The notes: generated by a model from the sequence alone, not told the origin. DNA of 64,000 nt from Macrostomum lignano (GCA_002269645.1 NIVC01001295.1:62001-126000), one strand, 5' to 3'. Shown: positions 1-64,000, counted from the first letter of the stretch. Numbers and translations are program-made.

Positions 1-945
1 TAGATGCATTGCATTATTTCCTGCGATAGCTTTTGCCAAGGACCTTTTAGGTACCAATTTACGCTCGCAAGTGTCTTTTTCAGTTTTTTGAGCGTCTGTC
101 TCAGATTCTTTGGCTACAGCCGTACAAGTTAAAACTATTTAACCGTGATAGCAATTATTGCTAGAAATTAAACATATTTTCACAATCTCGTTGATTCTGC
201 ACTTCGACAAATCCAGCAACCGTTTTAGTAACGTTTTGACTCTCGGTGGAGTGTACTGCATTGAGTGAACTGCAGTTTCGAAGCGTCTTCTTGCTAGCCC
301 TCAAACTAACGCATGCTGTGTTCAGTTCATATTAAAATACAAAGTACTCGTAGTTTGATTAACAAATTTTCCTGTTTCAGTAGTGAAAAAGCACAAGTCT
401 GCGTGTTTCTAAACTTATATTTTTGGCATGCGTTCCATCGGTAAATGATTTTGCCAAAGACAATTTCTGGGACGAATAAACTTTAAAGCAAAATTGGGGA
501 CTCAAAATTCTATAATACTCGTAGATTTCCGCGCAACGCTTTTCTCTCCGTAAACGAAACCTGACTGCTGACCAGCAAAGCCAGGGCATGCAGGCACTGC
601 AAGGTGCATTGGCCTCGCTGCTAACAAGCCTGCTGCAGCATATCAAGTGCAGAAGCACCGAACAGTGGAGTGAGAATGCGTACTGGAGGCGCAGGTACGA
701 GCGCTCTGTCTGCCATTCGCATCTGCATTTTCTCGTTCCCTTTCGGCAGGCTTGCACTGTGCTCGCGGTTAGATGGAGGCTTTTATTTTACTGTAGAAAT
801 TGATGCTCTTCATGAAACTAGAATAGGTGCGTCTATCTACTCAAGTCTAAGGCTGGAGTCCAAAGAAGCGACTCTACAATTGACGAGCTCTCGGCGGCTT
901 CAAACTTCGCTGGAAACGATAAAAAAGGGCATCGTAAACACCTGC
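1..945 (+). repeat. Interspersed repeat, copy 1 (probable non-autonomous transposon; left end outside the window)
   Basis: Reverse-complement similarity along its whole length to ~7165-8112, e.g. 21-50 ctgcgatagcttttgccaa vs ttggcaaaagctatcgcag and 880-930 vs 7185-7240. Diverged (roughly 80-85% by eye). ORFs in it are short and not conserved. Confidence 0.8.
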
Positions 946-1039
946 ATTACTATCGGAGGCGACAGCTTCTAAACAAAGGGTCGTATGAATAAAAAAAAAA
1001 TCTTATGCAAAATGCGAGAGGTTATTGTATCCTGTAGAA

Positions 1040-1629
1040 CAGGGGTCGGCAAAATTTTTACCTCCAGGGCCAGATAGAGAACCCAGCGCATGACTGCGGG
1101 CCAGAGGAGGGGAGAGAGGAGAGGGAATACAGGAAGAAGGAGAGATAATAAAAAAAGAGAGATGACGAGAGGAGAGAAGAGATCAAATAGGAGAGGAGAG
1201 AGGAGGAGGAGAGGAGATTAAAAAAGAGGAGAGGAGAGGAGAGGAGAGGAGAGGAGAGGAAGAGAGGAGAGGAGAGGAGAGGAGAAGAGAGGAAGAGAGG
1301 AGAGGAAAGGAGGGGAGAGGAGAGGAGAGGAGAGGTGAGGAGAGGAAGAGAGGAGAGGAGAGGAGATGAGAGGAGAGGTGAGGAGAGGAAGAGAGGAGAG
1401 GACAGGAGAGGAGATGAGAGGAGAGGTGAGGAGAGGAAGAGAGGAGAGGAGAGGAGATGAGAGGAGATGAGAGGAGAGGAGAGGAGAGGAGAGGAGAGAC
1501 ACAAGCTTAGAAGAGACGCAAACCTTGAGCGGGCCGGATTGCTATTGTGAAGTTTCAAAGGATACGATGCCGGATAGAGAGGCTTTGCAGGCCGCATGTA
1601 GGCTGCGGGCCGGAGTTCGCCGACCCCTG
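1040..1629. mobile_element. hAT-type MITE with 14-bp TIRs and 8-bp TSD
   Basis: TIRs CAGGGGTCGGCAAA (1040) and TTCGCCGACCCCTG (ending 1629), 13/14 match. Perfect 8-bp TSD CTGTAGAA at 1032-1039 and 1630-1637. 8-bp TSDs are characteristic of hAT. Confidence 0.92.
1105..1499. repeat. (GAGAG)n polypurine microsatellite inside the hAT MITE
   Basis: Direct reading of the sequence; explains the Leu/Ser/Pro ORFs 1058-1597 and 1218-1502. Confidence 0.95.
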
Positions 1630-1811
1630 CTGTAGAATAAAATGTAGGTTACACTATTTAATGTAAATCTAATAGTAGAACACCCGGGCTGCGGTTGTGA
1701 CGCAATGCCTGTTCAGCACAAATTCGAAAGTACTCCATGGTGACACTCCATTACCTGCTTCAATTTCATCTTCATATTTGTTTTATGACAGACCAGTCAA
1801 AACCAAACCAG

Positions 1812-2692
1812 AAATTGAATAAACCTACTCAGGAATTGATCAAACCTACTCAGGAATTGATCAAACCTACTCAGGAATTGATCAAACCTACTCAGGAATT
1901 AATCAAACCTACTCAGGAATTGATCAAACCTACTCAGGAATTAATCAAACCTACTCAGGAATTAATCAAACCTACTCAGGAATTGATCAAACCTACTCAG
2001 GAATTAATCAAACCTACTCAGGAATTGATCAAACCTACTCAGGAATTGATCAAACCTACTCAGGCATTGATCAAACCTACTCAGGAATTGATCAAACCTA
2101 CTCAGGAATTGATCAAACCTACTCAGGAATTGATCAAACCTACTCAGGAATTGATCAAACCTACTCAGGAATTGATCAAACCTACTCAGGAATTGATCAA
2201 ACCTACTCAGGAATTAATCAAACCTACTCAGGAATTGATCAAACCTACTCAGGAATTAATCAAACCTACTCAGGAATTGATCAAACCTACTCAGGAATTG
2301 ATCAAACCTACTCAGGCATTGATCAAACCTACTCAGGAATTGATCAAACCTACTCAGGAATTGATCAAACCTACTCAGGAATTGATCAAACCTACTCAGG
2401 AATTGATCAAACCTACTCAGGAATTGATCAAACCTACTCAGGAATTGATCAAACCTACTCAGGAATTGATCAAACCTACTCAGGAATTGATCAAACCTAC
2501 TCAGGAATTGATCAAACCTACTCAGGAATTGATCAAACCTACTCAGGAATTGATCAAACCTACTCAGGAATTGATCAAACCTACTCAGGAATTGATCAAA
2601 CCTACTCAGGAATTGATCAAACCTACTCAGTAATTGATCAAACCTACTTAGGAATTGATAAAACCTACTCAGGCATTGATTAAACCTACTCA
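1812..2692. repeat. 21-bp tandem minisatellite (AATTGATCAAACCTACTCAGG)n, about 42 copies
   Basis: Near-perfect head-to-tail units; the ELIKPTQ and SRFDQFL ORFs are translations of the unit. Confidence 0.97.
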
Positions 2693-3269
2693 AGAATCTC
2701 AAAGCTCGGACGGAAACCCTACCCATATTCAATCAAGCCTCTTATAAAGCTCTCAAATTCGCTAGTATAGATGGTACATTTAAACAGAGCTGGGCGAGGC
2801 AAAGTAAATAATTTAAACAATGAAAATAAGTCAAAGGCAAGTAAATAAAGTATACAGTGTAGGCAGAGAAAAAGCCGAGGCAAACAGAACAGTAGAAGGT
2901 CAAAGGCGAGTAAACAACGGAGACATAGCTAAAGCAGCATAAGACAAGTTTGCAGCAGCCGCTATCTATTCCAAGGTTGAAGACAAAGGCGAGGCGGCGA
3001 GCAGCTGGCTGGAGAATTGAAAGCAATTAGCGCGGCACGTGCCTGGGCTGGAGACCGACTGCGGGGAGGAGCCGGGCACACCCAAATCTGGAAATCAACC
3101 CCGAAGAGCGTGGGAACCGAAGAGTAGACGCACGAGCCGATGTGTGTGAAAGAGTGTGTGAAAGAGCAGCGGAAAGACTAAAAGACTGACCCCCTCCCCA
3201 ATCTGGCCTCCTCCCGCTAGCCACGTGCAGTCCACCCCGCCAGCGGTGGGAGACGAAAATATTCAATGT

Positions 3270-4050
3270 ACAAATATTATGAATATATTCCTCATCCCAA
3301 GCGGCGCCGACTCGGAGTTTTGGAAGAGCTTGGTCTAAGAACCGTTAAAACTTGTGTCCCAAAATTTGTTTGAATTAAAAGACGAGGGCTCACAACCGCT
3401 ATCTCTGTTGGGAGCCCTCTGAGTTAAAAAGATAGCAGTGCTAGTGAGATCAAGAGCGTAGTGCCGATAGAGAGGAACTTGCACTCATTTCATGGGGAAA
3501 CGAATCAATACAGTACCTGTCCGAGCGTTCGAGATTCGTTTTAGCTTGAAAACAGATGTATTTTTTCATCTTTAAGAATGAGGCCTTGGGATGGATTATT
3601 AATTCAAACGGACCAAAAAGTAAAGTCCCACGAAGCGGTCCAAGTCACTGCAAACAAGTATAGGTCTTGTGAAATATTTAATTTCTACTACTTACTGAGA
3701 GAAGTAGACGAATAAAGATTTGAATCGTAAAATCTCTCGCAAAAGCCGAATAAAGATTCGCCATAAAGGAAACGCTTTTGCACACTGAGAGCGGTGTGAG
3801 AGGATGGCGTGTGGCTGCGACTACTGACGATGGCAAACAGGCGAGGTTCCACCGAGACTTCTAGTTAGTCAACAGGTCCATCGTTCCAAAAAGGGAACAC
3901 TTATACAAAATTCATGGTAAGCATGTGGTGTACATCAAACTATTGATATAATACTCAGTCTTGAAGCTCTGGACTTTAATAGTTCCCCCCCCCCGATCTA
4001 ATCACCATCAATGAGACTTATTTAGATACAGACGTTTAACCATACAAATT
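3270..4050 (+). repeat. Interspersed repeat family, diverged copy (partner at ~13420-14140)
   Basis: Collinear shared blocks such as ttttggaagag...ggtct.agaaccgttaaaa, gtgctagtgagatcaagag, aaagtcccacgaagcggtccaagtcactgcaaaca and ttagatacagacg.ttaaccata. Confidence 0.8.
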
Positions 4051-6450
4051 AACAAATTGGGATTGGGATTGGGTCAGCAATTGGGATTACTGACCGGCCA
4101 GCCAGACACCCACCACCCGGCTTGATTGGGGTTTGGAGAGACTATATATGAAAGTATGTTTTTGGCGCGGTCAGATCCCACTTCTCCTTTTTGTGCTGGT
4201 TTTGTTCTCATCTCCCGGCCGTTTTGCCATCTGCCGCGCTTTGAGGCGCTTCTATCGAGTGGAGCCCCAGCCCATATTGTATTGCGTTGCCCGACCGCAG
4301 TAGCCTTGCTGGTGTAACATCTGCGACGACATCAGCTGTCGATTTGACACAGTACGCGACCTCGATCCCGAGGGCCCCATGCAGTGTTTCACTGAAATGC
4401 AAAAGTGGTAGGATTTGACCAGGGATTCGCTGAACTGTCAGTGTCCTCTGTCAGTGGCCGTCAGTGTCCTCTTCTGAGAGTAGGACCTTGGGGTTAGGCC
4501 AGGTGTGTAGGGAGCTTCTCCGCTAGTCTCGTGTTCTGGTTTCATCGTTTCACTTCTTCCAGCGCTGAGATCGGCTCATCGATTCGCGTTAATTATATTA
4601 CTATTATTTATCAGGTGCTAATCTGCGAATCGTATTGTTTAGATATGTGTGAATTTCAAGTTAATCGTGAGTACACGAGTCAAACCTATTATAAGCATCA
4701 GCCGTTCTATTAGAATAGGATTATCTTATCACTCAATCTAAATCTATCTGGAAGTGTGTTAAACCGTGTTATTCATTTACTTGTACCGTACCTGCGACTG
4801 GTGGAGAAATCTTGGTAGGACTCACCGACCGGCGATAGGCAAATAGTAATTAATAGCTTTAAAATCTCCGATCGCTGGGAATCCCCTGGGAATCCGACGA
4901 AAGGCACCTGGCCAGAGACTGCCCAGCTAGACGGAACTCTTTAAACTACCAACGGGTCGGCACCAAGGGAGGGTCAACCGCCCCCAACCACTGAATCGAT
5001 TCGCTCCCAATAGAAGAGCTGCAGCAGTAGAGGACCAGCAAGTCAGATCAGGGAATGTAGAATATGGTAATTTAGTCTGGTATAATTATTATAGAGGCTA
5101 CGGATTCCTACGAGATAGCAAAAATAGAGATACATGTATTTTCTTTCATGCAACTAACACTGATATTTTAAACGACTACAAAATTATGAACTTCCTGCGC
5201 CAGAGAGTAACAGTAAAATTTATCCGCGCCAACGATACTACTCATAGTAGGAAGCAGAGAGCAGTCGGTGTCAAAATTGTTCAAGAGAGGAACGAAGATT
5301 ATCAGAAATCGATAGACAGAAGTCAGCGAACTTAGCTAGACAGTCAGAGCTATCGACAGAAGAATTAGAGAAGCGAAGCGAAGCTGCGGTAGCCCAGAGA
5401 TGTGCGTTGAGCAGCATAGACTTGAGACCTAGTGAAGTCGAAGGAAAGAACGCTTCGACAGACGAATCAAAAGTAGCAAGAGAGCCATCAGATCTTAAAA
5501 ACGCATTGCAGGACTTGCGCCAATGGTTGGTTGGGAAAGTCCAAGCGGAGTCAGCGAAAGAAGAGCCAGACAAGAGTGCAACAAGAACTGAACTTGGAGC
5601 TGAACTTAGGGAAATGAAGCAGGAATTAAGAAAGTTAGAGACAGCCATCCAGCGAGATGTGGCAGCTAAGAAAGCAACAGAGAAGCAAGAGTCAGAGAAG
5701 AGCATAGAAGCAGAAATATCAAGTCAAGTAGTGAATTCCGGATTATTTCTCGACAGCCAGATCAACGGATTAAGCGAAAAGATTTTAGTTGACACCGGCG
5801 CCTCGAATTGTCTTATTGAAAATAAATTATATCAGCACCTCTATCCAGAAAACCTAGTCTGAAGCCATGCTCTGTAAATATGCGATCCGCAAATGGCCAG
5901 ATTTCAAACCTATTAGGCCAAGTGGCATTGCGCTTGCGCGTCAGATTTGGGGACTGCGAGATCACGCATCCATTCTATGTTGCTGAAGGCTTACTAACGT
6001 TAAAATTAAATTAGATATTGCGGGAAAATCCTTAGAATTCAGTGACTGAAGAATTTCGCTTGCAACATCGAGTGATAAAACGCGTTGCGTCCCTACTGAA
6101 AGTAATCAAGAAGATATCTATAGCACCGATGAGCGAAATTTATGTCAAGGCCAAATGTAAAGATATCCCAGGACCCAGACGCTGCAGAACTCGGCTTCAT
6201 CTCAGGCCGTCATCAATTTGGCGAGAAAGATGAGCCACTGGTAGCTACTGTTATGTAGCTAACAGATTTTTCTGTTATCTTCTGCCCACAAGCCAGAAAG
6301 ACTTTCTAACACACTGGCCTCTAAGGGCCCTGTTATGAGTGTGAGGCTCACATCTCCGAATCTCTCTCTCTGCCGAAAATTATTCAAGACAGTGTATTTT
6401 ATAGTCAAGCAAACAAACTGGTTTAGTTGACAAAATGAAGAGCAATGCAT
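4050..6450 (+). mobile_element. Decayed Ty3/Gypsy LTR retrotransposon remnant (LTR-like leader, gag C-terminus, frameshifted retropepsin)
   Basis: ORF 5407-5862 ends with ...EKILVDTGASNCLI (DTG aspartic protease motif). After a frameshift near 5860 the sequence reads PCSVNMRSANGQISNLLGQVALRLRVRFGDCEITHPFYVAEGLL, a typical retropepsin continuation. A PBS-like TGGTGGAGA lies at ~4800. No RT, integrase or 3' LTR seen; boundaries are approximate. Confidence 0.7.
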
Positions 6451-7044
6451 AGTTTGAGTGGGGCAGGGTTATCGCTCGAGCATTTTTCTCTGTCCTTTTG
6501 TTAGGCAACCATATCACCCCCAAGAATTGCTGCGAGTCCACTGTGTCACGCGTTCGCAATCTGCTGGCTTGGCCTTCGAACTTCAGCTTTTGTTATCTGT
6601 CCTTTAGTGTAGAGCTGGTCTGGCTGGATAGCACCAGTTGGGACGAGAGGAGGCCGTTGTTTTTTTTCGCTTCGATGTCAGCAAAATTCCAGTGCTTACA
6701 AGCTAAATCTATTACTAGATTAGACGAATCTGGTGAAGCCTTACGTTAGACTGATGAACCTGACAGAAGAGGCTCAGACGATTCATAAGGATGAGATAGT
6801 TGCGCAGAAGGAAGATGTAGAATAGATGTAGTAGATGTAGTAGTAGATGTAGTAGATAACCGCTGAAAGATGTAGAACTTTTTGCAATATCAGAAACTGA
6901 TTTAGAGACAGGTGCGCAAAAGCAACAGAAAGCAGCAGTCACGACGCAAAAAGTATTGTAGAAAGAATTAGAAAGCAATTCCGCTAAAACGAGACCGATT
7001 TAAGTGAGGCTCAGAATACAAAAGTAATTGAATTGTTACATCGT

Positions 7045-8112
7045 TACCATGCTCTTTCGCACACATCGGCTCGCGCGTCCACTCTTCAGTTCCCACGCTC
7101 TTCGGGGTTGATTGCCAGATTTTTGTGTGCCCGTCTCCAGCCCAGGCACGTGCCGCGCTCATTGCTCTTCTTCAGCTGTTTACGCTGCCTTTTTTAAGCG
7201 TTGAAAGCGAAGTTTGAAGCCGCCGAGAGCTCGTCAATTGTAGAGTCGTTTCTTTGGACTCCAGCCTTAGAATTGAGTAGATAGAGGCACCTATTCTAGT
7301 TTCAAGAAGAGCATCAATTTTACAGTAAAATAAAAGCCTCCATCTAAGCGCGAGCACAGTACAAGTCGGCCGAAAGGGAACGAGAGAATTCAGGTGCAAA
7401 TGGCAAACAGAATGCTACCTGTGACGCCCTCACGTATTACTCATTACACTGTTCGGTACTTCTGCACTTGATATGCTGCAGCAGGATGTTAGCAGCGAGT
7501 CCAATGCATCTTGTAGTGCCTGCCCTGGCTTCTCTGGTCAGCAATCAAGTTTCCTTTACGGGAAAAGCGTTGCGCGGAAATCTACGAGTATTTGAAAATT
7601 TAGAGTCCCAATTTTGCTTTAAATTTTTTTGTCCAAAAAGGCTTTGGCTAAAACATGTACCGATGGAATGCATGCCAAAAATATAAGTTGACATAACACG
7701 CGGACTTTTGCTTTTTCTCACTACTGAAATAGGAAAATTTGTTAATCAAACTACTGTGTATTTGAATTTGAACTGAACACAGCATGCGTTAGTTTGAGGG
7801 GTAGCAAGTAGACGCTTCGAAACTGCAGTTCACTCAATGCTGCAGTACTGAAAGCAAATCCACCGAGAATCATAAAGTTACTAAAACGGTAGCTGGATTT
7901 TTCGAAGTGCAGAATCATCGAGATTATGCGAAAATATAATATTTAATTTCTAGAAATAATTGTTATAATGCTAAGTAGTTTTAGCTTGTACGGCTGTAGC
8001 CAAAGAATCTGGGACACTCACGCACAAAACCGAAAAAGACACTTGCGAGCGTAAATTGATACCTCCAGCCTCTTTGGCAAAAGCTATCGCAGAAAATAAT
8101 GCAACCCATCTT
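7045..8112 (-). repeat. Interspersed repeat, inverted copy 2 (homologous to 1-945 plus 3020-3150)
   Basis: 7165-8112 matches 1-945 in reverse complement, and the adjoining 7045-7165 matches 3020-3150 (agcgcggcacgtgcctgggctggagac...aatcaaccccgaagagcgtgggaac). Confidence 0.8.
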
Positions 8113-8405
8113 AAATTAACAGTGGGAATTCAAACGAATCATATTTTCTCCAAAGAATCCAACAGAAGCGAACAATTACTCCCTGTCTGTACAGTCAGCT
8201 TGATAAATAAAACAAAACGGTAGTTCGCTCTCAAAATATTCCTAATCCAAGTGAGTTATAAAGCTTTGAATAAGAACACAATCTTAGCTCATACGAAATC
8301 GCAATTAGGCTTGCCTGTTCTCTGAACTACGAAATAAAAATACAAAGTTTTGGTCATTTCATATCACCACTAGGCTCATCTAAGTTCGGATGAGTCCAAA
8401 TTCCC

Positions 8406-10346
8406 TCACTCGGTAGATGACCTGTCAACCAGTACATTTATTGGATCCGAGATTTCCTTCTGCCCGTCAATTCCTTCTGGATTCAAAATTTTGCGTAGAA
8501 GATCCCGCATCTGGAGCTTCCTCTGCTTTGATCGTCCATATTTCTCAGCCTCTGCATTGTCCAAAGCGTACCGCAGTTCGAACACCATCTCGGTGCGCAT
8601 TAAGTACACGGTGCCCTTCTTCAGATCTTTTACAATCTCTGAAAACTCTTTGTGTCGCTCGCAATTTTTATCAGAGCTAAATCTACCTCTGACCTGCACT
8701 TTTTGAACTGGATTGTCAATGCAGAAATCGCAGTTGCAGTTGTGCAGCAGGATGTTGGCTGATTTTGATTTTGATTCGAATCTCATCGCCTTTTTCTCCG
8801 CATTCCACAAAGAACTCTGATTCTTTCCAGCCGTGTCGAAGAACTTTGGGCAGCAAAAGCAGACGCTCTTTACGCTGACTTTTGCTACAGACTTGCGACT
8901 GCTGTCCTCAATACTGAAGTCGAATTGTTTTGTAACACAGCGATACCGGAATTTCTTATCAAAGTAGTATTCTTCGTGAAAGCACAGTCGGCTTAGAGCA
9001 AAAAACTCACCGAGAAGCGCGGGAAGGTTATCTCGGTTATTTTTGCTACTATTGAGGAACATTTCAACGAAACAGGGGATCTCGACTGCCAGGCGTTTGG
9101 ACTCTAGGAATGCATCAGTCATTTCACTGATGATGAGGTACAGTAGGGCTGAGATTCTGCAATCCCTGTAGCCGTCTGGGACTTCCAAAATAGCCGAATG
9201 AGTTTCATTCTCTTCGTCTGGCTTTCGCTGCCTCTGCTCTTCATGCGGCTCCACCGTGTGCTCTGACTGCTGCTGGCTCTGCTCTGCATGCGACTCCACC
9301 GTGTGCTCTGACTGCTGCTGGCTCTGCTCTGCATGCGACTCCTCCGTGTGCTCTGACTGCTGCAGGCTCTGCTCTTCATGCGACTCCTCCGTGTGCTCTG
9401 ACTGCTGCAGGCTCTGCTCTGCATGCGACTCCTCCGTGTGCTCTGACTGCTGCTGGCTCTGCTCTGCATGCGACTCCACCGTGTGCTCTGACTGCTGCTG
9501 GCTCTGCTCTTCATGCGACTCCTCCGTGTGCTCTGACTGCTGCAGGCTCTGCTCTGCATGCGACTCCTCCGTGTGCTCTGACTGCTGCTGGCTCTGCTCT
9601 GCATGCGACTCCACCGTGTGCTCTGACTGCTGCTGGCTCTGCTCTTCATGCGGCTCCACCGTGTGCTCTGACTGCTGCTGGCTCTGCTCTGCATGCGACT
9701 CCACCGTGTGCTCTGACTGCTGCTGGCTCTGCTCTGCATGCGGCTCCACCGTGTGCTCTGACTGCTGCTGGCCGGCCTTGCCAGTCTGGGAATGCATCAA
9801 CCACAGACGCACGGAATCGTGGGTTCCATTTTGTCCCTTCAAAAGCAAATTTGAATCTACCGTCTGCAGGCATCGCAGCAGTGGTCGGCCGAAGTTTTGC
9901 TTGCTCAGTTCCTTACAATCACCTTCGCAGGCTCTCGTGAACCTGTCAAACAGGTTTACCAGTCTATTGTAAATAGCCTGTTGAGAATCTTTGAGGCAAG
10001 CATAGAGAAGTACTTCAATGGCGACGCGTCTAGTGAAGTATAATCGATCAGTAAAGTTCTCTGGCTCAAAGTTTAATTTTTTTCAGCTCTGAAATTGTTT
10101 TTAAATCTAACTCGGCTTGAATTTGCCGTGCAACACTAGAAGCCTGTGCTAAATTCATCTGGGCTTTGACAATAGACAGATGAACTCGGTCCTAAAATTC
10201 AGTAGACGTCGCAGCAAAGTTGCAGTTCAACCTATGAAAATCTTAGTAAGCAGTTTGTCGGTATACAACATTTCGAACTCTAATTCAGTGCCTTGCTTGG
10301 GTGCTTCAATGTACACAACTAAACTCTGTACAGTTAGCCATGGCAT
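8406..10346 (-). CDS. Uncharacterised orphan protein with ~12 copies of a 15-aa Glu/Gln/His repeat (EQSQQQSEHTVESHA); 5' end uncertain
   Basis: ORF 8406-9848 has a non-repetitive, Cys-containing ~250-aa C-terminus. The frame stays open upstream to ~10076 (NFEPENFTDRLYFTRRVAIEVLLYACLKD...), and beyond a T7 run at 10077-10083 it continues in another frame (DRVHLSIVKAQMNLAQ...). A possible ATG lies at 10346. No family recognised. Confidence 0.6.
9232..9775. repeat. 45-bp coding tandem repeat, about 12 copies
   Basis: Unit ctctgactgctgctggctctgctctgcatgcgactccaccgtgtg with few variants. Confidence 0.95.
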
Positions 10347-10677
10347 GTGCAATGTTCTTTTGCAACTTTTCACTGCCTAATGCTAAAGCTATCTATAGAG
10401 GACGTAATAGGCGGAAATTTTGGATCCAATGAAATGGCGATACAGCGATTTCATGCGCCTCTATCCCCTGGCCAGTGAGCGTTTCACATTCTGGATCGGA
10501 AAAACTTCGCGCATACCCGCGTAGCTTTTATTGGCAGGACAGTGCTGAGCTGATAGTCCCTAGTTAGCTGCTGAGAATTTGAGAGCTTAAACTTACAACA
10601 GTTACAGCAATTACATAACGTAGAAAAAATCATATTCAAAAAAGCATTGAAGCGACAAGGCTACAGAGAATTTAGGG

Positions 10678-12498
10678 ATGGCACTACAGCCATTATACAG
10701 CGAAGGATTTACCAAAGTTCTCGAATCATGTAAAATCATTTTAGGAGAGTTGTCCCCAGAGCTGAGGCAACCGGTCAAAACTCATGACGGGCCGTCGCTG
10801 AAGCTGTCTATAGAAGAAGACGATTCTCAGAGAGCAGTGCATCAGAGCAAAGAATCTTTCCACCTATTTTTTCGTAGAAGAGACGCTAATCAGAGCTCGC
10901 CAAGTCGACCAAGTTTGCAAACAAGGGATCACTCGCTGCTGTGGAATCCGGCACAATTTCCGATCACAGTAGAGATAAATGGATTCGCCTGTCATACCGA
11001 GGAATTCCAGGAATTGGAATTGACGCTCGAATTGCTTTTCTATGATTTGTGCAAATTCGCATCCGAGTGCGTCTGCGCATGCAGCATCAAAAGTCTGGCG
11101 ATTCAGTGTGATCCGGTGACCGGCGAGAGACTACTCGGCTTGAAGCTGAAGCCAGAAGACTGTGAGTATTTTCTTGCCTGCGGGTTTATGTTCTGTCACT
11201 TCTCGAGAGTTCCGGGAGTCTCCGAGGTGGGGGCAACACTGGATACAATTGACCAGCGATCATGCAGCCTCACTGTAAATCAAGGATCAATAACTCCGTT
11301 ATATTTAATGAATTACGAGCCAGACAGCCTCCAATTTGAAGAGGAATTCAAGCGCGCTTTGGATACAGGCGACAGCAAAAAAATACTTTGCATCATGTAC
11401 AACGAGTTAGAGCTCTGCAACTGGTACCTGAACAAAATCGGTCTCGAAATGCAGCGTCGGAGGCTACCGAATCACAGCACTTGCTGTCTGTCCATCCACT
11501 ATGAAGGTTCCAAAATGCGAATTCAAGTCGAGGGCTTTGATTGTGGTCGTCGTGGTACGAGTATGAGAAACTATTATAGCCAGCTGGATGGCACGGTAGA
11601 GGGCACTGGCGTCATGTGGGATGGAGGTCTCGATGTGTACAAGGATGATCAGTTTCTCTCTGCAGTCATAAGGCTTTGCGATGCTTCATCACGGAAGAAG
11701 GTTGATGCAAATTTTCGGCTTGACTGCGTGTTCGTACCTTGTCGCTCCACGCTACACGTGCTGGACTCATTGCGTCGCCATGAGAAGTAGGTTCATTGTT
11801 TTATTTTAGTATTTCACAATTCACTCAAGCTTTATTGAGTCTAAGACAAGATATGGACGAGACTCTCCACACTAATTTTAGGACCGAAAAATCTGCAGTA
11901 ACCACTGTCAAATCTGCGACCAAATTTTCTCTAAATCTGGTCAGTGCTTATGTCACGAGCTAGTACATTCTTACCCACTGACCATGCAGATGTTGATATT
12001 TTCGAAAGTCGCATGTTTTCTTGACCTTGAGCTCATGTTATCTCATTATTGAAATATTTTTTTCATTTACAGACCAGCATTCCTGCCGGCAGTCAACAAG
12101 ACTCCAAAGGCAAACGTGAAGATGCTGATTTCTTATTCCGAGAAGAATTTTGGGAGGCCATTCTGGCTGGGGAACTGGAAAGGGTAAGAGAGCTTCTCGG
12201 GTGTTCAACCGCGGAATCCATCGACACCGATGTCAAGTTCTCTCTGCTTCTGCTTGCTGTTGAGGAAGGCATGAGTGATATTGTCAAGCTGCTGCTCAAG
12301 AAAGGATACCCGGGCTGCTCCGAACAGATGGGGCCAATCGAGCTCAGAATTCTAGACGGTGCTTTGGAGTCCTGCGATCTGGAAACTCTCAAGCTGCTCA
12401 TCGGTCAACAGACGAAGCTGTTCGATGCAGACAGGCAGGAGTTTAAGCGGCTGTCAGTGAAACCTCGCGACTTAGGCCACCGGTTTGTCTATTCTTAA
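10678..12498 (+). CDS. Three-exon orphan gene (~530 aa) ending in an ankyrin-like repeat; exons 10678-11786, 11882-11939, 12073-12498
   Basis: 370-aa ORF with donor GTAGGT at 11787 (phase 2); acceptor ttttAG at 11881; a 58-nt exon restores phase 0; donor GTCAGT at 11940; acceptor tttacAG at 12072 in frame with ORF 12049-12498. That ORF contains LLLLAVEEGMSDIVKLLLKKG, matching the ankyrin consensus. Confidence 0.65.
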
Positions 12499-13419
12499 TA
12501 TTTTACTGGATTATCTTGGTAGGTTGCTGCCACCCGGCTCCTGATGTTCCCTAATCCTAGTATGTAGTAAAGAACCGATTCCAGGAAACCAATGTAATAT
12601 TCTTAAGCTTAACAGAAATTTATAAAATATGACAATTGAAAAAATGTTATTGCACAAAAGTGGTTTCTTTACATTAAATTCCTCTTTTTTAAGTGCTTGG
12701 GCCAAACTCCCAGTTTTAGAGGCAAGACTCCTCTTAGTGCGGTTCTAAGTTTTATTTCCCTATTCCCCCTTGCCTTAAACTTTCTTAAATTTCTGAGGTT
12801 GAGCTACGCGGCATGGAGGTTTCTTTCCCGAGAGCACAACTGCTCTTCACTTATTTGGAAGCTCGAAATTCGCGATCTACCCCCGCCACAAATATTTCCC
12901 CACCTACTTACTTACTGACGGGGGCGCCAATATTTCCCCACAATTATTTTTCACGTAATGAACCGCGAAAATTACGCATTCTATTTTGAAGGTGTTTTTG
13001 CTCTGATTAGTTAGTCCTCTTGCTAAAAAAACTTTTATTTTGCCTTTTGCTTCTGTCTTAATAAAGAAATTTTTGCTTTAAACTGTACGCCATTTAGCAT
13101 TAAAAACCTATAAATACGCTTGTACCAGCAGAATATACGATAAACGACACAACTTGCGTCCTGGCATAATTGCTATTCGGCCTCTGCTGAGCGCCTATCC
13201 CGATCTAAAAACTGAATCAGAATCCCTCATTTATAGTTATAGCCTTTCCATCCGTAGAATGTGCTGTTCAATAGGGGCGTTGCTGCCTCTTCCCGTTTCC
13301 ACAAGAACGTTTTGTACAATTAGAGACGTGCTGTCTCTTTTCACCCCTGGACGTACAGTCCTTCCTCGAGGCTTCTTGCCTTATCCCCTTCCCTAGCTCA
13401 TAGAATTCTATGATTCAAT

Positions 13420-14140
13420 ATTCAAATATTATGAATAGAAGATGCCTCGGTCCCGAGCGGCGTTAACTCTGAATTTTGGAAGAGTGTGGTCTCAGAACCG
13501 TTAAAAGTTTATTTGAATTACAAGAAGATAACGAATTATAAACGGTCAACCGCGATCTCGGTTGTGGTTCTGAGTCAAATAACTAACATCAGTGCTAGTG
13601 AGATCAAGAGGGACTTACACTCCTTTCATGAGGAACGAATCAATAAAATACCTATCCGAGCATTCGGGAGCTGTGTTATTTAGCTTGAAAACAGATTCCA
13701 TTTTTCATCTTCAGGGATGAGGCCCTGGGCTGGATTATTAATTCCAGCTGATTAAAGAGTAAAGTCCCACGAAGCGGTCCAAGTCACTGCAAACAGTTAT
13801 AGGTCTTGTGAAAGATTTAATTTCTACTACTGACTGAGAGAAGTAGACGAATAAAGATTTAAATCGTAAAATCTCTCGCACAGGCCGAATAAGTTTCGCC
13901 ATAAAATAAACGCTTTGCACCCTTAGAGCCGTGTGAGAGGACAGCATGTGGCTGCAGAGGCTACTGGCGAAGGAAAACTCGGTCTGCCTGCGCGAGATTC
14001 CACCACGACTTTTAGTGCGTCACAGGCTCCATCGTTCCGAAATTTGGAAAACTTGAACAAAAATCATGTTGAACACGAGCGTATAATGTAAGCTCAGTGC
14101 TCGAATATTTCCTCTATTAGATACAGACGCTTAACCATAG
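13420..14140 (+). repeat. Interspersed repeat family, second copy (partner of 3270-4050)
   Basis: Collinear diverged similarity as listed for 3270-4050. Confidence 0.8.
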
Positions 14141-15200
14141 AAACAAATACGAGCGTATGTGGCTATTATTCCGACAACAGCTATGTTCGGAGTAGTCCGT
14201 CCCTTGCTTACGCCATCAAGATTTCCAATTCTATTTATTACAAGCTAAATTACAAATGAGCCTTTAGCAGTAGCAATGTCTCAAATCAGAAATCTATTGT
14301 ATAATTGACAGTTGATTCCTGAATTTTTTCATGCCTGTTCATAGTTTTGCTGCAGACAATTCCCGATTGACTTATAGATGACTTCGGATTGGCACAATGG
14401 CCAACGCTCAAGCAGGTTCCCACTGTCAAATAACTCAGTACACGTGTGTCTGTCGCCAATCTGGAAGGAAACATCTGAAGGTTACATTTGTCGCTCAACA
14501 CTGAAGCCGAGTCTCGATGAGCCGCAGAAATTCCTCACCTGCTGGATTTCTTTAACTACGCTCGTAAAAAGCCTCTAAAAAACCAGCCCCGTAGCAAACC
14601 ATGTCATAGCGTGTGAATTTTCCTAGAGCTCCAGCTCTCTTGAGAGCTTTTTCGGTGGATAATAAGGCTTACAGCCTGTCAATTCAATAAAAATCTTGAA
14701 GCATGTTGGAATAGAGCTAATGAATCATAAATTACAGTTTTGCACGCAAAAAATTCTATGTTATATTGAGGTTTCAAGCATCAGATATTGATTAAATACA
14801 ATAAGCTATTTTTCCATACTTATTAATTTAAACAAACACAGACAGAAGGTTAAAAACTCAGGTACCATTGCACAAAACCCCATGGCCCAGGTCCGTACGT
14901 TGTTGGTCCCACAACCCCAGAGAGCCTCTACTTACTTTACTCGTACCAGAGCTTTTTATGTTTTTAATGCTCGTTCTGGAATAGCAACTGCAGCTAAGTA
15001 AAAAACGAACTCAAAATAAAAAATCGTCTTTTGAAGATGCTTGGGCAAGGTTAAGAGCTTGAATCTTAATTAAGTAGTTAGAAAATTTATTTCGGTTTGA
15101 ATGTTTAAACTCTTGCTCCATAGTTTAGGAATAAAAAGTTCGTTTTTAGTAAGTTTGTTTTCGATGTCATTTCCGCGCTGTTTCGTCTTCAATTCTTCCA

Positions 15201-16347
15201 TCACAGGCTGCACACATTCCGCAGCTGGTCGAACTGGGCCGCATCGAGGTTGCCAGTCAGCAGAGCCCAGCACTGCAGCCAGCCGTCGAACGGTTGGATT
15301 GCGGCTGACATGCAGCTGCCGATCAGAAGGTTGTTGTGGACGTTGATAAAATTTCCTCCGACTACACTGGTCGATGTATCGATGGAATTTATCATGGACC
15401 CATTGTAGTAGGCGTTGAATACGAAGTCCGTGCCTCCAAAGTTGATTCCAAAGCTCATCAGCCGCTCGACTGAGTCTCCAGCACAGCCACTTGTCCAGGT
15501 CTTGCTAATGTAAGTTCCAGAAGTAAACTGGACCCTAGCTTTGATGTTGCCGCCGCTTTTTATGTACAAATTAGTCGGATTTGTTGGGTTGTTGACATCG
15601 AGAAACGAGCTGATGCACTTGTCGCTGCAACATTGTACAGGTGGTCGAAGTTTGATAAATTAAATTCTTGCTTGAACTTGAGCGCAATTATTCAGTCACA
15701 TACTCGTACATAAATACTCACACAGAGTTGCAGGAAAACTTTCCCTGAAAGAACATGCTGTACTGCTTCCCAGATGCAAAATATTTGCTGAATCCGGCAG
15801 TCGAGACTTTCACGTAGGAGCCGCTCGAGCCCTGCAGACGAACTCCGTCGACTGGACTCTGCTCGGTGACGTTCACTGGTTCCGCCTGGTAAACTGATTG
15901 GTTGACGAAGTTGTTGAAGCTCTTCTTGAAGTTGTACCACAGCACAAAATTCGAGGACAAGTTCTGGATGACCGAAGCTTCCGACAGTGAGCTCGCAGGA
16001 GTGGCAGAAGTTGGCGCGCTCGGACCTACGGTGACTTCAGAAGCCAGCAGTTTTCTCCTAGCGACCATCCGGGACCCGCAGCTCCCGGTCAATGGCGGCA
16101 TCGCAGACAGCCTGTAGCAGACGGCCCTGTCTGTCAGGTACACAGACAGGCGACACTCGCTGCTGAGAGTGCAGAGCAGCGAGCACTCGGGCTCACTTTG
16201 GGCGGCCACAGCCTCAGCACTCACAGGCTCGGTGGGACAGTCGCTGGTCAGCAACTCAAACACTGCGGAGCCGTGCTCGAGTGCCACCGACTGGTACAGC
16301 ACCAGCGAAAAAGCACAGGCTGTGAGCCAAATGACATGTGACTTCAT
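15201..16347 (-). CDS. Secreted PAN/Apple + LamG/ConA-like protein, copy 1 (349 aa); exons 16347-15722 and 15624-15201
   Basis: Hydrophobic signal peptide; PAN-like ECSLLCTLSSECRLSVY...VCYRL; S/T/P linker; LamG-like FVLWYNF...AYYNGS...LLIGS...FDGWLQCW...LDAAQFDQL. The 97-nt intron GTGAGT...ttgcAG is phase 2 and joins the two ORFs in frame (SCNS-V-DKC). Confidence 0.85.
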
Positions 16348-17519
16348 TTTTGGATCTGGCTTAGAATTTCAAGAACGGTGTGTAGGAAGTGACGCCTTTA
16401 GGAATTTATCCAGACTTTATCTTATTGGAAAGATATATTGTGGGAGACAAGTAAATTTTGCGTCGCATGTGATTGGAGGAGAAATTCCGGCATTAATGGT
16501 TGCATTGTGGTTGCTATGCAGGAAATCATGAGCCATGGCTACCAATACTCATCCGTATGTTGCTTTTGTTAGAGCTGAGACATCTTTTATCATCTTAGGG
16601 AATGTATAACAGTTCTTAACTTCTTTTTGCATGCGGCGTTGCAGCTCGGGTGACATCTTCAGAACAATGAGCTCGGTTTTTTTCAAATAGAGTTCAAGTA
16701 TGGGGATGGGCACAAAAATAGAAAAGAATGGATTCTATGAAGTAAAAACACTTTAACGCAGTGTAAGTCTAGTAAAATATTTTTCTGATGTCTTAGTCTT
16801 CCGCAGGCTTTACTGGAAAAAAAATGTTTTCGTCGGAGGTCCTGCGACTCTGGCGGTGTCAAGGGAAGACAATGCGGCTCTCAGCTTCTTTTTAATTTCC
16901 AGTCCTATTCATAAAAATAGCCATTCTCTTGTACTCAGCATCCGAAAAAAACAAAATGCGTTTCAAAGGAAAGAAATGATTCCGTGAGTTGAGCATAGGT
17001 ACAGGTTCAGAATATATTCTTCCGGGACGTACGCTAGTATTTTTTCCACCGAAAGCAAGACTCAGAATGAGAAGTTTGACTAGAGGAGCCGCTTTGCGGG
17101 TTAAGGCATGTCGATGGATGCAGCTGGACAAAAGAATATTTCAGGAGATTTTCATGCGCTCATTCCCAATTCCAAGGCCAGCAACCGGCTGGGTGCGGAT
17201 CTGGGACTGGCGGCGCGGGTTTACAATCTACTTGGTTCTCTCATGAAACTGTCTAACGCTACATAAAGTACTGTTTCTTCAAAAACTCAATTCCTGCCGT
17301 CTGCTGTACTCCACTGGGTGGGCAAGTGGATTTCGGTGATTGCGCTTCACACTCTCGCGTCTTAAGTGTTATGACTTCTTTTGTGGCAGAAGGCATCGGA
17401 CCAAAAGGTAACGTACTCGTAATATTTGCTTTTTTAGCCGGCCATGAATTCGGTCGGAATTCTGTAGAAGCTGAATCTTCTACGCTATAAGAATTAGTAG
17501 CAATAGTAATAATTGATTA

Positions 17520-17775
17520 CGCCTGCCCTAACTGGGCCAGATGTGCAACCGACAGCTCAACCAGAAGGCTGCGTACGGCTGTTCAGTCCAAGGACTGTGG
17601 GGGGGGGGGGTCGCAACACACCCTCAATCAGCCTCAATTGCTCCAGCTAATGCTGGCACCCATTTTACAGCTGGGTGAACTGAAGAAAGGCAGAGTTAAC
17701 TGTCTTGCTCAAGGACACAAATTGTTCAAGTCGATAGTCCGACGCTCTAACCACAAGGCTACAGCCCTCCCTACG
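17520..17775 (+). mobile_element. SINE/LINE 3' tail fragment
   Basis: gctggcacccattttacagctgggtgaactg...tgtcttgctcaaggacac resembles the conserved 3' tail of L2/CR1-associated SINEs (recognised from memory). Confidence 0.45.
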
Positions 17776-18249
17776 CAAAAATTTTTTCATAAAAATCAAA
17801 CCAAGTATTCAATTATTAGTTCTCAGGAAATTTAAAGTCTTTAAATTGTGAAGGGTCTTGTCTCTGAATTGGCAGCAGCTTTCATCGCGGAGCTGCAGAA
17901 CGAGGAGGCGACGGCCAATCAGCGAGCACTCAGGACTCATTTGAGAGAGCAGAAAGCGGAATCGGATTAGCTCTGGTACAATCAGCCACGCAAGGTGCAA
18001 CACCTGATTTGAAGTGGTTGCGTGGCTGGTACGGTAAGGACAGTAAGACATATGGATGGCATTGGCAACTGAGGCTCTCAATAAAGGTTGAGTAGCTGCC
18101 GGGCAGACAAATTCCGAATCAAACTCGTCTTTTCTCCGAGGATGTACCGCAAGATTTAAGTTTGAAAAGCCCCTACAGATGTTTTGGCATCGTTTTTTCT
18201 ATTTTTTAGTTTCGACTACTCCTCCTCTGAGCCTTGAGCACGGAGCCAA

Positions 18250-18712
18250 GAGTTTTGAGCACAGAATGTACAGAGGCCTCGAGTTTTGAGCACAGAATGT
18301 ACAGCGGCCTCGAGTTTTGAGCACAGAATGTACAGCGGCCTCGAGTTTTGAGCACAGAATGTACTGCGGCCTCGAGTTTTGAACACAGAATGTACAGCGG
18401 CCTCGAGTTTTGAGCACAGAATGTACTGCGGCCTCGAGTTTTGAGCACAGAATGTACTGCGGCCTCGAGTTTTGAACACAGAATGTACTGCGGCCTCGAG
18501 TTTTGAACACAGAATGTACTGCGGCCTCGAGTTTTGAGCACAGAATGTACTGCGGCCTCGAGTTTTGAGCACATAATGTACAGCGGCCTCGAGTTTTGAG
18601 CACAGAATGTACTGCGGCCTCGAGTTTTGAACACAGAATGTACTGCGGCCTCGAGTTTTGAGCACAGAATGCACATCGGCGTCGAGTTTTGAACACAGAA
18701 TGCACAGCGATT
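18250..18712. repeat. 31-bp tandem minisatellite (gagttttgagcacagaatgtactgcggcctc)n, about 15 copies
   Basis: Head-to-tail units with no unique spacers; all three minus-strand frames are open and give the same 31-aa periodic peptide. Confidence 0.95.
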
Positions 18713-20299
18713 TCCAATTTCTCAGCGACGACCGCCCGACAGGAAGCAAAAAATTTGTCAGCCGGAAACATTTATTTGAGCTGGAGCATGTCGAATGCAT
18801 TTGTTAGATAACGCTGCATAAAAACCTATATTTTGAAGAAAATTCAGCTCTTATGATTTATAACTGTAAAATTAGACAGCTCCTGAAATTCGGAGCTTGG
18901 TAGCCTTCCTTGCTGAAAATTTCCATTGCTGGCCACTTTCTTGGCTCGCAACCTTCGTATGCCGCAAGCAGAGCATTCCCTACCCATCCACAAGAAATGA
19001 GCTCATCAAAAAACTTTTTTGATAAATAGAAAATTATTCGCCTTACAAGAATAAAATAGTAGAATTTCTGCCAAGTCTTGAGAGCAGCATCTCAAAGTCG
19101 ATTGCTACTCAAACAAAGCCGGTTTCGCAGCAACACAATTTCGGAATTCTCCTCAGAAATGGAAACCAATAATTAATAGTTACTATGGGGAAACCAAAGC
19201 GATTATTTGAACAGTTCTTCCCATATCTGTTTGCCAAGCTCGCTGATAACTACCTCATAGCAGTTCAGGTCTTTTGGGAATTTTTATCGGCGCAAAACAA
19301 GCATCTGTTCGTGGTAGAATTCGCGGAAGGCCTTCAGAGCTGACTAATTGGCGATTAAATATCTATTCCGTGGTTAATGTAAAAGTCTTTAATGTCATTT
19401 CACTAATTGACAATCGTATAAGAATTTTATGCTGGTGGCATCATCTGCGAAAAATTATTGATTTTTTGGTTTACATTCATTTTTTAGCTTCACTTTTTCT
19501 AGGAAAGTATTTCTAAAGTACCCGTGAGTAGAACCATCAACCAGGGGCTTCTTAAGTAGTAGGACGGAACACTCGAAATGGTTTTATGATTCTTTTTTGT
19601 CATTCTGACTGTGTACACTGACTGTGTAACAATATTTGTAACAAAAATTATGCATAAAATCGATTAGTAAAAAATTCTGATCGAACAGTGCAAGTCTCAT
19701 GAAAATCGGTTAAGCCATTCGGGAGATAATCGATTGCGCACAAACATACAAGATTTTCATTTTTAGTATATAGGAAGTCTGATTTTTGGTCCTGATTTTT
19801 TTTAACAATCTCTACCAGTAGAAGAGGGTTTTTTGAAGCTTTCAAGGCTTCAGTGAGAAGCTTGAATTGTTTTTAAAACAAATTTCAAAATTGTTTGGTT
19901 AAAGAATTCCGAAAAATCTTAAAAGATTGGTGTCTTTCCTAGCTACTCCAAGTAGTGCATCCGTGTTGTTGTGAACAAGCTCGATTAATTTTTTTTAACA
20001 GCGACAGGGGGAATAAATGTTTTGAAGAAACTACATGTAGCTTTAACCTTGTAAAGTCGCTAGATTCTTAAAGAAAATAGTGCTTCAAGCATTGACAGCC
20101 AGCAATCTAGCCCAAGAATATCAGCATGCCCTGTCCTGTGACATCAAAAGTCACCTTTTAAGCCATGGCTTAACTTTCCCATTGATTCTTGGCCTACCAA
20201 AAACTCCAAATGGCCTTAACATCTGAACAATTCCCCGTGAAGCTCGGTCTCTAGAGCATTTTGGGTCTCTACTGCAGCTTTTAAATGCTGCTTTGATAC

Positions 20300-21027
20300 T
20301 GTGACGTTGCTAGTTTAAGGTGGTCCCGCAAAAGGGCCGTTGGACTATAGTTTCTCTTGCAATTTCTCGTTTAAATTTCTCCAATAGTTTATTTTAACGT
20401 TTACTTGTAGTAGCGTGCAAATAATCTATATCAGTTGCTAATTCACTGTGTATTTGGTAGGCCTTGCGTTCGTCTGTAAATTTTAGCACGATCGATAATT
20501 TCAAGTTCTCTCGCCAGCCAATGAAAACTCTCCGTGTTTTATGCTAACCCTTCTGCGCTCTAATTATTAACCCCCGCCTGGCGGCGGGCTGGGGGCCTCC
20601 TCACTTCTCGCTTCTGGCTTCTGGCTTCGGCGTCTGGCTCTCGTTTTCCTTCTCTCTCTCCTGGCTGCCTCGAGCCTCCTTATCTCTCGCCACGGCTCCT
20701 CTGTCTGGGCCAGCCTGTTTACACACTGTACTCCACTGTGTACTGCCACGGCTAACGCCACTCTCACCGCTACTTATCTGCCTGTTTACTTACTACTCAC
20801 TGCCTCCAATGTGCTCATCACCATCACTCACTACGTTGCGTCGCCATTGTATCCTTCGCCTGCTACTCGACTTCATCATTCTAAATTACCTTCAAAACCA
20901 TTGTTGCAGCCGCCAGTGGCCCAAGCGCAATAAGTTTTGTATTGACATTAACCAGTTCTAATATTGATCTCAACAATAAATTAACTACGGCAGTTTCCTG
21001 CCCTTATACGCCAAGTGCTCCGTTACA
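20300..21027 (+). mobile_element. Possible solo LTR
   Basis: Starts TGTGACG and ends CGTTACA (6/7 inverted match), with AATAAA near the 3' end. No TSD found. Confidence 0.35.
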
Positions 21028-21597
21028 CAATCCGCTTTGCAAGAATTGACTTCGATTCATTTTGGGACTACAACGACTTACGACGATTCCCGTTAAACGG
21101 CCCTTTTAAGGGTCCCAGCCACCACGCCAATAACGTGACAGATACGTAAAATGTGTACAGTGTGCATGTATCCATTTGTAACTAGGTTAGTTGCGTTTTC
21201 GATACTGCATACATGTAATTTTTCTCGCAAAGTTAATACTTGTAGACGAGTATAGCTAGAAAGATTAGGCAATCCCTTCTGAGTAGATGAGAGCATCTTC
21301 TGTAAGAATTCTCTAAGGAGGACACATTTTAGTATTCTCGCAATAGAACTGCTCAGCACTGACCTGTAAAAACTGCTCATCGCGGTGCGCATCATAGCGC
21401 GAAAATATAATAAAAATTGACACAGGTGCATCAGAAAATTATGCTACACTTCAAAAGATCTTAAATATGTATTTGAACTAAGCTGGATAAATCCCTCAAG
21501 AAAATATAGAGCTTGTTTAGAAAATTCATATGTTTGCTTAGGTTTCAATTTCGTCTTCATCTTCGTCTTCGTTTTCGTTTCGTCTTCTATTTTTGCA

Positions 21598-22744
21598 TCA
21601 CAGGCTGCACGCACTCCGCAGCTGGTCGAACTGGGCCGCATCGAGGTTGCCAGTCAGCAGAGCCCAGCACTGCAGCCAGCCGTCGAACGGTTGGATTGCG
21701 GCTGACATGCAGCTGCCGATCAGAAGATTGTTGTGGACGTTGATAAAATTTCCTCCGACTACACTGGTCGATGTATCGATGGAATTTATCATGGACCCAT
21801 TGTAGTAGGCGTTGAATACGAAGTCCGTGCCTCCAAAGTTGATTCCAAAGCTCATCAGCCGCTCGACTGAGTCTCTAGCACAGCCACTTGTCCAGGTCTT
21901 GCTAATGTAAGTTCCAGAAGCAAACTGGACCCTAGCCTTGATGTTGCCGTCGCTTTTTATGTACAAATTAGTCGGATTTGTTGGGTTGTTGACATCGAGA
22001 AACGAGCTGATGCACTTGTCGCTGAAACATTGTGCAGGTGGTCGAAGTTTGATAAATTAAATTCTTGCTTGGACTTGAGCGCAATTATTCAGTCACATAC
22101 TCATACATAAATACTCACACAGAGTTGCAGGAAAACTTTCCCTGAAAGAACATGCTGTACTGCTTCCCAAATGCAAAATATTTGCTGAATTCGGCAGTCG
22201 AGACTTTCACGTAGGAGCCGCTCGAGCCCTGCAGACGAACTCCGTCGACTGGACTCTGCTCGGTGACGTTCACTGGTTCCGCCTGGTAAACTGATTGGTT
22301 GACGAAGTTTTTGAAGCTCTTCTTGAAGTTGTACCACAGCACGAAATTCGAGGACAAGTTCTGGATGACCGAAGCTTCCGACAGCGAGCTCGCAGGAGTG
22401 GCAGAAGTTGGCGCGCTCGGACCTACGGTGACTTCAGAAGCCAGCAGCCTTCTCCTAGCGACCATCCGGGACCCGCAGCTCCCGGTCGATGTCGGCATCG
22501 CAGACAACCTGTAGCAGACGGCCCTGTCTGTCAGGTACACAGACAGGCGACACTCGCCGCTGAGAGTGCAGAGCAGCGAGCACTCGGGCTCACTCGGCGC
22601 GGCCACAGCCTCAGCATTCACAGGCTCCGTGGGGCAGTCGCTGGTCAGCAACTCAAACACTGCGGAGCCGTGCTCGAGTGCCACCGACTGGCACAGCACC
22701 AGCGAAAAAGCACAGGCAGTGAGCCAAATGACGGGTGAATTCAT
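21598..22744 (-). CDS. Secreted PAN/Apple + LamG-like protein, copy 2 (349 aa); exons 22744-22119 and 22021-21598
   Basis: Same architecture and phase-2, 97-nt intron as copy 1; both exons open. Confidence 0.85.
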
Positions 22745-22921
22745 TATTAGATCAGTTTTATAACTGCATGTGCTTGTTGAGATTCTTGGAGAGAAACGAC
22801 GTGTAGGAAATAATTCTCTTGGGAATCTGTTCAGGCTTTATCTTATTGGAAAGATACTTGCGAGGAACAAGGAAATTTCGTGTCGCATGCGATTGGAGGA
22901 AAAATTCCGGCATTACTGCAG

Positions 22922-23257
22922 CAGGGGCGTCGCCATGGTGGGGGGACAAAGCCAAGAATTCTAGCTACATGTACGTCCATATACTCAAAATGGTTAGTCG
23001 CTGGGTATCTATCTAGGTATTTTCAGAATCGGTGTTGTCAGCTCTCTTTTTGGCGCTGCAGGCACTCATTAGCACCACAGGTACTAATTAGCGCCACAGG
23101 CACTCATTTTGGCGCCGCAGGTGCCTTGTTTTGTCCCCCTGCAGCAAAAGTTTTGATTTCCATAACGGGTCGCAAGGTGGGATGGGGGGACAAAGCATTT
23201 GCATGACACCTTCATATCTTTTACTGGGGGACATGCCCCCCGGTGTAACGGCCCCTG
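22922..23257. mobile_element. MITE (CAGGGGCGTCGCC...GCCCCTG family) upstream of copy 2
   Basis: TIR-like ends, related to 33614-33892, 37808-38143, 43843-44121 and 57408-57764. Absent at the equivalent position upstream of copies 1 and 4. Confidence 0.75.
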
Positions 23258-23813
23258 AGTGGAAGGCTTTGTGGTTGCTATGCAGGAAATAAAGAAGCCA
23301 TTCTGTCGCTACCAATACTCGTCCGTTAGACCATATGTTTTTTTGCTTGAGCTGAGATGTTTTTTATCATAGAAAATGCAAAAGGATATTGAAAATGCTT
23401 TTAACATTTTCAGATAGGCGTTAAACATTAGGAAAAGAAATTTAAGAATGGCTTGGCTTTGCAGTACCTTTTAATAGAAATACGAGTAAGTTGTTTCTAA
23501 GTTGGGTCTAAGTTTTAAAGTGACCTAATACAATCACGACTCAGATGTGGCTCAGTGGACGCTGCTAGTGGCTCTGAATCATTAATTTTTAGTTTCGACA
23601 TCGTCAAGGCAAGAGCTGCTCTACAAACAACTTATAATCAATAATTCAAATGTCACGATTGCAAACTATTCATCAATTTCCATCGGCAAACCGAAATAAT
23701 GAAAATCAAACTTGAAGATTTGCTTTCGGGAAAACAATTTCTTTATTTGAACGTCTTTCTTTCTAGCACGCGCTGTCATCGCTTCGTTTTCTTCCTTTCG
23801 TTTTAGAATTAGC

Positions 23814-23872
23814 GCGCCCTGTGACGCTGACTTTTACCATCCTGACAGCGTATTTTGTTGTTGTTGTTGTCG
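23814..23872 (+). mobile_element. Very short 3' end of an RTE retrotransposon with (TTG)n tail (also at ~40741-40798)
   Basis: gcgccctgtgacgctgacttttaccatc.tgacagcgtattttgttgttg matches the 3' end of the RTE copy at 54471-54530 (reverse complement). Confidence 0.75.
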
Positions 23873-24009
23873 TTTTAGAGTGCTTATTTTGGGCAGTAGT
23901 TTGGTGGTTGTTCTTCCTCCTAAAGCAAAATATTGGCTAATTTTCAGTATATTCTTCAACCAGAAAAAGGCTGCTTCTAAAGCGTAAAAATTCGTCTGAA
24001 ACGTTTACC

Positions 24010-24279
24010 CAGGAGCGGATTTAGGGGGGCGGGGGGGACGGCGCCCCCCCCCCAAATAGCTTGACAGAACATATTGCGCCCCCAAAAACCTGAGTTTGCG
24101 CCCCCTAAACTTGATTTTTCGCCCCCAAAAGACATTTTTTGGCGCCCCTAAGCTTGACTTTTCGCCCCATACACGCATTTTTGACGCCCCTAGCTTAAAA
24201 ATTGGCGCCTCTTATACTCGTGTTGGCGCCCCAAACTTGGACCACCCCCCCCCAAAATGAAAATCTAGATCCGCCACTG
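24010..24279. mobile_element. hAT-type GC-rich MITE with 8-bp TSD
   Basis: Imperfect TIRs CAGGAGCGGATTTAG / CTAGATCCGCCACTG; perfect TSD CGTTTACC at 24002-24009 and 24280-24287. Confidence 0.88.
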
Positions 24280-25044
24280 CGTTTACCCTTTGGGCTTTTA
24301 TTCTAATGAAGCGATCGTTTCTATTTTCTACACCCAAGCCAGCCTCACCCAGGGCCATCTATTCCATAGCGACAGGGCAGCAGGGAGGGCCCGGACCCCA
24401 CGCCTCATCGGATGCACCACTGGGACTTACGATGTCGCTGAATAGCCTGGGATTCTAAACCCCGACATGCAGCTGAGTTTGCGCAGCAAAACCCTGCTCA
24501 GCGTCCTGTCGAATAAACAACTCAAATTTCCTGGATGTTTTCGAAACTTCCGGAATCAAACGGTCTGGAATTTCTTGCGACTTTTGTTTCAATACTTCCC
24601 GTTTGTGCTATGGCTTCCTGCAATGTTGTGAAGCCTAGTCCTTGTCAGCTTAAGAATAATTCGAGCTATTCAGACAGTGAGAAAACTGCTTCTTCATTCT
24701 TTATTTCCACTATGCAGCTCCCGCAAGGGTTTGGGATTGAGTCAAAAGATGACTGTCTGAAAGCTGGTCAAAATCTCTGGAAGAAGTTTTGCAAATTTTG
24801 CGAGCAATCTCTGACAGTAGCTATTACGTCGTAATATGAGTCTTGAACAGTCTAAAAGCATCCATCCACCAATATATGCGCACTTCTCATAATGCACATC
24901 TGGGTCAGATCCTAACGGAAGTGCACCAATGTACTCGTAATACTTGTATTGCTGCGCGCACCGACAAGAATTACAATTGGAACGATGCTAGAACGCTGGA
25001 AGAATCTAGCACGCTGACGAGTGCGTCAATAATGTAGTAGAGGC

Positions 25045-28000
25045 CGGGGCTGTTGCCCCCAGGACCCCAGGTCCTGCACGCAATGGCGTGGTGAACTATC
25101 TGTGCAGTATGAGACTGGTATGGCCTCTATCCCAGCCAGCGATGCTCACACCTGCCTCTCCTGGCGGGCTGATAGCTCACGAGACTCTGTCTCCTGATTT
25201 TCACCTTGCAAGGCGCACTTCGAAGGGTACTCGTCCCGTGGGTGTTAAGGCAGGCTCTTGGGCCTCGCCGAGCTGATTCATTAGCGCCGGGTCCTGGTGT
25301 GACCATATAAACGCACCCTCTAATGTCCCAGTGTAACTCCGTGCTCATGGACGCTTGGCCAGGGAGTAGTCTGGTCGCTAACGGTTCCCCTTGCGCTTTT
25401 GGGTCCCCCGCAGGATGGTAAGGTTTGCTTTTTGGGGCCTGTCGCTTGGTTTGGGGTTGCGGCCTTGCGGCTCTTTGCCTGTGTTCTGCAGGAAGTCCCA
25501 CCTTTTTACTTTCAGCCAATGGCTTCTAACCGAAGTAACCAACCGGCTGTGGATGACACAGTGCCTCCGGCCTCGGCTGGGGCCGTGGACTCCGCGGCCA
25601 CACGATCTGCTACCATCGGGGACGCCTCGGCGAGACCCGTGGAACCAACTCTGAGCGGTGCCTCCGATAAGATACCTGCTACTCCAGCTGGGCACGCCTC
25701 TGCACATTCATTCAAATGCAATGAGGGACTCGTGCCCTCTCATTTGGCCTAGTGATGCTGACTCGGGTCGGCGGCTCCTTGAGCTGCTGCCCGAGCAGAG
25801 CTGGGACCTCAACTTAGCCTTCTGCAGAGAGGACGAACGTCCCCGGACCAAGAGGCATCGAATCTGGGTTCCGGCCAGGAGCGTCGTTACCTCTGCTGAC
25901 GAGCTCCGGAAAGGACTGCTAGCAGTCAACCGGGAGCTTCCCGCCGCGGGCCTAGTGGTGCATGATACCCTTAAGCGCAGCGACGGCACTGGCTTCACAG
26001 CCATCCTGGGGCTGTCGGACGCCTGGATGGCGCTATCCGCACGGCAGCTTCATCAACGTCGGCCTTTGGAAGCTGCGCATCCGCTCCTACGAGGCCGACC
26101 CTCCCCTTGGCAGTGAGCAGAGCTGGCGGGATGCTGAGGCGGCCGGGGCCGAGGCGGGAGCTTCTGCTCAGGCTGCCAAAGCAAACCGCCTCGCCCGGCA
26201 GCACGGCCGCGCGGGTAAAGTCGAACGCGCTGCTGAGGGCGGAGGCGACCGACGCCCGGCGCGCAGCACCAAGCGGCGCGGCCTGTACCAGCGCGCAGCT
26301 GAGGCAGTCCGTACCGCCAAAATCACCCAGCTGAGGCGAGAGGTCACCGGGATGCCTAGGCGCACCAGCTCGTCCAGGGAGAGTGGGGACGTCTCAGCTG
26401 GGCCCAACCCCTCGGGGCAGGGCCGACTGGAGACGGACCCGCCTGCCCAGGCGGCTGGCTGCAACTGGCTCCAGGGCATTGGGCCAGTCGGAAGCGGAGG
26501 ACCCCGTGGCCGGTGGGCGAAGGGCGGCGAACGCTGCCTATTTCCTTCCGACCAGTCGGGGGCTTTTTGCTGAAGAGGAGCCCATGGACACCGGCGACCC
26601 CGACCTAAGCTGGTGAGCGCCGAGGAGGAGGAGGAACTCCTGGCGACTGCAACACCCGATCTGCACTGATAGCAGCGGCTACCTGGTGTCTGCAGATCAA
26701 CACCCAGCACTGCGTGGCGGCGTCAGTCAACCTGATGCGCACGACAGAGCAACAGCTTCCGGGCCTGGTCTTCGTGCAGGAGCCCTGGATGACTAAAGGT
26801 AAGCCAAATAATGTGCCATCTGGCAACCACTGTTTTTGCATGGCGGACTCTCAGCCTCGCCCAAGATCTCTGGTCTTTGCTGCAAAAGCTTTTAAGACAT
26901 GGATGAGACCTGATCTCTCTACTGGGGACGTCTGTGTTGTTTCAAATCAATAACCTCATTCCAAATAAACCTGTGCTGGTAGCATCTACCTATTTCCCAG
27001 GCGATGCCCCAACAGTCTGCGACGCACTAGTCAACCTCATTGACTACGCCGCGTCCCGCCGGTTCGAGCTGCTCATTGCAGGGGTTGTGAACGCACACCA
27101 CCTGCATTGGGGCAGCAAGAACACAAATAACAGAGGCGAGGAGCTGCTGGCCTACGTCAGCAGCACAAACCTCAATTTCTGTAACGTGGGCAATGCACCA
27201 ACGTTCAATAATGGGCGGTGGGCCGAAGTCATTGACACCACCATCGCCTCACCCGGACTGTTTTCCGCAGTCACGGGCTGGCGAGTGTGGGACGAGGACT
27301 CGCTCTCGGACCACCGCTTCATCCGCTTTTACATTGGGCCGACCAAGCAAAAGCTTAAGGTCTCTTGGAGTCGGAACGTCAGGAACACCGATTGGGCCGC
27401 CTTTGGCTCGAAGCTGAGCCGCGGCCTTCGGGATCTTGATCCCCCAGTGACCTCTCTGACTGCCAGGTGGTGGATGATCTCGCCTCCTCCTTGGGCGGGG
27501 CGATCACCACTGCCTTTGAAGCAGCCTGCCCTCTAAAGACCTATAAAGGCAAGAAATCTGCTCCCTGGTGGAACCCAGAGCTCGGGGCCCTTCGGCGCCG
27601 AGCCAGGACCCTCCAAAGGCGAGCGCTCAAAACCAAAGACCCATCTGATATAGAGGCCTATACCCGTGCGATCCACGAGTTTAAGGGCCAAGTCAGAATG
27701 TCCAAGACGGCCAAGTGGCGCCAATATTGCAAAGGGCTTGAGGGCTTTCGCCCCGTAGCCCGCGTGGTTAAGGCACTCACTAACGACCGTTTTTCTAAAC
27801 TCTCTGTTGTGAAGAGACCTGATGGCTCGGTCACAGAGAGCTCGGAAGAGACTCTAGTAGAGCTAATGCTCAACAGTTTCTTACCTAAATCTCCGACTCA
27901 GCAGGGCCCGCCCGACCACACAGTGGGAGGGCAAGGCCTAGCAAAGTCTATGATCACCAAAGACCGCATTATTAGAGCGGCAAGGTCCTTTCACCCGTTC

Positions 28001-28829
28001 AAGGCGCCTGGGCCCGATGGCATCTACCCAGCGTTCTTGCACGAGGCGGTGAAAAACCACCGTTTCCTGGACCTGCTCTGTCGTCCCCTTCGAGCTTGTG
28101 TGGAGCTGGGCTATGTACCAGTTGCGTGGAGAGAGGCTCGGGTGGTCTTTATCCCCAAGCCTGGAAAGAGCGACTACCAATCGGTGAAGGCCTTCAGGCC
28201 TATCAGCCTCACTTCTTTCTGCCTCAAGCTCTTCGAGAGACTGGTACTTTGGCGCCTACTTTCGGTCGAGCAGAAGCGCTTCCCACTCTCGCAGAATCAG
28301 CACGCCTTCCGCGCGGGCAGGTCTACCGAGAGTGCCCTCCATGTCATCGTTGACTTCCTGGAGAGGGCCGTTCTTGGCAGCGGCTTTGCCCTCTCGCTTT
28401 TCCTGGACATTGAGGGGGCCTTCGACAACGTCATCTTCGAGGCCTTCTGCAGAGCCCTGGAATCCAGGGCCACGAACTCTCACCTTGTCCGGTGGATCAT
28501 GTTCATGATCCGGAACCGCAGTGTTGTGGCCCACCTGAACGGCAGCTCTCTTTCGGCGCCTGTCCAGAAAGGGGCCCCCAGGGCGGAGTTCTCTGGAACA
28601 TGGTCATGGATGAGTTGCTTTGCAGTGATCTCCACGACCCCATTCTCAAGGTGGGCTGTGCCGATGATGTGACCGCGATATGCGCGGGCCCCTCGGTTGA
28701 TACCATCAGAGACCTTCTGCAGGGCTTTCTGGGACGAGCGGAGCGTTGGGCAAACCAATGTGGCATTAGACTCTCAGAGTCGAAAATCACAGCGGTCATG
28801 TTTACCAACAAACTGCTCTGGACCATTAA
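25045..28829 (+). mobile_element. Non-LTR retrotransposon, R1/LOA group (ORF1 + APE endonuclease + RT), frameshifted and 3'-truncated
   Basis: APE motifs CLQINTQH...FVQEPW and SDHRFI. RT motifs FKAPGPDGI, FIPKPGK...FRPISLTS, QHAFRAGRST, FLDIEGAFDNV and CADD. Several frameshifts (ORFs 26714, 26934, 27467, 28492). Homology stops at TTAA 28826-28829. 5' end approximate. Confidence 0.85.
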
Positions 28830-31000
28830 CCTCTTCCACACTAATGCCTTAGGGTTTCACTCACGCAAGTGACGGATGGTACGCATAGCGTACCATAGAA
28901 TATTTTGTGGCCGCAAAAATTTTGGCAGCACACCCTTAAGTGCCGGCTAGGCGGGAATTTTTCGCTTTGCCTATCTTTCTTTCTTTACGAGCGGCTTATT
29001 ATTTTACGGCGTTTATAATCGTTTGATTTCGATCTTCTTTAATTCACAGCTCCACCGATTGACCGCCTGGTTTGTGTGTTTCTTTATTACGGTTAATTTT
29101 ATTTTTCCTGTGTTACTTTTTATACTATTTTGTGTTTGAACATTTTAGTACGCTTTCCATTTGTGTATATATCCTGTTTGTAAAGTTATAGGCTTTATTT
29201 TGTATCGCTGTTACATTATAAGTTATTTAAATTAGCTAGAGCTTTTTGTATCGAATATGGCCATGCAGTTTATTCGTCAAGCTCTTGTGGGTCTTCGTGG
29301 TGGGCCAGCTGAGGTCTCAAGCGATTCTGATGACAGCTCCGAGGACGAGATTTTAGAGGAGGAATCTATGGATGAAGATGTGACTGAAGAACAAGGCGAT
29401 GATGCTGAAATGCAGTGGCGAGGCGTGACTGAGGAGACGGATACACGAGAAAGCGCTGATGTGGAATTTTTCGGTGTTGAAGGCCTGAATCATGAAGTTC
29501 ACGTTCCCGCCGACGTTGAGAATGGAATCGGAAGTTTCTTTTCAATGTTCGTTACTGACGATCTATTGGAAATGTTATGCAAGTTTACCAATGCTAGGGC
29601 ATGGGCCGAGGTGCATTCATGCGAAGAAGATGGTCTTGGTCAAATGCCTGCAAGGTTGTCAGCTTGGCGCGATTGCACAATTTCCGAGATGAAAAAGATG
29701 CTAGCCATAATCATGTACATGGGTGTCGTCAAAAAGCCCGACATGCGTGCATATTGGTCCACTGATGAGTTTTACGGCAGCAGCCTGTTTCAAGGCGAGT
29801 TTTGCATCGCTCGAGAGCGCTTCCAACAAATCCTCTCCTTCTTACGCTTCTATGATTGCCAGGACAACACGAACGCTGACGATCCACTAAGAAAGGTGCG
29901 CCCATTCCTGCAATATGTTTGCCAAATTTGCAAAAGAAACTACTCACCAGGCAGGGAAGTTGCGGTCGACGAGGAGCTGGTTCTTCATAAGGGCCGGCTC
30001 ATTTTCAAGCAGTATATTCCTAAGAAGCGGGCTCGCTTTGGAATAAAAACCTACTGCCTCGTCGACGCCAAAACCGGCTATCTCTGGAATATACTCGTTC
30101 ATTCAACACCGGATGAAAATGCTCGCTTCGGAGAGGGCCTGGGCTGCGCTGAACTCAGCATAACTGAAAGAATTGTTGTTGAGCTCATGCAAGATCTTTT
30201 CGGCTTAGGCTACCAAGTATTCACTGATAGTTTTTTTCACGTCAATTCGACTTGCCAGTTTTCTTCTCGAGAAAGGCACCACAATCACCGGTTCAGTCCA
30301 GGCAAATCGAGGCATCCCAGACTCGCTTAAGACTGCTAATATTCCAGCTCCCGGCTTTCGCTTCATGCGTAAAGGTGATGTCCTGGCAATAAAGATGACC
30401 GACAAGAAGGCAAGTGGCGTTAAGACTTTGCATCTCCTCGACACTCACGGTGTTGCCGGCTCGGTCGAGCGACAGACCATCCGCCGCGGAGGGCTAGTGC
30501 AGCTGGTTAGGAAGCCTACGAGCGTTGCGAACTGCACCAAATTCATGGGAGGAGTCGATAGACTGGACTCGTGTCTCCAACCGTACCACCCTAACAGGAA
30601 GACATACCGATGGCATCAAAAGTTAGCGCTCCATCTGATGTTTCAACTGGTGCACAATTCCTGGGTTGCCTACCGAATTTCAGGTGGATCCCGGCCTTTT
30701 CTGCGATTTTTGGAAACCTGCATCACTTGGCTAATGAGGAGCAAGGGCACTGGGAAGCTGCGGTGCATGCGGACGACGCCTGCTACACACGCTGGTGACG
30801 GACACTTTCCTTCGAAGCTCCCACCTACCCAGGGAAATCCACGTCCGTCTAAGCGCTGTCGCGTCTGCTACAGAAATTGAGTATCAAAGCGCACAGTGAC
30901 CGTCTGCAAGGGTTGTGTGAATCAGCCGGGACTGTGCATTGGAGACTGTTTCGAGCAGTGGCACGTTTAAGTGCAGTCCCTGGTTCGTGTGACTTCTCAG
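28830..31000 (+). mobile_element. piggyBac element; transposase 29257-30970 with one frameshift and one nonsense codon
   Basis: DDD motifs VAVDEE, FTDSFF(TS) and MGGVDRLD. An extra T in the T7 run at ~30231-30237 splits the ORF. The C-terminal cysteine-rich domain KRCRVCYRN*VSKRTVTVCKGCVNQPGLCIGDCFEQWH is interrupted by TGA at 30878-30880. TTAA at the left junction; right TIR not identified. Confidence 0.85.
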
Positions 31001-32333
31001 CCAGCGTTTAGAGCTTACACAAGTTTGCGCAACTTATCCTGTGCAATGTACGAAACTTGAGTATGTATCGTTGTTTATTATTCTCGTTCTAATGTCAGAT
31101 GTGGATTAGATATTGCAAAAAGCTGTCATCATGATTTACGAAGCATCAACGGGCGAGCCTATTGGATTGCTGCATATTTCGCAAGGAGATGTCGTTGGTT
31201 TGTCGTCTTCTGAGATTGGCGAGCGAATCCGGCGAAGGCGACTATGCAAGGCATGCTGAACGATCTGGCTCAGTTGGATGTGAATGAAATCGAGGCGCTG
31301 TTAGCTGGTCAAGACCGGAACGAGACTTGCTCAGGGAGATGGATGTAATGCAACTCGACACTACGCCAAAGTCAGTTCTGTTGCAAGAAAAGTGGGCACT
31401 TCGTAAGTTCACATTCAACAACTGCCAATTCCACGTGCATATTTCGAACATGCCTTGATCCGGCGTACAGCTTGGACCGATTTGTGCTAAATCCGTTGAT
31501 TGTTTTGTTTATATTAGGTTTTTATAATGTTACAAACTTGTTTTTTTATATTAAGTTTTTATAATGTTACAACTGCTAAATATAGCATTAAATAGATAGC
31601 TCAGACGTTGGCTTCGGCCATAGACATTCAAAGCGTGCAACAATCTGGCTTGATTGCTATACCCCTAAAAACCCCTCCAAAATGATACAATGGCTGAAAC
31701 ACGAACTGGTGCGCGTAGCGCACGAGGGTTTTTACCATAGACGCACAAGTCAAAGTGCTTGATACCCATTCTTATTGTATTTGACCCGACATGTGTGGCT
31801 AAAGTAGAAAAGGGTGGAGCTGGGGGTGTGGGGACGAAGCCCCCACAGTTAGACCTGAACCATAGACAAAATAAGCTAAATAAAGAAACATTGCGCATTA
31901 CATTCTTGCAGGATTGCCATTCCTGCACCGAGTGCACATGTAAATTCAAGGTGCTTTTACCATAGACTTGAATAGACAGATTAAATATACAGAACTATCA
32001 ATCCCGCTTGCAGAGTCAAACCGGCACCACTCAGCTATTCTTTACTACATCGTTATAATGTATCATACCGATTAAACTTGTGATAATCACTTGCAAAAAT
32101 GTAATATCAATAGTCAATACACTTTGCATACAAACATATTGCGAAAATACTCTCATGCACTACATCTACGAGCGTATCAATTATCTACAATCTTCTGAAA
32201 TCTTGCATGCACGGATTGGTTGAAAAATAGGGAAGCAGCTCCGCTGAGTAGGGGAGCCGAGCCATCACCAAGAAAAACTTAGAGTAGGAGTTTGGGCTGT
32301 GGGGATGGAGCCCCCGCTAAGACAAACTTAAAG

Positions 32334-32689
32334 GGGGGCCGTAGCCCAGCGGTAGCGCAGCTGCTCTGGTGTGCCGCGACCCAGGCTCGATTCCAAGTGC
32401 ATCCACATTAATTTGGGGCTGAACTGGAATTTCGGCTTGGCTCGCCTGTGCAATTAACGGCCTTGAGAGCCAACCCCCCAAGGCGCAGTGAAGTGTACAT
32501 GCCTAACGATAATATAAAGTTAGGGCCGCTGTACACTCCTGTGTGAGTGTGTGCCTGCGTAACGTATCCGCGCGCTTGTATGCCTGCTCAGGGGAGTCGG
32601 GCGGAATGGGCAGTAATGCCTCTCGCCGGTTGTGTGCCTATGTCGCCTAAAGTGCGCCAGGGTGCACACAACCCCCCTGCCTCTAAAAA
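32334..32689 (+). mobile_element. tRNA-derived SINE with 15-bp TSD
   Basis: Pol III A box TAGCCCAGCGG and B box GGCTCGATTCC; short A tail; flanked by AAGACAAACTTAAAG at 32319-32333 and 32690-32704. Confidence 0.8.
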
Positions 32690-33110
32690 AAGACAAACTT
32701 AAAGTAAGAGTTTGGGGGCGTGGGGTGGGGTGGAGCCCCCGCTAAGACAAACTTAAAGTAAGAGTTTGGGGGCGTGGGTTGGGGTGGAGCCCCCGCTAAG
32801 ACAAACTTAAAGTACAATAAGAGTTTGGGGGCGTGGGGTGGAGTCCCCGCCAAGGCAAACTTAAGAGTTTGGGGGCGTGGTGGTGGAGTACCCGCCAAGG
32901 CAAACTTTAAGTAAGAGTTTGGGGGCGTGGGGGGTGGAGTACCCGCCAAGGCAAACTTTAAGTAAGAGTTTGGGGGCGTGGGGTGGAGTCCCCGCCAGGG
33001 CAAACTTTAAGTAAGAGCTTGGAGGCGTGGGGGTGGAGTACCCGCCAAGGCAAACTTTAAATAAGAGTTGCGAGGAGTGTTGGGGCGGAGCGCACCACCA
33101 AGGCTAATTA
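32690..33110. repeat. G-rich ~42-45-bp minisatellite (ggcaaactttaagtaagagtttgggggcgtggggtggagtacccgccaa)
   Basis: Tandem diverged units; duplicated at ~42865-43330. Confidence 0.85.
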
Positions 33111-33613
33111 AATTAATAGTTTTGGAGACTATATAATTCCGGTCATTACATTTGCTATTTGCTCCCACTTTAGCGGGAGCAATCTGGAATCATCTACTAC
33201 TCGTAGTTTCCAAGGAAGTGAACGGACGCACGGGGTCTTGAACTCTTGCTCTCCGTTGGATGGCTTTTAGCTGTCATTTCCCTCTACTGTCGTCTCTGTT
33301 TTTCATTGTACTTTTAAAAACAAGTTCCAAATTTTTTAAAATAAAAAAGTGAAACAATACATTAAAATGATCGTGTCTTTCTGAGCTACTTCAAGTAATG
33401 CATGCATGTTATTATTAGCTAGCTCGTATTAAAAATTGACAATTTTTTAGAACTTTTACTGACACATCCTATTGTTGCTAGTATTAGTAGTATTATCTCA
33501 GTAAAACTTTTTAGTAATACGCACGTACAGCACTAGGAAAGCAATATGGCTGCTCCTTCCGGTGTGCAACAAAGCGTGATACATTGATAAAACAGGCTAA
33601 CAGGTGCTATTCA

Positions 33614-33892
33614 CAGGGGTGTCGACATTGATTTTATGGTGGGGGACAAAGAAATAAATTTTACTTGTACATGCACATGACTGAATTCCTCTATTTACAT
33701 GATTTTGAGAATCGGTATTGTCAGCACTCATTTTAGCGTCACAATTGCTAAACTTTAGCGCTCTGAAACAAATCTATTGCTTTACTCAACGGGTAATAAG
33801 GTGGGGTGAGGGACAAAACATTATCATGTCCCCCATAGCTCATACTGGAGGGGGACATCTCCCCCCTGTCCTACCCGGTGGCGACGCCCCTG
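33614..33892. mobile_element. hAT-like MITE
   Basis: Ends CAGGGGTGTCGAC / GCGACGCCCCTG; degenerate 8-bp flanks GCTATTCA / GCTGTTCT. Duplicate at 43843-44121. Confidence 0.75.
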
Positions 33893-33954
33893 GCTGTTCT
33901 TAAACTTGCAATTCAGAAGATGCTAAATGTACGAGTACTAACTCAACAGTCCAC

Positions 33955-35967
33955 GGAAAGGCGTTTGACTCGGTGTTGAGAGCCGCTCTCCCCTTTGTCC
34001 TTCGAGCCTACCGGGTGCCCCAGCAGCTAATCGACGCTGTCATGGCGCTGTATTGCGATACTCGAGCTGCTGTGGTGACGGCGGACGGCCTGTCTGACCT
34101 GTTCGACACTTCATCAGGAGTTCTGCAGGGAGACACTTTGGCGCCGTTCCTCTTCGTGCTGCTCCTGGACTGGGTGCTTCGGACCGCACTCCCCTCGGCT
34201 AATGACGGCTTCCTGCTGCGCAGACGCATCGGTCGCCGCCACGGCGAAAAGCGCCTAAGCGTGCTTGGCTACGCCGACGACCTCGCCCTCCTGTCCTCGT
34301 CTGTTGAAGGCGCCCAGCGCCAGATCGACAGGTTGGTCGAGGTAGCATCGAGCGTCGGTCTGGTTGTCAACACGCTGAAGACCGAGGTGCTGACTGTGTA
34401 TAAGCTTCCTAGTTGGCCGCAAACTAAGAACCTTACATATGATTAATAGTAACTCAAACGAGGTAGAATATGCTTGGATGTTATTTACCGATCAACCATA
34501 TAATTATATTTACTACTACATTTTCAACGTTTGTATTAATAAGTAAATAAGCAAATAAGCGAGCTACAAGCAGGGAGAATAAGTCTGAGACACTACGGTA
34601 TAACTAAGCTACTCAAATACTCCTATTAATCTATTATATATATATATATAAATTACGCCTATCTACCTGGTCTGAGACCGATACGCTACTATTCATAAAT
34701 CTATAGTCATGGCAGTGCTCAGTCTTACCCTCCGGTCACAGGTGTCTGCAGAAGCGGTCGTCGTGATTTACAAACTATTAAGCAATCCAAAAGTTAATAC
34801 AAGGCGTGTAAAAAGAGAGTGAAAAGAGAGTGAGAAAAGGTAAAGTTTTAGACATTTAACCCCTCGCTTATTTATAGTAAATTTCCCCGATGAAGTCTCT
34901 GTGAAACTGTCTGCGTTATCATTTCCCACGTCTTCCAGCCACCGCGCAATTCCGGCCGATTCTCACGGTTCCCCTTTCTCGTGCGATTCCTGAAATGCCT
35001 CTGTTAAAAATGTAATTGAACCCCGCCCCACATAAAGCATACAACCCCTCTAAAGTGGAAGCAGACTTTTAGGGCGGCCTGCACTCGCCCTTTGCAATGC
35101 CGTCATCAAGCACTTGTGGCTTTTTGTAAGAGTGCAGCTGTCCACAACTGCTACACTCCACCACGCTCTGATAACAATGCATTTCCCTAATTTCCTAAAT
35201 CCTAAGTCCTATTCCTAATAGTTCCTACGATAGTCCCTAAATAGTCCCTAAGGCCTACATGCATATGAAATTGAATCCTTATACTGTGCCGGCCGACATC
35301 CCAGCAGACCCGACATGCCGCGGCGCAGACGGGCAGACGACCAGGCTCGCACGCTGCCAGCGGTTCACCTACCTCGGCGGTCTGGTGCCCCACGTGGAAG
35401 AAGACCTCCGGCGGCGCAGAGGACTTGCCTGGGCGGCCTTTCGTTCGATCCGAGCCGTCCTCCAGTCCGAAGCGCTGCCCGACCGCCAGAGGGCTCGGCT
35501 GTGGCAGGCGGTGGTCGAAACCGTCCTGCTCTACAACGCCGAGACGTGGACGCTGACGGCTACGCTGGAGCGGCAGCTGGACTCGGCGCACTCAGGGCTG
35601 CTCCGTGCGGCCTTTCGAGCTGACGAGAGCGTCGGGACCGAGGCCCTGTACGATCGGGCCAAGCTGCAGCGCCCGTCCACCATCCTGCTCCGACGGCGAC
35701 GCCAACTGGCGGGCCACGTGATCCGGGCCGAGGGCTACTGCCCCCAACCTGTTCAGGACGTCCTGCTGCTCACCTTGCAGGGCCCGTTCAGGCGGGGTCA
35801 GGCCCCAACCCGTCGATACGTGGACTGCCTGCTGTGCGACGCTGGGGCGCCCGACACTGCCAACGGAGCGGACTTCGTTCGCTCTCAGGCTCTGCGGCGC
35901 GCCATCTGACGCGCCCTGCTCTAACTGACTTTGCACGCGGGGCCGCGTATTTTGTTGTTGTTGTTGT
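33955..35967 (+). mobile_element. 5'-truncated RTE retrotransposon (RT C-terminal half), interrupted by an 885-bp insertion
   Basis: KAFDSV, GVLQGDTLAPFLF, LGYADDLALL, FTYLGG, LLYNAETW; (TTG)n tail. The uninterrupted twin is at ~44185-45301. Confidence 0.9.
34399..35283 (-). mobile_element. Probable solo LTR with 5-bp TSD inserted in the RTE
   Basis: Termini TATAAG...CTTATA; TSD CTGTG at 34394-34398 and 35284-35288; empty site at ~44623-44628; minus-strand TATA box CTATAAATA. Confidence 0.7.
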
Positions 35968-36480
35968 ACAGTCGGAACACGAAAGAAGCCAGACGCGAAC
36001 ACAAATATGAGAGAGCGATCAAAAATGCCCCAAAGACTTGCGACAGTTAAAACCAAGGAGTTCTATAATTAGCAATCATAGATTATTAGTTTAACGCGAA
36101 GAGTATAAAAAGCGATCGCAAACAACTAAAGGAAAAGAAAAACTTGACTAAAAGACAAGCTTGTATAAATAAGGATAAATGAGACCACAAAAGATTAAAC
36201 AAATTAAATCCAACACAGACAGACAAAGCCAACTGAATCAACGCGAAAAGGCCTTGAAATCAGATCGGGCAGATAGGCGCAAAAGGGAGGGGCACGACGG
36301 AGGGAGAGAAAGTGCACAAGGCTTGGCTTCGGAAAACAAAGCTTAGTAAAGAAATAAAAAATTTTCTAAGGTATATTTGAATGTTTAAACTCTTGCTAAA
36401 TAGTTTATCGATAAATGGTTCGTTTTCAGTAAATTAGTTGTCGATGCCATTTCTGCGCTCTTTCGTCTTCTATTTTTGCA

Positions 36481-37630
36481 TCACAGGCTGCACGCACTCC
36501 GCAGCTGGTCGAACTGGGCCGCATCGAGGTTGCCAGTCAGCAGAGCCCAGCACTGCAGCCAGCCGTCGAACGGTTGGATTGCGGCTGACATGCAGCTGCC
36601 GATCAGAAGGTTGTTGTGAATGTTGGAAAAATTGCCTCCTCCGGAAAAAACCATCGACATATGAATAGACTTCATCATGGATCCATTGTAGTAGGCGTTG
36701 GATGAGAAGGTCATACCTACGAAGTTGATTCCAAAGCTCGTCAGCCGCTCGACTGAGTCTCCAGCACAGCCACTTGCCCAGGTCATTAAGGAACTACTGA
36801 GAGTACCAGAAGCAAACTGGACCTTAGCAGTGATGTTGCCGTCGCTTTTTATGTACAAATTAGTTGGGGTTGTTGGATTGTTGACATCGAGAAACGAGCT
36901 GATGCACTTGTCGCTGAAACATTGTGCACGGGTGATCGAATGTTCATAAATAAATCCTTTTTTGATAGAAACCTAATTATTCAGTCATATACATAAATAC
37001 TCACACAGAGTTGCAGGAAAACTTTCCCTGAAAGAACATGCTGTACTGCTTCCCAAATGCAAAATATTTGCTGAATTCGGCAGTCGAGACTTTCACGTAG
37101 GAGCCGCTCGAGCCCTGCAGACGAACTCCATCGACTGGACTCTGCTCGGTGACGTTCACTGGTTCCGCCTGGTAAACTGATTGGTTGACGAAGTTTTTGA
37201 AGCTCTTCTTGAAGTTGTACCACAGCACGAAATTCGAGGACAAGTTCTGGATGACCGAAGCTTCCGACAGCGAGCTCGCAGGAGTGGCAGAAGTTGGCGC
37301 GCTCGGACCTACGGTGACTTCAGAAGCCAGCAGCCTTCTCCTAGCGACCATCCGGGACCCGCAGCTCCCGGTCGATGTCGGCATCGCAGACAACCTGTAG
37401 CAGACGGCCCTGTCTGTCAGGTACACAGACAGGCGACACTCGCCGCTGAGAGTGCAGAGCAGCGAGCACTCGGGCTCACTCGGCGCGGCCACAGCCTCAG
37501 CATTCACAGGCTCCGTGGGGCAGTCGCTGGTCAGCAACTCAAACACTGCGGAGCCGTGCTCGAGTGCCACCGACTGGTACAGCACCAGCGAAAAAGCACA
37601 GGCAGTGAGCCAAATGACGGGTGAATTCAT
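36481..37630 (-). CDS. Secreted PAN/Apple + LamG-like protein, copy 3 (352 aa, chimeric); exons 37630-37005 and 36913-36481
   Basis: 91-nt phase-2 intron. Exon 1 is almost identical to copy 2; intron and exon 2 are almost identical to copy 4. Confidence 0.85.
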
Positions 37631-37807
37631 TATTAGATCAGTTTTATAACTGCATGTGCTTGTTGAGATTCTTGGAGAGAAACGACGTGTAGGAAATAAT
37701 TCTCTTGGGAATCTGTTCAGGCTTTATCTTATTGGAAAGATACTTGCGAGGAACAAGGAAATTTCGTGTCGCATGCGATTGGAGGAAAAATTCCGGCATT
37801 ACTGCAG

Positions 37808-38143
37808 CAGGGGCGTCGCCATGGTGGGGGGACAAAGCCAAGAATTCTAGCTACATGTACGTCCATATACTCAAAATGGTTAGTCGCTGGGTATCTATCT
37901 AGGTATTTTCAGAATCGGTGTTGTCAGCTCTCTTTTTGGCGCTGCAGGCACTCATTAGCACCACAGGTACTAATTAGCGCCACAGGCACTCATTTTGGCG
38001 CCGCAGGTGCCTTGTTTTGTCGCCCTGCAGCAAAAGTTTTGATTTCCATAACGGGTCGCAAGGTGGGATGGGGGGACAAAGCATTTGCATGACACCTTCA
38101 TATCTTTTACTGGGGGACATGCCCCCCGGTGTAACGGCCCCTG
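37808..38143. mobile_element. MITE upstream of copy 3 (duplicate of 22922-23257)
   Basis: Near-identical sequence inside the segmental duplication. Confidence 0.75.
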
Positions 38144-38549
38144 AGTGGAAGGCTCTGTGGTTGCTATGCAGGAAATAAAGAAGCCATTCTGTCGCTACCA
38201 ATACTCGTCCGTTAGACCATATGTTTTTTTGCTTGAGCTGAGATGTTTTTTATCATAGAAAATGCAAAAGGATATTGAAAATGCTTTTAACATTTTCAGA
38301 TAGGCGTTAAACATTAGGAAAAGAAATTTAAGAATGGCTTGGCTTTGCAGTACCTTTTAATAGAAATACGAGTAAGTTGTTTCTAAGTTGGGTCTAAGTT
38401 TTAAAGTGACCTAATACAATCACGACTCAGATGTGGCTCAGTGGACGCTGCTAGTGGCTCTGAATCATTAATTTTTAGTTTCGACATCGTCAAGGCAAGA
38501 GCTGCTCTACAAACAACTTATATTCAATAATTCAAATGTCACGATTGCA

Positions 38550-40576
38550 TGGTCCGACCGGGCGTAGCTTGGTTGGGTGTTAAACCAGTGGGGCGTCGCT
38601 CTTGTGCGTTGGTACGGGGGGTGGTGGGCCTGGCCTTGGTCACGTGCCCGCGGCCTGGGTGGCGTTTATTTAATACGGTGCGGGCTGTCGCTGACCCGCC
38701 AAGCGCGTATTGATTTTTTTTCTCAATTTTTGCAATGGCTGACCGCGACAAACTTATGCACCTGAGCAAGGTGGCTCTGCTAGCCTTGTGTGCCAACGCT
38801 AACATAAGCAGTCGGGGCAACAAGGCCGACCTTGTCAGCGCCCTGCTCGCAGCCCCAGACCAGTCGTGGACAGATTCGCTGTTGCAGAACATGGAGCAAT
38901 CTGAGCAAGAAGCCGAAGCAGACGACAACATCAGTACGGAGGCGGCTCGGGAGTCGGCGGCGGGCCTGGACGAGGACATCGCGAAGGCGGAGAAGGAGAT
39001 CAGACTGTTGCAGCTACGCAAGGAAGCCGCTCAACTCAAGAGGGAGATCGGAGATCTGCAGCGCGAGTGTCCATCCACGCGTCCTATGAATCGCGGTGAG
39101 TGTGCCAAGCCTGCTGGCCCCAGTTACTTTCCTGATGGGTGTGATGATGCTGAATTAGACCAAGCAGATAATGGCAATGAGCTGCTTGACAGATTGTTGT
39201 CACAGAACAGGGCCAATGAACGGATGGAGTGTTCTGGTAGACGTAAGGCTCTCCTGGTTCGTGATTTCCTCGACGGCTTTGAGCAGGAAGAGGTGCTGGC
39301 TAATGGTTCTGGTGGCCGAATCACTTACAAGAGCAGAAAACCTAATCCAGATAGCATCACGGCAGCGCAGTATTTGGTAGGCAATTGCAGGCTGATGATG
39401 CAGATGATCAAGGATGGTGCCCTGGTGACTAGTAGAAATGGAACTGCCGACACGACTGATTTGATGAATTACTTACGCTACTCAATACAGATTGGCGAGC
39501 TGTTTGACGCGGGCTTCGGCCTTGCGCAGGTGAATCGTTTTGACGAGGACTACCGCACTAGGCAAGCTGAAACTGGCATGCGATGGGGCAAGGAGTCTTT
39601 CCAACTCGTTGCTAAGCACTTAATCAGAACTGGAACTCCAGCAAACCATGGAGTCAGCAAGTCATTGCCCCAGCCACGGCAGCAGCGTTTTCAAAAACCA
39701 ATAGACCCCAAGAGCCTCAGAACGCCAGACGGGGAAGAGATCTGCTTGCACTTTAATCGCCGGGGGTGCTTCCGGTCGAGCTGCAAATTCCGGCACGTAT
39801 GCCGCATCTGTTTCGAGGCCCACCCTGAGGCCAACCATTCGACAAAAAACTGAAGTCTGCGATGCTCTGTTTTAATCCTAAAATTTTGCCTAATGCTCAG
39901 CCTGCTTTAAATTTTAACAATCCTGTCGTTGGCAGTGCAGGGGGTCGCCTGCGTTTTTGTTCGTGGGATTCTGAGCTTGAGAATGACCCTGATCGGAATT
40001 TTATCCTAGACGGCATCGCAAATGGTTTTCGCATTACTGATGGCAAAGGGCTTTGTGAGACTTTTAATGCCAATTACATGTCTACTTCTGCTTTTCATCG
40101 CGCTGTTGAGCTGCAAATTAAAGAAGAGATTGAGAATGGCAGGTATTTGATTGTGCCTAAGAAGCCTACGATGGTCAGCCCTCTGGGAGCAATTCCCAAG
40201 GATAACGGGAAGGTTCGACTTATTCATGACTGCAGCACGCCTCCGGGCTACTCGGTAAATGACAACTATACGAAGAAGCTGAGCCCCAGGTTTGAGTCCG
40301 TCAAGAAGGTTGCTGCCTCTATCGGCAAGGGCTGGTTCATGGCAAAGCTTGATTTGTCGCAAGCTTACAGAAGCGTGGCGATCCATCCGGATGATTACCA
40401 GGCGACCGGCATTGGTTGGCGCTTTAAAGGCAACCGTGATCTGACATGGCTTGTCGACACCCGGCTACCCTTTGGTAGCTGCGCCTCGGTCGAGATTTTC
40501 TACCGGCTTAGTCAAGCGGTCAAGAGGATGATGGTGCGACGCGGCGTGGCCAATATTTCGGTTTACATGTTGAAAC
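38550..40576 (+). mobile_element. Truncated DIRS/Ngaro-like retroelement fragment (intact gag 38735-39853, partial RT from 39862) flanked by a 15-bp TSD
   Basis: Gag has an N-terminal SAP-like motif and a C-terminal CCCH/zinc-knuckle (ICLHFNRRGCFRSSCKFRHVCRIC...H). RT motifs SPLGAIPK, RLIHDCS.P.G.SVND, KLDLSQAYR and DTRLPFG; RT ends at ISVY before the DD. AATGTCACGATTGCA flanks both sides (38535-38549, 40577-40591); single copy at the empty site ~23649-23663. Confidence 0.8.
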
Positions 40577-40937
40577 AATGTCACGATTGCAAACTATTCA
40601 TCAATTTCCATCGGCAAACCGAAATAATGAAAATCAAACTTGAAGATTTGCTTTCGGGAAAACAATTTCTTTATTTGAACGTCTTTCTTTCTAGCACGCG
40701 CTGTCATCGCTTCGTTTTCTTCCTTTCGTTTTAGAATTAGCGCGCCCTGTGACGCTGACTTTTACCATCCTGACAGCGTATTTTGTTGTTGTTGTTGTCG
40801 TTTTAGAATGCTTATTTTGGGCAGTAGTTTGGTGGTTGTTCTTCCTCCTAAAGCAAAATATTGGCTAATTTTCAGTATATTCTTCAACCAGAAAAAGGCT
40901 GCTTCTAAAGCGTAAAAATTCGTCTGAAACGTTTACC

Positions 40938-41214
40938 CAGGAGCGGATTTAGGGGGGGCGGGGGGGACGGCCCCCCCCCCCCCCCAAAATAGCTTGACAG
41001 AACATATTGCGCCCCCCAAAAACCTGAGTTTGCGCCCCCTAAACTTGATTTTTCGCCCCCAAAAGACATTTTTTGTCGCCCCTAAGCTTGACTTTTCGCC
41101 CCATACACGCATTTTTGACGCCCCTAGCTTAAAAATTGGCGCCTCTTATACTCGTGTTGGCGCCCCAAACTTGGACCACCCCCCCCCCAAAATGAAAATC
41201 TAGATCCGCCACTG
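40938..41214. mobile_element. hAT-type GC-rich MITE (duplicate of 24010-24279)
   Basis: Same TIRs; TSD CGTTTACC at 40930-40937 and 41215-41222. Confidence 0.88.
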
Positions 41215-41393
41215 CGTTTACCCTTTGGGCTTTTATTCTAATGAAGCGATCGTTTCTATTTTCTACACCCAAGCCAGCCTCACCCAGGGCCACCTATTCC
41301 ATAGCGACGGGGCAGCAGGGAGGGCCCGGACCCCACGCCTCATCGGATGCACCACTGGGACTGACGATGTCGCTGAATAGCCTGGGATTCCAA

Positions 41394-42117
41394 TCCCAAA
41401 AAAAGGTAACACTTTGTGCGCTCACTGTGAGTGAGCAGTTAGGCCTATACCACAGTAATTTAACAGGTCCTTCCAGAGGCGAGTTATTGAGCACAGAAGT
41501 GTAGATTGGCTGGCCAATCGCTGTTAGCGGGGCCGGGGGGCTTGTCGTCGCCCGTGTTTGGGGGTGCTTGGTCCGGGGGTGGGTGCGCCGCCCCCGGGGC
41601 GGGGGTGGGTGTCTGTGGGGCCTTTTTAGCCCCGTGGGTTGTGCCTGCCTCAGGCTATCTCTCCTCGCCAGCTTGCATGCGTTTTTTTCTGCTTTTAGCC
41701 CCCTTTCTCGCAATTCCTGCAACTTCCTTTTTTCCTTTCGCTTCGTTTACCTTTTACTCTTCCAAATAGTTTTTTCGAATGCTTTCCAAATATACTCGTG
41801 TCTCGTAAATTGCCCATACAGGGCGGTAGGATGTTTTGCTCGTGCTCTCCAATCCTTGCCTTTGCTCTCTCCCTCCGGCCGTTCCGCTAAGTGTACGCTA
41901 GCTTTTCTGCCAAGCTTTGCCATACACAGCTGCCATAGACAATCTAAAAGCTAGCGTACACTTCTGTGCTCAATAACTCGCCTCTGGAGCAATTTTTCGC
42001 AACCAAATGTTTGTGGGAAAAACTTACAAATGTTTACTATGGACCTGTTAAATTACTGTGCTATATGCCTAACTGCTCACTCACAGTGAGCGCACAAAGT
42101 GTTACCTTTTTTGGGAC
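41394..42117. mobile_element. Non-autonomous DNA element with ~110-bp TIRs (TCCCAAAAAAGGTAACACTTTGTGCGCTCACTGTGAG...)
   Basis: 41394-41501 is the reverse complement of 41957-42117, the right TIR carrying a ~50-bp insertion. No transposase and no TSD. Confidence 0.8.
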
Positions 42118-42507
42118 ACCCGTTACAGAACTGTCAATCCCGCTTGCAGAGTCAAACGGGCACCACTCAGCTATTCTTTACTACATCATTATAATGTATC
42201 ATGCGGATTAAACTTGTGATAATCACTTGCAAAAATGTAATATCAATAGTCAATACACTTTGCATTGCGAAAATACTCTCATGCACTACATCTACAAGCG
42301 TATTAATTATCTACAATCTTCTGAAATCTTGCATGCACGGACTGGTTGAAAAATAGGGAAGCAGCTCCGCTGGGTAGGGGAGCCGAGCCGGCTCCAAAAA
42401 AAATTTAGAGTAGGAGTTTGGGCTGTGGGGATGGAGCCCCGCTAAGACAAACTTAAAGTAAGAGTTTGGGGTGTGGGGATGGAGCCCCCGCTAAGACAAA
42501 CTTAAAG

Positions 42508-42864
42508 GGGGGCCGTAGCCCAGCGGTAGCGCAGCTGCTCTGGTGTGCCAGCGACCCAGGCTCGATTCCAAGTGCAGCCACATTAATTTGGGGCTGAATT
42601 GGAATTTCGGCTTGGCTCGCCTGTGCAATTAACGGCCTTGAGAGCCAACCCCCCAAGGCGCAGTGAAGTGTACATGCCTAACAATTGATAAAGTTAGGGC
42701 CGCTGTACACTCCTGTGTGAGTGTGTGCCTGCGTAACGTATCCGCGCGCTTGTATGCCTGCTCAGGGGAGTCGGGCGGAATGGGCAGTAATGCCTCTCGC
42801 CGGTTGTGTGCCTATGTCGCCTAAAGTGCGCCAGGGTGCACACAACCCCCCTGCCTCTAAAAAA
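42508..42864 (+). mobile_element. tRNA-derived SINE (duplicate of 32334-32689)
   Basis: Same A and B boxes and same flanking duplication. Confidence 0.8.
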
Positions 42865-44184
42865 AAGACAAACTTAAAGTAAGAGTTTGGGGGCGTGGGG
42901 TGGGGTGGAGCCCCCGCTAAGACAAACTTAAAGTAAGAGTTTGGGGGCGTAGGTTGGGGTGGAGCCCCCTCTAAGACAAACTTAAAGTACAATAAGAGTT
43001 TGGGGGCGTGGGGTGGAGTCCCCGCCAAGGCAAACTTTAAGTAAGAGTTTGGGGGCGTGGTGGTGGAGTACCCGCCAAGGCAAACTTTAAGTAAGAGTTT
43101 GGGGGCGTTGGGGTGGAGTACCCGCCAAAGCAAACTTTAAGTAAGAGTTTGGGGGCGTGGGGGTAAAGTACCCGCCAAGGCAAACTTTAAGTAAGAGTTT
43201 GGGGGCGTGGGGTGGAGTCCCCGCCAGGGCAAACTTTAAGTAAGAGCTTGGGAGCGTGGGGGTGGAGTACCCGCCAAGGCAAACTTTAAATAAGAGTTGC
43301 GAGGAGTGTTGGGGCGGAGCGCACCACCAAGCCTAATTAAATTAATAGTTTTGGAGACTATATAATTCCGGTCATTACATTTGCTATTTGCTCCCACTTT
43401 AGCGGGAGCAATCTGGAATCATCTACTACTCGTAGTTTCCAAGGAAGTGAACGGACGCACGGGGTCTTGAACTCTTGCTCTCCGTTGGATGGCTTTTAGC
43501 TGTCATTTCCCTCTACTGTCGTCTCTGTTTTTCATTGTACTTTTAAAAACAAGTTCCAATTTTTTTAAAATAAAAAAGTGAAACAATACATTAAAATGAT
43601 CGTGTCTTTCTGAGCTACTTCAAGTAATGCATGCATGTTATTATTAGCTAGCTCGTATTAAAAATTGACAATTTTTTAGAACTTTTACTGACACATCATA
43701 TTGTTGCTAGTATTAGTAGTATTATCTCAGTAAAACTTTTTAGTAATACGCACGTACAGCACTAGGAAAGCAATATGGCTGCTCCTTCCGGTGTGCAACA
43801 AAGCGTGATACATTGATAAAACAGGCTAACAGGTGCTATTCACAGGGGTGTCGACATTGATTTTATGGTGGGGGACAAAGAAATAAATTTTACTTGTACA
43901 TGCACATGACTGAATTCCTCTATTTACATGATTTTGAGAATCGGTATTGTCAGCACTCATTTTAGCGTCACAATTGCTAAACTTTAGCGCTCTGAAACAA
44001 ATCTATTGCTTTACTCAACGGGTAATAAGGTGGGGTGAGGGACAAAACATTATCATGTCCCCCATAGCTCATACTGGAGGGGGACATCTCCCCCCTGTCC
44101 TACCCGGTGGCGACGCCCCTGGCTGTTCTTAAACTTGCAATTCAGAAGATGCTAAATGTACGAGTACTAACTCCACAGTCCACG

Positions 44185-45301
44185 GAAAGGCGCTTGACTC
44201 GGTGTTGAGAGCCGCTCTCCCCTTTGTCCTTCGAGCCTACCGGGTGCCCCAGCAGCTAATCGACGCTGTCATGGCGCTGTATTGCGATACTCGAGCTGCT
44301 GTGGTGACGGCGGACGGCCTGTCTGACCTGTTCGACACTTCATCAGGAGTTCTGCAGGGAGACACTTTGGCGCCGTTCCTCTTCGTGCTGCTCCTGGACT
44401 GGGTGCTTCGGACCGCACTCCCCTCGGCTAATGACGGCTTCCTGCTGCGCAGACGCATCGGTCGCCGCCACGGCGAAAAGCGCCTAAGCGTGCTTGGCTA
44501 CGCCGACGATCTCGCCCTACTGTCCTCGTCTGTTGAAGGCGCCCAGCGCCAGATCGACAGGTTGGTCGAGGTAGCATCGAGCGTCGGTCTGGTTGTCAAC
44601 ACGCTGAAGACCGAGGTGCTGACTGTGCCGGCCGACATCCCAGCAGACCTGACATGCCGCGGCGCAGACGGGCAGACGACCAGGCTCGCACGCTGCCAGC
44701 GGTTCACCTACCTCGGCGGTCTGGTGCTTCAAGTGGAGGAAGACCTCCGGCGGCGCAGAGGACTTGCCTGGGCGGCCTTTCGTTCGATCCGAGCCGTCCT
44801 CCAGTCTGAAGCGCTGCCCGACCGCCAGAGGGCTCGGCTGTGGCAGGCGGTGGTCGAAACAGTCCTGCTCTACAACGCCGAGACGTGGACGCTGACGGCT
44901 ACGCTGGAGCGGCAGCTGGACTCGGCGCACTCAGGGCTGCTCCGTGCGGCCTTTCGAGCTGACGAGAGCGTCGGGACCGAGGCCCTGTACGATCGGGCCA
45001 AGCTGCAGCGCCCGTCCATCATCCTGCTCCGATGGCGACTCCAACTGGCGGGCCACGTGATCCGGGCCGAGGGCTACTGCCCCCAACCTGTTCAGGACGT
45101 CCTGCTGCTCACCTTGCAGGGCCCGTTCAGGCGGGGTCAGGCCCGAACCCGTCGATACGTGGACTGCCTGCTGTGCGACGCTGGGGCGCCCGACACTGCT
45201 AACGGAGCGGACTTCGTTCGCTCCCAGGCTCTGCGGCGCGCCATCTGACGCGCCCTGCTCTAACTGACTTTGCACGCGGGGCCGCGTATTTTGTTGTTGT
45301 T
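44185..45301 (+). mobile_element. 5'-truncated RTE retrotransposon, open RT fragment 44202-45248
   Basis: 348-aa ORF with QGD, YADD and YLG motifs; (TTG)n tail. Confidence 0.9.
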
Positions 45302-45817
45302 GTACAGTCGGAACACGAAAGAAGCCAGACGCGAACACAAATATGAGAGAGCGATCAAAAATGCCCCAAAGACTTGCGACAGTTAAAACCAAGGAGTTCT
45401 ATAATTAGCAATCATAGATTATTAGTTTAACGCGAAGAGTATAAAAAGCGATCGCAAACAACTAAAGGAAAAGAAAAACTTGACTAAAAGACAAGCTTGT
45501 ATAAATAAGGATAAATGAGACCACAAAAGATTAAAAAAATTAAATCCAACACAGACAGACAAAGCCAACTGAATCAACGCGAAAAGGCCTTGAAATCAGA
45601 TCAGGCAGATAGGCGCAAAAGGGAGGGGCACGACGGAGGGAGAGAAAGTGTACAAGGCTTGGCTCCGGAAAACAAAGCTTGGTAAAGAAATTAGAAATTT
45701 TCTAAGGTATATTTGAATGTTTAAACTCTTGCTAAATAGTTTATCGATAAATGGTTCGTTTTCAGTAAATTAGTTGTCGATGCCATTTCTGCGCTCTTTC
45801 GTCTTCTAATTTTTGCA

Positions 45818-46967
45818 TCACAGGCTGCACGCACTCCGCAGCTGGTCGAACTGGGCCGCATCGAGGTTGCCAGTCAGCAGAGCCCAGCACTGCAGCCAGC
45901 CGTCGAACGGTTGGATTGCGGCTGACATGCAGCTGCCGATCAGAAGGTTGTTGTGAATGTTGGAAAAATTGCCTCCTCCGGAAAAAACCATCGACATATG
46001 AATAGACTTCATCATGGATCCATTGTAGTAGGCGTTGGATGAGAAGGTCATACCTACGAAGTTGATTCCAAAGCTCGTCAGCCGCTCGACTGAGTCTCCA
46101 GCACAGCCACTTGCCCAGGTCATTAAGGAACTACTGAGAGTACCAGAAGCAAACTGGACCTTAGCAGTGATGTTGCCGTCGCTTTTTATGTACAAATTAG
46201 TTGGGGTTGTTGGATTGTTGACATCGAGAAACGAGCTGATGCACTTGTCGCTGAAACATTGTGCACGGCTGATCGAATGTTCGTAAATAAATCCTTTTTT
46301 GATAGAAACCTAATTATTCAGTCATATACATAAATACTCACACAGAGTTGCAGGAAAACTTTCCCTGAAAGAACATGCTGTACTGCTTCCCAAATGCAAA
46401 GTATTTGCTGAATCCGGCAGTCGAGACTTTCACGTAGGAGCCGCTCGAGCCCTGCAGACGAACTCCATCGACTGGACTCTGCTCGGTGACGTTCACTGGT
46501 TCCGCCTGGTAAACTGATTGGTTGACGAAGTTTTTGAAGCTCTTCTTGAAGTTGTACCACAGCACGAAATTCGAGGACAAGTTCTGGATGACCGAAGCTT
46601 CCGACAGCGAGCTCGCAGGAGTGGCAGAAGTTGGCGCGCTCGGACCTACGGAGACTTCAGAAGCCAGCAGTTTTCTTCTAGTGACCATCCGGGACCCGCA
46701 GCTCCCGGTCGATGGCGGCATCGCAGACAACCTGTAGCAGACGGCTCTGTCTGTCAGGTACACAGACAGGCGACACTTGCTGCTGATAGTGCAGAGCAGC
46801 GAGCACTCGGGCTCACTTTGGGCGGCCACAGCCTCAGCATTCACAGGCTCGGTGGGGCAGTCGCTGGTCAGCAACTCAAACACTGCGGAGACGTGCTCGA
46901 GTGCGACCGACTGGCACAGCACCAGCGAAAAGGCACAGGCAGTGAGCCAAATGACGGATGACTTCAT
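45818..46967 (-). CDS. Secreted PAN/Apple + LamG-like protein, copy 4 (352 aa); exons 46967-46342 and 46250-45818
   Basis: 91-nt phase-2 intron GTGAGT...tttcAG; both exons open. Confidence 0.85.
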
Positions 46968-48263
46968 TTTTTGATCTGCTTTAGAATTTTAGGAATGGTG
47001 TGTAGGAAGTGACGCTCCTAGGAATTTATCCAGACTTTTATCTTATTGGAAAGATATCTTGAGGGAGACAAGGAATTTTGTGTCGCATGCGATTGGAGGA
47101 GAAGTTTCGGAATTAGTGGCAGGCTTTGTGGTTGCTATGCAGGAAATCATGAAGCCATAACTCCTGACAAACTGTTTAACAATTTCCACGAGTTAGACAA
47201 TTGCACGATTTCCACGAAGCCGAAGCGTTCGCTTCTTCTTTCTACTCCCAGCCAGTCTTACACAGGGCCACCCATTCAATGGAGACGGGGGACTGTTGCA
47301 GGGATTGACAAGCAGTTTTTCACCATCATGCAGGCTGGGCCTTAGAGCCTTTGCCTCGTATGGTGCCTGTGGTCGGTTCGGTCTCCCATTCCACAATAGA
47401 TTCACCCAGGCGTACAAGCGTTGCTCTAAGTCTGTATAGCCGCTGTTCTGACGATCCTACAAAGGAGCAAAACAAAGGCAAAACATTTGCAGAATGTACA
47501 ACAAAATAACAAGTACAGAAAGCATTACACTTTGACACCCCGCCTCACCGGATGCGCCACTAGGACTACGATGTCACTGGATAGCCTGGGATTCCAACCC
47601 CTACCCGCAATTGAGTTTGCTCAACAAAACCCGGCTCAGCGCTCTGTTTAGAGAGCAAATCAAATTCCTGCAATTTTTCGAAACTTCCGGAATCAAACGG
47701 GATGGGATTTCTGTTGATTTGGTTTCAACTCTTCCCGTTTGTGCTATGATATGGTTTCCTGCAATGTTTTGAAACCTAGTCCTTGTCAACGGAGAATAAT
47801 GCAAGCTATCCAGATAGTGAGAAATATGTTTCTTTGTTTTCTATTTCCACTATGCAGCTCCTGCATTGAGTCAACAGATGGCTGTCTGAAAGCCGAAAGC
47901 CGGTCAGAATCTGTATAGAAAGTTTTCGCAAATTTTGCAAGAAATCTCTAGCCATGGTCTATTACTATGAGTCCTGATTCAGTGGAGAATGCATTGCATA
48001 ACGCTTTTTTGCTAATAAGATTCCACTGTCAACTTTATTCAGCAAGAAGTAAAGGAAACGTATAAGCAATCGCATGTCGTACCCAGCCAGTAATCGGCAA
48101 TAACTGTAATGTATTGTATTGTACTAATTACACTTGTGACAAACGCATGCTAAAAGTATAAAATACGCATAGTTAATACACCTTCTTGCAATGTTTGGGC
48201 TGGTGTCATGAGCATCAGTTTCCGACGATCAGCTCTGGGTCCGGTTCCGGGGTGGCTTCTAAG

Positions 48264-53872
<5,609 letters not shown>

Positions 53873-54470
53873 CGGGAGAGCTGATTTTTGCTGAAAGCTC
53901 ACTTTTTTAAACTGTTTTCTATTGTACTCGTACTATTAAGTCTCTCTGTTATCGAGTAAGTCTGCAAGACTACTCAGCATTGCTGAAATGAGTGAATTGG
54001 TTAGCGTATTTTGTTGTATCTTTGTTAATTTAAACACAAAATATCTGCTGTGTAATATCAATATAGAATGCCCATTTTGCTTTTTGTGGGGGATATTGCA
54101 GGTTTAGCAATTCAACTTGACAAGCTGCCTGTGTTGCCTAACACAGTTAAGTACGGTACACTCGGTGCGTACAGTGTCCAATCTGTCTGCGTGAGGGTTG
54201 CCGACCTGAACGGGTGTGAAGGGCGGAGCCTGTGTACATTCACAGGCGTACCCCTCGTAACGGCGGGTACAGCTGTTGACTGCAGCGGGACATGCGCCTG
54301 AGTACATTTTAGTGTACAGAGCGATAGCGACTGACTGACGCATTCTGGATTTTATATGGGGCTCTTCCACAGACCAGGGTTTGGAGTTCGAACTTTTTCA
54401 CGAATCTTAACGTTGTAGCATTCAAACAATATCAGTATATAACTCGGTAGAGATGTTTCTGTATATATAC

Positions 54471-54978
54471 AACAACAACAACAACAACAAAATACGCTGT
54501 CATGATGGTAAAAGTCAGCGTCACAGGGCGCGCTTCATGGCTTGGGCGCGAACAAAGGCCGCGCCACCGGCAGTGTCCGGGGCGCCGGCGTCAGCCAGCA
54601 GACAGTCGACATAACGCCGAGTTCGCGCTTGACCTCGCCGGTAGGGTGCCTGCAGCGTGAGCAGCAGCACCTCCTGCACCGGCTGTGGGCAGTACGACTC
54701 GGCGCGGATGAGATGGCCTGCGAGCTGGAGTCGCCGACGGCGCAGTAGATCACTTGGACGTGGCAGGCCAGCGCGGCGATAGAGTGCCGCGTTGGTGACT
54801 CGCTCGACGCCGATGTTGAAGGCAGTCCTGCAGTCCGAGGCCCTACCGGACCGCCAGAGGGCGGCGCTGTTCCAGGCGGTAATCGAGACCGTCCTGCTGT
54901 ACAACGCCGAGACCTGGACGCTGACGGACTCACTCGAACAGCAAGTCGATGCGGCGCACGCTGGTCTGCTGCGCGCCG
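54471..54978 (-). mobile_element. RTE retrotransposon 3' fragment with inverted 5' segment and 11-bp TSD
   Basis: Minus strand from ~54823 down encodes AFNIGVERVTN...AMKRAL plus a (TTG)n tail. Plus strand 54821-54978 encodes the immediately preceding RT segment AVLQSE...AGLLRA. TSD TGTATATATAC at 54460-54470 and 54979-54989. Confidence 0.85.
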
Positions 54979-55019
54979 TGTATATATACATCATTTAAAT
55001 AAACGAACTCAAAGCCAAC

Positions 55020-55370
55020 ACACAGAGCTAACATCTATCTCAATGCTAGCACACCTCAGAGCTAGCATCTATCTCAATGCTAAGATCTCAGAGCTAACAT
55101 CTAACTCAATGCTAAGATCTCAGAGCTAACATTTATCTCAATGCTAAGATCTCAGAGCTAACATCTCAGAGCTAACATCTATCTCAATGCTAAGATCTCA
55201 GAGCTAAGATCTCAGAGATAAAATCTCAGAGATAACATCTCAGTGCTAAGATCTCAATGCTAAGATCTCAGAGCTAACATCTAACTCAATGCTAAGATCT
55301 CAGAGCTAACATCTATCTCAATGCTAAGATCTCAGTGCTAAGATCTCAGTGCTAAGGTCTCAGAGCTCAA
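55020..55370. repeat. Compound minisatellite of 14/18-bp subunits (ctcagagctaacatctatctcaatgctaagat)
   Basis: Direct reading. Confidence 0.85.
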
Positions 55371-56124
55371 CTGAATACATTGATTTGAGCAATGACTAAC
55401 CTGCAAAGCCAGTACTATTGACAATGTTAACCGGCATTTATTCATAGGTTTGTTTAATACAGCATAAAAGTTAAACAAAGCCAACAATATCAAAACACGC
55501 GCATCGCAAGTTACTCAACTGAGGCGAGCATCAGCTGCTTACCCAAGGCTCATGTGAGCTCAGCTCGTTAAAACGTGCAGACCTCAGACGCAGTTATGGG
55601 TGGCAGGGCCGGCTGGTTGCAATGCGGGGTTATTTGACCGTGGCCGAATGGACAGCAAGGCGTATTTGGCTTCGTTTCTCGTTTGAAACTTTCAGCAGAA
55701 TCAATTCAAGGCCAAGCAATTAGCTACAGCGTGACCAACAACCCCTATTTAACCCCGCAACTGTTTTTCGTTTTCAAAGCCGCTCTGTCTGCCCCTGCCC
55801 TGCTGGGACTGCGGGCTGGCGGGGGGGCGGCGAGATGCACACCGACTAAGGGAAAGAAGGCTTTGCTAGCTGCACGGCTTTTCCAAATTGCAGGGTAGAG
55901 AGAGAGAGCGGGTGGCTTGGAGGCTCCTGCTCATGGAGCAGAGACAGAGTTGAGCTCAGCCACCCCGCTTTCAGTGCAGAGGGCTGTCAGCTCTTAAAAA
56001 AAAGACTCGAGAAAACAGCTATAGAAGTTTCCAGAATAACAAGCCGCGGCCTTAAAACTGACTCTATTTGAAATAAATTGAATCAGCAAAATTCAACAAA
56101 GCCTGCAAGCATCCGCTGGCAATC

Positions 56125-57059
56125 ATGAGACTCATTGTGCCAATAGTACTGCTGTTTGTGCTGGTTGCTGTGACCTGTGTCGGCGCTGAGCAAAGGTGAG
56201 GCTTCTGGTTCTTGCTTCTCGTGACGTGTGGTCGGCGCGGAGCTTGTCGTTATTACGTATTTTAAACGTAATAATAGTGGTGTCGCAGACCTTAAGAATT
56301 TGGTGGCAGACACTGAAGGACCGTGAGAGTTTGGTGGCGGACACTAGGACCGTGAGAGTTTGGTGGCAGACTTTGAAGGACCGTGAGAGTTTGGTGGCAG
56401 ACACCGAAGGACCGTGACAGTTTGGTGGCAGACCACTTAGGGAACATGAGAGTTTAGTGGCAGACACTGAAGGACCGTGAGAGTTTGGTGGCAGACACTG
56501 AAGGACCGTGAGAGTTTGGTGGCAGACACTGAAAAACCGTGAGAGTTTGGTGGCAGACACTGAAAAACCGTGTGAGAGTTTGGTGGCAGACACTGAAGAA
56601 CCGTGCGAGTTTGGTGGCAAACTTTGAAGGACCGTGAGAGTTTGGTGGCAGACACTGAAGAACCGTGAGAGTTTGGTGGCAGACACTGAAGGACCGTGGG
56701 AGTTTGGTGGCAGACACTGAAGGACCGTGAGAGTGGGTTCCTCAAGGATACAGGCAGTGCATGCACGATCCTGCATTGGTTTCCCCTCATTGGCTCGCAG
56801 GTGCAAGAAGCACGCGGACTGCCAGCGCTCGCACCACTGCACCCGAGTCGGCGGCAGCTTGGTGTGCCGCCAGCACTGCAAAATCTGCCGGGTCTGCTCG
56901 GGCTCCAGCGTGAGTCGCAGCGGAGAAGCCAGCGGCGGCAGCTACAGCTACTCCAGCAGCAGCGGGTCCTCGAGGAGCTGCGCAAGCTGCTCTAGCGAGT
57001 TCACCTGCGACCCGGACGGCTCCTGTGAGAAGCCGGAGCCGTGCGACGTGGATGTGTGA
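56125..57059 (+). CDS. Small secreted cysteine-rich protein (109 aa, 12 Cys in the mature part); exons 56125-56195 and 56801-57059
   Basis: Exon 1 encodes MRLIVPIVLLFVLVAVTCVGAEQ (signal peptide) with donor GTGAGG in phase 2. Acceptor cgcAG at 56800 joins in frame to RCKKHADCQRSHHCTRVGGSLVCRQHCKICRVC...CASCSSEFTCDPDGSCEKPEPCDVDV*. Confidence 0.75.
56300..56732. repeat. 31-bp intronic minisatellite (gagagtttggtggcagacactgaaggaccgt)n, about 14 copies
   Basis: Tandem units with no spacers. Confidence 0.9.
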
Positions 57060-57407
57060 GGAAAGCCGCCTGCCCTGGCGCTGAAATTTGACCTTGAAAA
57101 GTACTTTTACTACAGCTGGTGATCGGCCCTGCCCTCTAAGTTTGAGTAATAAGTTCACGATTTGCTCGAGATTTTAAAATCCCAAGCGGAAATGGGTTTC
57201 ATTCCTGCACTAACAATACTGTTTACAACCTTACATACCAATTATCCAAGCTGAGTATTCTAAATACAAAATTTTAAGTTTTAACACGGCTCATCTTTAA
57301 TAACTGCTTATTAGTTGCTTGTTTCATCATCTTCGTTTTAAAAAATGTTGAGAATCGAATAATATTAAGCCAAGCAGACAACAGCGTACAAGACTCGGGA
57401 GAGCACA

Positions 57408-57764
57408 CAGGGGCATCGCCATGGATTTTATGGTGAGGGGAGACAAAGCCAAGATTTCTACATGTACATGTACATGACTAAATTCCTATATGTACATTCT
57501 TTTCAGAATCGGTGTTTTCAGCGATCATTTTTGGCGCCGCAGGCACTCATTTTTGCGCCGCAGGCACTCATTTTGGCGCCGCAGGCACTCATTTTGGCGC
57601 CGCAGGCGCTCATGTTTTGTCACCCTGAAGCAAAGTTATTAATTTACATAGCAGATCAACATGTGGGGTAAGGGCGACAAAGCGTTGACATATCCCCCAT
57701 AACTTTTACTGGGGCGGGCATGTGCCCCCTGTCCCTGTCCCCCCCTCCGGTGGTGACGCCCCTG
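57408..57764. mobile_element. MITE, CAGGGG...CCCCTG family, with internal 20-bp tandem (gcgccgcaggcactcatttt)
   Basis: Ends CAGGGGCATCGCC / GGTGACGCCCCTG; internal sequence related to 22922-23257. Confidence 0.75.
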
Positions 57765-58449
57765 ACTCAGCACATTTACATGTATTCTACGTTCAGTTCA
57801 GTAGTAAGTTTTACAGAAGCATTTTAATGTACTTTAAATCTTTCACCCAGCTTAAACCCTCCAAACGCACCTTTCCACACCATTCACACTATACATCCGC
57901 CCTGTCCCAATTTCATTGCCTTTCTCGGAATTCCAGCCAAAAGCTGCCATGTACATTAGCCAATGTACATTACTGCTGAACCAATAACAAAATTGTTTAC
58001 GCCTGCAAGCTTAGGCTTTTAAACTTATCAAAGTAATTTCAGCTGCGTTTACTTTTACAAAATCTGCTCAAATATTCTTCCTTGCTACTGAACTGAAAGT
58101 AGAAAGCTGTTTTACTGAGTACGAGTAGTCATGCCTGAGTGGCCCATCTAGTTATTTTAGTATCCATCCAAAGATTTAAAATGAAAAATTTTACACCAAA
58201 TTTCTGTTGCTATTACTCAATAGTAGTATCAAGCGATAGTTTTTTCTATTCATGTAACATTAATGCCAGTTTAAAAAACAATACTAAATTTACTTTCGTC
58301 CGACTGACCGCAGCACCATTTCGTTACGAGAAATCTTTCTGAAAGAAGCATATCTTCTGCACCTACTGCTTCTTCAGTTCAAAAACAGATTCGTGGCTTT
58401 TTGCCAATTTACCGTCTTGGACCTCTGGCACCGTGAATGATCAAATAAG

Positions 58450-58800
58450 CGTACGTATCTGTGTGTGCTCTGGGCTCAGCGGGATGGGAATAACTGCCGC
58501 CTTGATCTGCCACTGTGATCACAGTCAGAGTGTGCGAATTAGCAGGCATTCTTGTGATCTCCTTTACCCCTGAGATTTTGGCCTGCCACCCCGGCAGAGT
58601 AAACTCTGTGCGCAGTAGACAGCTGGTCTCAAGCTAAGCAAGTACTCAGACTGAGGAATGCGCCCGTATCTACGAACAAGTCTCAGCTCAGTTGCACCTC
58701 GCATTTTCATCAAAGCCTGACTCTGCCCCGAGATGCCACTTGTGCCTTGAAAAGGCCAACTTCATCTTCTGCCTGCACCGCCCCCCTCCGCGCAGTGCCA
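58450..58800 (-). mobile_element. Possible highly decayed LTR-retrotransposon protease remnant
   Basis: Minus-strand LFVDTGAFLSL (DTG at 58662-58670) among stop codons. Confidence 0.3.
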
Positions 58801-59204
58801 CAAGTGTTTTTCACCTAAGTGAAGGTTGAATTTTGTCAACAGGGCTAACAAAACAGAAAACCGCTCGGACCCAGTGGCTTTTTGAGTAGCGAGTGCAGAG
58901 CTGCGGGCCACTAGAGATGGCCTTGTCAAACCATCTGCAGTGGGCCATGAAGTGGACTCGTGTACTTACCCAGTAAAACAAGCCGAATATTCATTTTAGA
59001 AACTGGGCGTCAAATTATTTCATAGCGCAATACTTCAGCAAGTTCAGCAAGATCATTTAGAAATAAGCGAAGGTGGTAAATCACGTACACATAGGATTGC
59101 AACAGTCTTTTTGAATCGAATGGTACTTTTACTGTAAAAACAGAGAGAGTTAACTGTATTGAAAGTAAAAGTAACAACAAGAAGCGCTCCATTAAGGTGC
59201 AGGG

Positions 59205-60735
59205 CAACTGTGTGTGCAAAACATGTGTACAACTGTGTTAAACTGTGTGTGAAATGGTGTGCAAATTTGTGCAACTGTATGCAAATGTGTGCAATTGTAT
59301 GCAAATGTTTGCAACTGTGTGTGCAACTGTGTGATACTGTTTGTGCAACTGTGTGATACTGTGTGTGCAACTGTGTGTGCAACTGTGTGTGCAACTGTGT
59401 GTGCAACTGTGTGTGCAACTGTGTGCAACTGTGTGTGCAACTGTGTGCAACTGTGTGTGCAACTGTGTGATGCTGTTTGTGCAACTGTGTTATACTGTGT
59501 GTGCAACTGTGTGTGCAACTGTCTGATACTGTGTGTGCAACTGTGTGATACTGTGTGCAACTGTGTGATGCTGTTTGTGCAACTGTGTGATACTGTGTGT
59601 GCAACTGTGTGTGCAACTGTGTGATACTGTGTGTGCAACTGTGTGTGCAACTGTGTGATACTGTGTGTGCAACTGTGTGTGCAACTGTGTGATACTGTGT
59701 GTGCAACTGTGTGATACTGTGTGTGCAACTGTGTGTGCAACTGTGTGATGCTGTTTGTGCAAATGTGCGATACTGTGTGTGCAACTGTGTGATACTGTTT
59801 GTGCAACTGTGTGATACTGTGTGTGCAACTGTGTGTGCAACTGTGTGATACTGTTTGTGCAACTGTGTGTGCAACTGTGTGCAACTGTGTGTGCAACTGT
59901 GTGATACTGTTTGTGAAACTGTGTGTGCAGCTGTGTGTGCAACTGTGTGATACTGTGTGTGCAGCTATGTGCAACTGTGTGTGCAACTGTGTGCAACTGT
60001 GTGATACTGTGTGAGCAACTGTGTGCAACTGTGTGTGCAGCTATGTGCAACTGTGTGTGCAACTGTGTGATACTGTGTGTGCAACTGTGTGATACTGTTT
60101 GTGCAACTGTGTGATACTGCGTGTGCAACTGTGTGGAACTGTGTGTGCAGCTATGTGCAACTGTGTGTGCAACTGTGTGCAACTGTGTGATACTGTGTGA
60201 GCAACTGTGTGCAACTGTGTGTGCAGCTATGTGCAACTGTGTGTGCAACTGTGTGATACTGTGTGTGCAACTGTGTGATACTGTTTGTGCAACTGTGTGA
60301 TACTGCGTGTGCAACTGTGTGGAACTGTGTGTGCAGCTATGTGCAACTGTGTGTGCAACTGTGTGCAACTGTGTGTGCAGCTATGTGCAACTGTGTGTGC
60401 AACTGTGTGCAACTGTGTGTGCAGCTATGTGCAACTGTGTGCAACTGTGTGTGCAGCTATGTGCAACTGTGTGCAACTGTGCGATACTGTTTGTGCAACT
60501 GTGTGCAACTGTGTGCAACTGTGCGATACTGTTTGTGCAACTGTGTGCAACTGTGTGTGCAGCTATGTGTAACTGTGTGTGCAACTGTGTGATACTGTGT
60601 GTGCAGCTATGTGCAACTGTGTGTGCAACTGTGTGATACTGTGTGTGCAGCTATGTGCAACTGTGTGTGCAACTGTGTGATACTGTGTGTGCAGCTATGT
60701 GCAACTGTGTGTGCAACTGTGCGCAACTGTTGGCT
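59205..60735. repeat. Low-complexity satellite of 10/12-bp units (tgtgcaactg / tgtgtgcaactg / tgtgatactg), ~1.5 kb
   Basis: Direct reading; source of the His/Thr and Cys/Val ORFs. Confidence 0.95.
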
Positions 60736-61530
60736 ACTGTGTGCAAATGTGGGCAAATGCGTGCTGTCGTGTATCTCTGTAGAACTTTGTGCTGGTGGTT
60801 AATTTTAATTAACCTAAGATGTCAGGTTGGGAAATTTTGGAAGATTATGGGACAGAGAAGTTGCAGAATCGCTGGAAGCGCGGGGATCCGAATCCCGACA
60901 AAGGACAATACGGTTACCTTTAGTTTGGAGAAAATTCTAGAAAAGGCTGGACTCTGCCTCTTCTCTGAAGCGTGTGCACGGTGGGTTTAACCTTAAAAGT
61001 TTATTGCAAACCAGCAGCGCATTCGGCACCAACGTGCCACGCGAGAACGAGCGACAGCAAACATTACCGACCGAAACAAGTTGAAGAGACCCGCGCTGAT
61101 GGGGCAAAGAAGTGCAGCGGCCCATTCAGCTAAAATAGGAAAGGAGAGAGAGACATAAAATGGAGAGAAGGCTGAAAGAAATTGCAATGAAAAATATCTC
61201 AAAAGTGCTGGCGCAATGAATGAAATAGAAGCTGCCGAACAGAAAAGAGAGGCGAAGGGTTGAGCCTTTCTTTCAAAGCTCGTTCAGGCAAACAATAGAC
61301 TCCGAGGGGCAAGCGATGGGGGACGCAGAGCTGGGCGCTGCCGCCCAGTTTGAGGGCGCACTGCGGCTTTCTGCTGTGCAGCTGCGGTCTGTGGCCCCCC
61401 CGCTCTGCCAACCTGCTCGCCCCCCCCCCTTGGCCCTCCACTCCCGCCTCCGCAGTACATAAATAAGGCGCCAGCAGGCCGCCGCCCTCCGCCCTGACCC
61501 GAGCCCACAGCCCGCCGCAGACAGGTCTCA

Positions 61531-62342
61531 ATGGGCAACGAGCAGAGCAGCTACTCGGGATACGGCGGCGGTGTGCGCGCCCCTCCGCGACCCATCCTGC
61601 GCCACTCAGCATCTGCCGACTCCGGGGTCCCCAGCCGGCACCGCGGCGGCGAGCAGCAGCAGCAGCAGCGGCGCAGCGTCGGCTTCCGCGACGCCACCGA
61701 AGACGCCATCCGCGGCGGCTACGGCGGGGCGGAGGCAGCGGCGCGGATGACGGCAGCGGCGGAGCAGCGGCGACAGGAGCCGGTCCAAGTCGACGTCGCA
61801 AGGACCGCGCCGCCCCGCCGCCTCCGCAGATTCAGCAGCAGCCGCGACTGCCGAAAATGGACGAGCGCACGCAGGAGGCGATCCGGACGCGGGCGCGGGA
61901 TATCGCCAGCAGCCGGCCGAGCTCCGATATCGACCAGCGGCTGTTGATGGACCCGAGGCGCCGCTTTGACATGACCAGCTTCAAGGTGGAGCTGGCTGAG
62001 GCCGCCGCCCGGGTCCGGGAGCGACAGCTCGCGCAGGGCAAGGGTGGCGACTCGGAGCCGGAGAGGCCGCGTCCGGTGCGCGCCCGGCCTGTCACCGTCG
62101 GCGAGTTTTCGACTGAGCCCTCGCCGAAATTCTTCGACCCGAGCAAAGAGGACCTGCCCTCGCCGATTGATGCTCCATCAGCTCCAGCATCGCCAGCTCC
62201 GCCACCCCCTCCGCCACCGCCACCTCCACCTCCGCCACCACCGCCTCAACCACAGTCGCAGACGCAGAAGGCGCCGCCGAAGCAGCCGCCTCCGCTTCTA
62301 AAAGAGACTCTAAGGCAGCAGCAGCAGCAGCAGCAGCATCAA

Positions 62343-62377
<35 letters not shown>

Positions 62378-64000
62378 GCAACAACAACAACCACAACGGC
62401 AGCAGCAGCAACAGCACCAGCAGCCGGTGCCGCCACCCCAGACGCGCCCCAAGCCGACGTCGACCGCCTTGAAGGAGGAGCTGAAGCAGGAGATTTTGCG
62501 CGAGCTGCTAGAGACGGTCTCCAATGATGCTGCAGCAACCGCAAATGCCGCGGCCGCGACAAAGCCAAACTCGTCAGAAAGCCAGCGATTGAGCCAAGAG
62601 GATCGGCTGCGCCTCATTGAAGAGATTCGACGCGAGGTGTTGCTTGAAGCTCAGCTTCAACAGCAGCAGCAGCAGCAGCAACAACAGCAGCAGTCGCAGC
62701 AGCAGTTTTTCAAAGCGTCCGAGGCCGCTGAGGCCGCTGCTGCTGCCGCCGCTGCCGCCGCGGCCCGGCGTCAGTTCGATGAGCAATCAGCGGCAGCCGC
62801 CGCAGCCTACCGCTTCGGCTACCAGCAGCAGCCTTTCCGCGCTCCGCCAATGCTGGGGATGCCGAGGGCGGCCTCCGACTACGACGTCTACTATGCGGGG
62901 CAGCAGCCGCTCTACCCGCCCCAGGTGCCGCCTCCGCCCTACCACGCTGGTGCGGGCGGCTACATTCACTACCCAGCCGCGCAGCCGCCTCATCCGCCGC
63001 CGCAGCCGGTCTTCTCTCAGCCTCCGCCTGTGGCCATGATGCAGCGCTATGGATTCACATCGCCCCCGCGGCCGTATCAGGTAAGCATCTGAGTAGCGTT
63101 AGAATGCAAGGCAGGCTAGTTTCGAGTCATGATAGTTGATCGCCTGCATTTCCGCAGTCGCAGTGGGAGCCAATCTATGCCTACGAGGACGATCCGCATG
63201 TGCGAAGTGGAGAAGAAGCCGAAGCGGAGCGGCTTCAGCAGGCCGGTTTCGATGGCCGGTTCCAGCAGCAGCAGCAACAGCAGCGCCGACAGCCTCAGTA
63301 CCGCCAGCAGCAGCAGAGGAGCAGCGGCGGCGGCGGCGGTGGCGGTGGATCCAAGCGGCGCTTCATCGCCGACAGCTGGAATCGGATGACCGGCAGTCTC
63401 AGCCGCGCCTTCAGCAGCGGAGGCGGCCGCGACGGCGGCGACGGAGTTCATCGACGCTCTTCAGTGCGCGAGTCGACCTTCCAGCAGCCGGGCGAGCCAT
63501 CCGACGAGGCCTTCGACTTTAGGGGCCGCACGGGCAGCCTGTACGATTTGTCAGGCGCAGAGATGCCGCGGGACGGTGGCCGCGCTAGCCCCGCTCCGGG
63601 GCGCGCCAAAGCAAGCCGATGGCGGCGCGGCAGCCGTGGCGGCGGCGACGTCAGCGGAGACGAGGAGGCGGACATCTGGCGGCACGTGGCTCGGGCCAGC
63701 CACGATGGCCTGCACACGCGGAACCCGGCCTTCTTCAGCAACCCGAATGACGATGCTGACGACGCCGAGTACGAGGAGGATGCCGAGGTGATCAGCGGTC
63801 GGCGAAGGCGCTTCGTGACGACAACGGAGACAACGGCGGAGGAGTCGGTGGCGGAGGAGCGGCGCACGGTTGTAAAACTACAGCAGCGGACGCGGCGAAT
63901 GCAGGCGGCAGCTGCAGAGGCCGCGGGCTCCGCATCAGCCGGAGGCTACCGAATCCCTCGGGCCGCGGCCGGCCTGGGCCCGGCGTTCCGAGAGCAGACG
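61531..64000 (+). CDS. Large low-complexity Gln/Pro/Ala/Gly-rich protein with N-terminal MGNEQS motif; exon 61531-63080 (one frameshift near 61726), intron 63081-63157, exon from 63158 open to the window end
   Basis: GC-rich coding-like sequence; the two ORFs join if one G is missing from the G run at 61726-61729. Donor GTAAGC; acceptor tttccgcAG. Second exon reads SQWEPIYAYEDDPH... with no stop for 281 codons. No domain recognised. Confidence 0.65.

Follow-up and report, generated by a model that had tools for sequence, protein, structure and literature searches.

How does a gene come to resemble one of its neighbors in its first exon and its other neighbor in the second? The question is raised by a 64-kb stretch of the genome of the flatworm Macrostomum lignano (GCA_002269645.1, NIVC01001295.1:62001-126000; referred to here as the window, with positions counted from its first letter), in which the third of four tandem gene copies had been read, from the sequence alone, as a chimera produced by unequal crossing-over between the second and the fourth. 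We analyzed the gene models, the parentage of the informative sites within the third copy, the DNA on both of its sides, and the family to which its protein belongs.

Parentage of the third gene copy

Gene models, with which tblastn agrees, place four intact two-exon copies (c1 to c4) in the window, all on the minus strand and in direct orientation, with GTGAGT at the splice donors and CAG at the acceptors. Copies c1 (CDS 16347..15201) and c2 (CDS 22744..21598; exon 1 at 22744-22119 and exon 2 at 22021-21598) encode 349 aa each and have introns of 97 nt, and their proteins are identical to UniRef entries A0A1I8FWC3 (P0002) and A0A1I8G3A5 (P0007), respectively. Copies c3 (CDS 37630..36481), which is flanked by c2 and c4, and c4 (CDS 46967..45818; exon 1 at 46967-46342 and exon 2 at 46250-45818) encode 352 aa each, with introns of 91 nt. 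The region under study, 36481-37630, is precisely the coding sequence of c3. Its exon 1 (37005-37630, with the ATG at 37630) codes for a signal peptide, a PAN/Apple-like region, a linker, and the first strands of a putative jelly roll; it is followed by the intron (36914-37004), which reads GTGAGT...TTTCAG within regular GT..AG borders, and by exon 2 (36481-36913, stop codon included), which contains a variable cassette at ca. 36610-36830. As judged from these models, c3 would encode an intact, putatively secreted protein of 352 aa, with frame and splice sites untouched, and we predict that it is expressed. An origin of c3 by retroposition was rejected, since the intron is retained.

The two exons of c3 have different closest relatives. 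Exon 2 is identical to that of c4 (0 differences over 433 nt) and differs from that of c2 by 49 substitutions and two indels, and the intron is also of the c4 type; exon 1 differs from that of c2 at only 2 of 626 nt, and a 24-bp segment upstream of it (37654-37677) is specific to c2 and c3. Between the two candidate parents, c2 and c4, there are 71 substitutions, 22 of them in exon 1 and 49 in exon 2, where two indels also separate the copies. We painted a four-way alignment over 36461-37807 with the events that distinguish c2 from c4 (n = 137), which were taken as informative, and used c1, as an older paralogue, to polarize sites. Left of 36989, c3 was of the c4 type at 68 of 71 informative events and of the c2 type at 3, while from 37064 rightwards it was of the c2 type at 65 of 66 and of the c4 type at 1. 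The switch is strongly significant (Fisher p = 3e-34), and the maximum chi-square, 121.6, was reached in none of 10,000 permutations. At the three exceptions on the left side (36471, 36932, and 36946), c4 stands apart from c1, c2, and c3, and they are most simply read as changes in c4 that postdate the exchange. There is a single switch of parentage within the gene, located where the parents are highly identical; the counts on either side of the interval 36993-37333 place it in the second half of exon 1, in agreement with the earlier proposal of an unequal exchange near the 3' end of that exon.

This interval is a block of 340 bp at the 3' end of exon 1 that is 97 to 100% identical across c1 to c4. 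It is the only long stretch of near-identity between c2 and c4, which are 89% identical over 1.3 kb, and only four of its sites vary. From 37334 to the ATG, exon 1 of c3 is of the c2 type. At 37064 and 37315, c4 alone differs, and the sites are uninformative; at 37077, c3 shares T with c2 (C in c1 and c4), and at 37130, it shares A with c4 (G in c1 and c2). The sequence-only reading had described the alleles at the last two sites correctly and had attributed the patchiness to heteroduplex repair, an explanation that hangs on these two sites, of which the placement of the breakpoint decides which single one is discordant. Site 37077 belongs to the codon for Glu/Gly185, where T gives Glu185. Among public M. 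lignano proteins, the c4-type entries P0013 and P0001 carry Glu185, and Gly is found in P0012. Patchiness is therefore not needed, and a c4-type parent with T at 37077, together with a plain crossover between 37130 and 37334, would explain c3 fully. Heteroduplex repair at the switch zone is possible. We would place the exchange inside 36993-37333, and between 37130 and 37334 if site 37077 is polymorphic in the c4-type parent.

Duplicated flanks and the origin of the hybrid

On both sides of c3, the DNA has a near-identical counterpart elsewhere in the window. Self-BLAST returned, in direct orientation, the matches 21578-23663 with 36461-38549 and 23649-24462 with 40577-41397, as well as 31988-33121 with 42124-43298, 32690-34398 with 42919-44627, and 35283-37807 with 44622-47122. 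Two units can be drawn from them. Unit 1 has a right-hand block (22119-24462) made of c2 exon 1 and its upstream spacer and a left-hand block (31988-37004) made of spacer and the 3' flank, exon 2, and intron of c3; unit 2 has a right-hand block (37005-41397) with c3 exon 1 and its upstream spacer and a left-hand block (42124-46341) with spacer and the 3' flank, exon 2, and intron of c4. The right-hand blocks correspond through 37005-38549 and 40577-41397, and the left-hand blocks correspond throughout once an 885-bp insertion in unit 1 is subtracted. This is the arrangement that had been read from the sequence, with everything from c3 exon 1 rightwards following c2 and its upstream region and everything from ca. 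31990 to the c3 intron following the downstream region, exon 2, and intron of c4.

The flanks of c3 are collinear with their counterparts for more than 4 kb on each side and are 98.7 to 99.7% identical to them in unique DNA, a closer likeness than the averages of the BLAST matches would imply. In the right-hand blocks, 37005-38549 differs from 22119-23663 by 5 substitutions in 1,545 bp and 40577-41397 differs from 23649-24462 by 8 in 814; in the left-hand blocks, the figures are 6 in 1,277 (33122-34398 versus 43351-44627) and 22 in 1,719 (35283-37004 versus 44622-46341). Pooled, the spacer divergence is 0.77% (41/5,355), although it is uneven by block (0.32 to 1.28%). In the minisatellite-rich part of the left-hand blocks, it reaches 2.75%, and the copy number of a 50- to 54-bp minisatellite within the duplicated block differs between units 1 and 2. 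Neither the 3' part and left flank of c2 nor the 5' part and right flank of c4 has a second copy beside c3, by self-BLAST or alignment, as is predicted for a duplication bounded inside both genes.

Each unit carries insertions that are private to it. In unit 2, the right-hand block is interrupted by a retroelement fragment of 2,027 bp on the plus strand (38550-40576), in which an ORF that matches no Pfam family precedes a partial reverse transcriptase. A 15-bp target-site duplication, AATGTCACGATTGCA, bounds the fragment at 38535-38549 and 40577-40591, and the empty site is found in unit 1 at 23649-23663. This 2.03-kb insertion is the only one of which the sequence-only reading had spoken; the left-hand block holds another, an 885-bp element (34399-35283) private to unit 1, with short inverted ends (TATAAG.../...CTTATA), a CTGTG target-site duplication, and an empty site in unit 2 at ca. 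44622-44627. A MITE-like element of 723 bp with 77-bp terminal inverted repeats (41394-42116) is private to unit 2. Private insertions with target-site duplications therefore identify the spacers as two separately evolving copies of DNA rather than one sequence written twice.

Unlike the collinear blocks on both sides, the centers of the two spacers are not common to the two units (7.5 kb at 24463-31987 versus 0.7 kb at 41398-42123). The center found only in unit 1 starts with ca. 370 bp of ancestral spacer and continues with a frame-broken LINE at 26934-28872 (Exo_endo_phos_2 and RVT_1, that is, endonuclease and reverse transcriptase), which adjoins a piggyBac-type transposase at 29257-30880 (DDE_Tnp_1_7) split over two ORFs. 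A paralogy of ca. 80% between 24308-24828, upstream of c2, and 47222-47965, upstream of c4, is a trace of an older tandem unit ancestral to c1, c2, and c4. Given that unit 1 continues this older paralogy, unbroken, past 24462, it is therefore ancestral there, and unit 2 has lost sequence at the MITE. The unequal centers also led us to consider that the spacer had not been duplicated as one piece; this was rejected, since sequence has been lost from unit 2 at the MITE.

The window as a whole (G+C content of 48%, rising to 66% at the right end, 62001-64000) is rich in transposon remnants and in mini- and microsatellites. A dispersed repeat of ca. 210 bp with 79% identity lies upstream of c2 (23020-23229) and of c3 (37906-38115) and also at 57500-57714. 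An inverted repeat pair of ca. 950 bp (2-944 and 7173-8111; 85% identity) and an 85% match between 3471-3838 and 13607-13978 are probably transposon copies. Long minisatellite arrays occur at 1809-2697 (21 bp), 9227-9772 (45 bp), 18250-18709 (31 bp), 53479-53731 (33 bp), 56288-56734 (31 bp), and 59204-60751 (22/34 bp), a richness that fits the 15% simple and tandem repeat content reported for the M. lignano genome. A (TAAC)n microsatellite 1.7 kb long (48827-50522; 424 units, 97% match) shows strong local GC skew and AT skew.

We consider it quite probable that c4 and c2 underwent a single unequal homologous exchange, which very recently duplicated the DNA between them in tandem and left c3 as the gene at the junction. 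One such exchange accounts for the hybrid gene, the sharp switch, the c4-type left flank, the c2-type right flank, and the direct collinear order. The mechanism (unequal crossing-over by nonallelic homologous recombination [NAHR]), its direction, and its recency are what we infer from these patterns. The starting state would have been an older c1-c2-c4 array whose copies were homologous only over the genes themselves and ca. 100 to 200 bp around them. Misaligned chromatids or homologues would have paired c4 with c2, and a homologous exchange within the near-identical block of exon 1 would have given, in this order, c2, a spacer, a gene composed of the 3' flank, exon 2, and intron of c4 joined to the rest of exon 1 and the promoter region of c2, another spacer, and c4. 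Later, the spacers would have diverged by ca. 0.8% through substitutions, each gaining its own transposon insertions and unit 2 undergoing one deletion. The exchange would be very recent, as its 0.77% spacer divergence lies below the 1.39 to 1.58% found between the M. lignano subgenomes (PMC10733133).

The main rival is that the same arrangement was made by the assembly rather than by the genome. The true locus would then be c1-c2-spacer-c4, and two haplovariants, one broken off within the left part of its c4 and the other beginning within the right part of its c2, would have been joined through the 340-bp block, with a false tandem copy and a false chimera as the result. M. lignano DV1, a neopolyploid, has three subgenomes 1.4 to 1.6% apart, and in its assemblies some haplovariants have been expanded or collapsed in error (PMC10733133); a spacer difference of 0.3 to 1.3%, with presence or absence of transposons, is of the order of haplovariant differences. 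The true partners that such an error predicts are at hand in P0011, a c2-type protein with the exact c3 exon 1 protein, and in P0013, which has the exact c3 C-terminal part with Glu185. Along similar lines, the public M. lignano proteins include exact c1 and c2 but neither an exact c4 nor any protein of the c3 type (c2-type exon 1 with c4-type exon 2), and the exact c3 and c4 proteins were absent from a collection of 15 billion proteins. However, the published assemblies were made from long reads, with Canu at an errorRate of 0.04, and the window contains no Ns or gaps. Over 1.3 kb the parents are 89% identical, and no more than 340 bp of this come close to identity, which gives an assembler little ground for a false overlap; falsely duplicated haplotypes, moreover, tend to meet at arbitrary positions, whereas the join in c3 is exactly homologous and in frame. 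In addition, the divergence of the spacers is roughly half the genome-wide figure for the subgenomes, with 41 differences observed against ca. 75 to 85 expected in 5,355 bp. We regard an assembly artifact as unlikely; even so, a tandem copy of ca. 1% divergence in M. lignano assemblies needs a read check before it is counted as a gene.

A replication-based template switch, either by break-induced replication or by fork stalling and repriming on the paralogue, would give a product identical to that of crossing-over and inseparable from it by sequence alone, and it could account for the discordance at one or two sites of the switch zone. Nevertheless, homologous exchange would be expected to produce just what is seen, one clean switch within 340 bp of homology, and the alignment revealed neither microhomology-type scars nor inserted bases at the junction, so that a template switch appears very improbable.

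Gene conversion does operate in this family. Copy c1 (15096-16536) is a mosaic in which the 3' flank, the 5' part of exon 1, and the upstream region are c4-like (83 to 91%), and exon 2 and the intron are c2-like (96 to 100%), the c2-like tract extending into part of exon 1 and switching in the same 340-bp conserved block (c1 ca. 15847-16051). The flanks of c1 are unduplicated; its mosaic therefore looks like gene conversion, with a tract of ca. 0.8 kb. For c3, conversion without crossing-over, by which one half of an older copy at this position would have been overwritten by c2 or c4, can be given hardly any credence, since near-identity runs more than 4 kb past the gene on both sides, through spacer in which the flanks of c2 and c4 share no homology able to sustain conversion, and one would have to suppose two independent multikilobase conversions with a common end point. 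The feature expected of a conversion product, a mosaic tract without flank duplication, is not found in c3, both of whose flanks are duplicated.

The protein and its family

The hybrid had also been described as a new domain combination, a description that goes too far. The proteins of c1 to c4 share one architecture, with a signal-peptide-like start, a cysteine-rich PAN/Apple-like region, and a predicted C-terminal lectin-like jelly roll, and the exon boundary (residue 209/210) falls inside the jelly roll. The novelty of c3 would lie in the pairing of a c2-type N-terminal variant with a c4-type variable C-terminal cassette. The N-terminal variants of the c2 type and of c4 differ by 11 aa in residues 1 to 120, and the c4-type exon 2 cassette has about 33 differences from that of c2 and 3 extra residues; residues ca. 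109 to 209 are nearly invariant across the whole family. The DNA upstream of c3 comes from c2 and its 3' untranslated region from c4.

The tentative PAN/Apple-like assignment comes from Pfam PAN_1 (PF00024), with scores of 16.3 bits for c3, 16.6 for c2, and 21.3 for the relative P0005 (all below the curated cutoff of 21.4), and from six cysteines in residues 37 to 90; UniRef names relatives "Apple domain-containing protein." In the AlphaFold model, which had an alignment depth of only 8 sequences, residues ca. 122 to 352 form an all-beta sandwich (block pLDDT of 46 to 82, mostly 65 to 82; whole-protein mean of 54). Foldseek matched it, with a probability of 1.0, a TM of ca. 0.4, and an identity of 11 to 16%, to jelly-roll subdomains of bacterial receptor-binding modules and CBM40, and we would take the likeness of the modeled C-terminal domain to lectin-like jelly rolls as generic fold resemblance only. 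For this domain, no Pfam family was found at an E value of ≤1, and a family profile gave no PDB sequence match. An exhaustive HMMER search gave three weak hits and no significant relatives outside Macrostomum. The automatic names "GON domain," "Hyphal_reg_CWP," and "Phage tail protein" on some family entries fit the sequences poorly.

The variable cassette of exon 2 is ca. 220 bp long and exists as a c1/c2 type and a c3/c4 type that are 20 to 25% divergent and differ by two in-frame indels, and it is flanked by blocks that are identical in all copies. Nei-Gojobori dN/dS ratios for exon 2 were 0.58 to 0.69, elevated yet not above 1, and positive selection on the cassette is not claimed. The dS value rose from 0.037 for the conserved block of exon 1 to 0.09 for the N-terminal part and 0.19 for exon 2; the low value in the conserved block fits homogenization by conversion. 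In the public M. lignano set (UniRef, P0001 to P0013), the family has at least ten distinct members; P0003, P0009, P0013, and P0004 look like mismodeled genes with internal deletions. The protein encoded by c3 exon 1 is identical to the exon 1 part of P0010 and P0011. An exon 1 with a 6-aa insert is paired with both types of exon 2 (P0008 and P0012, from independent annotation); exchange between gene halves has therefore happened repeatedly.

On a tentative view, to which we give a low probability, the hybrid may be one step of recurrent cassette shuffling in a Macrostomum-restricted family of secreted PAN and lectin-like proteins. The near-identical blocks of low dS could act as recombination anchors between the variable N terminus and the cassette, and exchange and conversion among tandem or homeologous copies would keep making new pairings of the two. 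Cassette shuffling of this kind can be likened to the recognition families of immunity or reproduction. A literature search found nothing specific on this family or on tandem duplication or conversion in Macrostomum.

Comparison with known systems

If real, c3 would be a very young gene made by unequal crossing-over (<1% divergence), with both parents, both spacers, and the breakpoint block preserved, and a useful worked example. It bears on the diversification of lineage-specific secreted families in a neopolyploid flatworm, where three subgenomes provide extra exchange partners.

The nearest parallel is found in the anti-Lepore hemoglobin alleles, which are duplications left by unequal crossing-over of the delta-globin gene with the beta-globin gene. 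There, as here, diverged tandem paralogues in direct orientation exchanged within the genes at homologous positions, the resulting order is parent 1, hybrid, parent 2 with the intergenic DNA doubled, and the hybrid is in frame, with the promoter of one parent and the 3' part of the other. Unlike the anti-Lepore alleles, c3 is a lineage-specific secreted lectin-like gene of a flatworm, known from a reference assembly rather than as a clinical variant; its spacers have since gained transposons, and the reciprocal (Lepore-type) deletion allele was not seen.

Hybrid genes formed by NAHR are also familiar from other tandem families, such as the red/green opsins, CYP11B1/CYP11B2, GYPA/GYPB, and CYP2D6/2D7, and chimeric tandem duplicates have reportedly been found in Drosophila populations. 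With all of these, c3 shares recurrent exchange in high-identity blocks between neighboring paralogues, newly paired N- and C-terminal variants, and a regulatory swap, whereas its family differs from them in having a short hypervariable cassette between invariant blocks and c3 itself in being known only as sequence. Interlocus gene conversion likewise produces mosaic genes that switch in conserved blocks, and both the c1 mosaic and the homogenized state of the 340-bp block are probably due to it; conversion alone, however, does not duplicate flanking DNA, and c3 has both flanks duplicated. The third copy opens no long-standing question. It represents a well-known way of making a new gene, in a lineage-restricted family, and is of an ordinary kind rather than new biology.
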